DNA of 64,000 bases from a virus. Taxonomy: Duplodnaviria; Caudoviricetes. Each line of letters begins with the position of its first letter. Position 1 is the first letter of the stretch. A model generated the notes under the pieces. It was given only the letters and a program-made list of their open reading frames with translations. It searched no databases and had not been told where the DNA came from. The stretch covers positions 2,569 to 66,568 of IMG/VR virus record IMGVR_UViG_3300027715_000146. One strand, written 5' to 3'. The position numbers and the translations under genes were made by a program. Positions 1-64,000 of the stretch are shown piece after piece.

Positions 1-2
1 GT

Positions 3-1817
3 GTAGGAGTGTTCGATGGAACTGGTGATTATCTTACCGTTGGTGCTACTGGTGATTTTGATTTTGGAAATGGGCAATGGACAATTGAAGGGTATATTTA
101 TATAAATGATGCGGTGTCTCCAAATGGATGTCCTATTGTTGTAGTTCCATTAAATGACACCGGGGGATTTCATTCTTTATTATTTTATTTATACAATTCT
201 GGCAAATTGGGGTGCATATTTGCTGCCAATGCAACATCTTGGATACCCATGAGTTATGAATGGACAACCGTATTATCGTTGAAACAATTATATCATTTTT
301 CATTGGTTAGAAACTCTGATGGATATATTAGGGGATATTTAAACGGAGTTCAGGATTTTAGTTTTAATATTGGAACAACTGCATTGTTGGCATCCACAGC
401 CCCATTAAGAATTGGACAGTACATCCCATCAGATCCTAGATATTTTAATGGGAATTTATCTGAATTACGTATATCATCAGTTGCCCGTTACACTTCCAAC
501 TTTACTCCACCAAGAACCCAATTGCAATCCGATTCAAACACCAAACTGCTCCTGCATTTCCTTGGCAGTGGTCAAACATTCGTTGATTCATCACCAAGTC
601 CAAAGTCGATCACGGCATATGGTGATGCAAAACAGTTAAGCAGTCCATGTGGTAGCGGGATTGCCTATTTTGATGGAACGGGGGATTGGTTAACTACACC
701 GTATTCTGGATTGCAATTAGGTTCTGGAAATTTTACAATTCGATTTTGGGCAAAGGGGACTGTAAATTCAGTTTATCAAGCAATTGCCGGACAGTGGGAT
801 CCGGTGGGTTCAAATTCATCTTGGGCAATCGGAACAGGTGGAGGGGGAGATCATATTCCTTATTTGCAATTATATATTGGAGGTGCGGTTTTTGCATATG
901 GCCCCACTGCTATTAATGATACAAATTGGCACTATTATGTTGCAACTCGAAATGGCAACACATATACATTATATATTGATGGAGTCTCGGGAACTCCTGT
1001 TACTAATGCAGGCACCTTAAACCAATCTACATATTCGATAGTTACAATAGGCAACTCAAATACCTCATATTCGGTTCCTTTTTTAGGAAACATATCAGAC
1101 TTTGAAATTAAAATTGGAGTTGCTGAAACTGGCGCTGTTCCAACTCAACCGTTCCGCCCTGACCCATATACAAAACTCCTTTTGCATTTTGACAGTTGGG
1201 GAAACCCGACATGGTTTGAAGATGCATCCAATTCATCCCCGGTAACCGTTACCCCTACCGGAACATTCGCCATACAGACGATCCCATCGGGTAAGCAGTT
1301 ATTAGTATTTGACGGTAGCACGAATTACGTGAGTTTGAGTAATCATACAAGTTTATATCCATTTAATTCAGATTTTTCAATTGTCACGTGGTTTAAAATT
1401 CCATTAAATACACCGTATTACCCAATATATGTGCAAGATAATGGAACTATTTATGCGGCATTATATTTAAATGCAGGAGCGAGTGATTCGCGTATTATTT
1501 TATTATCTGATGACACTGGTAGCGTTAGACGATTTTATTATACTTACACCGTGCCCGGATATTGGGTATTGAATACGTGGTATCATTTAGTTGTACAGAG
1601 ATCTGGATCTAATTGTTTAATGTATTTAAATGGGTATAACCTAACAATTACAACCGGAACTGCATGGAACTCACCTATTAATTTGGGGCTTCCTATTACA
1701 ATCGGAAAACAAAATGCTGGATATGCTAATGGAAACATCAAAGATCTCCAGATATTCAGACAGGCATTATCGCCGTCGCAGATAGCAGATCTCATGCGAT
1801 ACACCTCACCTATCTGA
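3..1817 (+). CDS. Multi-LamG (concanavalin A-like) tail/adhesin protein, 5' truncated by window
   Basis: Frame is open from base 3 (VGVFDGTGDYL). Three LamG-like repeats (FDGTGD, FTIE.W, WHY, LY..G) are joined by TKLLLHF linkers. Confidence 0.8.
   Translation, partial: VGVFDGTGDYLTVGATGDFDFGNGQWTIEGYIYINDAVSPNGCPIVVVPLNDTGGFHSLLFYLYNSGKLGCIFAANATSWIPMSYEWTTVLSLKQLYHFSLVRNSDGYIRGYLNGVQDFSFNIGTTALLASTAPLRIGQYIPSDPRYFNGNLSELRISSVARYTSNFTPPRTQLQSDSNTKLLLHFLGSGQTFVDSSPSPKSITAYGDAKQLSSPCGSGIAYFDGTGDWLTTPYSGLQLGSGNFTIRFWAKGTVNSVYQAIAGQWDPVGSNSSWAIGTGGGGDHIPYLQLYIGGAVFAYGPTAINDTNWHYYVATRNGNTYTLYIDGVSGTPVTNAGTLNQSTYSIVTIGNSNTSYSVPFLGNISDFEIKIGVAETGAVPTQPFRPDPYTKLLLHFDSWGNPTWFEDASNSSPVTVTPTGTFAIQTIPSGKQLLVFDGSTNYVSLSNHTSLYPFNSDFSIVTWFKIPLNTPYYPIYVQDNGTIYAALYLNAGASDSRIILLSDDTGSVRRFYYTYTVPGYWVLNTWYHLVVQRSGSNCLMYLNGYNLTITTGTAWNSPINLGLPITIGKQNAGYANGNIKDLQIFRQALSPSQIADLMRYTSPI
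513..650 (+). repeat. 138-bp linker repeat, copy 1 (copy 2 at 10549-10686)
   Basis: 135/138 identical by manual alignment; all three differences are synonymous. Confidence 0.9.
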
Positions 1818-1826
1818 CCTTTTTTA
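1818..1826 (+). terminator. Oligo-T tract after cassette end (similar at 7206-7217)
   Basis: T-tracts immediately after the stop of the last gene of each cassette, consistent with archaeal intrinsic terminators. Confidence 0.35.
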
Positions 1827-1868
1827 ATATAGTTTTCTCTCGAATCAGTAACTAATTGGGGATACAAT

Positions 1869-2918
1869 ATGGCACTTCGTTTATTAACTACCGGGATATC
1901 TAATCCAGAACCGCAATTTTATAAGGAAGGTACCGCGACCATCCCTGCTGGAAGCGTATCGGTTGTCGTACCGCACGATCTGGCAATGCTCCCTACCCGG
2001 ATAGAGGTTGTACCGGATTGCAATATCACCACCGTCACCGATACCTCATTTACCATATCCATACTCTATCCACAATCAGCTGATACTGTATTCAGCTGGA
2101 CCGCATCCCCTTCAACAGAATTCCTCAATACCGGTAATCTGGACGGCGGTTCTACCACCCGGAAGAACTTAATCCAGTACCGAAGATCAAATACTGCGAC
2201 ATGGACATCGGTTAACCCGGTATTGTCCGAAGGCGAACCGGCCTATGACACGGATCTGAAAGAATTGCGTATTGGTGATGGTACCTCACCATATGCCAGC
2301 CTCACCCCATTAAATAAACAGACGGAAGTTGCCCGGACCATAGAAGGCGTTCTCTATACCACCACATTCCTTCCCCATGTGGTTACCCGCCCCGGTATTA
2401 TCAGATATGTCAGATCCTCAGTGGTATCTCTTCCAGTCGGTGCCGATATTCTCATCGATGTGAGAAAGAATGGAACGTATGTAACTGACTCTATTTTCAC
2501 GAATGATACCCCGATAAAGATCAAACAGATGATATCTACTACCTATCGCCTGCGTTCCTCAAATACTGCGACATTAACCATCCCCGGTCATTCCTATCAG
2601 GTAGGGGATAGTATCCTTGTATCCGGGGTATCCGGTACTGGATATAATGGTACGTATACGATTACCTTTGCCAATTCTGGAACAATCCAATATGCCTGCA
2701 CTGGTACTGATGAAGCATCAACTGCCGATACCGGAGGTATCGTCACTATTGCACCGACAAACGGGTTATACCAAGTAAAGACCTCTGTCGGGAACACGGT
2801 ATCATTAGATGCCACTCGTACATCCGTTGTAGAAGGGGATGTGATCTGGATGCTGATCACTCAGGTCGGATCCACTATCGGAGGGATTGATCTCATTAAC
2901 CAGTTAGTGATATCATGA
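1869..2918 (+). CDS. Tail fibre adapter protein with Mtd-N/hyaluronidase-N-like motif
   Basis: LIQYRRSNTATWTSVNPVLSEGEPAYDTDLKELRIGDG resembles the major-tropism-determinant N-terminal motif. The C-terminal part is paralogous to 7242..7679. Confidence 0.65.
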   Translation: MALRLLTTGISNPEPQFYKEGTATIPAGSVSVVVPHDLAMLPTRIEVVPDCNITTVTDTSFTISILYPQSADTVFSWTASPSTEFLNTGNLDGGSTTRKNLIQYRRSNTATWTSVNPVLSEGEPAYDTDLKELRIGDGTSPYASLTPLNKQTEVARTIEGVLYTTTFLPHVVTRPGIIRYVRSSVVSLPVGADILIDVRKNGTYVTDSIFTNDTPIKIKQMISTTYRLRSSNTATLTIPGHSYQVGDSILVSGVSGTGYNGTYTITFANSGTIQYACTGTDEASTADTGGIVTIAPTNGLYQVKTSVGNTVSLDATRTSVVEGDVIWMLITQVGSTIGGIDLINQLVIS

Positions 2919-4480
2919 CCCAGTCATCCTTATTTGATAAGTGTGTACTGCATTGGACCGGGAAACATGCAACCGTCATTGCCGGTAGTACGAATGTATT
3001 ACATACGCGAACCTATGACGGGTTATATACAGTCGATAAGTTCACTCTGAAGACCAATGTCATCGGTTCAGTGCTATGGGAAGTTCCCAATGGCGTCATA
3101 TCAATCGATTATTTAGTCGTTGGAGGCGGCGGACCCGGTGGAAGAGGTGGTTCGTGTGGTGGTGGAGGAGCCGGTGGTGTTCGATCTGGTAATCTCTCAA
3201 TAACCAACTCTCATTATTCGATACAAGTCGGCCATGGTGGTATATGCGTAGGTAACTACGGTAACCTTGGTGGGGAATCCATATTAGGATCCATTCGGGC
3301 CAATGGCGGCGGTTCGTCCAAATCTGGTGATGGATCCGCGTATTCTTATAATTGTAATGGAGGTTCAGGGGCCGGGGGCAGTCATGCGGATATCACCGGT
3401 GGATTAGGTAATACTCCGGCAACTACTCCAGCACAAGGATATAATGGAGGGAATGGTGCTACTGACGGGAGTTCTTATTTCCACGGCGGCGGTGGTGGTG
3501 GAGCCGGTGGTGCTGGCAGCAATGGATCATCATCCAGTTCAGGAGCAGGTGGCCCCGGTATCCAGTCATCTATTACCGGATCTGCGGTATGGTATGCGGC
3601 CGGCGGTGGTGGAGCCGGGAGAACGGGTTCTACATGGAGCGGTGCATCCGGAGGAAGTGGTATCGGCGGGAATGGAAGCATCACTCAGGGAAGTAATGGG
3701 GCTGATGGTACGGGTAGCGGCGGTGGATCATCCGGAACATCTACCAGTTATCTAGGAGGACGAGGGGGAACAGGGGTAGTTATCCTCCGGTATCTCACTC
3801 CCTCTACTCAGTACTCAAATGTCATCTATTCTGAATACGATGAGTTCCCGATCATCCCATCCGGAGTTACGGTTACTTCAGCAGGATCATGGACAAAGTC
3901 AGGGCAGGTTAACGGTAACAAATTATTGAATTTCGATGGATCCAGTAATTATATTTCATTATCTGATAATGCCGCATGGGATTTTTGGAATGAAGCATGC
4001 TCATTAACATGTTGGGTTAAATTTGGGAATATATCTAATTCATTTATATTCATTAAACAGGCAACTGATGCATCGAACTGGTACGCTGTTTATTGGGCCC
4101 CATCATCATTATTATTTCAACGGTATATTTCTGCCGCAAACAATGGAAATCACAGTATTGCATTTAGTCCATCATTGGATACATGGTATCATGTTGCATT
4201 TACGAAAACTGCTGGAGGATCTGCTCCAATTATATACATGAATGGGATGAGTCAAACAATCACATCACCAGTAGTCCAATCTGATACAGTTACGACGTTT
4301 ACTGGTCCATTTACCATTGGAGGGCATAGCACCGGATTTTCAAATGGAGTTATCAAAGACTTGATGATCTGGAAAGGTCGTGCTCTTTCTCAGCTGGAAA
4401 TCATCACCATTATGAACCGGACATCACCCTATGCTATTACGAACTGGTATCCGGATCAGCAAGGGAGGTATATGAAATGA
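2915..4480 (+). CDS. Glycine-rich domain + LamG tail protein
   Basis: YLVVGGGGPGG...GGRGGTGVVILRY Gly-rich block followed by a LamG domain. Confidence 0.75.
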   Translation: MTQSSLFDKCVLHWTGKHATVIAGSTNVLHTRTYDGLYTVDKFTLKTNVIGSVLWEVPNGVISIDYLVVGGGGPGGRGGSCGGGGAGGVRSGNLSITNSHYSIQVGHGGICVGNYGNLGGESILGSIRANGGGSSKSGDGSAYSYNCNGGSGAGGSHADITGGLGNTPATTPAQGYNGGNGATDGSSYFHGGGGGGAGGAGSNGSSSSSGAGGPGIQSSITGSAVWYAAGGGGAGRTGSTWSGASGGSGIGGNGSITQGSNGADGTGSGGGSSGTSTSYLGGRGGTGVVILRYLTPSTQYSNVIYSEYDEFPIIPSGVTVTSAGSWTKSGQVNGNKLLNFDGSSNYISLSDNAAWDFWNEACSLTCWVKFGNISNSFIFIKQATDASNWYAVYWAPSSLLFQRYISAANNGNHSIAFSPSLDTWYHVAFTKTAGGSAPIIYMNGMSQTITSPVVQSDTVTTFTGPFTIGGHSTGFSNGVIKDLMIWKGRALSQLEIITIMNRTSPYAITNWYPDQQGRYMK

Positions 4481-5193
4481 CATGGTATCGGGATTATCAG
4501 GAGATCATGGCTGGATGTTGGGCATACTACCCCAATACCTTATTGGACAGTATCGGTGGATACCATGTAACCAATCAGGGAGGGGTGCAAATAGCAACTG
4601 ACCGGTTTGGAGGGGTAAATAAAGCATATTACTTTTCCGGAGCAGTGACAGTGAATGCATTGCTACCAGTAACGATTGCATCAATCGTTGCATCAAATAC
4701 CAATAATACCATTTTAGTTTGGGCAAAATACAATTCCGGTTCGTACGATTACTTTTTGAGCAAACCGAGATTGACTGGAGGGGTATACTACGACTGGTAT
4801 ATCACATCTGTAGGTGTTCGAATGAGCCCCGGTGGTGTTGATAAACCACTAGCGTTTTCAACCACTCCGGTTGCAACCAACTGGAATTTGCTAGGATTCA
4901 CTCATGATCGTTCTACATTAACTGCATATACTAATGGGGTTTATGCTGGAAGCATTGCTGCATCCGGAGCGATAACAAACTCCGATACTGGTGATAATAT
5001 ATACAAATACCCATGCGTTGCCGCATGGGATAATAATTCAACTGTTTCTGCAGCAAACAATTCCAATGTGAGTATTGGGGAAATCTGGTTCTTTAACCGG
5101 GTATTAACCCCGATTGAGATAAAGACGCTTTACCAGATAACCAATTTACGGTATTTGTCTCCGAATGTATATGGATCCAGAGGGATTGAATGA
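4477..5193 (+). CDS. Single LamG-domain virion protein
   Basis: TDRFG..NKAYYF, WNLLGFT, IGEIWFFNRVLT; paralog of 9191..9913. Confidence 0.75.
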   Translation: MTWYRDYQEIMAGCWAYYPNTLLDSIGGYHVTNQGGVQIATDRFGGVNKAYYFSGAVTVNALLPVTIASIVASNTNNTILVWAKYNSGSYDYFLSKPRLTGGVYYDWYITSVGVRMSPGGVDKPLAFSTTPVATNWNLLGFTHDRSTLTAYTNGVYAGSIAASGAITNSDTGDNIYKYPCVAAWDNNSTVSAANNSNVSIGEIWFFNRVLTPIEIKTLYQITNLRYLSPNVYGSRGIE

Positions 5194-7205
5194 CATCAGG
5201 AATATTATCACAGGAATCTCTTCGCAATCTCGGTAATGTATTGCATCTACCACTGGAGAGAAAAGATGGATCCATCACCCGGGATTATTCCCCTCCGCAT
5301 GGAAAGGATATTACTACAAATGGTGATGTAAAGCAGATCCTTCCATTTCCCGGTGCCGGTGTAGGAGTTTTTGATGGTACAGGGGATTATCTTACAATAC
5401 CTGATTCAGATGATTGGAATATATTTGACTCAAACTTTACTATTGAATTTTTATGGTGTCCAAATAATGTTACTTCTACATCCCATAGATTTTGTGGACA
5501 ATTTGTAGATTCCGGAAATTATTGGGGGGTTTATTGGAACAGTTCAACAAATAATCTATATTTAGAAGTGGATACAGCATCAACTTACAGAGCGAACTAT
5601 TATTGTACATTATCAATAATTCCAGTAGTTGGAACTTATTACCATATTGTAGTTGAAAGGTATGGTTCATCGTGTTTGATATTTATTAATGGGATAAGTC
5701 AAACAGTTACTATTTCTGCTGCATGGAACGGCACATCTAACATTTCAGGACCATTAACAATCGGAAGTGTTTTAACAGTCGTAACCGCATCTTGTAATTT
5801 ATCTGAATTCCGCATATCCAACATCGCTCGTTACACCGGCCCATTTGCCCTACCACGTTACCAATTTACATCAGACTCCAATACTAAACTCCTGCTTCAC
5901 TTTACACCAACAGGCACGACATTTACTGACAGTTCACCATCACCAAAGACGGTAACGGCAAACGGTGATGCCAAATGCATCACCAGCCCGATATCAGGTA
6001 CTGGGTTGGCTTACTTTGACGGTACTACTCCGTATGATTATGTAAGTGTACCGGATAGTGATGACTGGCATTTTACCGGTGATTTTACCATAGAGTCATG
6101 GGTGAATGATACCACATGGGGTACATTATTCTGCCAACGGGCAAATGCATCAACTGATCTGTGCCCGATTTTATTATGGGGTGGGAGATCCAGCTGGAAT
6201 GTCTTATTATCTTTTAATAATACTTCATGGGTAGCAAACCCTACCATTAACACCGGCACATTAACCGGGATTACCGGGCCCTATCATATTGCTCTTGTGC
6301 GATATGGATCCACCTTCACCCTGTATATTAACGGATTAGTAAAAGGCACATACGTATCATCATCCACGTTTACAAATAAATCCAATCCTATTTATATTGG
6401 ATCTCATCCGGATGGGTATGGCATTATCGGTTATTTGGGAGAATATCGGATCTCTACCATTGCCCGGTATACCGGAGAATTCACCCCACAAGCAACCCCA
6501 TTCACTCCTGATCCTTACACCAAGTTACTGTTGCATTTCGACAACTTCACCAACCCGGTAAAATTCACCGATTCGAGCAGATCTTCACTACCTCATCATG
6601 CAACGATCACCGGGGATTGTCTTATCCGGACCGGTAAAGATGGAAGAGGAGTAATGTATTTTGACGGGAGTGATAGATTATTAATTCCTGATGTCTCTGA
6701 CTATGATATTGGATTATTAAACACTCCTTTCACAATATCTTGCTGGGTATTGTCAACTATGACAAATACTGCTACACCATCTATGCTATTTGGAAGAGGT
6801 GGAGGATCTGAAGCTTGGAATGATACCACCGGTTTTCAGTTTTTATGGTATTATCGTGGAACCGATTTCGGAACCACTCAAATTGCATGGAAATCGGGTA
6901 CGGGTTCAGCGAATAGTTATTTAGATATTACTGGGAACGTATTTAATGATGGGTATTGGAATTTTCACACGTTAAAATACGATGGATCTACTCTTTATGC
7001 TTATAAAAATAATGTCTTATTAACATCTAAAACCTCCGTTGTATTTGCGAAACCTGTTCCAACCCACACTACAATCTGTAGTGGTCCATACGCATCCCCG
7101 AGTTATTATATGCAAGCATATATAAAAGATTTCCAAATATTCAAAGGAACGGCCCTTTCCATGGATCAACTTGCAGACATTATGCGACATACCGATCCTC
7201 GCTGA
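5190..7205 (+). CDS. Multi-LamG tail/adhesin protein
   Basis: Three LamG repeats with QILPFPGAG and TKLLLHF linkers. Confidence 0.8.
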   Translation: MTSGILSQESLRNLGNVLHLPLERKDGSITRDYSPPHGKDITTNGDVKQILPFPGAGVGVFDGTGDYLTIPDSDDWNIFDSNFTIEFLWCPNNVTSTSHRFCGQFVDSGNYWGVYWNSSTNNLYLEVDTASTYRANYYCTLSIIPVVGTYYHIVVERYGSSCLIFINGISQTVTISAAWNGTSNISGPLTIGSVLTVVTASCNLSEFRISNIARYTGPFALPRYQFTSDSNTKLLLHFTPTGTTFTDSSPSPKTVTANGDAKCITSPISGTGLAYFDGTTPYDYVSVPDSDDWHFTGDFTIESWVNDTTWGTLFCQRANASTDLCPILLWGGRSSWNVLLSFNNTSWVANPTINTGTLTGITGPYHIALVRYGSTFTLYINGLVKGTYVSSSTFTNKSNPIYIGSHPDGYGIIGYLGEYRISTIARYTGEFTPQATPFTPDPYTKLLLHFDNFTNPVKFTDSSRSSLPHHATITGDCLIRTGKDGRGVMYFDGSDRLLIPDVSDYDIGLLNTPFTISCWVLSTMTNTATPSMLFGRGGGSEAWNDTTGFQFLWYYRGTDFGTTQIAWKSGTGSANSYLDITGNVFNDGYWNFHTLKYDGSTLYAYKNNVLLTSKTSVVFAKPVPTHTTICSGPYASPSYYMQAYIKDFQIFKGTALSMDQLADIMRHTDPR

Positions 7206-7241
7206 CCTTCTTTTTTATTCACTCTCCTCGTTTTACTAAGT

Positions 7242-7679
7242 ATGACGCTATCGATAATCGGGAAAATCAGTAATATATTCAATATCATCAACGGGATGAT
7301 CACCGCTCCGGATATCATCACCCGCACTCTCGAAGGGGTCGTGTATGAGACAACCCTGATGTACTGGGTAGCACCGGCTGCATGTACGATCACTGATACC
7401 AAGATGTATTTAGCGTCAAATCCATCTGCAACCGGTTCATACTGTTATATCCAGATACTGAAAAACGGTCTGTTAGAAACCAACTCTATATTCGCGTCAG
7501 ATCTCCCTATGCAGATTACTGAGACGACTTCACCGGTAAATAGTCTATATTCTGCATCCGGTACACTTGATGCTGCACAGGTCGCCTTATCCACCGGTGA
7601 TGTCATCTGGTTCCGGGTAAACCGGGCAGATGCCGGATCGGCAGACCTGATGATCCAGATGCGAGTGAATTATACCTGA
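7242..7679 (+). CDS. Tail adapter protein, paralog of C-terminal half of 1869..2918
   Basis: TRTLEGVVYETT vs ARTIEGVLYTTT; LKNG..TNSIF vs RKNG..TDSIF; GDVIW in both. Confidence 0.6.
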   Translation: MTLSIIGKISNIFNIINGMITAPDIITRTLEGVVYETTLMYWVAPAACTITDTKMYLASNPSATGSYCYIQILKNGLLETNSIFASDLPMQITETTSPVNSLYSASGTLDAAQVALSTGDVIWFRVNRADAGSADLMIQMRVNYT

Positions 7680-7688
7680 GGATATCGC

Positions 7689-9191
7689 ATGACCGTCTCA
7701 AAAACGATTATCAGAACGGGAACACAAGTCCTCGAAGTATATACTACGAATTTATCCGCAGGTAGTGGTCAAGATAGTTACACATGGACTCCTCCTAGTG
7801 GCATATCTCGCGTCGATGTATTTTTAGTCGGCGGGGGCGGAGGCGGAGGTTATAGCGGTTTTAATGGTTCCGGCGGCGGTGGAGCCGGCGGTGTACTATT
7901 TACACCGAGAGTTTCGATCTCCGGCAGTATCACATTAAAAGTTGGGGCCGGTGGGTCTAGTAATGGAAATGGTGCAAACTCCGAATTTTCTACAATAATT
8001 GCTTATGGCGGAGGAAAAGGAGGGGCGTATAATAATGCCGGATCCAGTGGTGGTTCCGGTGGAGGACACGGTGCAAATATTACATCTACTGTGGCATCTG
8101 GTACATCCGGTCAGGGAAATGCTGGAGGCATTGGGTTATCAGGGGGTAACCATGCTGGCGGTGGTGGTGGAGCCGGCGGTGTCGGATCTGCCGGAAGTGC
8201 AGGTGGTGGTGGAGCCGGCGGCCCGGGAGTAAATTACTCCGGGTTATTTGGAACCACCGTAGGTGCAGGTGGTTGGTTTGGTGAAGGTGGTAGTGGTGGG
8301 TATGGGACATATGGCGGTTCGCATGGTGGTGGTCGCGGGGCGATCGATCCTACTAGCGGGGCGGCAACATCTGGTGTCAATGGCTCAGGTGGTGGTGGCG
8401 GCGGTGGATACTCAACATATGGTACGGCTGGTGGTTCCGGTGGATCCGGTATCGTTATCATCCGGTATTTTGTAAGTGGGAATACCGTAGGTGCGGGTAA
8501 ATTTACTTCATTATTTAACGGGTTAGTGCTGTGGTTTAATGGGAGTGTAGATACATCAGACGGTTTTCCTATCATACCGAGTGGTGTCACCGTAACCCCA
8601 TCCGGTAATTTTGGATATGTGGATCTCGGGAATAATAAAAGTTTAATGAATTTCAATGGTACAACCAATTATATTTCGTTAAGCGATAATGCAGCATGGA
8701 CGATGTTTGAAGGTGATTTCACAATTTCATTATGGGTAAAATTTGGAACGGTTAAGGACAATGAGTTTTTAGGGCAATATGCAGATACAAATAATAAGTG
8801 GACTGTTTATTGGGACGCTACAACAATAACGCTGTATGGAAAGATAGCGGGAACTATAAAAATGTTATATTCCGCTGCACTTGCACAATCTTCAGGAGTC
8901 TGGTATTATGTGACAATCATAAGATCTGGATCTGCATGTTTGATATATGTTAATGGGGCATCGCAGTCTGTAACCACAACCATTTCGTTTACTGCAACCA
9001 TAGATGTGACTGGTCCTTTTGAAATTGGACGAGGGGACACAGTATGTCTTAATGGCAACATTAAAGACCTAATGATCTGGAAAAATCGGGCTCTTACTAC
9101 TGCCGAAATCAAAATGTTGATGATCAAAACCCACCCTCTTACCGGAACCGGATTGATTCCCGGTCCGTATGATTACTGGAGGAACACATAA
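7689..9191 (+). CDS. Glycine-rich domain + LamG tail protein
   Basis: VFLVGGGGGGG...GGSGIVIIRY followed by LamG; paralog of 2915..4480. Confidence 0.75.
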   Translation: MTVSKTIIRTGTQVLEVYTTNLSAGSGQDSYTWTPPSGISRVDVFLVGGGGGGGYSGFNGSGGGGAGGVLFTPRVSISGSITLKVGAGGSSNGNGANSEFSTIIAYGGGKGGAYNNAGSSGGSGGGHGANITSTVASGTSGQGNAGGIGLSGGNHAGGGGGAGGVGSAGSAGGGGAGGPGVNYSGLFGTTVGAGGWFGEGGSGGYGTYGGSHGGGRGAIDPTSGAATSGVNGSGGGGGGGYSTYGTAGGSGGSGIVIIRYFVSGNTVGAGKFTSLFNGLVLWFNGSVDTSDGFPIIPSGVTVTPSGNFGYVDLGNNKSLMNFNGTTNYISLSDNAAWTMFEGDFTISLWVKFGTVKDNEFLGQYADTNNKWTVYWDATTITLYGKIAGTIKMLYSAALAQSSGVWYYVTIIRSGSACLIYVNGASQSVTTTISFTATIDVTGPFEIGRGDTVCLNGNIKDLMIWKNRALTTAEIKMLMIKTHPLTGTGLIPGPYDYWRNT

Positions 9192-9913
9192 TGCCTTTGA
9201 CATTTTACCGGGATTACAGCGAACTATTCTCAGGATGTTTGGCATATTACGACTGTTCTGTATCAGGGTCTACATTACTTGATGTCATGGGATCCTACAA
9301 TGCAACGATCACCGGATCTCCGCCAAATACTACGGATATATTTGGCAAATCAAAAGCATTTCAATTTACATATGCATCCACTCCAACGCATTACATTAAC
9401 ACCGGAATTGTCCCTGAAGGATGGACATCCGGGACAATAATTGCAGTCGTAAAAATACCGGTGGTATTAGCAGCCAACGGTGGGGTAATATTTGCATACG
9501 GATCCTCTACTAATCCATTAGTCGGGTTTAGCTCATACACAGGTAATCCGATTAATTTTAGGGTGCGAAATGCCGCCGGTAATATTGAAGCCGCTGTAGC
9601 ATTAACTGGGGTAAATGACAATACATGGCGTTGTGTTACCGGATCATGGAATAATGCCGGGTCTGCTAAGATATACTCCAACGGGGTATTGGGTTCATCC
9701 ATGTCTGGGGTAGGTGCATACCCGTCATCAATGGGGAGTAAACCGTTTTACATCGGTACTACCGATTCTGCGCAATTAGAATGTAATCTAGCAATTGGAG
9801 ACGTAATGATATTCAATGTGCAAAAATCCGATGCAGAAGTGTATGCTCTCTCAAAACTCCTTATGATGAAACATTTAACTCCGGTGTTATCGGGTGTAAG
9901 AGGGGTGGAATGA
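9191..9913 (+). CDS. Single LamG-domain virion protein
   Basis: FYRDY..L..GCLAYY N-terminus and RGVE C-terminus are shared with 4477..5193. Confidence 0.75.
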   Translation: MPLTFYRDYSELFSGCLAYYDCSVSGSTLLDVMGSYNATITGSPPNTTDIFGKSKAFQFTYASTPTHYINTGIVPEGWTSGTIIAVVKIPVVLAANGGVIFAYGSSTNPLVGFSSYTGNPINFRVRNAAGNIEAAVALTGVNDNTWRCVTGSWNNAGSAKIYSNGVLGSSMSGVGAYPSSMGSKPFYIGTTDSAQLECNLAIGDVMIFNVQKSDAEVYALSKLLMMKHLTPVLSGVRGVE

Positions 9914-11898
9914 TGGAAAATATTCAATCATTAAAGCAAAACCAGTGTATTTTACATTGGACGGGTTCAAACTGTTCAGTGAATGCACCGAAGGTGATCA
10001 CTGCAAATGGTAATGTAACTCAGATCCTTCCATTTCCCGGAGCCGGTATTGGGATGTTTGATGGTACGGGGGATTATCTTACCACTACTGATGATTTCAC
10101 TCAACATTTTGTCATTACCAGTTCCACATGGACCATCGAATCGTGGTTTTATTGTGGAGTTACGTCTGCAAATTACGGATCATTCGCGGGCCAGAGGGTA
10201 GATGCGAACAATTGGTGGAATGCATTTTATGATGCGGTGAACAGCAGATTGCGATTTGTTATCTTTATCTCTGGAGCATACGCAGCAGATTATTATTGTT
10301 CATTTTCACCAACATTAGGATCCTTAAATTATGTATCGTTTGAGCGATCCGGATCGAGTTTTTACATCTATGTGAATGGTGTTGCACAAACATTAACTAC
10401 GAATCAGGCATTCACCGCAGCAGTATGGTCAGCACCCACCCCATTAACTATCAGCACGTATCCGACTGGTGGAACAATGATGCTTGGTGGGTTGTCTGAA
10501 TATCGCATATCCAATGTAATGCGGCATACTGGAACATATACACAACCGAGAACCCAATTGCAATCCGATTCAAACACCAAACTGCTCCTGCATTTCCTTG
10601 GCAGTGGTCAAACATTCGTTGACTCATCACCAAGTCCAAAGTCGATCACGGCATATGGTGACGCCAAACAGTTAAGCAGTCCATGTAACAGCGGGATTGC
10701 GTATTTCGACGGTAATGGGGATTATCTATCTTATACTGCAGAAACTACCATTACCGGGGATATAACCGTAGAAGGTTGGATTCAATTGCCTTCGTTATCC
10801 GTTGGATCAACATTGTGGTCCACAAATCTTAAAACTGTGAACTATCAATATTTTGCATTAATGTTTGATCCAACTAATGGATTATATGTTGATTATACGG
10901 ATCCCGCTGTATGGGGAGGGGTTGCTCCTGTACGAATATATCAAGGAAGCGCAAATGGTTGGGCAATAAACACTTGGTATCACATTTGCTTTATCAGATC
11001 AGGAAATAATGGATATATTTTCAGAAATGGGGTGTTATTAAACTCTGGATCTGCTACTGCATTGCCTGCAACATTTACTCTTGGTAGAGTTGGAATTATA
11101 GATGGAAAAACAGGGTTTACATATCCGATGAATGGTTACATGGCAGATGTGAGGGTCTCAAACATCGTGCGATACAATGTAGCAGGGTTTACACCATCTA
11201 TCCAACCATTCAAGCCCGATCCCTATACAAAACTCCTCCTGCACTTTGATGGAGTTGGTCAAGCATTCTATGATGCCAGTGATGTACCGGGAGACAATGG
11301 ATTCCTGATTTTACCAGATGGTGTGACGGTAACTCCAAATGGGACTTTCACCAGCATTAGAGGCAAGGATGGGCGATCATATTACAAATTTGACGGTAGC
11401 ACGAATTACATCACTCTGTCCGATAGTGATGCTTGGTGGATGGACAAATTAGATTTCACTCTTGCATTTTGGTTTAAATTGGGTGCAACCCCCGGATCAA
11501 TTGTAGGTATATTGGGACAAAAACCTGAAAGTGGGGCAAACGCAAATACCGGAATTGCAATAACTGTATCTACTGCAAATCAAATGTCAGTTTCATATCT
11601 TGGATCTGATAATAGCACTATTGCTTATTTGCTTAAATCGGGATTGATAGTAGGCCAGTGGTATTTCATTACAGTTGTATCAAAAAATCTTGTAAGATCA
11701 TTATATTTTGACAGCGTGTTTGTAACGTCAAATACCGACACATTAGGATTATATAATTCGACCCTTGGATTCGTAATTGGGGATACGGGATACTATTCTC
11801 CTGCAAACTGTAATATTAAAGATTTGATAATTTTCAAAGGTAAGGCATTAACTCAAGACCAAATTGCACAACTGATGGATGAGACATTCATCTATTAA
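9910..11898 (+). CDS. Multi-LamG tail/adhesin protein
   Basis: Three LamG repeats with the same linkers as 3..1817. Confidence 0.8.
   Translation: MMENIQSLKQNQCILHWTGSNCSVNAPKVITANGNVTQILPFPGAGIGMFDGTGDYLTTTDDFTQHFVITSSTWTIESWFYCGVTSANYGSFAGQRVDANNWWNAFYDAVNSRLRFVIFISGAYAADYYCSFSPTLGSLNYVSFERSGSSFYIYVNGVAQTLTTNQAFTAAVWSAPTPLTISTYPTGGTMMLGGLSEYRISNVMRHTGTYTQPRTQLQSDSNTKLLLHFLGSGQTFVDSSPSPKSITAYGDAKQLSSPCNSGIAYFDGNGDYLSYTAETTITGDITVEGWIQLPSLSVGSTLWSTNLKTVNYQYFALMFDPTNGLYVDYTDPAVWGGVAPVRIYQGSANGWAINTWYHICFIRSGNNGYIFRNGVLLNSGSATALPATFTLGRVGIIDGKTGFTYPMNGYMADVRVSNIVRYNVAGFTPSIQPFKPDPYTKLLLHFDGVGQAFYDASDVPGDNGFLILPDGVTVTPNGTFTSIRGKDGRSYYKFDGSTNYITLSDSDAWWMDKLDFTLAFWFKLGATPGSIVGILGQKPESGANANTGIAITVSTANQMSVSYLGSDNSTIAYLLKSGLIVGQWYFITVVSKNLVRSLYFDSVFVTSNTDTLGLYNSTLGFVIGDTGYYSPANCNIKDLIIFKGKALTQDQIAQLMDETFIY
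10549..10686 (+). repeat. 138-bp linker repeat, copy 2
   Basis: See 513-650. Confidence 0.9.
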
Positions 11899-11919
11899 CT
11901 TAAACGGAGAATAACACGT

Positions 11920-12225
11920 ATGGGATCTCTCGTAACAGCTGCCGAAGCAGCATATCAGACATGGAAATCAACCGCTCCGCAGAGCATAGAGGGGTGGGAT
12001 GATATGACTGACGCACAAATCGCATCTCGTTTAAGAGATGAGCAGAAGTGCAAACAGGCAATCGTCGATGCACAGGAGATAGAACAATCTTTCTATGATG
12101 CCCGGACATCGGTATTCGCTGAACTTGAGGCAGAATACGCATCCAAGAGGGTAGCGTTATCTCAACTCTGGCAGGCGAAAGAAGACGCAGGGTTTGATGT
12201 AGACTACGTCCCAGAGGCGGTATAA
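11920..12225 (+). CDS. Hypothetical acidic helical protein (possible fibre chaperone)
   Basis: ATG ORF co-oriented within the operon; no recognisable motif. Confidence 0.55.
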   Translation: MGSLVTAAEAAYQTWKSTAPQSIEGWDDMTDAQIASRLRDEQKCKQAIVDAQEIEQSFYDARTSVFAELEAEYASKRVALSQLWQAKEDAGFDVDYVPEAV

Positions 12226-12311
12226 TGGACGAGACGCCAATTGAAAAAGCCCGGAGAATCAGGGCAGAGAAACTAGCAGCACTGCTCGCGTTTATCAAAC
12301 CCTCAAACTGA
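12225..12311 (+). CDS. 28-aa amphipathic peptide MDETPIEKARRIRAEKLAALLAFIKPSN
   Basis: Start is coupled to the upstream stop (TAATG). It resembles the N-terminus of 53063..53278. Confidence 0.45.
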   Translation: MDETPIEKARRIRAEKLAALLAFIKPSN

Positions 12312-12356
12312 CTTTCTTTTATATCTCTTTTCCCCTAATTGATAAAGGGGAGAAAT

Positions 12357-13013
12357 ATGACCGTATATAATAATGGGAAAGTAAACGCAGAATACCTAAA
12401 TCCTGCAATTCTTGACTGGTTTACGTTAACTGCTCAACATACCGGATATCTTACTACCGGGCTCGTAACCCCGATTAAGATCAATGAAAATGATGCATCC
12501 ACGTCAACCACGTCAGCATATGTTCTATCCCGGAGACCAGTCCGATCAGATCTGGCAAACAGTGTAGCCTCAGTCAGTGCAACTACTCAGTCTGCAGTAG
12601 AAGTCACGGTATTGAACGGTCAGAAGTTCTTTTTATCCGAACAGTTATTCAGTCGATTATATATCAACGGATTATGTTCCGGTCAGTGTTACATCGGTCT
12701 GGTTACCAACAATGCATCCGGTACCTCATACCTCAATGACATTATTGCCAGTCTGAAAGTGATTCGGTCTGATGGTACCATTGTGACATTAGGATCCCAG
12801 ACAGTACAGGTCGATATCTCCAATGCTACCGTCACTGAGTTAATGCGATCAGTTGCATGGAGTTTCACCTGTTCCGGATATGTCGATAAAGACGATAAGA
12901 TGTACCTAGAACTGTCATCCACCGGATATAACTCATCTGCGTCCTATATTACTACCCATAGGCTCTGTTTCTCCCCCGGAAGCTCTGAGACATTCTGCGA
13001 GGTGCAGGTATGA
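12357..13013 (+). CDS. Hypothetical beta-rich virion protein
   Basis: Long ORF in the tail region; ATG at 12357 preferred. Confidence 0.55.
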   Translation: MTVYNNGKVNAEYLNPAILDWFTLTAQHTGYLTTGLVTPIKINENDASTSTTSAYVLSRRPVRSDLANSVASVSATTQSAVEVTVLNGQKFFLSEQLFSRLYINGLCSGQCYIGLVTNNASGTSYLNDIIASLKVIRSDGTIVTLGSQTVQVDISNATVTELMRSVAWSFTCSGYVDKDDKMYLELSSTGYNSSASYITTHRLCFSPGSSETFCEVQV

Positions 13014-13306
13014 TCGTAACTTCCCCCTACACGCTCTCTCTCCCGGAAGGCGACTGGAATATCGATGGAGAGAAAGATGCGGAAGATAACCTCCTCTATA
13101 TCGCCGGCCCAATTGACCGGGTACTTGATATTGGTACCCATTTGTACTCTGACGGGTCTACCAATCAGGTTATCCATGTCACTCCCGGTTCAGAGTATAC
13201 CATCATCTCCCGGACCGAGACGGAATCAGATACGGGGAAGATCATTACTATTGTCTATGATGGTCCAAATAATGGCTCCCGTTACCAAATGGTGTATACT
13301 GAGTAA
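13010..13306 (+). CDS. Hypothetical protein
   Basis: ATGA overlap with the upstream gene. Confidence 0.55.
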   Translation: MIVTSPYTLSLPEGDWNIDGEKDAEDNLLYIAGPIDRVLDIGTHLYSDGSTNQVIHVTPGSEYTIISRTETESDTGKIITIVYDGPNNGSRYQMVYTE

Positions 13307-13308
13307 TC

Positions 13309-16224
13309 ATGCTGAAAGACTGGTCGAAGAAGGCAACCTTTAGTGTCTCAAATCCTAATACATCCACTCTTACCGATTACCAGAAACTGATTTATCTGTA
13401 TCAGAATGCGTCCGTTACCACTCCAGTTGCCGGGAAAGCCGTTACTACGTATGGCGATGTGAAACAGGTCATTACAGTACCGGATCCGTTCGGCGGGAAT
13501 ACTCCGGTTGCCTATTTCGACGGAAATGGGGATTTACTTGGAATTTCTAATAGCCAGTGTTCTGATTTTCAATTTGGATCAAATAATTTCACCATAGAAT
13601 GTTGGGTATACGTTCCAAGTTTAACTACGTTTGGGTTATTGTGGAATTTTGCAAGAACAGGAGTATACGAAGGATATAACTGTTATTTTGATACCGATGG
13701 GAGTGTGAAAACAAGTATTACTACCAATGGAACATCATGGAATGTATTTCCTACGAAATCATTGGGAACTACCGGGTATCATCATATTGCAGTCGTTCGA
13801 GACGGATCGTCATTTACCGTATATGTTGATGGGATTGGAGGGACGTCTGTAACTAATTCCGGGTCTATTACCACATCACTTGATAATTTTGCTATTGCTG
13901 GATCATCTACACATTCTCTCTCATCAAACTGTTATGTATCTGAATTTCGGGTATCCAACATTGCCCGTTACACCGGTACATTTACCCCATCCAATAAACC
14001 ATTCACCCCTGATCCCTACACCAAGTTACTCCTGCATTGTGATGGACCGGTAGGATCAAATGTATTCATCGATTCATCCGGATCTGGAGATAATATCTAT
14101 TTACCGGGTGTGAAATCAGACTTCTCCGACATCCGGTTTGCTGACCAGAGTGGAAACCTGATCCCATACTGGTTCCGGAATGATATGGGGATGCACCGAC
14201 CATCGCCGTTAGACGGGAAGGCGATCACCGCGACCGGTGACGTAAAACAGATCCTTCCATTTCCCGGAGCCGGCCTCGGTATGTTCGATGGTACTGGAGA
14301 TTATTTGGAAGTATTAGATTGGTACTCAAGTGGTGCATCAAATATCGGATCTAATAATTTTACCATTGAAGGTTGGATTTATTTATCAACGCTACCAAGT
14401 GCAATTAACGTAATAATTGGAAATTATTCTGCTATAGACTCTTCAAATGAGCATGTTATTTACATTTCTGCATTAAATACACTTGTCTGGTATGCTTATC
14501 AGTCTGGATCATATTTGTGGAATATTGGATCTGGAACATTGAATACTGGATGGACTCATTTCGCGTGTGTAAGAAGCGGTTCTGTACAAATAATGTATAT
14601 TAATGGAATACCAATAGGAACCACTGGATCATCTTCCTCATCTGTTAATACTCATACATCTGCATTAAAAATTGGGTCTTGGTATGGAAATCAAGCATTT
14701 AATGGAAATTTAAGTGAAATACGGTGGAGTAATGTCGCTCGATACACCGGTCCATTCACCCCACCAAGAACACAATTCCAATCAGATAGCAATACCAAAC
14801 TGTTACTGCATTTCCTTGGCAGTGGAAACTCGTTTGTTGATTCAAGCCCATCACCCAAAACCATAACGGCATATGGCGATGCAAAGCAGTTGTCAAGTCC
14901 CTGTGGGTCAGGAATGATTGCATTTGACGGAACAGGGGATTATTTAACTATTCCACATTCGGATGATTTTGAATTTGGGGCAGGTGACTTTACTATTGAA
15001 GGGTGGGCTTCGCCAACTGGCACTTCGTGGTATGATATTATCAATAGATATAACCGACAATCGGGGAAACAGGTATTTTTAATTGGTTTAAATTCATCTG
15101 GATATTTAAATGCAAGTTGCTATAGTGGGGTTGATTCCACAATTGGAAGTATCAGTGGATCCACAAATGTAGTGAATACAACATTTCATTTTGCATATGT
15201 TAGATCTGGATCTACATTCACATTATATTTAAATGGGCAATCGATTGGAACTGCCACAAGTAGTGTTGCTATTCAGGCAGGAGATGTAAACACACCTGTA
15301 ACGCTTGGTGCTCAACATGCGTTTTCATCGTGGTATTATTATACTGGATATATTGGAGATATTAGAATATCAAAAGGAATTGCAAGATATAATAATAATT
15401 TCGTGCCATCAACACAACCATTCAAATCCGATTCAAATACCAAGTTACTCCTACACTTCGACAACTATACCGTACCCACCACATTCCTTGATGATAGCGC
15501 TGGGAAATATGAGTGCTGGCTCAAAGTACCGCAAATTGCACCCACATCCAGTTCCCCGGTATCGATATATTGGGGAAATGCCAATGCGAAGAGTAACAGT
15601 AATGGGGATAATACATTTGATGTATTCGATCATTTTGAAGGATCCTCTCTTACAACGACAAAATGGGATGCGCCAATGGGAGCACCCGCAATATCGAAAT
15701 CAGTATGCACGATAACTGCCGGATCGTCCGCATGGGCATACCTGAACAGTCTTCGCTCATTATATCCGAATAACAGGGTGAGAATGCGTCTGAAAACCGA
15801 TCGGTATGGGAGTAATACTGCATGGGAGCGGTTCAGTATAAGCCCCGGTCAAGGAGGATACTTCGCCTCATATGAAGGGTTTTCCGGAGGGGCATCAGGG
15901 TACTCAAAGACGGGGTCATATACGTATATTTCCGCCATTACCGGTTGGTCAGCCGGGGTATTCCATACACATGAAATGAGATATACTTTAGGTCAGATAA
16001 ATGCACTGGTAGATGGATCAAACTTAGTAAGTTCATCCGATGCCGGATATGCATTACCATCCCCGGTTACCTTCGCTACGTATAATTCAGGCCATTCCAT
16101 GTATATTGATTGGATGTATATTGGAAAGTACTATCCGTTAGAACCATCCCTTTCTACATTCACCCCTATTGACAATACCCAAACAGAGCCCACGGGTAAT
16201 CACCTATCTCTCCCCGGAGCATAA
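13309..16224 (+). CDS. DUF2341-like protein with three inserted LamG modules
   Basis: DFSDIRF.D..G..IPYW, ECWLKVP, SIYWGN and FDVFDHF motifs are interrupted by LamG cassettes. Confidence 0.75.
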   Translation: MLKDWSKKATFSVSNPNTSTLTDYQKLIYLYQNASVTTPVAGKAVTTYGDVKQVITVPDPFGGNTPVAYFDGNGDLLGISNSQCSDFQFGSNNFTIECWVYVPSLTTFGLLWNFARTGVYEGYNCYFDTDGSVKTSITTNGTSWNVFPTKSLGTTGYHHIAVVRDGSSFTVYVDGIGGTSVTNSGSITTSLDNFAIAGSSTHSLSSNCYVSEFRVSNIARYTGTFTPSNKPFTPDPYTKLLLHCDGPVGSNVFIDSSGSGDNIYLPGVKSDFSDIRFADQSGNLIPYWFRNDMGMHRPSPLDGKAITATGDVKQILPFPGAGLGMFDGTGDYLEVLDWYSSGASNIGSNNFTIEGWIYLSTLPSAINVIIGNYSAIDSSNEHVIYISALNTLVWYAYQSGSYLWNIGSGTLNTGWTHFACVRSGSVQIMYINGIPIGTTGSSSSSVNTHTSALKIGSWYGNQAFNGNLSEIRWSNVARYTGPFTPPRTQFQSDSNTKLLLHFLGSGNSFVDSSPSPKTITAYGDAKQLSSPCGSGMIAFDGTGDYLTIPHSDDFEFGAGDFTIEGWASPTGTSWYDIINRYNRQSGKQVFLIGLNSSGYLNASCYSGVDSTIGSISGSTNVVNTTFHFAYVRSGSTFTLYLNGQSIGTATSSVAIQAGDVNTPVTLGAQHAFSSWYYYTGYIGDIRISKGIARYNNNFVPSTQPFKSDSNTKLLLHFDNYTVPTTFLDDSAGKYECWLKVPQIAPTSSSPVSIYWGNANAKSNSNGDNTFDVFDHFEGSSLTTTKWDAPMGAPAISKSVCTITAGSSAWAYLNSLRSLYPNNRVRMRLKTDRYGSNTAWERFSISPGQGGYFASYEGFSGGASGYSKTGSYTYISAITGWSAGVFHTHEMRYTLGQINALVDGSNLVSSSDAGYALPSPVTFATYNSGHSMYIDWMYIGKYYPLEPSLSTFTPIDNTQTEPTGNHLSLPGA
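14118..14201 (+). repeat. 84-bp repeat (copy 2 at 18253-18336) preceding LamG insertion site
   Basis: 77/84 identical by manual alignment. Confidence 0.85.
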
Positions 16225-16226
16225 TC

Positions 16227-18137
16227 ATGTTACACGGCTGGTTATACAAAAAGAAACTTACCTTCACCTGTGGTACGCAGCTGAGAGATTATCAAGTAAA
16301 ACTCAATGTGATCAGGTCTGAAGGCACTGATGTATCAGGGACCATTTATCTTCCGGAGTGTAAGGCGGATTTCGCTGATATCAGGTTTACCGACAATTTT
16401 GGCAGTCTAATCCCCTACTGGATTGAATCGGTTACCGGGACAACCGCAGTGGTATGGGTAAAGGCGAACTTCTTCAGTGTTACCGATATATATATGTATT
16501 ACGGCAATGCGTCAGCGGTTTCGATGAGTAACCCGGATACCACCATGGAGTTGTATGACAATTTCACCTCATTAAATACTGCAAAATGGCAGGTGTTCAG
16601 AGGGAACGCTGTTATCGAATCCGGTGCACTGAAAGCCGGATATACCTCATCCCAGCGGAACCGAATCCGATCTTACAAGATGTTCGGCCCAAACCATGCG
16701 TTGGTAGCCAGAATAACCTATCCAACGTCAGCTGCCGCATCCATTGCTCATGTCGGATTTGGAAATGGAGAGTCTGATTACGCTGGTGGGAAGATTGGGT
16801 ATGGAATTAATACCGGGCTATCCCCTACGTACCGGTTTACCTATGAAGGGTCTGGTGGTGAAACAAACCAGTATTGTGTATCCATATCCAATTACACCGG
16901 ATCGTATCATATCTTCGAATCACGGAGAATAGGAAACACCGCATCATTATTAGTGGACGGTGCAGCAATCGTCACGAACCAGTCAGGGGCGAGTATTACT
17001 GCATCATTTGCAAATATTGAGTTATATGATGCAAATACGTATATCTATGTTGACTGGCTGTATGTCCGGAAATATTCGGCGATAGAGCCGGTACATACCA
17101 TAGCGGTAAAGATTGTCAATCCACAGAATCCGGTATATCTCCCCGGTGGAAATGCAAACGGTTTTGCAAACTGGTCATCAAACAAAGTCATCACCATTAC
17201 GAATCCGGGAGGCGTGTTACTCACAGATTATCAGGTACAATTAACACTCACGAAAGCGGTATTTCCTACAGCAAAGACGTATTTTGAGGATATCCGATTT
17301 TCTGATCAGTTTGGTAACCCAATCCCCCATTGGATTCGAAACGATATCGGAGTATACCCTACGGATAATGCTGAATGCTGGGTACGAGTCCCGGTAATCC
17401 CTGTCGGAGGAACCACAATAAAGGTATATTATGGGAATCCTTCCGCTCAACATGCAAGTAATGGCGATGCGACCTTCCTTGTATTTGATCATTTTACCGG
17501 AACATCTTACAATGCGACAAAATGGAATTATTATAGTTCAGGCGGCTCCCCCACGAACCCGTTTATCGTAGCGAACTCCATATTAACTGGAAGTTGTTCT
17601 GCCTCCGGGAACTTTGTACGACTGAATAGGTTTACATCTGTCACTAATGAGCCCCGGCTAACCCATTTCCGGGTAAAAAGCCGGTTATGCCCGTCCCATG
17701 CCGGATCCACAACAGGGTATATTATGTTCGGGTTTGTTGATTACGGAATGGCGTATTATTCAGCAGTTGACGGTGCCCGAAATGGAAAACTGGGATACTG
17801 GGATGGATCTGCATATACCGGTGTAACCCTCGTCGGTAATTCGAACGTATGGATGACTCAGGAGATGCTGTATCCTAATAATACCACGGTGATTGGGAAG
17901 ATCAATGATACCAGTATAACTACGATGACTTACTCATCCATCGCTGCATCGGCAAATGTGACATTCCTTGTCGGTAACTCACCATCCTGTAATATCCAGT
18001 GCGACTGGGTATTTGTCGCATCGTATACGGCGAATGAACCCGTAGCGACCATATCTCCATCAGCAACCTCGAATGTAATCACCTTACAACCATCGAATAA
18101 ACGGAACAAACAGATACGAATTCGGAGGAACTTCTGA
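16227..18137 (+). CDS. Tandem DUF2341-like domain protein
   Basis: Two copies of DYQV / DIRF.D..G..IP.W / WV(K/R) / YYGN. Confidence 0.75.
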   Translation: MLHGWLYKKKLTFTCGTQLRDYQVKLNVIRSEGTDVSGTIYLPECKADFADIRFTDNFGSLIPYWIESVTGTTAVVWVKANFFSVTDIYMYYGNASAVSMSNPDTTMELYDNFTSLNTAKWQVFRGNAVIESGALKAGYTSSQRNRIRSYKMFGPNHALVARITYPTSAAASIAHVGFGNGESDYAGGKIGYGINTGLSPTYRFTYEGSGGETNQYCVSISNYTGSYHIFESRRIGNTASLLVDGAAIVTNQSGASITASFANIELYDANTYIYVDWLYVRKYSAIEPVHTIAVKIVNPQNPVYLPGGNANGFANWSSNKVITITNPGGVLLTDYQVQLTLTKAVFPTAKTYFEDIRFSDQFGNPIPHWIRNDIGVYPTDNAECWVRVPVIPVGGTTIKVYYGNPSAQHASNGDATFLVFDHFTGTSYNATKWNYYSSGGSPTNPFIVANSILTGSCSASGNFVRLNRFTSVTNEPRLTHFRVKSRLCPSHAGSTTGYIMFGFVDYGMAYYSAVDGARNGKLGYWDGSAYTGVTLVGNSNVWMTQEMLYPNNTTVIGKINDTSITTMTYSSIAASANVTFLVGNSPSCNIQCDWVFVASYTANEPVATISPSATSNVITLQPSNKRNKQIRIRRNF

Positions 18138-19705
18138 TGCTAACAAACTGGCAATATTATAAAGATATCACGTTAACGAATGCCGGCTCCCGGCTATCGG
18201 ATTATCAGGTAAATATTGATGTATACCATAGTACCTTTCCCGGATGCAAACAAGACTTCTCCGACATCCGGTTTACTGACCAGAGTGGCAACCTGATCCC
18301 GTATTGGTTCAGGAATGACATGGGGATGCATCGACCTACACCGTTAGATGGGAGAACTGTTACAGCGGTCGGGGATTGTAGACAAGTCACCACTATCCCG
18401 GATCCGTTCGGTGGGAATACCCCGGTTGCCTATTTCGATGGATCCGGGGATTATCTGACCGTATCGGGATCCGGATTTGATATCGGCATATCGGATTTCA
18501 CCATCGAGGCCCGGATATGTCCTACGGAAATCACTGGAGATAATGTTATTCTTTCCGTTGGAACTGATGCGAATAATTTCATGCAGTTTATGCAGGATGG
18601 TGCAAATCTACGATTTGTTACCTATCTTTCCGGATCACAGCAGATTCAGGTGATGACATCAAATTCCCCGCTGGTAATAAACAACTGGCATGATGTAAAA
18701 GTCATCCGTTCAGCCGGGGTAATAACCCTGTATATTAACGGAGTGGCTGGTGCAACGGTATCATCCATCGCAGCCGTATCAAACTATACCGGTATCCGGA
18801 TCGGATGCAACTATGATTCCACATCGAAAATATTCGCCGGATATATGTCTGAACTCCGGGTATCTACCGTTGCCAGATCTCCCGTTCCATCAACGACTCC
18901 GTTCATACCAGACAGTTCCACTAAGTTACTCCTCCATTTCGACAACTATATCGTACCCACCACCTTCCTCGATGACAGTGCCGGGAAGTATGAGTGCTGG
19001 GTACGAGTCCCGGTAATCCCGGTAACCCAGTCGAAAATCAGAGTGTATTGGGGAAACCAGAACGCATTATCAGAGTCAAACGGTGATGCGGTATTCGATC
19101 TGTTTGACAATTTTGAAGGAGGGTCATGGAATACTGCAAAATGGACATATACGAGTGACATACCGTCTATCTCCGGGAGTGTTCTTACGAAAGCTCGTAC
19201 TGCATCAGGGGGATATTTTAGTAGTATAAAATCCTATCGTTTTCCAAAACGCGCTCTTCGGGCAAGAATTAAATCACTCCATTTCAATTCTACAAGTTAT
19301 GTAGAATCATTAACCTTATCTGACCAATACATCATATTCAGCCCATGTAATACCAACACGGATCGGAATGGAAAGATTATGCTATCCAATGGCACCCCAA
19401 CTTATGTCACCATATCGGGGATGTCTGCCAATGCATTTGCAATCGTGGATATCAAAGTTGCAGACACATTCGTAAAAACGGTAGTAAATACAAATGAGGT
19501 TAATACCACCATATCAATCCCCGCTCATTCACCAACAATATCACTTGCTGCCGGTGCAGAGAGCGCTTCTATATCATTAGACTGGATATCAGTACGTCAT
19601 TATACCGGAACAGAACCCACCTACGCTATCGCATCAACCCCGGTATCGAACGTGAATACTCAACCATCACCGAATGCCCCATATAACTCAGGGAGAAAGT
19701 CATGA
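18137..19705 (+). CDS. DUF2341-like protein with one inserted LamG module
   Basis: Same architecture as 13309..16224 with a single insert. Confidence 0.75.
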   Translation: MLTNWQYYKDITLTNAGSRLSDYQVNIDVYHSTFPGCKQDFSDIRFTDQSGNLIPYWFRNDMGMHRPTPLDGRTVTAVGDCRQVTTIPDPFGGNTPVAYFDGSGDYLTVSGSGFDIGISDFTIEARICPTEITGDNVILSVGTDANNFMQFMQDGANLRFVTYLSGSQQIQVMTSNSPLVINNWHDVKVIRSAGVITLYINGVAGATVSSIAAVSNYTGIRIGCNYDSTSKIFAGYMSELRVSTVARSPVPSTTPFIPDSSTKLLLHFDNYIVPTTFLDDSAGKYECWVRVPVIPVTQSKIRVYWGNQNALSESNGDAVFDLFDNFEGGSWNTAKWTYTSDIPSISGSVLTKARTASGGYFSSIKSYRFPKRALRARIKSLHFNSTSYVESLTLSDQYIIFSPCNTNTDRNGKIMLSNGTPTYVTISGMSANAFAIVDIKVADTFVKTVVNTNEVNTTISIPAHSPTISLAAGAESASISLDWISVRHYTGTEPTYAIASTPVSNVNTQPSPNAPYNSGRKS

Positions 19706-20583
19706 ATTCGGATCCCATATTAGATCTAATGCCTCCATGCGGTGAATTCATTGTGAAAAACAATGAGACCTCTTCGCTAACCGGGCATCAGGTCAAACTC
19801 ACGCTATCAAAACTTCCGACAAAACATTCCGGATCAACCTTGAATCTTGGCGGAAGAGTACAGTCTACTCGGTTTCATGATCTGGCATTCGTCGGTCAGG
19901 ACGGGAAGATCCTCCCTCATCAGGTGATCATCCATGCAGATGATTCCAACCTTGCATCTCCGGAATGCTGGGTGAAAATCCCATTCCTTCCCGGATCCGG
20001 TCAATACCGGGTACGCGTGTACGCCGGTCATCCGACAACGATACGGAATGACGGAGACGTGTGCTTTGAGTTATGGGATCATTTCACCGCATCCATGAAT
20101 ACCCAAAAGTGGATTAGTGCATCCGGATCATTTAATGGTCAATACTTTTCCGGAGGATTAGGAGGTATTAAGAAATTCCCTATTGGGTATTCATACATTA
20201 TCTATTACAAACCCTATTGGACAGTGGGAAGCACTTCAGGGACAGAATGTTTTGGATGGTGGGCAGCTGCCGGAGACACGGGATCATCCGGATATTACCT
20301 ATCATATGAATCTGCAACCTACTCTAATAAATTTATTAATTACAATGGAACGGATACCACAATGATATCACCGTCCGTATCGGCAATATCGAATCAATTT
20401 AATAGACTTGAATTCATTCGCACCCCTACCACCGCTATTTTTAATGTAAACGGTTCCTTCTCCGGAACGTTATCAACCGGATACCCTACCGTAAATCTCA
20501 CGATTACCGGCGGTCAGGGCCTTATTGACTGGATACTTATTAAGAAGTATACTGCTAATGAACCGACGATCACCGCACAGTGA
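19702..20583 (+). CDS. Divergent DUF2341-like protein
   Basis: HQVKLTL, FHDLAF, ECWVKIP, FELWDHF. Confidence 0.65.
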   Translation: MNSDPILDLMPPCGEFIVKNNETSSLTGHQVKLTLSKLPTKHSGSTLNLGGRVQSTRFHDLAFVGQDGKILPHQVIIHADDSNLASPECWVKIPFLPGSGQYRVRVYAGHPTTIRNDGDVCFELWDHFTASMNTQKWISASGSFNGQYFSGGLGGIKKFPIGYSYIIYYKPYWTVGSTSGTECFGWWAAAGDTGSSGYYLSYESATYSNKFINYNGTDTTMISPSVSAISNQFNRLEFIRTPTTAIFNVNGSFSGTLSTGYPTVNLTITGGQGLIDWILIKKYTANEPTITAQ

Positions 20584-20734
20584 TCATATAGGATTTCTCT
20601 CCATTCTCTCTTTTACCCACCATATAGGGAAGAAATCCGGTATTACGAATTACCGATGAAATAAGAAGAGTGTCGCTCTTGACCAACATTATAAATACTT
20701 TACGAAAACTATTAATATACATTAGAGGTATCTG

Positions 20735-23020
20735 ATGGCACAAACACCGCGGTTTTTACTGGATATTATACAGGACGGGCAGACAGGATGGGGAGACATC
20801 CTGAATACCAACCTGCTCATCATCGATGAGCATCTTGCCGGTCAGTTAAACGAGTTACAGGATGTATCTACTACCGGGAAACTCAACGGATCCGTGTTAC
20901 AATATTCAACCGGAACGAACAAATGGGCACCGGGGAACCCTACCCTGCTTGGTATCCAGACTCATGCCGGATTCCCGGATCTGGAGACTGACTCGCATAA
21001 AATATACCTGATGCATAACGGCTCTATCCCGATGTCCGGGGATCTCAATATGGCCGGTAACCGGATCACCAATATTCATGCTCCGGAATTACCAAATGAC
21101 CCGGCAACCAAACAGTATGTCGATACCGGTATCGGAGAGATTGCATGGATGCCACCGGTCAGATCAAAAGGCCTGCTCGATCCTACCGGAGTGACCGTGG
21201 CAAACGGCGACCGGTTTATCGTTGGATCGCCAACTCCGATCGGAGCATGGGCTGGTCACGCAAACGATATTGCGATTTATATCGAAGGTGAATGGTCGTT
21301 TATCGATCCAACCTCCGGAATGACCATGTGGGTCGATGCAGAGAGTAAATGGTATACGTACCATAATTCTGTCTGGAGAAACTACGAATTCTTCCTTGAT
21401 CATAACCAGATGATCAATGTATCCGATGCCAATGCTCACCCTCAGTACCTCAATACCGCCCGCCATGCGGATATGAACCTCCATATCCCCGGAGTGACGG
21501 TACCCTACCAGTCCATCTATACATTAGCTGGCACAAATATCATATCTCCGGCAGATACCCATATCCTTGTATACGACGCGGTGAATGAATACTGGAAGAA
21601 TGTCCCGGCTACCGCATTAGGGGCAAAACTCCATAGTGATCTCGATGCTACCAGCTGTGCAAATGCAAACTGCCACCCTCAGTATCTCACCGAAGATGAT
21701 CATACTGCTCTGCTTCACAGTTTTGTCAAACTAAATGACATGTCTGATGTGGACACGGTATCCAATCCACCGATTAACGGGAACATCCTCCAATATTACG
21801 ATCCTATCGGTAACGGTACAGGAACATGGGTAAACCGATCCATACCGGAACTCCATATCTCTCACCATGATCTGGTCAATATGGGAGACCCGTATGATGA
21901 TCACCTTCAGTATTACCACATCTCCGGCTCCCGGGAGATCATGGGAGATCTCGTTACCAAGAAAGATATCAAGTTCCGGTCAAATACTGCGTTAACTCTC
22001 TCATTCGTCCATTCCATCACCGGATCTGATAAACAGGTGCATTTCCCGAACCAGACCGGAATGGCGATGATCACCACGGCGGAAAACGAAAGCCAGATTG
22101 CTTCTGGATCGTTCCCCTACTGCAATACAAACGGTGCATGGGTACCGGTAGCCCCGCCATCCAACCTATCATCCAGTGAGATTTACTCCATCTGTTTAAA
22201 TACCACCAGTAAAGTACCGGAATGGCGATCTATCCCTACCTTCCCGACCGGAGGGGCAAAAGGCGATCTCATCATCAATAACGGATCCAAATGGGCTACA
22301 ATTGCAAGTCAAGTCGCAAACGGGTCGGTATTAACTTCGAACCTTACCGGAGATGTCCGGTGGAAGACGACTGCTGCCGACTTCGCCGCACTGGATTCCG
22401 TACTCACTACTCCGCCAACCGGAGATGAGATTCTTGCCGTATTCGACCCAGTTTCACAAACCTATAAACGAGTCACCCATAAAACCTTATTTAAGCGAAA
22501 ACGCACGATCATCCTTAATGCCGGGTCGGCACTGACGGATCTCGCTTCCGGAGGCGCAACGATGAAACTCCATTCCACCGGAGCCGGATCACCCAGTTAT
22601 TATTATGTTGAGTTTCAAAAGACATCCACTCCGGAACACTGTCAGTGGTTATTTACCATGCCTGAATCATGGGATGGGGGAGCGATCACGGCAAAAGCCT
22701 ACTGGAACTCTGGAGAAAACCGGCTGACCGGAGTGGTCAAATGGGGAGTGGTTGGTATCCGGATGGATGAGAGCAGTCAGATGGACTCTCAGTTCAAGAC
22801 ATCAATATCAACCTATATGAGTCAGCAGGTAACGAATGTCAATACTCATACGGTGCACATCACTCCGGAGATTGCGTTAAACGATATTACCGGAACATCC
22901 GGAAACCTGATGTGCTTATCTCTCACCCGGGGAGATACCTCGTCCGGTGATACCGTGTCACAGGCCATCCGATTCCTTCAACTGCGGTTAGAATATACCG
23001 TGAATCAGGCATCTGACTGA
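20735..23020 (+). CDS. Tail fibre protein with DUF2793-like domain
   Basis: GDRFIVG..P.GAWAGHANDIAIY..GEWSF; DPATKQYVD; repeated DH..L...D.HPQY motifs. Confidence 0.65.
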   Translation: MAQTPRFLLDIIQDGQTGWGDILNTNLLIIDEHLAGQLNELQDVSTTGKLNGSVLQYSTGTNKWAPGNPTLLGIQTHAGFPDLETDSHKIYLMHNGSIPMSGDLNMAGNRITNIHAPELPNDPATKQYVDTGIGEIAWMPPVRSKGLLDPTGVTVANGDRFIVGSPTPIGAWAGHANDIAIYIEGEWSFIDPTSGMTMWVDAESKWYTYHNSVWRNYEFFLDHNQMINVSDANAHPQYLNTARHADMNLHIPGVTVPYQSIYTLAGTNIISPADTHILVYDAVNEYWKNVPATALGAKLHSDLDATSCANANCHPQYLTEDDHTALLHSFVKLNDMSDVDTVSNPPINGNILQYYDPIGNGTGTWVNRSIPELHISHHDLVNMGDPYDDHLQYYHISGSREIMGDLVTKKDIKFRSNTALTLSFVHSITGSDKQVHFPNQTGMAMITTAENESQIASGSFPYCNTNGAWVPVAPPSNLSSSEIYSICLNTTSKVPEWRSIPTFPTGGAKGDLIINNGSKWATIASQVANGSVLTSNLTGDVRWKTTAADFAALDSVLTTPPTGDEILAVFDPVSQTYKRVTHKTLFKRKRTIILNAGSALTDLASGGATMKLHSTGAGSPSYYYVEFQKTSTPEHCQWLFTMPESWDGGAITAKAYWNSGENRLTGVVKWGVVGIRMDESSQMDSQFKTSISTYMSQQVTNVNTHTVHITPEIALNDITGTSGNLMCLSLTRGDTSSGDTVSQAIRFLQLRLEYTVNQASD

Positions 23021-23022
23021 TC

Positions 23023-26000
23023 ATGGCATACAAATACCGCCTTATTATAAAGAACCGGGCAAATAATCTCACCAGTTACCCACCGGCATCCGTATATGCA
23101 GAAACTCTTAAGGTAACCGTAGTCGATCCGAATAATAACCCGCTGATCAGTCTGGTAGAACTCACAAAGACGGGTCAGATATCTATCTCCGGATCCGGGA
23201 ATACCCCGGCTTTTGATATCACCGTCACGGTGCGACCATCCCTCGATGCGGACATTCCTGCATATCCGAACCAGACGACTACCGTGATATCGGTATCCGG
23301 GCTCACGGATAATGCAACCATGGATCTTGGCACCCGGTATGTCGGATGCCACCGGAACCTGAGGAAAGTCTTACTCAAGTCAACGAATGAGTCGTCCTTA
23401 CCAACCGGATTTACTCCGGATGACTGGTTTTCCATCGTCTATAAACCAATCGCATCCAGCCAGTATATTCCAGTCCCTACCGCGTATCAGCGACAATACG
23501 CGACTGATGTCAAACGGATAGAACTCGATGTGGACTATACCGGCGGTACCTTATATGTGGTACCAAATGCCCCATTTGAAAGTATTATCAAGTATTCATT
23601 AACCACTATCGATGAACTCGTCTGCTCTGACATGGTATCGGTGCAACCGATTGCAGTCACCGATACGGACATTGATGATCTTACCTATGACATCTGCGGA
23701 TTTGTCTTTCCCGAACAGATGGACATCCCTGCACTCCGGGTAGATCTCGCCTTTTATACCCAGACGTTAGGGACGACCACTACCCAGTTATACCGGACTT
23801 ATGCCGATATCGCTACCGTAGTAGGAGATTCCATCGGCTTCTTCTTTAATCGGAATATTGATACCGGGCAGAATAAACTCGTTACTGATGCAAGCAAAGC
23901 GATCGTCACCTCTAATGACGGATCCTGCTTTGATCTCTCCGTATCCATCGCTACCCTCCTCACCCGGTATACCTCTCACGCTACTCATACCGGTGCTCAT
24001 TATTTCTCATCCTGTATCAATGGGAGTATCATCGCCGGAGATTATCTATCCCCGGTCGTATCCACCGAGACAGGAACCCTCACTCCGAACGATTGCAGCA
24101 TTGAATCAATTGTCGTTCAGCTCACCGGAAGAGGGGAAGTGATCACTAAACAGGTAACTAACCCATCCACATTCACCGTCCCGTATGCGGTCGGATATGC
24201 CTGCTCCGGAACCATCACCATTGATGCCGGAGCATCTGCCTATTGGTGTTACCCATCAAAAACCTTCAACTGGGGGACGATCACCGGCCCGGTTACCGCT
24301 GCAATGGGGTATAATGCCTGTCAGTTTGAGTTTACCCTCGCATACCCACCGGGTAGCGTATCAGTAAAACCCGATGGAGACGTAGCATTCTCTCTTTCCA
24401 GTAATACCCCGACGGTAAAAGTCTATCCGTCTGACACGAATATTACCAAATCATTCCAGTTTACCTCTGACGGGTATGCTCCGGTAACAAAATCTCTTAC
24501 CGCGGTATCATCGAATCTGAAGTCTGTAAGAACTGCTCATACTATCCAGATGTCCGGTACCAGTGCAACCTATAAAATCCAGTTTTACTCCAAGTTCTCC
24601 GGCTCTACCGTTACCGATATCCCGATATACGGTGGGTTATTATCCCCCTCTTCCTATGTCGGGGAGACGGATTGTTCCATCGACGTTCTGGCAAATAATA
24701 ACTTTTACTGGACCGCTACTCCGGATATGGGGTATAGCACCTATCCGGTATGCCATGATCGGGGAATGGTCACCGGATCTCCGCAAAATACTACGGTGCA
24801 GATCGTCGCTCAGCTCTTCGAGGAGGGGAAGGTCGGTCTTACCTGCGGAGTAGATGGAGCAGCAATATCCATCATTGATCTCACTTCAAACATTGAGAAA
24901 TCCACCGGGTTATACACCTCCTCGTCAGAAGAGATCTTCATCTATCCAGCAACCTATTTCGGGACCGGTCGATCGTATTATTCCGACCCGCCGGTAGTGT
25001 ATGAGATCAAAGTTACCCATCCGGAGAAGAATGATTTCGTCACCACGGTATCGGTAAAGCCAAATACTACTCAGCACGTTACCGTCACCTTCCTGTCAGG
25101 GAGCGGGAACGTCACCTTCATCGTGAGTAAATCCACGTCCCCGGACTTCACATCAGATCGGGCAGCAACGATTTACATTGATGGAGAGTCCTATGCAGCG
25201 AACGCATCTACGGGAATCTGCTCCATCTCCAACCTTGCTACCGGCGGCCATTCCTATCAGATCACTTCAGGCCCGGCAACCTTTCCATCAGTTGGACAGG
25301 TTGAGTTTGAGACCGTAGAAGGCACGCTGGTCGTGGAGAAAGGAAAGAGTCAGAATATCCCCGTAACATTAAAATACACCGGATATGTCAAGTTCATCAA
25401 CAGTCTTGGTATGACTGTCACGGCATCCCTGAATGGGGAATCATTAGGTTCGACGTTCCCGATGTATAAGCTGAACATAATATCCGGATCTTATGGATGG
25501 ACATACCTGTCATCAGGAAAGCAGGTTGGATCCGGCACGGTGACGATAGAACCGGGTGTTCGTTCAGTCGTTGATCCCGGCGCATCTGGCGTGAAGGTGA
25601 TTCTCACCCTTCCGTTCTCTGAAGATTTTAATGTGACCGGAACCGCAAATATCTTTATTGATGGAGAGTTGAAGGGATCTACCGATGCAACCGGAGTCGG
25701 GACTGTAACGGGGTTATCCAGCGGCGTCCATACCTATAAGATTGAAAAACCACCACTCCAGTTTGGTGAGTATGGACAAGTGATGTTTTACTCGAAATCA
25801 GGGACATTCACCGCTGAACTCGGAAAGATTGTACAGATCACTGATACACTGGAATATCTGGGATATGTGAAAGTCGTCACAAAACCCCAATCCGGATATT
25901 ATATCACCTTTAACAAATCTCAAACCGATAAACGCACCCCATGGTATATATTAAACGTCGATCCCGGGGAATGGTCATACAGTCTGCATACACAGGATGA

Positions 26001-26580
26001 GTATAAGTACGTCCTGTATACCGGATCAGTAAAAGTATCCCGGAATGCGAAGTCATTAGTGGATGTGGAAACCCCGTCATCCCCGGTGTTACCATTTGGG
26101 AAGTTTTTATTAAAATCAGTTCCCGGCGATGCGAAAGTATCTCTGGATCCAGTGCATAATAATGGAATAGCAACACTCATTGGATCTACTCCGTCTGAAT
26201 ATCAGGCAGGGTATGGGACGGTATACTTCCTGTTTCAAAAAGACGGATACCGGGATCAGGTCGTGTCCGGAACCCGGTTAGTCAATGCCGATACCTCCGT
26301 CACCTGCTCATTTGAAGCATCATACGGTACCTTACAGGTTACATCAGAACCATCCGGAGCAGAAGTATATATCGACGGGATAAAGAAAGGGTTAACTCCT
26401 TATACCAGTAACAGCGTCCCTACCGGCTCCCGGAAGATCGTGTTAAAGCGGATGAACTATGCAAACACCTCAGATACGGTCAGGATAGAATACCAGCAGA
26501 CGGTAACGAAAACCTACGTAATGAAACTACAGGATCCCAGACGAGGAAACATCCAGACGTCGGATACGATGATGTTTTAG
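23023..26580 (+). CDS. Large Ig-like / PEGA-domain virion protein
   Basis: C-terminal GTLQVTSEPSGAEVYIDG..KGLTP PEGA motif plus several degenerate copies. Confidence 0.7.
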   Translation: MAYKYRLIIKNRANNLTSYPPASVYAETLKVTVVDPNNNPLISLVELTKTGQISISGSGNTPAFDITVTVRPSLDADIPAYPNQTTTVISVSGLTDNATMDLGTRYVGCHRNLRKVLLKSTNESSLPTGFTPDDWFSIVYKPIASSQYIPVPTAYQRQYATDVKRIELDVDYTGGTLYVVPNAPFESIIKYSLTTIDELVCSDMVSVQPIAVTDTDIDDLTYDICGFVFPEQMDIPALRVDLAFYTQTLGTTTTQLYRTYADIATVVGDSIGFFFNRNIDTGQNKLVTDASKAIVTSNDGSCFDLSVSIATLLTRYTSHATHTGAHYFSSCINGSIIAGDYLSPVVSTETGTLTPNDCSIESIVVQLTGRGEVITKQVTNPSTFTVPYAVGYACSGTITIDAGASAYWCYPSKTFNWGTITGPVTAAMGYNACQFEFTLAYPPGSVSVKPDGDVAFSLSSNTPTVKVYPSDTNITKSFQFTSDGYAPVTKSLTAVSSNLKSVRTAHTIQMSGTSATYKIQFYSKFSGSTVTDIPIYGGLLSPSSYVGETDCSIDVLANNNFYWTATPDMGYSTYPVCHDRGMVTGSPQNTTVQIVAQLFEEGKVGLTCGVDGAAISIIDLTSNIEKSTGLYTSSSEEIFIYPATYFGTGRSYYSDPPVVYEIKVTHPEKNDFVTTVSVKPNTTQHVTVTFLSGSGNVTFIVSKSTSPDFTSDRAATIYIDGESYAANASTGICSISNLATGGHSYQITSGPATFPSVGQVEFETVEGTLVVEKGKSQNIPVTLKYTGYVKFINSLGMTVTASLNGESLGSTFPMYKLNIISGSYGWTYLSSGKQVGSGTVTIEPGVRSVVDPGASGVKVILTLPFSEDFNVTGTANIFIDGELKGSTDATGVGTVTGLSSGVHTYKIEKPPLQFGEYGQVMFYSKSGTFTAELGKIVQITDTLEYLGYVKVVTKPQSGYYITFNKSQTDKRTPWYILNVDPGEWSYSLHTQDEYKYVLYTGSVKVSRNAKSLVDVETPSSPVLPFGKFLLKSVPGDAKVSLDPVHNNGIATLIGSTPSEYQAGYGTVYFLFQKDGYRDQVVSGTRLVNADTSVTCSFEASYGTLQVTSEPSGAEVYIDGIKKGLTPYTSNSVPTGSRKIVLKRMNYANTSDTVRIEYQQTVTKTYVMKLQDPRRGNIQTSDTMMF

Positions 26581-26589
26581 GAGAGAACC

Positions 26590-28845
26590 ATGGTAGAACT
26601 ACACACCTATTTACAATCACATGGATGTATCCGTCATTATGATTGGTTTATCTGTGGATCCAGTGTCATCGTCGGCGGGTATCACGATCAGGCGTTCGCT
26701 GTAAACAATATGGACGGGTCATGGATCCGGGTAAAACGGTTAGGGGTAGCGGACGTATTTCCGTCTATTGTCACCGATGCGGATCTCACGAAAAAGCCTA
26801 CGGTAAATATGATCGATGCCCGATCTGCACAGGCAGAGACCGTAATCCCGAACTACTGTATCTTGTCCGAAGATTCACCGTATGTACAACGGGAGAATAA
26901 ACCCCGGTCATTCATTGTATGGGTGAAAGAGAATGAGTGGTGGAGTGAAACCCTTCCAAAACCTGACTCCTATATATTCTCGTATGGAGATTTATTTCAG
27001 GATACCGATATATTAAATGGGATAGATTGTCGGTGTTTTGGATTATTTGTCACGTCAGATGGTGGAAACTCGGTATCATCCCGAAGGGTAGGTGTCCGGC
27101 TGGAAAAGAACGTGAAGATCCTGTCAGATCTCTACTATGATACCCGAAAGTGGAAGATGTTTTCTGTCGTATACGATCCGGGTCTGGCTCAATTATCAGT
27201 ATACATGAATGATATCGCTATCATCAAGAATTATGATATCACCTCATTTAACGCCATCGATCCGGTAGACCCGAACCAGACTATATCAGTACCGCTATCG
27301 ATCAACACTTCGTCAACGTATCCGCTCATCATCGGTGGAAGACCCGGAGCATGTCAGTTATGCGAGTTTGACGGGTGGATCGGAGACTTCATGGCGTTTG
27401 ATCGGGCATTAACCTATGATGAGATCTGTGATATTTACTCTCTCACGATTCGGTATGAACCCGCTCAGGATGCCCGGTTAGTCTATGCAAACTTCCATGG
27501 TACACCCCGGTTTGCTGATGGAGACACCGAGGTGCAGTTCTACAACGACTCCTATGGGACAATCTACTCATATACATGGAATTTCGGTGACGGGTATACC
27601 TCATCGCTGAAAAACCCGTCTCATGAGTTTAAATCTCCCGGAAACTATACCGTAAGTCTGAAAGTCGTCGGTGAGTTGAATGAGCATACGGAAACGAAGA
27701 ATAATTACGTGGTATTATCAAATAACCCACCTATCCTGTTTGCATTCGATCCACTGACTAAGACCTGCATCGAAGGAGAATTATTTACGGTCGATCTGTA
27801 TATCGAATCAGCCGCATCAGGAATCGGGGCATTTGACCTGATGTTCCGGATCTCCCCATCGTGTCTTCGCATTCATTCCGCTACTCCGGTATATATGAAC
27901 CCCGGTGATAATGTGCAAACCATGGTATATGTGGTGAATGAGGCCGAAGGATTATACAAATTCGTATGGCGGGATTATTACCGGGACTCAAACGGAGTCG
28001 TTACCAATCATTTAAGCGGAAATATCCTGAACCGAAAGATTCTGTCATTATCAATGATGGGGTACCGGTCAGCCGACTCCTACACCATGGACTTCCACCC
28101 GTCATCCCGGGTAACCAATGATGCCGGTATTGATTATTCCGTGCAGTTAGAGCATCCACATACCGGCGTAGTGATGGATTCCCCGACATCAGTCAGTGCT
28201 CAGTTTATCGCTTCCCCGGTAACCGGCGCACCTCCGCTCGCCGTAACCTTTACCAACCAGTCAGCCGGTTCTCCGGATACCTTTGCATGGACGTTCGGTG
28301 ATGAGTCAACGTCAACCGAACCAAACCCGGTACATACTTATACGGAAGTAGGGAACTATACCGTCAGTCTGAAAGTCACTAAAGGCGGTATCGAGGATGA
28401 GAAGATGAAGACGTATTATATCAAAGTCGTCGATGGAGTAACCATCCAGATCATCTTTGATGCAACCACGATCCAGAATGGATCCCCTATCGGAATGACG
28501 GTATCACTGGTAGAGGCGAAGAAAGGGATATCAGGGTTTGAATTCGTATGCAAGTTCTCCAATGTATCGATGTGTGAGATATTTGACTGCCAGTTCCCCG
28601 ACTATTTCCAGACGCATACGATGAACGTATTACCCACCGGGGAGTATAGTATATCAGCAGCGAATATCGACGAATCCTTAACCGGGTTCCAGCAGGATGT
28701 GCAGTTATTCCAGTGTTCTATCCTCACCTACCAGACCGGGAAATGCAATCTCACGGTATCGGTGATGAACACCTCTGTCGATGACACTGAAGGAAGCACG
28801 TATGTCACGAATCCAATAGACACAATTCCTCTAACGATAACATGA
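26590..28845 (+). CDS. LamG + PKD + cohesin-like + PKD + cohesin-like protein
   Basis: Two PKD motifs (YTWNFGDG.TS..KNPSH..PGNYTVSL; FAWTFGDE..STEPNPVH). Each is followed by a segment resembling cohesin (FTVDLYI...GIGAFDL; GISGFEF). Confidence 0.65.
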   Translation: MVELHTYLQSHGCIRHYDWFICGSSVIVGGYHDQAFAVNNMDGSWIRVKRLGVADVFPSIVTDADLTKKPTVNMIDARSAQAETVIPNYCILSEDSPYVQRENKPRSFIVWVKENEWWSETLPKPDSYIFSYGDLFQDTDILNGIDCRCFGLFVTSDGGNSVSSRRVGVRLEKNVKILSDLYYDTRKWKMFSVVYDPGLAQLSVYMNDIAIIKNYDITSFNAIDPVDPNQTISVPLSINTSSTYPLIIGGRPGACQLCEFDGWIGDFMAFDRALTYDEICDIYSLTIRYEPAQDARLVYANFHGTPRFADGDTEVQFYNDSYGTIYSYTWNFGDGYTSSLKNPSHEFKSPGNYTVSLKVVGELNEHTETKNNYVVLSNNPPILFAFDPLTKTCIEGELFTVDLYIESAASGIGAFDLMFRISPSCLRIHSATPVYMNPGDNVQTMVYVVNEAEGLYKFVWRDYYRDSNGVVTNHLSGNILNRKILSLSMMGYRSADSYTMDFHPSSRVTNDAGIDYSVQLEHPHTGVVMDSPTSVSAQFIASPVTGAPPLAVTFTNQSAGSPDTFAWTFGDESTSTEPNPVHTYTEVGNYTVSLKVTKGGIEDEKMKTYYIKVVDGVTIQIIFDATTIQNGSPIGMTVSLVEAKKGISGFEFVCKFSNVSMCEIFDCQFPDYFQTHTMNVLPTGEYSISAANIDESLTGFQQDVQLFQCSILTYQTGKCNLTVSVMNTSVDDTEGSTYVTNPIDTIPLTIT

Positions 28846-28976
28846 AAATAGAGTTATATTGCCTTCATTGTGGTCATGAAATGCAGGTAAGAACCCGGAT
28901 GTATTTCCTCCATTGGATCACCAGTCCCTATTTTAAATGTCCGATCTGTGACCATATCGCCATTAGGCGATTTTAA
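28842..28976 (+). CDS. 44-aa zinc-ribbon protein
   Basis: CLHC...CPIC; ATGA overlap with the upstream stop. Confidence 0.55.
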   Translation: MKIELYCLHCGHEMQVRTRMYFLHWITSPYFKCPICDHIAIRRF

Positions 28977-29016
28977 TTTATATAGTTTTCTATTCTATAG
29001 CTAACCCGGTGCCGGG

Positions 29017-32000
29017 ATGAAAACATTTAACACATTTATTGATCGGATTCGGATCAGTGACTGGGTAAACGAAATACAGGCTGAATTACTTGGCAGGGTC
29101 TATGATAAGGTAGATCTCCAGACACCCGGTCAGGCCGAAGTCCACTGGTCAAATATTACCAATAAACCATCCGGTGAATTATCAGGGGATGTATATGGTC
29201 CTGAATCGGCAAATGTCGGGGAAGTAGCGGTATTTAACGGAATAGACGGAAAGACGTTAAAACCAGTACCGGTATCCATATCCGATGAAGGCGGTATCGA
29301 TATCCCACTTGGTGAAACCTATAATATCAACGGGGAACCGCATACCCATACCGGGTTTGAACCTGCATTCACCAAGAACACTGCATTCAACAAAGATTTC
29401 GGAGTCGATGGCGGCACAATCTGTGAAGGCAACGACTCCCGTATCCATGTGCATGACAATAGTAATGTACTGAACGGGTTTGGCGTTGATATTAACTCCA
29501 AACTCCTCTATTACGGAGAACCGGTAAAGGTTGAGCAACAGGAGATAAAACCCGCCGGTTATAATGGATATATCCAGATTAATGATAACGGGAAACTTGG
29601 CGGTATTCAACCCCGGTCTGGATTCAATAAGGATTTTGGCACATCATCCGGTACGATTGCTACCGGAGATCATGTACATATTGGCATATACGAACCGGTG
29701 ATTCTGAAGAACACCGCATTTAACAAAGATTTCGGATCCACCGCCGGAACGATTACTGAGGGGAATGACTCCCGTCTTCACACCCATGACAACGGTAATG
29801 TACTTACCTTACTGGCTGATGAAAACGGCCATCTGAAATATAACGGGGTTCTCCTCGCCTCCGGGACAGGAGATGTCTCCGGACCGGCATCATCTACCAT
29901 AAACCATGTGGCGGTGTATGGAGATCCCACCGGGAAACTCCTGAAAGATGGAGGAGCGTTAGGTCCGGCAGCATTCGCTCCATTCGGCACCGCATCCGGC
30001 TCGATCACGGAAGGGAATGATCCCCGGTTATCCGATGCCCGGTCGCCTCTATCTCACGGGAACGAAAGCCATACCGAGAACTACCTCACGGTCAATGATG
30101 TCACCTTCTCTCTACTCAGCTCAAACAATCTGGTAGGTACCGGGGCAACCCAGATCGCCTCCGGGAACCATACCCACGCTCCGGATCACGTGCATACCAA
30201 TGCGAACATACTGGCAAAGATCCCGAGTGACACCACTGCAGCCACCGGACAGGTCATTACCCGGTTAGCAAACGGATCTCTTGGCTGGATGGACGTTCCG
30301 GTTGCAGGAGCGGCCGTTACCGGTCCTGCTGCAAGTGTAATAAACCATATTGCGCTATATGCAGACGCTACCGGAAAACTCCTGAAAGATGGAGGAGCAT
30401 TAGGATCCGCCGCATTCATGAACCCGGGAACTACATCGGAAGATGTTGCTGCCGGAGATCACACCCATACTCAGCTACATACCCATGCAAACAGTGACGT
30501 CATCGGTCAGTTTGGAGAGACTGATGGGAATCTCACCTATCGGGGATTACAGATCACGGGTGCTTCCGGAGATGTCACCTTACAGAACCCTACCGGAGTA
30601 TCCGGGGATATTCAGATCAATGATAATGGGCATTGGGGAGCAGTCACCCCGAAATCCGGGTTCAACCGGGCAGTAGGTACCACATCAGGCACCCTTGCCG
30701 CCGGAGATGATTATCGGTTCCATGTACACTCAAACGGTACCATCATCAACAAACTCACCGACATGGACGGGTATCTTGCATATAATGGTGTTCAGCTGGT
30801 AGACATGAACTCCTCCGGTGATGTCACCGGTCCGGTCGCATCCACTCCCGGTCATATCGCTGTATATACCGATACGTCAGGCAAGAAGATCCATGACGGA
30901 GGAATGCTGGGTGAAGCCGCATTCCGGAATATCGGATCCGTAGTTGATACCGTCTGTTCCGGTGATGACTCACGGCTATCAGACGCGAGAACTCCGTTAA
31001 CTCATGGGGATGAAGCACACTCGAAAAACTATCTGGATATCAATGACATCACGTTCGAAAACCTGAAGGCGAATAATGCCGTAGGAGATCGATCGAATCA
31101 GGTAGCCTATGGAAACCATGGTCACAACCAGCTGCATACTCATGCAAACATGTCTACACTGATCAGTATCCCTGATCAGTCTACGGCGCTGGAAGGACAG
31201 GTATTATCAAAAACGTCACTGGGACTTGAATGGAGAGATTTGTCCGGAGTAGAGGGAGATGTCCACGGTCCAGAAGTTGCACCGATCAATGCCGTTGCCT
31301 TATTCGAGGACGATACCGGGAAGCGGATCAAGTCCGGAGGAGTGTTAGGTTCGGCTGCATGGAGAAATGTAGGTGGGGATGCAAATCAGGTTGCGCCCGG
31401 GAACCACGGACATGCCGGAGTATATGAACCGGTATTCACCAAGAACCCTGCCTTCAATAAATACTTCGGAACGATATCCGGAACTGTCTGTGAAGGGAAC
31501 GACTCCCGTATCCATGTACATACCAACGCTTCAGCGATTAATGCCCTGACTGATGTGGATGGACATCTTGCATACAACGGTATCGTTCTGCAAGAGACCG
31601 GTCAGGGATCCGGAGACGTCATCGGACCGGCTGACTCTACCATCAACCATGTCGCGTTATTCGCTGACCCATCCGGGAAAGTAATCAAGGATGGAGGAGC
31701 GTTAGGATCCGCCGCATTTATGAATACCGGCGCTACGGCAGATTCCGTCTGTATTGGGAACGATGCCCGGTTATACAACTCCCGTACCCCATTAGCACAC
31801 GGGAATGAAAAACACAATGTTCCATTTGCCACGACTTCCGATATTACGTTTTACCATTTGAACCTGAATGGATCCGTAGGGAACAGTAAGACACAGGTAT
31901 CCAGAGGAGATCATACCCATCCCAATGAACTCCCTGATTATAGCTCTGAAACGGTCGGAATGGTACTGGGATGCACCTCATCTGATCAACTGGGGTGGAT

Positions 32001-32355
32001 CTCTACAAGTTCAATGGGGAATGTATACGGACCGGTATCATCTGTGCAGGGAGCAGTCGCCCTCTTTGCATCCGATAATGGAAAGTTACTGAAACAGGGT
32101 GGGATACTGGGTGAGGCAGCATACCGGAACATTGGTACCGTAGCCAACTCCGTATGCGCCGGCGATGACACCCGACTGTCCAATGCCCGGACACCACTTG
32201 CTCATATGCATGCTGTGGCTACCACTGCATCAGCCGGATTCTGTCCAAAGCTTACAGACGACTACGGGAAGTTCCTCAGGAACGACGGGACGTGGGATTA
32301 CCCTACCGTCGGCTCTGTGGACATCATCGATGGGGGAGAAATACTCCTCTTATAA
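29017..32355 (+). CDS. Repetitive HxH-rich tail fibre protein
   Basis: Repeats of GDV.GP.SS..NH.A.Y.D..GK..KDGG.LG.AAF, AFNKDFG and GND.R; about 15 HxH motifs. Confidence 0.7.
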   Translation: MKTFNTFIDRIRISDWVNEIQAELLGRVYDKVDLQTPGQAEVHWSNITNKPSGELSGDVYGPESANVGEVAVFNGIDGKTLKPVPVSISDEGGIDIPLGETYNINGEPHTHTGFEPAFTKNTAFNKDFGVDGGTICEGNDSRIHVHDNSNVLNGFGVDINSKLLYYGEPVKVEQQEIKPAGYNGYIQINDNGKLGGIQPRSGFNKDFGTSSGTIATGDHVHIGIYEPVILKNTAFNKDFGSTAGTITEGNDSRLHTHDNGNVLTLLADENGHLKYNGVLLASGTGDVSGPASSTINHVAVYGDPTGKLLKDGGALGPAAFAPFGTASGSITEGNDPRLSDARSPLSHGNESHTENYLTVNDVTFSLLSSNNLVGTGATQIASGNHTHAPDHVHTNANILAKIPSDTTAATGQVITRLANGSLGWMDVPVAGAAVTGPAASVINHIALYADATGKLLKDGGALGSAAFMNPGTTSEDVAAGDHTHTQLHTHANSDVIGQFGETDGNLTYRGLQITGASGDVTLQNPTGVSGDIQINDNGHWGAVTPKSGFNRAVGTTSGTLAAGDDYRFHVHSNGTIINKLTDMDGYLAYNGVQLVDMNSSGDVTGPVASTPGHIAVYTDTSGKKIHDGGMLGEAAFRNIGSVVDTVCSGDDSRLSDARTPLTHGDEAHSKNYLDINDITFENLKANNAVGDRSNQVAYGNHGHNQLHTHANMSTLISIPDQSTALEGQVLSKTSLGLEWRDLSGVEGDVHGPEVAPINAVALFEDDTGKRIKSGGVLGSAAWRNVGGDANQVAPGNHGHAGVYEPVFTKNPAFNKYFGTISGTVCEGNDSRIHVHTNASAINALTDVDGHLAYNGIVLQETGQGSGDVIGPADSTINHVALFADPSGKVIKDGGALGSAAFMNTGATADSVCIGNDARLYNSRTPLAHGNEKHNVPFATTSDITFYHLNLNGSVGNSKTQVSRGDHTHPNELPDYSSETVGMVLGCTSSDQLGWISTSSMGNVYGPVSSVQGAVALFASDNGKLLKQGGILGEAAYRNIGTVANSVCAGDDTRLSNARTPLAHMHAVATTASAGFCPKLTDDYGKFLRNDGTWDYPTVGSVDIIDGGEILLL

Positions 32356-41916: not shown

Positions 41917-42640
41917 ATGCCACGGGGTCGGCAAATACCTCAGCTGCCAACCGTGCCTGATTCATGGTCAGGATGATGCCATCTTTCGATATTACGTCTT
42001 TTACGCATTGGTTCTTTGCATATTTTGAGCAGTTTCCACGGATATCACAATCCCCTGATTTCGGATCGAAGTAACTACACTCCGGGAATTTGTCACCGAT
42101 GGTAAACCCGCGTATTGCCCGGTGACTCCATCCATACCATTTATTGTTCCGGGGAGAGAACCCGACATGCACGGTATACGACTCCCCGTCATCCGGAGTG
42201 CTCCAGTAATCAGTGATACCGTAGGTCGAATAGAGGTGCCAGACATGTTCGAACGTACTTGCAGACCGGTTCGTGATGGATTTAAACCCACCCCATGAGA
42301 CTCCATCTGGTGCCGCATTCCAGTCTTCATCGGTAACGAGCGCCTTGACGGTGAATCGGTTATCATCACCAGCACATTCATGCATCACCGGAAACAGGTT
42401 TGTATTTCTCCGGATCTCCTCTACCAGTCCCCGTCTATAGGTTTCACTTGCCGGTCGCCCACCGCCCCGATATCGCTTATCGTACCACATGAATGCGTAG
42501 GTAGTGAATGGAATTCGAAATAAGACGCTGTTGAATTCATAAATATAATCTGAATACTCAGTACCTGCAAGATAGATAGATCCAAACCGGATCTGGTTAC
42601 CTAAAGTGACATATATACTCTGTTTTGGACGTAATCCCAT
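41915..42640 (-). CDS. Hypothetical viral protein
   Basis: 241-aa ORF containing KWYGWSHRAIRGF; function unknown. Confidence 0.6.
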   Translation of the reverse strand: MGLRPKQSIYVTLGNQIRFGSIYLAGTEYSDYIYEFNSVLFRIPFTTYAFMWYDKRYRGGGRPASETYRRGLVEEIRRNTNLFPVMHECAGDDNRFTVKALVTDEDWNAAPDGVSWGGFKSITNRSASTFEHVWHLYSTYGITDYWSTPDDGESYTVHVGFSPRNNKWYGWSHRAIRGFTIGDKFPECSYFDPKSGDCDIRGNCSKYAKNQCVKDVISKDGIILTMNQARLAAEVFADPVA

Positions 42641-42694
42641 ATGTATTCTTCAGTATCCGGAAGATTTATACATGTTTATACAAAATAATACTCT

Positions 42695-43486
42695 ATGGGA
42701 TATGTGAAAAATCCAAAACTTGAGGGTACCTCGATATGGGACTGCCGCCCTCAGGCCGGACTATGTAAAAATTGGTGCAATCAATGTTTCTATAACCGCC
42801 CCGGTGCATTTTACTGTGATATTAATGAGCCAAATATTCCGGATCCTGCCGACGTGGGGAATGGTATTGTTCGGATGAACTGCGGTCATGACTCTAATAT
42901 CCAGAAAGATCTGGTATTGACAATCGCAAACCGGTATAAAGAGGTGTTTTTCAATACCAGTATTCAGAACCTTGATTTCCCCGGTCCGGTAGTATTGACT
43001 ATCAACCCACAGGAAGAAGAAGTGTGGGATCTGGATAAAGGACTGATCGCTCATAGGAAACTGATTCCGAACCTGATGTTCATTCGCGTCAGGGTATCTG
43101 TTACGAATATGAGTAAACCTGCCTTTTTTATGGATGTTTTTACAAAACGTTGGAACGTCCCGGTGGTGCTCACCCCAATGGCATATTATGACCACCATCC
43201 TCCCGGAACATATATCAGATCCGACGGACATGCCTATCTTACGGAAGAGTATGCTTCCCTATTAGAGGCCGATCAACCGGCATATGTCTGGAAAGTCCGG
43301 CATATCAATTCGTACTGGTGCCCTACCCCGGAACTGCTTAAAGCGTTCGTAGGATCATATATCACCGGGAACAATAAAATGATCCACCTCTGCGGGACAG
43401 CAGACTCCGGTTGGTGTAAAGATTGTGGACTATGTGAGCACTTCTATTGGATCACCAAGAAGACCATGCTGATGAACACCTATTAG
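42695..43486 (+). CDS. Radical-SAM-like Fe-S protein of unknown function
   Basis: N-terminal CKNWCNQCFY (CxxxCxxC); C-terminal C..C..C cluster. Confidence 0.55.
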   Translation: MGYVKNPKLEGTSIWDCRPQAGLCKNWCNQCFYNRPGAFYCDINEPNIPDPADVGNGIVRMNCGHDSNIQKDLVLTIANRYKEVFFNTSIQNLDFPGPVVLTINPQEEEVWDLDKGLIAHRKLIPNLMFIRVRVSVTNMSKPAFFMDVFTKRWNVPVVLTPMAYYDHHPPGTYIRSDGHAYLTEEYASLLEADQPAYVWKVRHINSYWCPTPELLKAFVGSYITGNNKMIHLCGTADSGWCKDCGLCEHFYWITKKTMLMNTY

Positions 43487-43497
43487 TGAGAGATACC

Positions 43498-43848
43498 ATG
43501 TTAGCCATATTGAAAGATTGTACTGTGCACCACGGGAAACACCGTCCTGATTTATCCAATGCATCCGGTTTTGTTGACATAGAAATCACCCATTCAATCA
43601 ATAAAACCGTTATACTCATCAAAAAGAGTTTGGAGTCGGGGAAACATCAAGAATGTGAGATCACCTCTCAGCAAACTAACATTGAACAGGTATGCATCTA
43701 TCATTATACCCAAGGGGTCTGGGTATCTTGTCAGGATGTTAAACACGCTACTAGAATTATCAGAATCAACCCTGCTACCGGTCTTGAACTATCGGAGAGT
43801 GAAAATATGTTTTTCGTGTCTATAGGTGAACTATCAGAACAAAATTAG
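43498..43848 (+). CDS. Hypothetical protein, paralog of 43874..44275
   Basis: Shared I..V/L.IYHY and L.E.E..F.VSIG. Confidence 0.55.
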   Translation: MLAILKDCTVHHGKHRPDLSNASGFVDIEITHSINKTVILIKKSLESGKHQECEITSQQTNIEQVCIYHYTQGVWVSCQDVKHATRIIRINPATGLELSESENMFFVSIGELSEQN

Positions 43849-43873
43849 TTCTGATATCTTTTGAAGGTGTGAT

Positions 43874-44275
43874 ATGTTTATTATAAAGAAAGAGTCTCAA
43901 GAAACAGATGAATATCATCCGTATACCTCATACACCGACGGTCTTGATAAGAAACTTGTCCCGGACGATAATAAAACCACCCCGTTATATGCGAAATACG
44001 TATCCTGTGAAGGAGAATACGTCACAATTGAAGCGAGAATCAACGCTGGTGTAGTTACCATCATAATTACATCCCCCGGAGCAAAATATCAGGAAGAGAT
44101 CAATTCCCGGGAATTCATTAAAAAGCTGATAATCTACCATTATGATAAAGATAAAATCATATCAGTACTTAAAATAGAGGGGACTGGTCGTATGCAAACC
44201 ATAGATCTCCCCGTATCCACCCCTATATCACTCCATGAGATGGAAAGCCAGTTTATCGTCTCTATTGGACGATAA
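43874..44275 (+). CDS. Hypothetical protein, paralog of 43498..43848
   Basis: See paralog; GAAGGTG upstream. Confidence 0.55.
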   Translation: MFIIKKESQETDEYHPYTSYTDGLDKKLVPDDNKTTPLYAKYVSCEGEYVTIEARINAGVVTIIITSPGAKYQEEINSREFIKKLIIYHYDKDKIISVLKIEGTGRMQTIDLPVSTPISLHEMESQFIVSIGR

Positions 44276-44289
44276 CCTTTATCTCTTTT
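44274..44289 (+). promoter_or_regulatory. AACCTTTATCTCTTTT promoter-like motif
   Basis: ATG at 44308. Confidence 0.55.
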
Positions 44290-44307
44290 TACTACAAATT
44301 AAATATC

Positions 44308-44487
44308 ATGCGTCCGGTAGATATGTTATTTCCAAAATGCACAGGATTAAGATCTGAATATATTTGTCCGATGTGTAAAAAGCCTGTAGATACCAAATCA
44401 TTTACTGATGAACTATCCAAAACAGAGTTCACATTATCAGGACTCTGTCAGCAATGCCAAGATAAGGTGTTTAAATATGAAGAATAA
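44308..44487 (+). CDS. Small Zn-finger protein (CPMC...LSGLCQQCQD)
   Basis: 59 aa with two CxxC pairs; overlaps the HNH start. Confidence 0.65.
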   Translation: MRPVDMLFPKCTGLRSEYICPMCKKPVDTKSFTDELSKTEFTLSGLCQQCQDKVFKYEE

Positions 44488-45148
44488 ATGCCGGATTTGT
44501 GGGAAACCCGTCACCAAAGTTGAGTACAATGGGTTATGCAAAACCCATGCTCTTCGAAAAAAGCAATTCGGAAACCCGTATCTCTACAACGCCAAACAGT
44601 CATCATCGACATACTGGGTGTTAATTGATGAACGCCTTAAGTCCGGGGAAACATCCATCACCAAGCGAGGAAGAGCATACGCTCTTGCGGATATTGAATT
44701 CATCACTCCGGATATGATTCAGGCGGGGAAGCTGCTAAAAGATACCAGTCGGTATGAACGGTTTCCGAAACCGTATCCCGCTGAAGAGGTATTATCCAAA
44801 GTGATCCTTGATATGGATAAGAAGACCGCTGATAAATTCGGCATGGTGGATTTCGATGGTAATATGGTGAATATGGCATCTGATCGGTATAAATGTTTTA
44901 AAGTGAACGGGTGCTCCTGCGTTGCATGCGGTCTGACAGGGACGCATTTCTATCTGGAACGCACTTCCCCCGATATCCGGTTCCATTTCAACCTCTATGC
45001 CATTGATGAATCCGGTCAGGAGAGAATGATCACAAAAGATCATATCGTTCCTAAATCCAAAGGGGGGAAAGACACCATAGACAATTATCAGACCATGTGC
45101 AAGGAGTGTAACGAACGAAAGGGGAATCTGATGGAAACATTTATATAA
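44477..45148 (+). CDS. HNH endonuclease
   Basis: TKDHIVPKSKGG....NYQTMCKECNERKGN; CVAC; N-terminal CRIC..LCKTH. ATG 44477 preferred. Confidence 0.85.
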   Translation: MKNKCRICGKPVTKVEYNGLCKTHALRKKQFGNPYLYNAKQSSSTYWVLIDERLKSGETSITKRGRAYALADIEFITPDMIQAGKLLKDTSRYERFPKPYPAEEVLSKVILDMDKKTADKFGMVDFDGNMVNMASDRYKCFKVNGCSCVACGLTGTHFYLERTSPDIRFHFNLYAIDESGQERMITKDHIVPKSKGGKDTIDNYQTMCKECNERKGNLMETFI

Positions 45149-45264
45149 TTACTCAAACAACGTATATTTTGTAGTTTTACCTGATGGAAACTACCTCCAT
45201 GGTCGGCCGGAGTTGTGGCATCAGGACAGCCTGACGAGGTTGCAACCTCTGAAGGATTCCCTGT

Positions 45265-45349
45265 GGTGAGATGGTAGAGTGGTCGATTACACTGGTCTTG
45301 AAAACCAGCGGATTGAAAGATTCCAGAGGTTCAAATCCTCTTCTCACCG
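45265..45349 (+). tRNA. tRNA-Ser(UGA), no encoded CCA
   Basis: Acceptor GGTGAGA/TCTCACC; anticodon arm CTGGT-CTTGAAA-ACCAG; long variable arm; TTCAAAT T loop; G73. Confidence 0.92.
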
Positions 45350-45367
45350 TCCCGTAGGTGAAAAGAA

Positions 45368-45523
45368 ATGCTAACAGAAGCAGAAAAGCGAAAGCGTAAA
45401 CTTGCAGAATCATCAGTTCCGGATATGGGTTACATTGGAACCGCCAGTCTTGGAGCCAGTGACTGTGGAACACATTCATGTGGCTGTGATTCATGCGGAT
45501 GTGATGGTTCCGGAGGGTGTTAA
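45368..45523 (+). CDS. 51-aa peptide with six C-terminal cysteines
   Basis: AGGTG RBS; MLTEAEKRKRK...DCGTHSCGCDSCGCDGSGGC. Confidence 0.55.
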   Translation: MLTEAEKRKRKLAESSVPDMGYIGTASLGASDCGTHSCGCDSCGCDGSGGC

Positions 45524-45536
45524 ACCCTCATTTTCA

Positions 45537-45624
45537 GCCAGTGTAGCCTAGTGGCAAAGGCACCTGTCTTGTATCAGCAATGCAAGATAACAGGAGATCG
45601 TGAGTTCAATCCTCACCGCTGGCT
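45537..45624 (+). tRNA. tRNA-Thr(UGU) with 15-nt canonical 37/38 intron (45574-45588)
   Basis: Acceptor GCCAGTG/CGCTGGC. BHB motif: CTTG/CAAG central helix with TA^T and AT^A bulges. U73. Confidence 0.9.
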
Positions 45625-45695
45625 CTTCCATCGGCGATCCATTGCGTACGAATGGTGAGGTGGTGGGCGGCAAAGGAGTAATTACCCTTGCCTTA

Positions 45696-45764
45696 ATCGG
45701 GGTAGTGTAGTTGGGCCTATCATGGAGTGATCCTCTGACACGGGTTCAAATCCCGTTCCCGATA
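45696..45764 (+). ncRNA. tRNA-like RNA with collapsed anticodon arm (Gln-like body)
   Basis: Acceptor ATCGGGG/TCCCGAT, D arm and T arm ACGGG-TTCAAAT-CCCGT are intact. The anticodon arm is only GAG-TGATC-CTC (11 nt). Confidence 0.75.
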
Positions 45765-45772
45765 TCTCGCAT

Positions 45773-45855
45773 GTCACGGTATGCAAGTGGTATGCAGCAC
45801 CGTTGGAAACGGTGTGTCCAGAAATGGATCGTAGGTTCAATCCCTACCCGTGACG
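45773..45855 (+). tRNA. tRNA-Ser(GGA), no encoded CCA
   Basis: Acceptor GTCACGG/CCGTGAC; CACCG-TTGGAAA-CGGTG; long variable arm; G73. Confidence 0.88.
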
Positions 45856-45862
45856 TATTGAA

Positions 45863-45878
45863 AACCTTTATCTCTTTT
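45863..45878 (+). promoter_or_regulatory. AACCTTTATCTCTTTT promoter-like motif upstream of rtcB
   Basis: ATG at 45898. Confidence 0.55.
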
Positions 45879-45897
45879 CTCATCATACTATCAGTAA

Positions 45898-47103
45898 ATG
45901 ATATCGATCACTGGTAAATACGCAAATGCGGATATCTTTACGGATCAGGTAGAAGATGATGCAATAGCACAGATTACTGATTTATGTAATAATGTTGCAT
46001 CGGAGGGGAGTGCCATCAAGATCATGCCCGATGTGCACCCGGGGAATGGATGCACGATTGGCACAACCATGACCATTACTGACCGGGTTGTACCGAATCT
46101 GGTAGGAGTTGACATATCCTGCGGCATTTTATGCACCTGTCTTGGGGAAGTAGAGATTGATCTCCCCCGACTGGATCATCAGATTAAACGCTCAATCCCA
46201 TCCGGATTTTATAGTCGGAAAACCGTTCACTCCCGGGCCGATAATGTGGATCTCACCGAACTCCGGTGTGCTGAAAAACTCACCAAACCGATTGATTCTG
46301 CAAGATATCAATTAGGAACGCTCGGAGGAGGGAATCATTTCATTTCCATCGAGGAAAACGAATTAGGAGTGAAATACTTGCTTATTCACTCTGGATCCCG
46401 GAACATTGGGAAACAGGTTGCTGAATATTATCAGAAACTTGCTATCGACGAATGCCGCAAAAACACCGACGTAATGCGGGCCGAAATCATCCGGACAAAT
46501 AAAGAGAACGGTACTCCGGATCTTATCCAATCACAGTTGGATGCCATGCCTCGATTAGTTGAAGATCTGGCATACTTACACCGGGAGAGCCAATCATTCC
46601 ACGACTACCTGCATGATATGACTATCATGTCACGCTACGCTGCATTGAACCGGAATATCATCGCCGAAGAGATCATCCGGAATACTCCTGAACTGACTGG
46701 AAGTACTTACGACTGGTTCCAAACAGTACATAATTACATTGATCCCGCCACGATGACCCTTCGAAAAGGAGCAATTTCTGCACAAGAAGGGGAAATGGTA
46801 ACCATCCCGATGAATATGCGGGACGGGAGTATCATTGCAGTTGGTAAAGGGAACCCGGACTGGAACTACTCAGCTCCGCATGGAGCTGGTCGGATCATGG
46901 GAAGGAGAGAAGCAAAACGTATTCTTGATTTCGAAACCTTCCGACAAAGTATGCAGGGAATATACTCTTCATCCGTATTTCCCGGAACCATCGATGAATC
47001 TCCTATGGTCTACAAACCAATGGAAGATATTTTGAAATATATCGGGGATACTGTCGAAATACAGTCAATCATCAAACCGGTATATAATTTCAAAGCACAA
47101 TAA
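45898..47103 (+). CDS. rtcB: RtcB RNA ligase
   Basis: MPDVH, VGVDISCG, GTLGGGNHF, HSGSR, HNYI, RKGA, SAPHGAGR, DESPMVYK. Confidence 0.95.
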   Translation: MISITGKYANADIFTDQVEDDAIAQITDLCNNVASEGSAIKIMPDVHPGNGCTIGTTMTITDRVVPNLVGVDISCGILCTCLGEVEIDLPRLDHQIKRSIPSGFYSRKTVHSRADNVDLTELRCAEKLTKPIDSARYQLGTLGGGNHFISIEENELGVKYLLIHSGSRNIGKQVAEYYQKLAIDECRKNTDVMRAEIIRTNKENGTPDLIQSQLDAMPRLVEDLAYLHRESQSFHDYLHDMTIMSRYAALNRNIIAEEIIRNTPELTGSTYDWFQTVHNYIDPATMTLRKGAISAQEGEMVTIPMNMRDGSIIAVGKGNPDWNYSAPHGAGRIMGRREAKRILDFETFRQSMQGIYSSSVFPGTIDESPMVYKPMEDILKYIGDTVEIQSIIKPVYNFKAQ

Positions 47104-47133
47104 ATTAATACTCTTTTTTACAATACTTAGTAT

Positions 47134-48141
47134 ATGAGAAAACTTGCATCTGTGCAAGAGATCATCTCCGTGGAACATCATCCGGACGCTGATCGACTTG
47201 ATATCGTAACGGTATTAGGATGGCATTGTATCACCGGTCGCGACGAATTCAAACCCGGTGATAAGTGTGTGTATTTTGAGATCGACTCACTTCTCCCACC
47301 CGGTAACCCGGTATTTGAGTTCTGTGCACGGTATCAGTATCGCATTCGTACCCAGAGACTCCGGGGCATCATCAGTCAGGGGTTATGCATGCCTGCATCA
47401 GTGTTCAACATGGAAAACCTTCCGATTGATTCTGATGTGACGGATCTCATCGGAGTGACGAAGTATGATCCACCGGTACCCACCTGTCTTGATGGGGTAG
47501 CCAGAGGACATTTCCCGTCATCGATACCTAAAACCGATGAGACCCGGGTACAGAACCTACAGGATATGCTGAACCGGCACGTCGGACTACCCTGTATCAT
47601 CACTGAGAAGCTTGACGGGACCAGCGTTACCATTTATCTCCGGGATGGGGTATTCGGTGCTTGCTCCCGGAACCTTGATCTGATTGAAGATGAAAACAAC
47701 GCCATCTGGCAAGCGGTCCGGGATAAGAATTATGAGCAGGTGCTCCGGGGCATATATGAGATGTCAGGTATTGAACTCGCCTTACAGGGAGAGTTAATCG
47801 GCCCCGGTATTGCAGAGAACCGATACAAACTCGAAAAACGGGATATCTATCTGTTCAACATATTTGATATCACCAATCAGGCGTATTTCATCACTTCCAA
47901 TGTGGAGTATTTCTGCATCACGAATCACTACCACATGGTCCCCATCATCAGTAAAGAGTTTACCCTTACCAATGACATCGATTCACTGGTATCCCTATCC
48001 AATGGAGTGTCAGAACTGAATCCGAAAGTGAAGCGGGAAGGTATTGTGATCCGCCCTCATGAGGAGATGTATGATATCGCCGTAGGACGACTCTCCTTCA
48101 AAGTGGTAAGTCCGGAATATCTACTGAAGCACAATGATTAA
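47134..48141 (+). CDS. ATP-dependent RNA ligase, DRB0094/Rnl family
   Basis: MRKLAS...I..H.DAD.L, YFEIDS, LRG.ISQGL, KTDE.R.QN, TEKLDGTS, QGE..GPGI, REGIV, SFKV.S. Confidence 0.88.
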   Translation: MRKLASVQEIISVEHHPDADRLDIVTVLGWHCITGRDEFKPGDKCVYFEIDSLLPPGNPVFEFCARYQYRIRTQRLRGIISQGLCMPASVFNMENLPIDSDVTDLIGVTKYDPPVPTCLDGVARGHFPSSIPKTDETRVQNLQDMLNRHVGLPCIITEKLDGTSVTIYLRDGVFGACSRNLDLIEDENNAIWQAVRDKNYEQVLRGIYEMSGIELALQGELIGPGIAENRYKLEKRDIYLFNIFDITNQAYFITSNVEYFCITNHYHMVPIISKEFTLTNDIDSLVSLSNGVSELNPKVKREGIVIRPHEEMYDIAVGRLSFKVVSPEYLLKHND

Positions 48142-48313
48142 GTATACGGAAGAAGCACTCGAATCATTAGTCGGTCTCACGGTCCCGGTAACAAAAGACG
48201 GGGTTGAGATCGGCACGGCAACGGTAAAACGTTGCAATAAAGGTAAAAAGGGTGTGTTATGTGCTGATATCTTCATTCCGGGTCATGATACGATAGAATC
48301 ACAGATTCTCTAA
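48134..48313 (+). CDS. 59-aa hypothetical protein
   Basis: ATG overlaps the ligase end; fills the gap. Confidence 0.45.
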   Translation: MIKYTEEALESLVGLTVPVTKDGVEIGTATVKRCNKGKKGVLCADIFIPGHDTIESQIL

Positions 48314-48562
48314 ATACTCTTTTATTTTCCCGGATAATGATTCTGCAAGAATAGGATTATTAACAATCTTTTCTGACATTACCGTTTGTTCAGGAGTGAG
48401 ATCTTGTACAAATATCCGGATCATACCATACGGATCAGTATGTAATATCTTGCAATTTTCAGAACAATATCCGTCTTCATGATATTCAACATACCCGCAA
48501 CAACCCCAATCATAATGGAATCGATCCCCGCAAAAAATACAAGTTTTATTCAAAAAACTCAT
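48299..48562 (-). CDS. Small Cys-rich hypothetical protein
   Basis: CIFC...CC...YCSENC. Confidence 0.5.
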   Translation of the reverse strand: MSFLNKTCIFCGDRFHYDWGCCGYVEYHEDGYCSENCKILHTDPYGMIRIFVQDLTPEQTVMSEKIVNNPILAESLSGKIKEYLENL

Positions 48563-48855
48563 TCAAGTCCCATACCTTTTAGCGTATCCTGACTGAGTAG
48601 GGACAAGTCCCTTACCATGATCATTGCTGCCGGGATGGTAGCCTTTTCATTGAATCCGAAGATATTGAGCAGGTTATCTGTCTTGAAAATATATCCGGAT
48701 ACGGTGAGTGGGATCTTATACCATGGCCTCTTTTTTGATGGGGATAATGCTTCCCCATCAACGGCTGTGGATATAATGAACGCCTTCACCCCGTTCTTCT
48801 CTGCCTTGTCGATATATTCATGCATTTCAGCCGGAGTCAAGGCATATTCACTCAT
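48559..48855 (-). CDS. Hypothetical protein
   Basis: Coupled to neighbours in the minus-strand operon. Confidence 0.55.
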   Translation of the reverse strand: MSEYALTPAEMHEYIDKAEKNGVKAFIISTAVDGEALSPSKKRPWYKIPLTVSGYIFKTDNLLNIFGFNEKATIPAAMIMVRDLSLLSQDTLKGMGLE

Positions 48856-49615
48856 TGTCCGCTCCTTTGAATATCATCGGTGCTCCATCAAATATGACAT
48901 CAACTGCATTCTCCAATGCATATAACCGGTCCGGGAAGTTGTCAACGATCTCATACACCCACTTTACCCGGCCATCCAGTTGCTTCATGGCCTTTTTGAT
49001 ATACACACCCTGTTTATACTGCCTTGGTAAATCATTCCAGTTGGATCCTGCCGCAATGATCATATCATGCAACTGAGGCATCTTCTTCCCCTCAAGATCC
49101 CGGTGCCGGTATAGGGATCTCGCTAGCATCTGCACCGAGTTCTTCAATGCATCGTTTCCTCTCCAGATTAATGCATTAACCGCTTCGGTTTTTGTAGGAA
49201 CCTGAAATGCCCGGCAATCAAATATCCCAAACGCCGGTCGCCCTTTATCCACATTGTAGTCACCCATACAATTGTTGAAATAGGCAGTAGCCATGGATGA
49301 TAATGATGATATGATCTTGTGGTGTTTTCCATCAAAGTAGATTGGCGACTCGATATTATCAGAATATAACACCAAGGTGATCTCATCAGACTGGGTATAT
49401 GCAATAACCGCCTGCGTCTCATGCGCAAGATACGATGCAGTCATTTTCATTGCAATGGCAAAAGTGGCATCAAACGGCCGGTCAAATGACTTCGTATACG
49501 TGTGAAATGATTTTCCATCGAGCCTTACAATCACGGGGAGATATGGCATGAATTTGTGACAAGTGGTCGCTGACTCATACCATTTCATCCGGTCGCCTAA
49601 ATCGTCTTTTGACAT
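48848..49615 (-). CDS. thg1: tRNA-His guanylyltransferase Thg1-like protein (3'-5' polymerase)
   Basis: DRMK.YE, RLDGKSFH, QSDEITL, FDCR, NSVQM, G..WNDLP...KQG. Start at MSKDDL. Confidence 0.9.
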   Translation of the reverse strand: MSKDDLGDRMKWYESATTCHKFMPYLPVIVRLDGKSFHTYTKSFDRPFDATFAIAMKMTASYLAHETQAVIAYTQSDEITLVLYSDNIESPIYFDGKHHKIISSLSSMATAYFNNCMGDYNVDKGRPAFGIFDCRAFQVPTKTEAVNALIWRGNDALKNSVQMLARSLYRHRDLEGKKMPQLHDMIIAAGSNWNDLPRQYKQGVYIKKAMKQLDGRVKWVYEIVDNFPDRLYALENAVDVIFDGAPMIFKGADNE

Positions 49616-49815
49616 GTTACGTCCAGAACACAATACATTTCTCCCCGGCTGACTTTTGTCTCAACCGGTAGTCGGGTTGCTTTTCTAATATCGCTCTCCG
49701 ATATCAACTTCGTTACCATTACACCGGGTAGAGCGTCAGGATAAATGATCCGGGTCTTTATTCCGGCCCGATTCATATCCTGCATAAACTGTTGTATAGC
49801 ACCGGCCTTGTCCAT
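49597..49815 (-). CDS. Hypothetical protein
   Basis: MDKAG start chosen to avoid overlap with the upstream gene. Confidence 0.4.
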   Translation of the reverse strand: MDKAGAIQQFMQDMNRAGIKTRIIYPDALPGVMVTKLISESDIRKATRLPVETKVSRGEMYCVLDVTCQKTI

Positions 49816-49850
49816 TTTACTACAAATTAATTCAGCTGCAATATATTTAA

Positions 49851-50537
49851 TTATTGCGGTACCCATGACTTGTATGCTTCTCCCATGTCGATGAGCCACC
49901 ATTTCCCGTTGATATCTCTCATAAAATCAACAGACAGGTCTAAATCTACCATACCCCATCGATACCGGAGTACATTGTAAACGGTATTGCAATAACCCCG
50001 GAGCAGATCGCTATCACTATCTGATATCTGACTGATCTGTTCAATGTAATCATCCGGGATGTGATTATTATCTACCGCGAGCCGGGTCCAATAGGGGGAG
50101 CCGTTGTCAACTACCCCATCAATGATAAAGTATCTCCGCTCAGTACCGATAGGGAGCCCATTCAATAACCGATGGGTTCCGTCTGACTGGATAAATTCGC
50201 GTATGCATATCTCTTCAACCGGTTTATCTTCCTCATATGAACTCATGATCAACTGATGCAGGTTTTGATAGAGTTCCGCATCAGTATTAATGATACACAC
50301 CCCGTCAAACTTCGCTGAGTAATATGACGTCCGCATGAAACATGGATACCCCATATCCGCACACGCCTGCCGGATCTGGGAGATCTTTTTATCGACTTTA
50401 TGACTCTCTTCGGAGAGAAACGTCATGCATTCTTTATGGGAAAATGGGATGACGATCGTCTCCGGTTGGGGAATAACCGGGGTAGATAACCGGATATTCG
50501 GATACCAGTATTCCAATGATGTCGGGTTCATCTGCAC
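49851..50537 (-). CDS. ATP-grasp-fold protein
   Basis: GYPCFMRT...SAK, IREFI, ERRYFI, SVDF, WWLIDM follow the ATP-grasp motif order. Confidence 0.55.
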   Translation of the reverse strand: MQMNPTSLEYWYPNIRLSTPVIPQPETIVIPFSHKECMTFLSEESHKVDKKISQIRQACADMGYPCFMRTSYYSAKFDGVCIINTDAELYQNLHQLIMSSYEEDKPVEEICIREFIQSDGTHRLLNGLPIGTERRYFIIDGVVDNGSPYWTRLAVDNNHIPDDYIEQISQISDSDSDLLRGYCNTVYNVLRYRWGMVDLDLSVDFMRDINGKWWLIDMGEAYKSWVPQ

Positions 50538-50923
50538 CAGCGACTCTTCAATGATTTCCGGAGATCCTTCAACCGTTCCTTTCGCTGGTCATACGCGAGA
50601 TCATTCTCATCTTTCAGCTCTTTGTATTTACCTTTGTATAGATTTGTTTCTTCCATAATCCGGTTAATCACCCGGATCTTCACACAGTCATCAACATCAT
50701 CTTCCCACCGGTAATCATGCCAGATGGACACACTCTCTTTCTTAAACCACCCGGTCTTTACAATGATGCTGATATCATTATAGCATACATCAATTCCGTC
50801 GAAAACAGGGATTTGGCAAAACGTCTCTTTCTTTTTCGGATACTTCAAATACAAATAGTCGAAGTATGCTGCAGTAAAGTTATGACATACTGATCCGACT
50901 GTTCCATTGTCTATGGAAACCAT
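50528..50923 (-). CDS. Hypothetical protein
   Basis: 131-aa ORF heading the minus-strand operon. Confidence 0.5.
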   Translation of the reverse strand: MVSIDNGTVGSVCHNFTAAYFDYLYLKYPKKKETFCQIPVFDGIDVCYNDISIIVKTGWFKKESVSIWHDYRWEDDVDDCVKIRVINRIMEETNLYKGKYKELKDENDLAYDQRKERLKDLRKSLKSRWCR

Positions 50924-50950
50924 GCTATTATATTGGGGTATTGACAGATA

Positions 50951-51562
50951 ATGATTATGTATTCGCTTATCTTAACGGATCCACCATGGCAATATACTGA
51001 TAAAGCGTCGGCTGGCAAACGAGGAGCTGAATTCAAGTATCCATGTATGTCAATATCCGAATTACAGGATATGAAACCGTATATCGATTCTATATCTGCA
51101 CCTGATTCGGTAATGTATATGTGGACAACCGGCCCGATGTTACTTGTAGCCGGTGCGTTACTCGAATACTGGGGATTTACCTATAAGACAACTCCGTTCC
51201 TCTGGATCAAGACGAATACAAACCCGATCCATCCCGAAACATCCGTAATGCTTGAGACTGTGATGGGTGATGACGGGATGTGCACCACCCGGGGAGATTT
51301 CATGGGGATGGGGAATCATGTCCGGAGCAATGGGGAGATGGTGTTACTTGGTATCAAGGGGAAGGGAATCAAGCGAGTAAATTACGCAATCAGGCAACCC
51401 ATCATCAGTCCCCGTCGTCAACACTCCCGAAAACCAGAGGAGGTCTATCAGCGCCTCGAACACTTATACGGCGACATCCCCCGTATTGAGATGTTTTCTC
51501 GATGTAAACGGCCCGGATGGGACCAGCACGGGAATCAGATGGAAATGTTTATAACAAAATAA
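50951..51562 (+). CDS. MT-A70 family adenine methyltransferase
   Basis: ILTDPPW, YMWTT, WGF.YKT..F.W.K, G..VRSN.E, HSRKP, RIEMFSR. Confidence 0.9.
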   Translation: MIMYSLILTDPPWQYTDKASAGKRGAEFKYPCMSISELQDMKPYIDSISAPDSVMYMWTTGPMLLVAGALLEYWGFTYKTTPFLWIKTNTNPIHPETSVMLETVMGDDGMCTTRGDFMGMGNHVRSNGEMVLLGIKGKGIKRVNYAIRQPIISPRRQHSRKPEEVYQRLEHLYGDIPRIEMFSRCKRPGWDQHGNQMEMFITK

Positions 51563-51687
51563 ATACAACATAGTAGTGTAGTAACTCACTAGGTGGTGAG
51601 GTTCGCTGCCTATAGAGTATTACAAATTCGATAGGTAGTTAGGCAAGTAAATTAGATGTATTGGCAGGCCGGAAAGACGGCCAACTT

Positions 51688-51770
51688 AACACCGTCGGAC
51701 AGATGGCTAGTCCACCAGACTTAAGATCTGGCGCCGAAGGGCATCGAGCGTTCAAGTCGCTCCGGTGTTA
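51688..51770 (+). tRNA. tRNA-Leu(UAA), no encoded CCA
   Basis: Acceptor AACACCG/CGGTGTT; D stem GGAC/GTCC; CCAGA-CTTAAGA-TCTGG; variable arm; A73. Confidence 0.9.
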
Positions 51771-51877
51771 TTTCAGCAGATTGAATGCTGCTGGATCGGT
51801 CAATCCGGTGACCCCTTCTAGGATTGTCGATAGGGTATGGGGCGTAAGAAGATGAAAATCTTCTTCCGATAAGCGTA

Positions 51878-51947
51878 AGGCCCGTGGTGTAATGCAAAAC
51901 ACGCCTGACGTAGTCAGGAGATAGGGGTTCAAATCCCTCCGGGCCTA
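51878..51947 (+). ncRNA. tRNA-like RNA with 5-nt (or GUA triloop) anticodon loop
   Basis: AGGCCCG/CGGGCCT acceptor; GTGT/ACAC D stem; CCTGA-CGTAG-TCAGG; TTCAAAT T loop. Confidence 0.75.
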
Positions 51948-52106
51948 CTGGGTCTTGAGCATTGGTGAAGACCCTACGATTCAGTTGATTGAACGTGAAT
52001 CATTTGAAACGGATACAAAATGCCGACCTCTTTGCAGTTTTGATGGGCGTTACCATAGAAAACTGATATGGTTGTAGATATCGGCAAAGATCTACCGATG
52101 CAACTG

Positions 52107-52173
52107 GACCGATAGAGTGTTCGGAACACAGGCCGACAACGGCCGGACATGGGTTCGACTCCCAGATCGGTTT
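52107..52173 (+). ncRNA. Minimal tRNA-like RNA with 4-nt anticodon loop
   Basis: GACCGAT/ATCGGTT acceptor; GTGT-TCGGA-ACAC; GGCCG-ACAA-CGGCC; TGGG-TTCGACT-CCCA. Confidence 0.7.
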
Positions 52174-53062
52174 TCCCAGAAATGGGGATAGTTACTCAGT
52201 GGCGGGATCGTAAACCCCCAAGACTTACCACATCGGGCGAAGAGTCAGCCCCTTAATTGGAGTAACTACAATGGTTGTAAACCCACCAATGCATGGGTGG
52301 CTCAACCGGTAAACCAAGTTTCCCATATAAATGCTCGGTGGGTAGGGTTCGAATACCGAACTTGGTTGTCAGATACCGCACAACAGGTTGACTGAAAGAG
52401 GATCTGGAGATTGCAATTCGATACGTGCATCATCGGTTGCAATACAAACATTCCGGAGGTGTCTGAATGCACACCCGTCATCTGTATGGATGACTGTTAC
52501 TGGTCCACGGAAACCAGAGGATTTAGATTGTTTATCCAAAAAAACAGGAAGTTCAATCCCGGAACGTACAGGGGGTTTTAGAGAGGCATTCTCCCAAAAG
52601 AAGGCTCTATCTCGGTTGGCAGTGATCTAGTTCGAGAACTGCACCCATTGGATGGATGTCCATCGATGCCACACGGTGCGTCGTAATAACTGATCCGTGA
52701 CTTACTCATCATGTGATCCGATGATGGGTATCTGAAGATATCTGAAGGCTCACCCCCTTCGTATCTTATTGGCCGGGTAATAACCGGCGGGTTGACGTTA
52801 AATCACTCATGCATGTGTCTCCAAAACACATCGAGCGGGAACGACTCGTACTCGTTTCTAATTATCACACCGGGAGTATGGTTCACCCCCATATACCGGC
52901 TTGTCCTGTGTCCGTGGCATAGGGATTTAAAGGAGGTTGAACCCTCAGAAAACTCCCCGGAAGGAAAACCGGGATCGGTAGGGTACCGATAAAACCAAAA
53001 CCGGGTAAATCCACGGATTATCCAACCTATTCTTATCACGGTTCAGAAACAGATATGATAGT

Positions 53063-53278
53063 ATGAGTGATGCAGATAAAATAATTCGAATTCAAGCGGA
53101 TAGGCTCGCTGAATTATTAGGACTGGAAAAAGGCACGTATATCCCGGCTGAAGATCTAAAACTGATATCAACCACCTGTCCCGGTATGGATATCATTATT
53201 CAGCAAAAACCGGTTACCATTTCGACGAGAGCCCATGTTCTCGCTATGCTATTGCTGGAAAAAGTTAATAGTCGATGA
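53063..53278 (+). CDS. Hypothetical protein
   Basis: 71-aa ATG ORF converging on the helicase. Confidence 0.5.
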   Translation: MSDADKIIRIQADRLAELLGLEKGTYIPAEDLKLISTTCPGMDIIIQQKPVTISTRAHVLAMLLLEKVNSR

Positions 53279-54803
53279 TAGATATCGGTGCCCGCTTTCG
53301 CATCTCCGCTACCCGATCCTTCATCTTCTCTTCTTTTTTGGTTGCCACTGCAAGATAGACATCATCCACGGTATCAGTAGTAACCATCGTAATGACTCTT
53401 CCATTCCCAAACCGACCGGTTCTCCCCCGTCGCTGGATGCTCCTGACTTCCGATGGCACCGGCTCATAAAAGATGATCAGATCCACTGATGGGATATCCA
53501 ACCCTTCCTCAGCTACTGATGTTGCCACCATCACCTGATACTCCCCATCAGCGAACTTCTTCACCGTTTCAATCTGTTTCTTTTGAGACAGGCCCTCATC
53601 ATCTGACTTGCTTGCCTGACCAACAAACCGGACCACTGATACCCCTTCTTTCTTCAACATGCTCACGATATTGGATACCGTGTCCCGGAGGGAGGCAAAG
53701 ATTAAAATCCGGGAATCCGGATTCTCATCAAGTTCCCGTTTCACCATGGCCGGAAGATGAGTGATCTTTGGATGCTGTTCATCCACCCATGTTTCTGCCA
53801 TTGCCATAATCTCTTTAAATTCAGGAGAGTTTGCTAATCGCACATCGGCTTTTGATGCTCCGGTTTTGATTTTATAGAGATATCGCTGTAATGCAATCGT
53901 TCCCTGACACTCGCATAATCCTACCCCATGTCTTACTTTCATGATCTCTGCATGATAACTCACTGCCTGATACCCGATAGATTTCATCTCCGGATCATCG
54001 CTTTGGATCATCCCATCGATCGCCATCTTCACCCCGTTTAATACTTTCATCGGCGGGTTAATGACATTGGGCAAATTAAACCCATAGGTTTTCAAAATAC
54101 TGAACCGGTTCTGCAATATTTGCGAGAATAGTGTACTGGTCAGTCGGAGATCATCCGGTAATGTAAATCGTACAATCTCCATCTCTTTTTTATGCAGATA
54201 GGGTGATACATCCGGATCGGTTTCAGATCGTGATTCCACATGAGCAATATCAAAATTCTTCTTAATCTGATCGATCTTTGATTTATCCCCTCCGGGAGAG
54301 GCGGTTAATGCCAGCATCTGTCCATCCGGATTCTGTTGCATGTATATCTCTGATACAAACCGGTACGCGTAATCCCCGACTCCCCGGTGACACTCATCAA
54401 ATACGATAAGGGAGAAATCCTTCAATGAGTATACCTGATTATTTAGATCATTCTGAATGGTCTGAGGGGTTGCCAATACCACCCGGGATGCATCCCATAT
54501 ACCTTTCCTCTTCTTCACCGGAATTGTACCGGTAAGCAGGTTCACCTGATCAGTATCCAGTAATAGATGCTTTCGGAAATATACTTCATGCTGAGACACC
54601 AACGGTTTTGTCGGTGCCATCATGAGTATCTTCCCATATTGTAACCGATGAGCCATCACTAATAATGAGACTGGGGTCTTACCTAACCCTGTTGGTAAAA
54701 CTACGAGCGTAGAGCGGTTTTTCGCAGACTCTGCAATTGTCACCTGATACTCACGTCTTCCTACGGTTCCCGGCCGGATCATCGGGTGAGTAATATATTC
54801 CAT
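53265..54803 (-). CDS. Hef/FANCM-like SF2 helicase without nuclease domain
   Basis: RREYQ, VLPTGLGKT, DECH, ALTASPG, ATSVAEEGLDIP, IQRRGRTGR. Confidence 0.9.
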   Translation of the reverse strand: MEYITHPMIRPGTVGRREYQVTIAESAKNRSTLVVLPTGLGKTPVSLLVMAHRLQYGKILMMAPTKPLVSQHEVYFRKHLLLDTDQVNLLTGTIPVKKRKGIWDASRVVLATPQTIQNDLNNQVYSLKDFSLIVFDECHRGVGDYAYRFVSEIYMQQNPDGQMLALTASPGGDKSKIDQIKKNFDIAHVESRSETDPDVSPYLHKKEMEIVRFTLPDDLRLTSTLFSQILQNRFSILKTYGFNLPNVINPPMKVLNGVKMAIDGMIQSDDPEMKSIGYQAVSYHAEIMKVRHGVGLCECQGTIALQRYLYKIKTGASKADVRLANSPEFKEIMAMAETWVDEQHPKITHLPAMVKRELDENPDSRILIFASLRDTVSNIVSMLKKEGVSVVRFVGQASKSDDEGLSQKKQIETVKKFADGEYQVMVATSVAEEGLDIPSVDLIIFYEPVPSEVRSIQRRGRTGRFGNGRVITMVTTDTVDDVYLAVATKKEEKMKDRVAEMRKRAPISIIDY

Positions 54804-54835
54804 GTATATTCATCCACTCCGAAACGTATATATTT

Positions 54836-55018
54836 GTGCAATCCCTATTAGATAGCATGGACCACGGAACGGTAACACTTGAATGCCCGGTGTGTAAACG
54901 CAGGCAGGAAGTTGATGCATCAAAGTATGAACTAAACATTCTGTATCAGGGTCATCCGTATACATGCGGGTCAGAAACCTGCCCATCCCATACGGTGATG
55001 AAACCGGTGCCACAATGA
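54836..55018 (+). CDS. Small Zn-finger protein
   Basis: CPVC...CGSETC; coupled to the downstream ORF. Confidence 0.5.
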   Translation: MQSLLDSMDHGTVTLECPVCKRRQEVDASKYELNILYQGHPYTCGSETCPSHTVMKPVPQ

Positions 55019-55194
55019 CAGATCATTATCAGAACACGTTGCAGAGCGTCATTGCGGAGCAGCGCCGGTCAATGATGACTATTCGGATGTTTGCCGTAAA
55101 TGATGCCATGACGATTGAAGAGCGGAGAGATATTCTTCGCCGTATTGTTGTAATGCTTGACGAAATGAAGAAAGAAACGGAGCAGTTAATATGA
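55015..55194 (+). CDS. Hypothetical helical protein
   Basis: ATGA coupling at both ends. Confidence 0.5.
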   Translation: MTDHYQNTLQSVIAEQRRSMMTIRMFAVNDAMTIEERRDILRRIVVMLDEMKKETEQLI

Positions 55195-55676
55195 TTACAG
55201 GTATACTACCAGTTGAAGAGCGATGTAAACGACCGTGTCGATGGGCCGGAGACCAATGTTATCATTTTAATGGAAGTGATGATACCCCTCACCCTGATAA
55301 AGGATTCCCCTTTTCATGCAGAATGGGAAACTCGGGTATCATCCTACGTATGTTTGGGAACCCACATGACATCACATGTGTTCACAACATCACAAAAAGT
55401 GAACTGGAGAAGGTAATGCATTTTGCCAATGAAGGGCGGTTTACTATCGAACGGTGGATCTATCTGAATGACGGTCCTCGGCATCTCGGGGTAACAGATA
55501 CAGCGACTTATGTGGATGGAACCTGTGTGGATAAACCGAACCCATTGACGATTCAACCGAAGAAACCTCACTTTGATGGAATTGATGATTATATTCACAC
55601 TCATGAACCCAATGCTCCGACAACCATTCAGATATCGAAAGATATTTCCATCACGATAACAAAACATTCTGGATGA
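55191..55676 (+). CDS. Hypothetical protein
   Basis: Cys-containing N-terminus; coupled in operon. Confidence 0.5.
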   Translation: MITGILPVEERCKRPCRWAGDQCYHFNGSDDTPHPDKGFPFSCRMGNSGIILRMFGNPHDITCVHNITKSELEKVMHFANEGRFTIERWIYLNDGPRHLGVTDTATYVDGTCVDKPNPLTIQPKKPHFDGIDDYIHTHEPNAPTTIQISKDISITITKHSG

Positions 55677-56194
55677 AGATCATCATCGTTGGTGAATCGG
55701 GTTCCGGAAAAGACACTATCCTTTCTTTATTTAAACAAGTGCCTGATTGGCATATCATCATCTCCCGGACCACTCGCCCCCGGAGGGAAGGTGAGCCTGC
55801 TGATGCATATATCTTTTCAACTGAACAGGATTATCTTGAGCAGAATGCACACGGGAGAATATTTGAAGAGATTATTTTTAATTATAACCGGTACTGGACG
55901 TTAAGTGATGACTATATCCATGAGAGCTGGGTTATCATCACAGAGACTGCCGGCGCATTCACGCTGAAAGACCGCTTTCCGGATGCATTCATCCTGTATG
56001 TGAAGACGGATCGGGCCATTCGCATCGAGCGTGCCGGCATTGACCGGGTAAACCGAGATGCAACCACATTCAGCTGCTTCCCATGCGATTATGTCATCGA
56101 GAACAATGGGGATAAACAGGAGTTAGTGGACCGGTTGAAACGGGCATTAACCCATTTCTCCTACATTCAATCCAGCCGGACATCAATCATATGA
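55673..56194 (+). CDS. Guanylate-kinase-like NMP kinase
   Basis: GESGSGKDT P-loop; ISRTTRPRREGE; Y.F; F....Y.T. Confidence 0.8.
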   Translation: MKIIIVGESGSGKDTILSLFKQVPDWHIIISRTTRPRREGEPADAYIFSTEQDYLEQNAHGRIFEEIIFNYNRYWTLSDDYIHESWVIITETAGAFTLKDRFPDAFILYVKTDRAIRIERAGIDRVNRDATTFSCFPCDYVIENNGDKQELVDRLKRALTHFSYIQSSRTSII

Positions 56195-56895
56195 CGGTTT
56201 ACTGCGTTGGCGATATCCACGGACATCTCGTCCAGTTAAAACAGGCGATATCCCGTTCCCCATTTCAACCGGATCAGGATACCATTATTTCATTAGGAGA
56301 TATCGTAGACGGCGGGTATGAATCCTCCGGGGTGATAGAATATTTATCCAGTCTCCCGGACTGTATCCTTATTAAAGGAAACCATGACTGCAGCACAAAT
56401 GATACCGGAGTGACAGACTCACCCGGATGGTTTTCCGGATGGATCCGAAACGGGTTTGAACTCCCGTCATGGGTATGTCAGGGCGGGTATAACACCATGG
56501 CGTCATATGATTTTGATTACCGGAACGTCCCGGAGCATCATAAACTCTTCATTCAATCCGCATATCCGTATTATGTCTACAACAATATGGTATTTGTGCA
56601 TGGAGGGATAAAAGAGCGAACGCCTCTGGATAAGCAAGACTGGGAAGACATGATGTGGGATCGGAGTATGGTATATAAATACACCCGACCGGGATACACC
56701 CGGAAATTCCCCAAATATGACCGGGTGTTCGTCGGCCATACTACGGCACAATATCTGAGAAATGATCTTAAATACATGCAACCAGTGATTCAGAATAATG
56801 TTGTGGCAATGGATACGGGAGGATTCTGCAACGGGAAGATCACGGTAATGAATGTAGATACGCTGGAATACTGGCAGTCGAATATCATCAATTAA
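56191..56895 (+). CDS. Calcineurin-like metallophosphoesterase
   Basis: GDIHG, LGDIVDGG, KGNHD, FVHGG, VGHT, MDTG. Confidence 0.9.
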   Translation: MTVYCVGDIHGHLVQLKQAISRSPFQPDQDTIISLGDIVDGGYESSGVIEYLSSLPDCILIKGNHDCSTNDTGVTDSPGWFSGWIRNGFELPSWVCQGGYNTMASYDFDYRNVPEHHKLFIQSAYPYYVYNNMVFVHGGIKERTPLDKQDWEDMMWDRSMVYKYTRPGYTRKFPKYDRVFVGHTTAQYLRNDLKYMQPVIQNNVVAMDTGGFCNGKITVMNVDTLEYWQSNIIN

Positions 56896-56925
56896 CCCTC
56901 TTTTTTATATACTCGCGTCATAGTT

Positions 56926-57837
56926 ATGGTCATGACGAAGATTGCGGTCAACACGACTTCGGCCAACTTTATGCTCTCCCGTGCAGCATACAACTGGCTC
57001 ATTCAAAACCGTGGATGGCGTTACATCGGTCTATTTGATGTATACAAGGAAGGTACACAGATTAACTCCGTGGTAAATGCCAATGATGATGTCATCCTCC
57101 TCACCGTAACAGCATCGGCTTCAACCGGTGGAACCATTACCCGGAGAGGCACGGTAGTTCCGCTCACTATCGGCAGCTCAGTAATCTATGATCTTGCACC
57201 CACTACCGGGAACTATGCAAAAAACATCATCATCGATGGGTACGATGGGGGATCCGGGTTATCATCTGTCACGTTATCATCCATGTCTGATAACCATATC
57301 ATCCATGTAGTATACGATACCAAGCCGACTCAGTCAGCCGGAGAGTATGCGATTGATGTCTACCACTCTATCGGTGGGAATGTCTCTCATACCGGTAGAA
57401 CCGTCACTGATGTGGATCTTACGGTAACGGCAACTCCGTTCACCGGGTTCACCTATGACTCAATTAAAATCAATGGAACTCCGGTTGATATATCCGCTCT
57501 TGAAGCCGATGACACCTATACTCACACATTCACCGGACTGACCGCTGATGCAAGAATTGAGATCTTATTCAGACCGATCAATCAGCTGGAAATCCCTGCA
57601 TCCCGGGTAACCAAACTTCTCTGGTCTGATACCGGTGGATCGTGGTACATGAATGTAACTGACCGATCCGACGGAGATCTCATCACTTGTCTGGAAACAC
57701 TTACTCTTCCGACTGCATCAGGCTCCCTGAATGTGCTAAAGATCGTTGAGATCCCGGACAATATTACTTCATGGGAAGTAGAAAAGGATTGTAATGGGGA
57801 TGAACGGGTTGTGACCCCATACCAGTCATGGAAGTGA
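56926..57837 (+). CDS. Conserved small viral domain split by Ig-like repeats; paralog of 62054..62947
   Basis: Shared N-terminus (K.A.N.....LS..AY.WLI.NRGW) and C-terminus (DR.D.D.I...E.L...SG...LKIV..PD.I..W); the middle has InlB-B-like repeats. Confidence 0.6.
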   Translation: MVMTKIAVNTTSANFMLSRAAYNWLIQNRGWRYIGLFDVYKEGTQINSVVNANDDVILLTVTASASTGGTITRRGTVVPLTIGSSVIYDLAPTTGNYAKNIIIDGYDGGSGLSSVTLSSMSDNHIIHVVYDTKPTQSAGEYAIDVYHSIGGNVSHTGRTVTDVDLTVTATPFTGFTYDSIKINGTPVDISALEADDTYTHTFTGLTADARIEILFRPINQLEIPASRVTKLLWSDTGGSWYMNVTDRSDGDLITCLETLTLPTASGSLNVLKIVEIPDNITSWEVEKDCNGDERVVTPYQSWK

Positions 57838-57838
57838 G

Positions 57839-58090
57839 TTAATCTTCCATTACATCTTTTATTATTGATTCCACGTTCGGATTGAAGATATATACCCAAC
57901 CATCCTCTTCCGCTATTACATCGAACCCCATCGTTTCTACCGTTGCCGGAGGTTTCCCAAATAAAGTACGACTGTCGCACATATCAACCGCACCATCAGC
58001 AGCCTTTTTAAACCGCTGGTTGGCATATACTCCGTTAAAATAAGCAATACCGATGTTCGTGCCCCATTCTTCAAATCCAGTTTTAGTCAT
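57839..58090 (-). CDS. Hypothetical protein
   Basis: MTKTGF start in ATGA overlap with the ligase stop. Confidence 0.5.
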   Translation of the reverse strand: MTKTGFEEWGTNIGIAYFNGVYANQRFKKAADGAVDMCDSRTLFGKPPATVETMGFDVIAEEDGWVYIFNPNVESIIKDVMED

Positions 58091-58965
58091 GATGCATCCA
58101 TATCGTTTATATCCCTGAATCCTAAAAATACCGGGAACCGGGGGAGATCTTTCTCTCCTGATTTCTGCGATTTGTATTTGACCAACTTCCCGACATAGGT
58201 ATACTGGTTCTCCCAAATCTGTTTTCTCAGTGCGGCATCAAACCCAGTCCCTATGGAAAATTCCACTCCGGTTACAACATCCCGTACCAGTAGATTCCCT
58301 AACGTCCCGGCAGGAACCTTTCCATCTTTACAGGATGCCCGCTTTGCATACCCGAACGCGTCCTGTTCCAACTCATTCTGGTTATGCATCTGCTCTTCCA
58401 TTCCGATCACCACGGCTTCTGCATCAGTAAACCGTTTGATCTTCAACAGATACCCTTCCTTCACTGTAGACCTACCGCATTTATATGGTCCCGCGAGAGA
58501 GCGGATCATTACCCCTTCGTATCCGGAATTCAGACACTTGTCTTCATACTGCAAGAGTTCATCATAGGTATTGATACGATCAGGTAACACCTTCACGACA
58601 TATGGCACGTGATCCAGTGGTAACTGTTCAAGTAACCGCATTCTCTCCTGATATGGTTCGTGTAATGATGTGGATACGTAATCAAATACGTAGTAGATGA
58701 AGTCCGGTGAACCGTCCCTGCTTGCTACCGATGATGACGTGTCCTGAAAGGTAACCCCGGCGATAATTTCGCCATCGACCCCGGAGGGAAGGTGAGCCTC
58801 TATCTGATTCCTGATATGGTGGTTCGCAATCGGTTTGAAATTCCGGGATACACATTTCCCGTCAATTACCAGACACCGGATCCCATCCAGCTTCGGACTG
58901 GCAAGCACCGGGAATGCAATCTTTTCTATGACTGCTGTATCAGCAAGCATCGGCCGTGTTATCAT
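58087..58965 (-). CDS. Minimal ATP-dependent DNA ligase
   Basis: SPKLDGIRC, DGE, YVFD, YEGVMIR, LLKIKRF, OB-fold GTGF..PRFP. Confidence 0.92.
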   Translation of the reverse strand: MITRPMLADTAVIEKIAFPVLASPKLDGIRCLVIDGKCVSRNFKPIANHHIRNQIEAHLPSGVDGEIIAGVTFQDTSSSVASRDGSPDFIYYVFDYVSTSLHEPYQERMRLLEQLPLDHVPYVVKVLPDRINTYDELLQYEDKCLNSGYEGVMIRSLAGPYKCGRSTVKEGYLLKIKRFTDAEAVVIGMEEQMHNQNELEQDAFGYAKRASCKDGKVPAGTLGNLLVRDVVTGVEFSIGTGFDAALRKQIWENQYTYVGKLVKYKSQKSGEKDLPRFPVFLGFRDINDMDAS

Positions 58966-58974
58966 ACAAAATAA

Positions 58975-59313
58975 TTATGCTTCGATAATAGATAAATGAT
59001 ACCGATCGGCGTAATACATGATATCTTTCACATCCGGGGAATCAGGGTCAAATACGAGCATGTGTGACGACTGTTGAATCATGGAGAGATCCCGACGCAA
59101 TACCGCACCGTTTCCATACTTCTGTTCTGGATAATACCGGGTATACATTCCTGTAGGGCCGATAACCTCTCCGACAACCATGCATACATCACCAGTATCT
59201 CCGGAAAGTATTCTCTCCGGCCCGATATCACACATGGCGTCAATCAACGTATCAACGATATAATCCCGATCCGGATATCGTTCCGGACCGGCTACCATCA
59301 AAACAGACAACAA
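58975..59313 (-). CDS. SLOG/YspA (DUF2493)-like protein
   Basis: VAGPERY.D...I...L, ILSGD, YG.GA..RR...M. Confidence 0.55.
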   Translation of the reverse strand: MLSVLMVAGPERYPDRDYIVDTLIDAMCDIGPERILSGDTGDVCMVVGEVIGPTGMYTRYYPEQKYGNGAVLRRDLSMIQQSSHMLVFDPDSPDVKDIMYYADRYHLSIIEA

Positions 59314-59392
59314 TGGGATGACGGATTCGAACCGTCAATACGAACAATGGATCAGATCGCCCGAATATCTGATATGCATCAGCCATACCCAT
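59312..59392 (-). ncRNA. Degenerate tRNA-like element
   Basis: Minus strand: perfect T arm GACGG-TTCGAAT-CCGTC, partial acceptor ATGGG/CCCAT, stem ATCAGAT-ATTCGGGCG-ATCTGAT. Confidence 0.5.
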
Positions 59393-59809
59393 CTTGACTT
59401 GAGAATGCAAGTCATGAGGTTGTACATACCTCACATAGCCATATTAAGTATACGACCGGACTATCATATTTATCGATATAGACATCGTCTTGATTATCGA
59501 GGTTTCGAGCACTCGCCTTCACAGGGCACGTGGTATGAAGGTTAACTCATGTATTCGTATGCAGGATGTGAGTCAAACCCCTGTCGCAACCTTTTGTTTG
59601 CCTATATTGCGAACCCCTAGCACTGGGGAATGATATCATGCTGGTGCGAGCAGACATGATATTGGTACAGGTTTTCTATCAGTGCGATCACCAACCTGTA
59701 AAGTGAGGCACGTACCGTTATTCTCCTGACGGATACACGGTCAACATACTACATTGAACGGCATATAAGATAAATATTTCGAAATGATAACGGATATATA
59801 CTCAAAACG

Positions 59810-59913
59810 CAAACAGGTATATACTTGTTTGAAATGGGAAGATGTTGATATGTTTGGAGACGTCCAACATCTTACACGTAGAAAAGATACACTATACTGT
59901 TGTATCTTTTCTA
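59810..59913. repeat. Three adjacent inverted repeats in the divergent intergenic region
   Basis: 59810-59831 (near-palindrome); AAGATGTTG/CAACATCTT at 59839-59873; 13-bp perfect TAGAAAAGATACA/TGTATCTTTTCTA at 59879-59913. Confidence 0.7.
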
Positions 59914-59952
59914 TGATAAATCTTCTGATTTTGACAAGGTAAGGAATTACCC

Positions 59953-60741
59953 ATGAATAAATTATCCGTGACTTCATTTAAAGATGGAGATAATGAACTG
60001 TGTTATATTTATGACTCAAATGACACATACGTTCCACTGTATAATCTATCTGCTATTTTCGACGTCCCCTATAATAAAGCAGAGCAGAAGATTACCAACG
60101 CCCATGATTTATACGATGGATATGTCGTTAAATTTGATAAGAGCGTATTTACATCGTCGGATACTCTCAAGGTATCTGACGTTAAATCCCGCTCAATTAC
60201 CTGTTTAACACTAGCAGGTGTATTCGAATGGATATCCAGCCTTGATTACAAGAGATACGGTACCGATGATCCTAGACGACAGGCTATCATTGATAAGCGC
60301 CGTTGGATCATGGACACTGCATCCAAAGTAGCTCGTGGAAAACTGCAATTGGCATCTGTCATCCCGATTGGGAATGGTAAGCATGAACAGCGCAGGATAA
60401 CCAAAGATCTGTACCATATCCAGATGCAAGCACTTGACAGCCTGTATCCCGACGAACCGCCATCAATTCACCGGAGAATACAGGAGAACATTATGACAAA
60501 TGAGGTAGCGTTCGGTCGGCATGAACGCGGGATCCGGGACCATGTTAACTATGCAGAACTCCTGTCGTTATCCCTTGTCACTATCAGCGATATCACTCTC
60601 CTTGAGCAGAAAATGATGGACATCAATGATCGCCGGGATGTCATCACGTCAATTCGCACGAAGTATCTCCCTGACCCGAAACAGTTCCCTGCAGAATCAA
60701 AGCGGATACCGAACCAGTCAAGTCTGGAAACGTGGTTCTGA
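59953..60741 (+). CDS. Antirepressor-like DNA-binding protein with C-terminal PIP box
   Basis: Bro-N-like start (YVPLYNLSAIFDV; CLTLAGVFEWI); ends QSSLETWF. Confidence 0.5.
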   Translation: MNKLSVTSFKDGDNELCYIYDSNDTYVPLYNLSAIFDVPYNKAEQKITNAHDLYDGYVVKFDKSVFTSSDTLKVSDVKSRSITCLTLAGVFEWISSLDYKRYGTDDPRRQAIIDKRRWIMDTASKVARGKLQLASVIPIGNGKHEQRRITKDLYHIQMQALDSLYPDEPPSIHRRIQENIMTNEVAFGRHERGIRDHVNYAELLSLSLVTISDITLLEQKMMDINDRRDVITSIRTKYLPDPKQFPAESKRIPNQSSLETWF

Positions 60742-60783
60742 TACAAAATAATTATATACCATACCTGCCAATTAACTGATATT

Positions 60784-62022
60784 ATGGAATCCGTTCAAAC
60801 TGGCAGGATGGTGATGCTTGAGGTATTTAACGGACAAGAAGTCCGTTTCCTCGCTCATAACGATGATGCGAAATGGGTACCTCTTGCTGACATCAGAAAA
60901 GCAATTGGTATCACCACCACTCATGCCTCAAAAGTAGTAAAGCGAATTAAGTCAACTTTCCCCGGCTGTTCAATGACGTCCACCATGGACCTATTGGGAG
61001 AAACCGATCCGCTCCGCCGGAATAACGAAGTGATCCTGTTGAACCGGGAAGGGGTCGTGCACTTCTTCCACATGATCAATGTGGCAAAGATTCAGGATCC
61101 CCATGTTCGGCTCAATTGTATTGAGTTCCAGCGATGGGTTGCCCGGTTCATTGGAGATATCCTCTCTGGAGAACAGGTGGTGTTATCAAGCCCGGTCGTT
61201 ACTGCCCATAACATCGCCGCAGCCGTCTATCATGAACAGCTTAAGATTGGGAAGTCAATGACCCGTGACCACTTCATCGGTCCGGAACAGATGCATGTCA
61301 TCGCTCTGAAGAAGGCGGAAGTGGATTCCGGAGTGGATCTGAGTTGCTGGTATTCCATCATCCCTCAGGAGCATCAGTTTTACGAGACGCTGAACGCTAC
61401 TGAGATTGGAGAACGTCTCCAACCACCGCTCCGGGCACAGGAGGTGAATAAACGCCTTGAGGCCCACGGGTATGTCAGGCGACATGGTGATGGCGTGTGG
61501 GAGATCACCCCGAAAGGATCCGAATACGGAAGAGCAGTACCGGTTCACAAATCACTTCCTGCACTGATAGCCTCTGAACGAAACCCCATCGTCCGGCAAC
61601 CCCGGTGGGATCATTCCATTGTTCAGGTGCTTCAGAACCTCATCAATCCGAATGTGCCATTACTGGAAGAGCCAAAACCATTACACACTGCCGTGGAAAC
61701 AATCAGCGTGGACGGATTGTCCATCCGGTTTATGGGAGGATGGGTATCCACCTATGATATGATGAAGGCATCCGGGTTCACTAACTCGAACATGCAGAAA
61801 GTATTGACTACCATGTGCAAATCATACCCGAAACTCATCCGGGAAGTCACTCTCGCCGATCTAGGAGAGAAAGACTATGATAAAGGCACCCGGGAAGAAG
61901 TCCTCCTGAATAAACACGGGGTAAAAGTATTCTTTGAACTACTCCCCCAATCATCCATCCCGGTCGTAAACGAACAAACGAATCATGTAAAGAATTTCGT
62001 GCTGTCAAAGGCCGCTAACTGA
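60784..62022 (+). CDS. Bro-N / KilAC-type antirepressor protein
   Basis: FNGQEVRF...WVPLADI; LNATEIG...AQEVNKRLE..GY...WEITPKG. Confidence 0.65.
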   Translation: MESVQTGRMVMLEVFNGQEVRFLAHNDDAKWVPLADIRKAIGITTTHASKVVKRIKSTFPGCSMTSTMDLLGETDPLRRNNEVILLNREGVVHFFHMINVAKIQDPHVRLNCIEFQRWVARFIGDILSGEQVVLSSPVVTAHNIAAAVYHEQLKIGKSMTRDHFIGPEQMHVIALKKAEVDSGVDLSCWYSIIPQEHQFYETLNATEIGERLQPPLRAQEVNKRLEAHGYVRRHGDGVWEITPKGSEYGRAVPVHKSLPALIASERNPIVRQPRWDHSIVQVLQNLINPNVPLLEEPKPLHTAVETISVDGLSIRFMGGWVSTYDMMKASGFTNSNMQKVLTTMCKSYPKLIREVTLADLGEKDYDKGTREEVLLNKHGVKVFFELLPQSSIPVVNEQTNHVKNFVLSKAAN

Positions 62023-62053
62023 TCTTTATCTGATTACACCTCTTTTTATTACT

Positions 62054-62947
62054 ATGGTAAAAGTTGCAATAAATCAGATTGACGGTACTTACAATCTGTC
62101 AAAAACCGCATATACATGGCTGATTAGGAATCGTGGATGGCACCATTCCGGATATCTTCCCACACAGGAAGCAGTTGATGAAGAGATCGCGTATCGATCA
62201 TCTCTCATGGAGCCCACCCCGGTTGATATTACTATTACCCGAAATGGAGATGGTGTCATCACTACGTCTCCCGCCACTCCGATGATTGGAGATGACGTAT
62301 CCGTAATCATCACCCCGGCGACCGGATACTATACCAGCTCAGTGATTGTGAATGGGGATGAACGGGGATCCGTATCCGTAGTTACCTTCCCCGGAGTAAT
62401 GGTTAACCAGACGGTCATTGTCACATTCTCACCTGTTCCCGAGACTCCATCACCCGCTATCATCACCAGTCGGACAGCAGGAGGGGCAATCACCAACCCG
62501 GGTACCAATTATATTGAGGAAGGATCGCATTACATCGTTGCAATGAGACCGGACGCTTTATACAAGATTGATTTCATCACGGTTGATAACACCCCGATAG
62601 TAAACCCGATCCTTGCTCCGGATGGATCTTATACTATCACATGGCCGTCAGTAACGGAAACCCACTCCGTATTTGTTGCATTCACCCACATTACTCCTCC
62701 AGAAGAATACACCCTCGCCCTGAAGATCATCTATGAGGATAAGTATGGAAACTGGATCAGTAACATCACCGATCGAACCGACTCTGACGTCATTGCTGCG
62801 ATAGAGGCATTAGGATCGATTAAATCCAGTGGACCGTATGCAAAACTGAAGATTGTATCCGTACCGGATACCATATCTGACTGGACCGTGCGACGAAACT
62901 GTAATGGCGGTGAGGTAGTAGCCGAATCCTTTGCCATTTTCCAGTAA
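62054..62947 (+). CDS. Paralog of 56926..57837 with Ig-like inserts
   Basis: TPATGYYTSSVIVNG and PDALYKIDFITVD repeats; shared termini. Confidence 0.6.
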   Translation: MVKVAINQIDGTYNLSKTAYTWLIRNRGWHHSGYLPTQEAVDEEIAYRSSLMEPTPVDITITRNGDGVITTSPATPMIGDDVSVIITPATGYYTSSVIVNGDERGSVSVVTFPGVMVNQTVIVTFSPVPETPSPAIITSRTAGGAITNPGTNYIEEGSHYIVAMRPDALYKIDFITVDNTPIVNPILAPDGSYTITWPSVTETHSVFVAFTHITPPEEYTLALKIIYEDKYGNWISNITDRTDSDVIAAIEALGSIKSSGPYAKLKIVSVPDTISDWTVRRNCNGGEVVAESFAIFQ

Positions 62948-62986
62948 CTTTATATCTTTTTATTCGATATATCAGTAAGGTCATTT

Positions 62987-63280
62987 ATGGACATGGTAAT
63001 GCTTTCTCCAATTATCGGTGCTATTGCATATGCACTGATCGGACTGTTCAGATCATATCCTGCTGGTGAAGAGCCATCTGGTGCGAAATTCGTCGTCACC
63101 GTAGTCATCGGTATTGTCGCCGGTTACATTATGATGACTTCCGGAGTGGCTGTCACCGAGGCATCGTTCTTAAACGAGATGACGATCAATTCCACCCTGT
63201 ATATGGGCATCACCTATGCAGTGAATAAGGTCATATCCGGTATCTACGATTTCCTCTCTAAAAAGGCTGCATCAGCATAA
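62987..63280 (+). CDS. Small membrane protein, holin-like
   Basis: About three hydrophobic segments and a basic C-terminus. Confidence 0.45.
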   Translation: MDMVMLSPIIGAIAYALIGLFRSYPAGEEPSGAKFVVTVVIGIVAGYIMMTSGVAVTEASFLNEMTINSTLYMGITYAVNKVISGIYDFLSKKAASA

Positions 63281-63313
63281 CCTTTTTCCCTTTTTACTAC
63301 CACATATATCATC

Positions 63314-64000
63314 ATGCACGATGATATCCTTGATGCGTTACGGTATACCCGAGAACGCATCGTATCGGATTTACAGCAATCCAAACCTTATATCCCGGAT
63401 GGTTCACCATCTGATTTTGAATCAGGTCTTCATGTCAACTATAATGAACTTTCCAAATATATCCCGATCAATGTATTATTCGCCTTCCACCGGATGTCCC
63501 GTCAGGGAGAATGTTATATTGTCGGTGGTGCCGCACTGAATGTAGCAGCCCGGATATACCAGATGCTCCATTATGCTCCCGGTGACCCGAATGACTGGGA
63601 TATGTTTACTTCAGTTCACCCACAGCGTATCATGGAACTCTTCCCGGATGCTGTTCCAATCAGTGGTCAGGATGGACGAGTGTATACGGTAACGTTACCG
63701 AAGCATGATATCGAGATCAGCACGTTCAGAAAAGATGGAAAACGTGACACTTTTGGAGAGAACGTTATTGAACATCTCAATACCTGTGACTTTACGATCA
63801 ATGCGATCGCCATGACCCCTCACGGTCTTCTGATATCTCAACAGACGCTGGATGATATGAAAGAGAAACGACTCCGGTGTGTGGGAGATGCCAATGACCG
63901 GATCAACGAAGACAGTAACCGGGTAGTCAGGGCAATCCGGTTTGCATCCCGATACAATATGACCCTTGATGACGACCTGAGGCGAATCCTTACCCAATAT
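63314..64000 (+). CDS. Class II CCA-adding/poly(A)-polymerase-family nucleotidyltransferase, 3' truncated by window
   Basis: Own translation: CYIVGG, DWD, EISTFR, DFTINAIA, LRCVG...R..EDSNRVVRAIRFA. Frame open to the window end. Confidence 0.85.
   Translation, partial: MHDDILDALRYTRERIVSDLQQSKPYIPDGSPSDFESGLHVNYNELSKYIPINVLFAFHRMSRQGECYIVGGAALNVAARIYQMLHYAPGDPNDWDMFTSVHPQRIMELFPDAVPISGQDGRVYTVTLPKHDIEISTFRKDGKRDTFGENVIEHLNTCDFTINAIAMTPHGLLISQQTLDDMKEKRLRCVGDANDRINEDSNRVVRAIRFASRYNMTLDDDLRRILTQY

Follow-up and report, generated by a model that had tools for sequence, protein, structure and literature searches.

Several tRNA-shaped RNAs that take no part in decoding have been described. YrlA-type Y RNAs contain a tRNA mimic domain devoid of an anticodon and are encoded beside rsr and rtcB. 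The mascRNA and MEN-beta tRNA-like RNAs have a shortened anticodon arm; RNase P and RNase Z excise them from a long transcript, and they receive a CCA tail. Phage T4 encodes in its tRNA cluster two stable non-decoding RNAs, species 1 and species 2 (rnaC and rnaD), which are matured from a tRNA precursor and for which we know of no function. A variant tRNA of phage T5 reportedly acts against PARIS, i.e., a phage tRNA escapes a tRNA-targeting defence. Finally, the t-elements of Haloferax volcanii (upstream of the 5S rRNA) and of plant mitochondria are processing signals that resemble tRNAs and that both RNase P and tRNase Z cut. These non-decoding folds retain acceptor and T arms and adjoin the RNA whose end they make (PMC4326828; PMC1920247).

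The window analysed here, the whole 64-kb stretch of viral DNA, contains three plus-strand elements (el1, el2 and el3). Each combines a 7-bp acceptor stem with D and T arms, and the anticodon arms have the lengths first reported (11, 15 and 14 nt) and short loops. In el1 (45696..45764; Rfam tRNA 36.9 bits), the anticodon arm (45725-45735, 11 nt) has 3 bp and a loop of 5 nt, and the D stem contains a single U-U. The arm of el2 (51878..51947; Rfam tRNA 47.0 bits, fold z -3.7) spans 15 nt (51904-51918) and can be drawn with 5 bp and a 5-nt loop or with 6 bp and a 3-nt loop, the minimum-energy fold being the latter; in its D loop the GG pair is missing its second G (G19), and the T stem contains an A-C mismatch. 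That of el3 (52107..52173; found by structural scan, with a cloverleaf as minimum-energy fold, z -2.2) covers 14 nt (52131-52144), with 5 bp and a tetraloop; position 8 is A, not U, the spacer between acceptor and D stems has 3 nt, the D loop is very short and the T stem has 4 bp. The original prediction that elbow and acceptor are preserved is subject to the exceptions just listed in all three elements.

Both el1 and el2 exceed the gathering score of the Rfam tRNA model (29), and their large deletions relative to it are confined to the anticodon arm. The same model gives no match to el3 at E<=10, the sole match being to the T arm of tmRNA (13.5 bits). With default settings, ARAGORN calls only el2 among the three, as 'Tyr gta'; with thresholds lowered to 80%, it draws all of them, each with an abnormal anticodon arm. 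A structural scan of both strands of the window, requiring a 7-bp acceptor stem flush with the T arm, gave exactly seven matches, the four real tRNAs and the three elements, where 0.32 are expected in first-order random sequence.

The elements are mutually unrelated, as originally noted: they are just 61-63% alike, which is no higher than their likeness to unrelated tRNAs, so that none is a recent copy of another. They most likely descend from tRNA genes and have lost the ability to decode. The signature formed by the D and T arms of el1 has at least 120 genome matches, nearly all in Archaea and 95% annotated as tRNA-Asp(GTC). Its body is thus that of an archaeal tRNA-Asp, from which the GUC anticodon and G73 are absent (the discriminator is A) and whose acceptor stem is unlike that of tRNA-Asp yet fully paired. 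The first pair of el2 is A1-U72, not the C1-G72 of archaeal tRNA-Tyr. None of the seven tRNA-like genes encodes CCA.

The three elements are distributed over two arrays. The first is headed by a TATA-like box (45140..45147), its putative promoter, which is the sole such motif in 45100-45900 and one of seven strict matches on the plus strand of the window. It is followed on this strand by a canonical class II tRNA-Ser(UGA) (45264..45352; ARAGORN; Rfam 59.5 bits) and by tRNA-Thr(UGU) (45537..45625; Rfam 57.7 bits), which is homologous to the intron-less tRNA-Thr of the relative L001 and carries a 15-nt intron at position 37/38 (45574-45588). The inserted sequence can be folded into a canonical bulge-helix-bulge (helix, 3-nt bulge, 4-bp helix, 3-nt bulge, helix). 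Because of this intron and of the archaeal tRNA-Asp-like body of el1, these features indicate that the host of the virus is an archaeon. Then come el1, tRNA-Ser(GGA) (45772..45856; ARAGORN; Rfam 52.3 bits), which starts 7 nt past el1, and, 42 nt beyond it, the gene of the RNA ligase RtcB (45898..47103; Pfam PF01139, E 2.7e-60).

The second array, also on the plus strand, is anchored in all relatives by a syntenic MT-A70 methyltransferase gene (50951..51562; Pfam). Its TATA-like box (51548..51554, the only one in 51500-53100) and a conserved 10-nt leader some 22-26 nt downstream are common to five related arrays. They precede a canonical class II tRNA-Leu(UAA) (51687..51771; ARAGORN; Rfam 50.0 bits), homologous to the tRNA-Leu of L001, then el2, el3 and a Y-shaped tRNA-like module (52311..52369) made of a long stem, two arms and a T-loop-like motif. 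This module is kept in L082, with four compensated pairs in the closing stem. Directly after it lies a conserved RNA domain, D (52372..52466), also present in L337 and L339, which over its first 39 nt shares 97% identity with L093 and whose reading frame is not conserved. Farther downstream, a minihelix resembling an acceptor and T arm (52870..52899; from its fold) is found immediately 5' of a conserved structured block, block 2 (52902..53007), which is 79% identical to positions 7415-7524 of L082 and shows compensatory hairpin changes. At the position corresponding to the minihelix, L082 has a full cloverleaf that lacks an anticodon (7340-7412; z -2.9).

No orthologues of the three elements were found in the available relatives (~60% protein identity). 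In the matching non-coding array after MT-A70, these viruses have further tRNA-like modules that lack an anticodon and whose 'anticodon' hairpins are closed. In module b (L093, L337 and L339), 7 of the 26 pairs are compensated, as are 3 of 16 in module c, and the interior arms of both covary too. Since these modules are conserved with compensatory changes, the anticodon-less modules of the lineage appear to be a selected class and not simply products of decay; by analogy, selection may also act on el1-3. The covariation sought in related viruses is present in analogous modules; the elements themselves have no orthologues there. Nor did we find intact versions with lesions over all arms: the relatives have intact tRNAs unrelated to el1-3 plus their own modules, in which the anomaly is again the anticodon arm. 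The non-canonical share of tRNA-like matches is about half in the lineage versus at most 20% in 1.8 Mb of other phage loci (p 0.0035 in a crude Fisher test).

We tentatively favour, at a little short of an even chance, the explanation that el1-3 behave as t-elements do, as modules that RNase P and tRNase Z excise and that serve to punctuate the array transcripts or to stabilise them. Because each of the two arrays is headed by a single TATA-like box, the elements and the four tRNA genes would be co-transcribed as long array transcripts. Real tRNAs are located inside arrays, both the tRNA-Leu of array 2 and the tRNA-Asp of L339, and therefore the transcripts should need processing by tRNA-end enzymes. 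Host RNase P would cut the elements at the 5' side and tRNase Z at the 3' side, and CCA addition would fall to the host enzyme or to a virus-encoded class II nucleotidyltransferase of the CCA-adding/poly(A) polymerase family (63314..64000, plus strand, truncated by the window end; Pfam PolyA_pol head domain, E 7e-9). Such end-defining, stabilising punctuation could release tRNAs, small structured RNAs, conserved RNA domains and the rtcB message, and the excised look-alike would persist as a stable by-product. This is consistent with a tRNA shape beyond chance that has a non-decoding arm, and with the intact stems of el1 and el2, whose charging and decoding identity is gone.

The likeness to t-elements extends to the retained acceptor and T arms, to the archaeal domain and to the layout. 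Module b of L093 and the Y module of the window both end at most ~6 nt from domain D, and the L082 cloverleaf and the window minihelix abut block 2 in the same way, as the Haloferax t-element lies upstream of 5S rRNA (PMC4326828). Archaeal t-elements, a precedent missing from the original prediction, fit this layout at least as well as the decoy that it proposed. In contrast to t-elements, the modules are viral, several per array and interleaved with real tRNAs, most are complete four-arm cloverleaves with a closed hairpin replacing the anticodon arm, and their cleavage is a prediction. Other observations weigh against this explanation. The tRNA-Ser that follows el1 has its own RNase P site, so an extra one seems superfluous and the benefit of processing el1 is not obvious. 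The spacers flanking el2 and el3 lack conservation across relatives and may hold nothing worth releasing, and the case for selection on el1-3 is purely one of analogy. Modules b and c covary in their interior arms as well, which a pure top-half handle would not need, and the small lesions off the anticodon arm (D loop of el2; position 8 and T stem of el3) resemble early decay. Among the eukaryotic and phage parallels, el2 matches the mascRNA/MEN-beta family (Rfam RF01684) below threshold (23.7 bits versus a gathering score of 42.5), and this family is eukaryotic and has no homology with el2. The T4 species 1 and 2 RNAs, which are longer and come from a phage of bacteria, are set beside el1-3 by description only.

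A possible, if rather doubtful, alternative is that the elements are free-standing tRNA mimics whose excised RNA is a decoy, sponge or inhibitor of a host factor that binds tRNA, for example a defence nuclease that targets tRNA, a modification enzyme, a synthetase or a CCA enzyme. In relatives, several modules stand in tandem as conserved units, along with their D arm and the hairpin found in place of an anticodon arm, and nothing is conserved in the spacers between them. Moreover, the virus has a very full tRNA repair and maturation kit, which suggests that attack on tRNA by the host is of consequence for it: RtcB, two more ligases, one of them an ATP-dependent RNA ligase (47134..48141, plus strand; Pfam RNA_ligase and PHA02142 OB domain), a Thg1-like 3'-5' nucleotidyltransferase (48848..49633, minus strand; Pfam PF04446, E 2e-29), a kinase, a phosphoesterase and the CCA-type nucleotidyltransferase. 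The anti-nuclease role originally proposed is nonetheless questionable, its support being these neighbouring RNA-repair genes. PrrC, colicins E5 and D and many VapC toxins recognise the anticodon loop, and an RNA without this loop would not be bound by them, which weakens the decoy logic for precisely the enzymes that had been named. In addition, el1-3 are conserved in none of the available relatives. Defence-escaping phage tRNAs are likewise virus-encoded, and this genome is evidently concerned with tRNA damage; however, they are functional tRNAs whose anticodon loops are altered and which take the place of the cleaved host tRNA, whereas el1-3 do not decode. Similarly, YrlA has a long Ro-binding helix in place of the anticodon arm where el1-3 have a short hairpin, no Rfam match to YrlA or Y RNA was obtained at E<=10, and the record has no Ro/TROVE gene.

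We consider it unlikely that el1-3 are recently inactivated tRNA genes, i.e., neutral relics of a fast-turning array that are perhaps still processed through their intact top half and have no selected function. Gene gain and loss is ongoing, since the arrays have undergone rearrangement and the tRNA set of this virus (Ser, Thr, Ser, Leu) differs greatly from that of its nearest relative (Leu, Trp, Tyr, Thr, Met, Cys). The missing orthologues and the minor lesions beyond the anticodon arm would also suit relics, as would a graded series from el2 (47 bits) through el1 (37 bits) to el3 (no match) and the more eroded T-arm remnants at 52311-52369 and 59313-59391. The latter, a tentative call from a T-arm scan, is a perfect T arm with a partial acceptor stem and a weak fold on the minus strand; it adjoins the start of a minus-strand ORF and the ligase operon. 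Furthermore, only elements that retain the acceptor and T arms can be noticed at all, and this ascertainment bias weakens the original claim that the same region was lost independently three times. Yet all four stems are still paired in each element, and three of the three lesions are small anticodon-arm deletions that leave a closed hairpin. The loss in el1 and el2 of the acceptor-end identity of their apparent isotypes with zero stem-breaking changes is hard to obtain by drift, dead DNA is seldom kept in virus genomes, and the analogous modules of relatives are under purifying selection with covariation. Plain decay is thus not the best account, as had been argued.

It is very improbable that at least el2 is a working, if odd, tRNA-Tyr(GUA), the form drawn by ARAGORN, in which an anticodon stem of 4 bp carries a loop of 7 nt. 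The default call, the Rfam score and the loop, in which G follows GUA as it does in L001's tRNA-Tyr, speak for it. However, the drawing requires a G-A pair, no nucleotide 26 and C at the near-universal U33, the minimum-energy fold closes the arm, and G19 is absent. The C1-G72 pair that archaeal TyrRS requires is present in the tRNA-Tyr of L001 and replaced in el2. Decoding is impossible for el1 and el3.

That the shortened arms are small assembly indels is scarcely credible, since a Logan contig of run SRR5693545, made with a different assembler from possibly the same reads, is 100% identical over 6,684 bp (window 45718-52401, spanning el2, el3 and the anticodon arm of el1), the contig is recorded in three samples, and random indels are not expected to give perfect hairpins thrice.

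Taken by analogy with the modules of its relatives, el1-3 are probably deliberate tRNA-shaped RNA modules and not merely dead genes. An archaeal virus carries, among its real tRNA genes, three genes that are tRNA-shaped yet unable to read codons.

Three elements on the plus strand have the shape of a tRNA with a shrunken anticodon arm: el1 (45696-45764), el2 (51878-51947) and el3 (52107-52173). El1 and el2 score 36.9 and 47.0 bits against the Rfam tRNA model (RF00005), both above its gathering score of 29 bits, and their deletions against this model lie in the anticodon arm only; el3 has no match to it at E<=10. The minimum free energy fold is a cloverleaf for el2 and el3. A structural scan of both strands of the 64-kb window for acceptor stems of 7 bp that directly adjoin a T arm found exactly 7 places, i.e., the 4 tRNAs and el1-el3 (random first-order sequence gives 0.32). 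The anticodon arms measure 11 nt (45725-45735), 15 nt (51904-51918) and 14 nt (52131-52144), just as in the original prediction, with loops of 5 nt in el1, 5 or 3 nt in el2 and 4 nt in el3. The prediction also held that the acceptor stem and the elbow were preserved. This is accurate for the acceptor stems, which are paired at 7/7 positions in all three elements, but the elbow is imperfect, as el2 lacks G19 and el3 has A8. The D and anticodon stems are paired, as are 5/5 (el1), 4/5 (el2) and 4/5 (el3) positions of the T stems. Outside the anticodon arm, the lesions are only minor and comprise, beyond these elbow defects, A-C in the T stem of el2 and, in el3, one extra nucleotide ahead of a short D arm and a 4-bp T stem. 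A Logan contig (run SRR5693545) is identical to the window over 45718-52401, which makes small assembly indels an unlikely source of the shortened arms.

Judged by their anticodon arms and by identity elements, these are not decoding tRNAs. None has the decoding layout (5-bp anticodon stem, 7-nt loop, U33 and 3-nt anticodon). Aspartate identity depends on G73 plus GUC, and archaeal tyrosine identity on C1-G72. The D-arm and T-arm signature of el1 has at least 120 matches in the species-genome collection; among those listed, nearly all are from Archaea and 95% are called tRNA-Asp(GTC) by ARAGORN. El1 shares with archaeal tRNA-Asp the D arm, position 26, the first three anticodon-stem pairs, the variable loop and the T arm, and its anticodon arm is six nucleotides shorter. 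Its acceptor stem differs at most positions from those of the tRNA-Asp matches and is still fully paired; its discriminator is A and it has no GUC, while the cellular tRNA-Asp genes with the same body all have G73 among the matches examined. With the discriminator and acceptor stem changed and the anticodon gone, both ends of the aspartate identity are thus lost without the loss of a helix. El1 is not orthologous to the tRNA-Asp of one relative (L339), since the bodies differ. In el2, the loop reads GUA then G, as in the tRNA-Tyr of the nearest relative (L001), the first pair is A1-U72 in place of the C1-G72 of tyrosine, and the arm forms 6 bp and a 3-nt loop; orthology with that tRNA-Tyr is ruled out by 59% identity and different acceptor stems. 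When five archaeal genomes were searched by BLAST for a progenitor of el2 or el3, nothing beyond the generic T arm matched. A reading as remnants of phage attachment sites can also be set aside: the elements are cloverleaves of full length from which an internal piece is deleted, not tRNA end fragments. The A1-U72 pair, rare among elongator tRNAs, opens 3/7 of the tRNA-like genes, namely el1 (45696), tRNA-Leu (51688) and el2 (51878), and the acceptor stem of el1 may resemble that of the archaeal initiator tRNA.

The window covers most of a linear 66.6-kb IMG/VR record, about 70% complete, and three lines of sequence evidence point to an archaeal host. The first is tRNA-Thr(UGU) (45537-45625), clearly homologous to an intron-less tRNA-Thr of the nearest relative, which carries a 15-nt insertion (45574-45588) precisely at the 37/38 junction. 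Judging from its sequence, the insertion would fold into the anticodon stem, a 3-nt bulge, a 4-bp helix, a 3-nt bulge and 2 bp capped by a GNRA loop; this is the bulge-helix-bulge splice motif in its canonical archaeal form. The second is the archaeal type of the nearest relative's tRNA-Tyr (short variable arm, C1-G72), and the third is the el1 signature, whose listed matches are nearly all from Archaea. The virus-borne archaeal intron adjoins a virus-borne RtcB, the archaeal splicing ligase, a notable pairing.

ARAGORN calls Ser(UGA), the intron-bearing Thr, Ser(GGA) and Leu(UAA), plus el2 as 'Tyr(gta)', and an encoded CCA is absent from all 7/7 tRNA-like genes of the window. These form two arrays, each headed by a single TATA-like box (45140 and 51548): tRNA-Ser(UGA), tRNA-Thr, el1 and tRNA-Ser(GGA) ahead of rtcB, and tRNA-Leu, el2 and el3 downstream of a gene for MT-A70. 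Around them are also encoded an RNA ligase, a Thg1-like enzyme, an R2K ATP-grasp protein (weak match), a P-loop kinase side by side with a metallophosphoesterase, a further ATP-dependent ligase nearby, and a class II CCA/poly(A)-type nucleotidyltransferase. The kinase, phosphoesterase and ligase (55673-56895 and 58087-58965, minus strand) are a Pnkp-like end-healing set, additional to RtcB, the RNA ligase and the Thg1-like enzyme. The nucleotidyltransferase (63314-64000, ending at the window edge) is of the bacterial/eukaryal-type class in an apparently archaeal virus. Between tRNA-Ser and tRNA-Thr lies a 51-codon ORF (45368-45523) with a Cys-rich C-terminus and repeated C-G/C-D motifs, which could encode a small metal-binding or modified peptide, or be spurious. 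On the minus strand, a perfect T arm joined to an incomplete acceptor stem (59313-59391) closes a non-coding tract of ~600 nt, ends exactly at the start of the minus-strand ORF/ligase operon and may be another processing module.

Searches with RtcB and MT-A70 queries of IMG/VR, JGI metagenomes and a set of 5.8 billion proteins gave no relative nearer than about 60% (<=64%) protein identity, besides copies of the same virus at 100%. None of the available relatives, including the nearest one in its array, has an orthologue of el1-el3. The 1.5-kb non-coding tract past MT-A70 is partly conserved in DNA in the related loci L082/L081, L093, L337 and L339/L340. The array occupies 51563-53062 in the window, 6616-7557 in L082, 3302-3961 in L093, 1286-2990 in L337 and 5622-7047 in L339, and 5/5 arrays open with a TATA-like box where the MT-A70 gene ends, followed, about 22-26 nt on, by a conserved leader. 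Two further stretches are conserved: domain D (52372-52466), closed by a conserved stem, and block 2 (52902-53007), with four covarying hairpins. No Rfam family matches the conserved array, and Rfam searches of eight relatives' loci downstream of MT-A70 returned nothing at E<=1.

The array spacers are mostly not conserved among relatives, whereas tRNA-like modules are. ARAGORN calls none of these modules a normal tRNA, and most have a closed hairpin at the site of the anticodon arm. Module b (L093, L337, L339) is a cloverleaf of 26 pairs with a 4-5-nt 'anticodon' hairpin loop and 7 compensated pairs. Modules c and Y are Y-shaped, with fewer arms: c (L337, L339) has 16 pairs, 3 of them compensated, and Y (window 52311-52369, and L082) has a long closing stem, two arms and 4 compensated pairs. 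Module a (L337, L339) has a 9-bp stem with a tetraloop and reaches 38.3 bits for the Rfam tRNA model in L339. An unnamed module with a 5-nt loop (L337 1890-1960) reaches 42.3 bits, another (L082 7340-7412) is a cloverleaf with 4 bp and a tetraloop, and module X of L001 is a Trp paralogue with 7 bp and a 5-nt loop. Module e of L339 has the same acceptor sequence as el3 and shares 21/25 T-arm/3' positions with it, making it a possible homologue over the top half only. By a crude count, non-canonical forms make up about half of the tRNA-like matches in this lineage, versus <=20% in 1.8 Mb of other phage loci. The original prediction had set selective loss of the anticodon arm against scattered decay, and the relatives do not refute it: no intact versions with scattered lesions were found among them, and the anomaly in their modules is again at the anticodon arm. 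Their intact tRNAs (Asp in L339, Tyr in L001) are unrelated to el1-el3. Exact-pattern scans of IMG/VR gave 0 matches each for the el1 signature, a 28-nt core of domain D and the hairpin of module b; a 17-nt block-2 motif had 67, all by chance except two known relatives. MAFFT gave no sensible alignment of the unrelated modules. Odd ARAGORN anticodons in relatives, 'Cys aca' with a 9-nt loop (L001 11300-11375) and '??? gacg' (L339 6005-6079), are really closed hairpins. A more distant RtcB-carrying viral contig, L002, has two group I introns (6770-7055 and 7889-8213; Rfam 74 and 53 bits).

We rank first, tentatively, a role for el1-el3 as punctuating and stabilising modules like t-elements. Since real tRNAs lie inside arrays with a single promoter, RNase P and tRNase Z would have to cleave the array transcripts. 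These enzymes and the CCA-adding enzymes need only the acceptor/T-arm half of a tRNA, and as el1-el3 keep this half, we infer that they are excised as tRNAs are. In Haloferax, tRNase Z cleavage at a t-element makes the 5' end of 5S rRNA (PMC4326828); t-elements of plant mitochondria are the other precedent (PMC1920247). The ranking rests on modules that similarly abut conserved RNA domains: module b of L093 and the Y module of the window end a few nucleotides before domain D, and the cloverleaf of L082 and a minihelix of the window do so before block 2. El1-el3 fit t-elements in fold, having a non-decoding tRNA-like fold with stacked acceptor stem and T arm, and, less clearly, partly in placement, with a partly conserved structured tract directly 3' of el3.

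Three observations weigh against the t-element role. El1 stands 7 nt ahead of a real tRNA only, the spacers around el2 are not conserved in relatives, and in modules b and c the interior arms covary too, which a pure handle would not need. The same observations favour a product that is the excised look-alike itself, acting as a mimic, sponge or decoy as first proposed. We regard this as rather doubtful, given that no target was found and that the logic is weak where a nuclease recognises the anticodon loop. A stronger version, which seems unlikely, is that the lineage encodes a whole set of tRNA mimics that can be neither cleaved nor charged, made via the tRNA-processing pathway and acting as RNAs themselves; they would, e.g., titrate or block defence nucleases of the host that target tRNA, or other enzymes that bind it, and so complement the several tRNA repair enzymes of the virus. 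It is likewise improbable that el1-el3 are relics, i.e., neutral tRNA pseudogenes. In favour of relics, they are lineage-specific singletons in arrays that turn over quickly, and recognition is biased to elements with an intact top half; against this, stem-breaking lesions across all arms were not found in them and the analogous modules of relatives are constrained.

Among known RNAs, YrlA and Y RNAs were rejected, as there is no Rfam match to them at E<=10 in 44000-54000 and no Ro gene (Ro60/Rsr, TROVE, PF05731, is absent from the 66.6-kb record, about 70% complete); YrlA has a Ro-binding helix, whereas the arm of el1-el3 is a short hairpin. The mascRNA-menRNA family (RF01684) was rejected as well, el2 scoring 23.7 bits (E 0.35) against a gathering score of 42.5. 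The species 1 and species 2 RNAs of T4 (rnaC, rnaD) are candidate functional analogues. Searches of the literature yielded no account of archaeal viruses with arrays of anticodon-less tRNA-like elements, and none of tRNA-like RNAs that serve as decoys for anticodon nucleases.

If the modules are selected, the tRNA shape serves this lineage of archaeal viruses as an RNA part that can be used again and again; each array would have one promoter, and its real tRNAs, look-alikes and conserved structured RNAs would be cut apart by the tRNA-end enzymes of the host. If true, this would extend to viral gene expression the t-element principle, so far found in the haloarchaeal rRNA operon and in plant mitochondria. 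The tRNA repair kit encoded beside the arrays ranks among the fullest seen in a virus (RtcB, two further ligases, a Thg1-like enzyme, a kinase plus a phosphoesterase, and a CCA-type enzyme). Since tRNA finders mislabel or miss the look-alikes (to ARAGORN, el2 is 'Tyr' and modules in relatives are '???'), tRNA censuses are unreliable for such viruses. If the mimics act on host proteins instead, they would represent RNA-based counter-defence of a new type.
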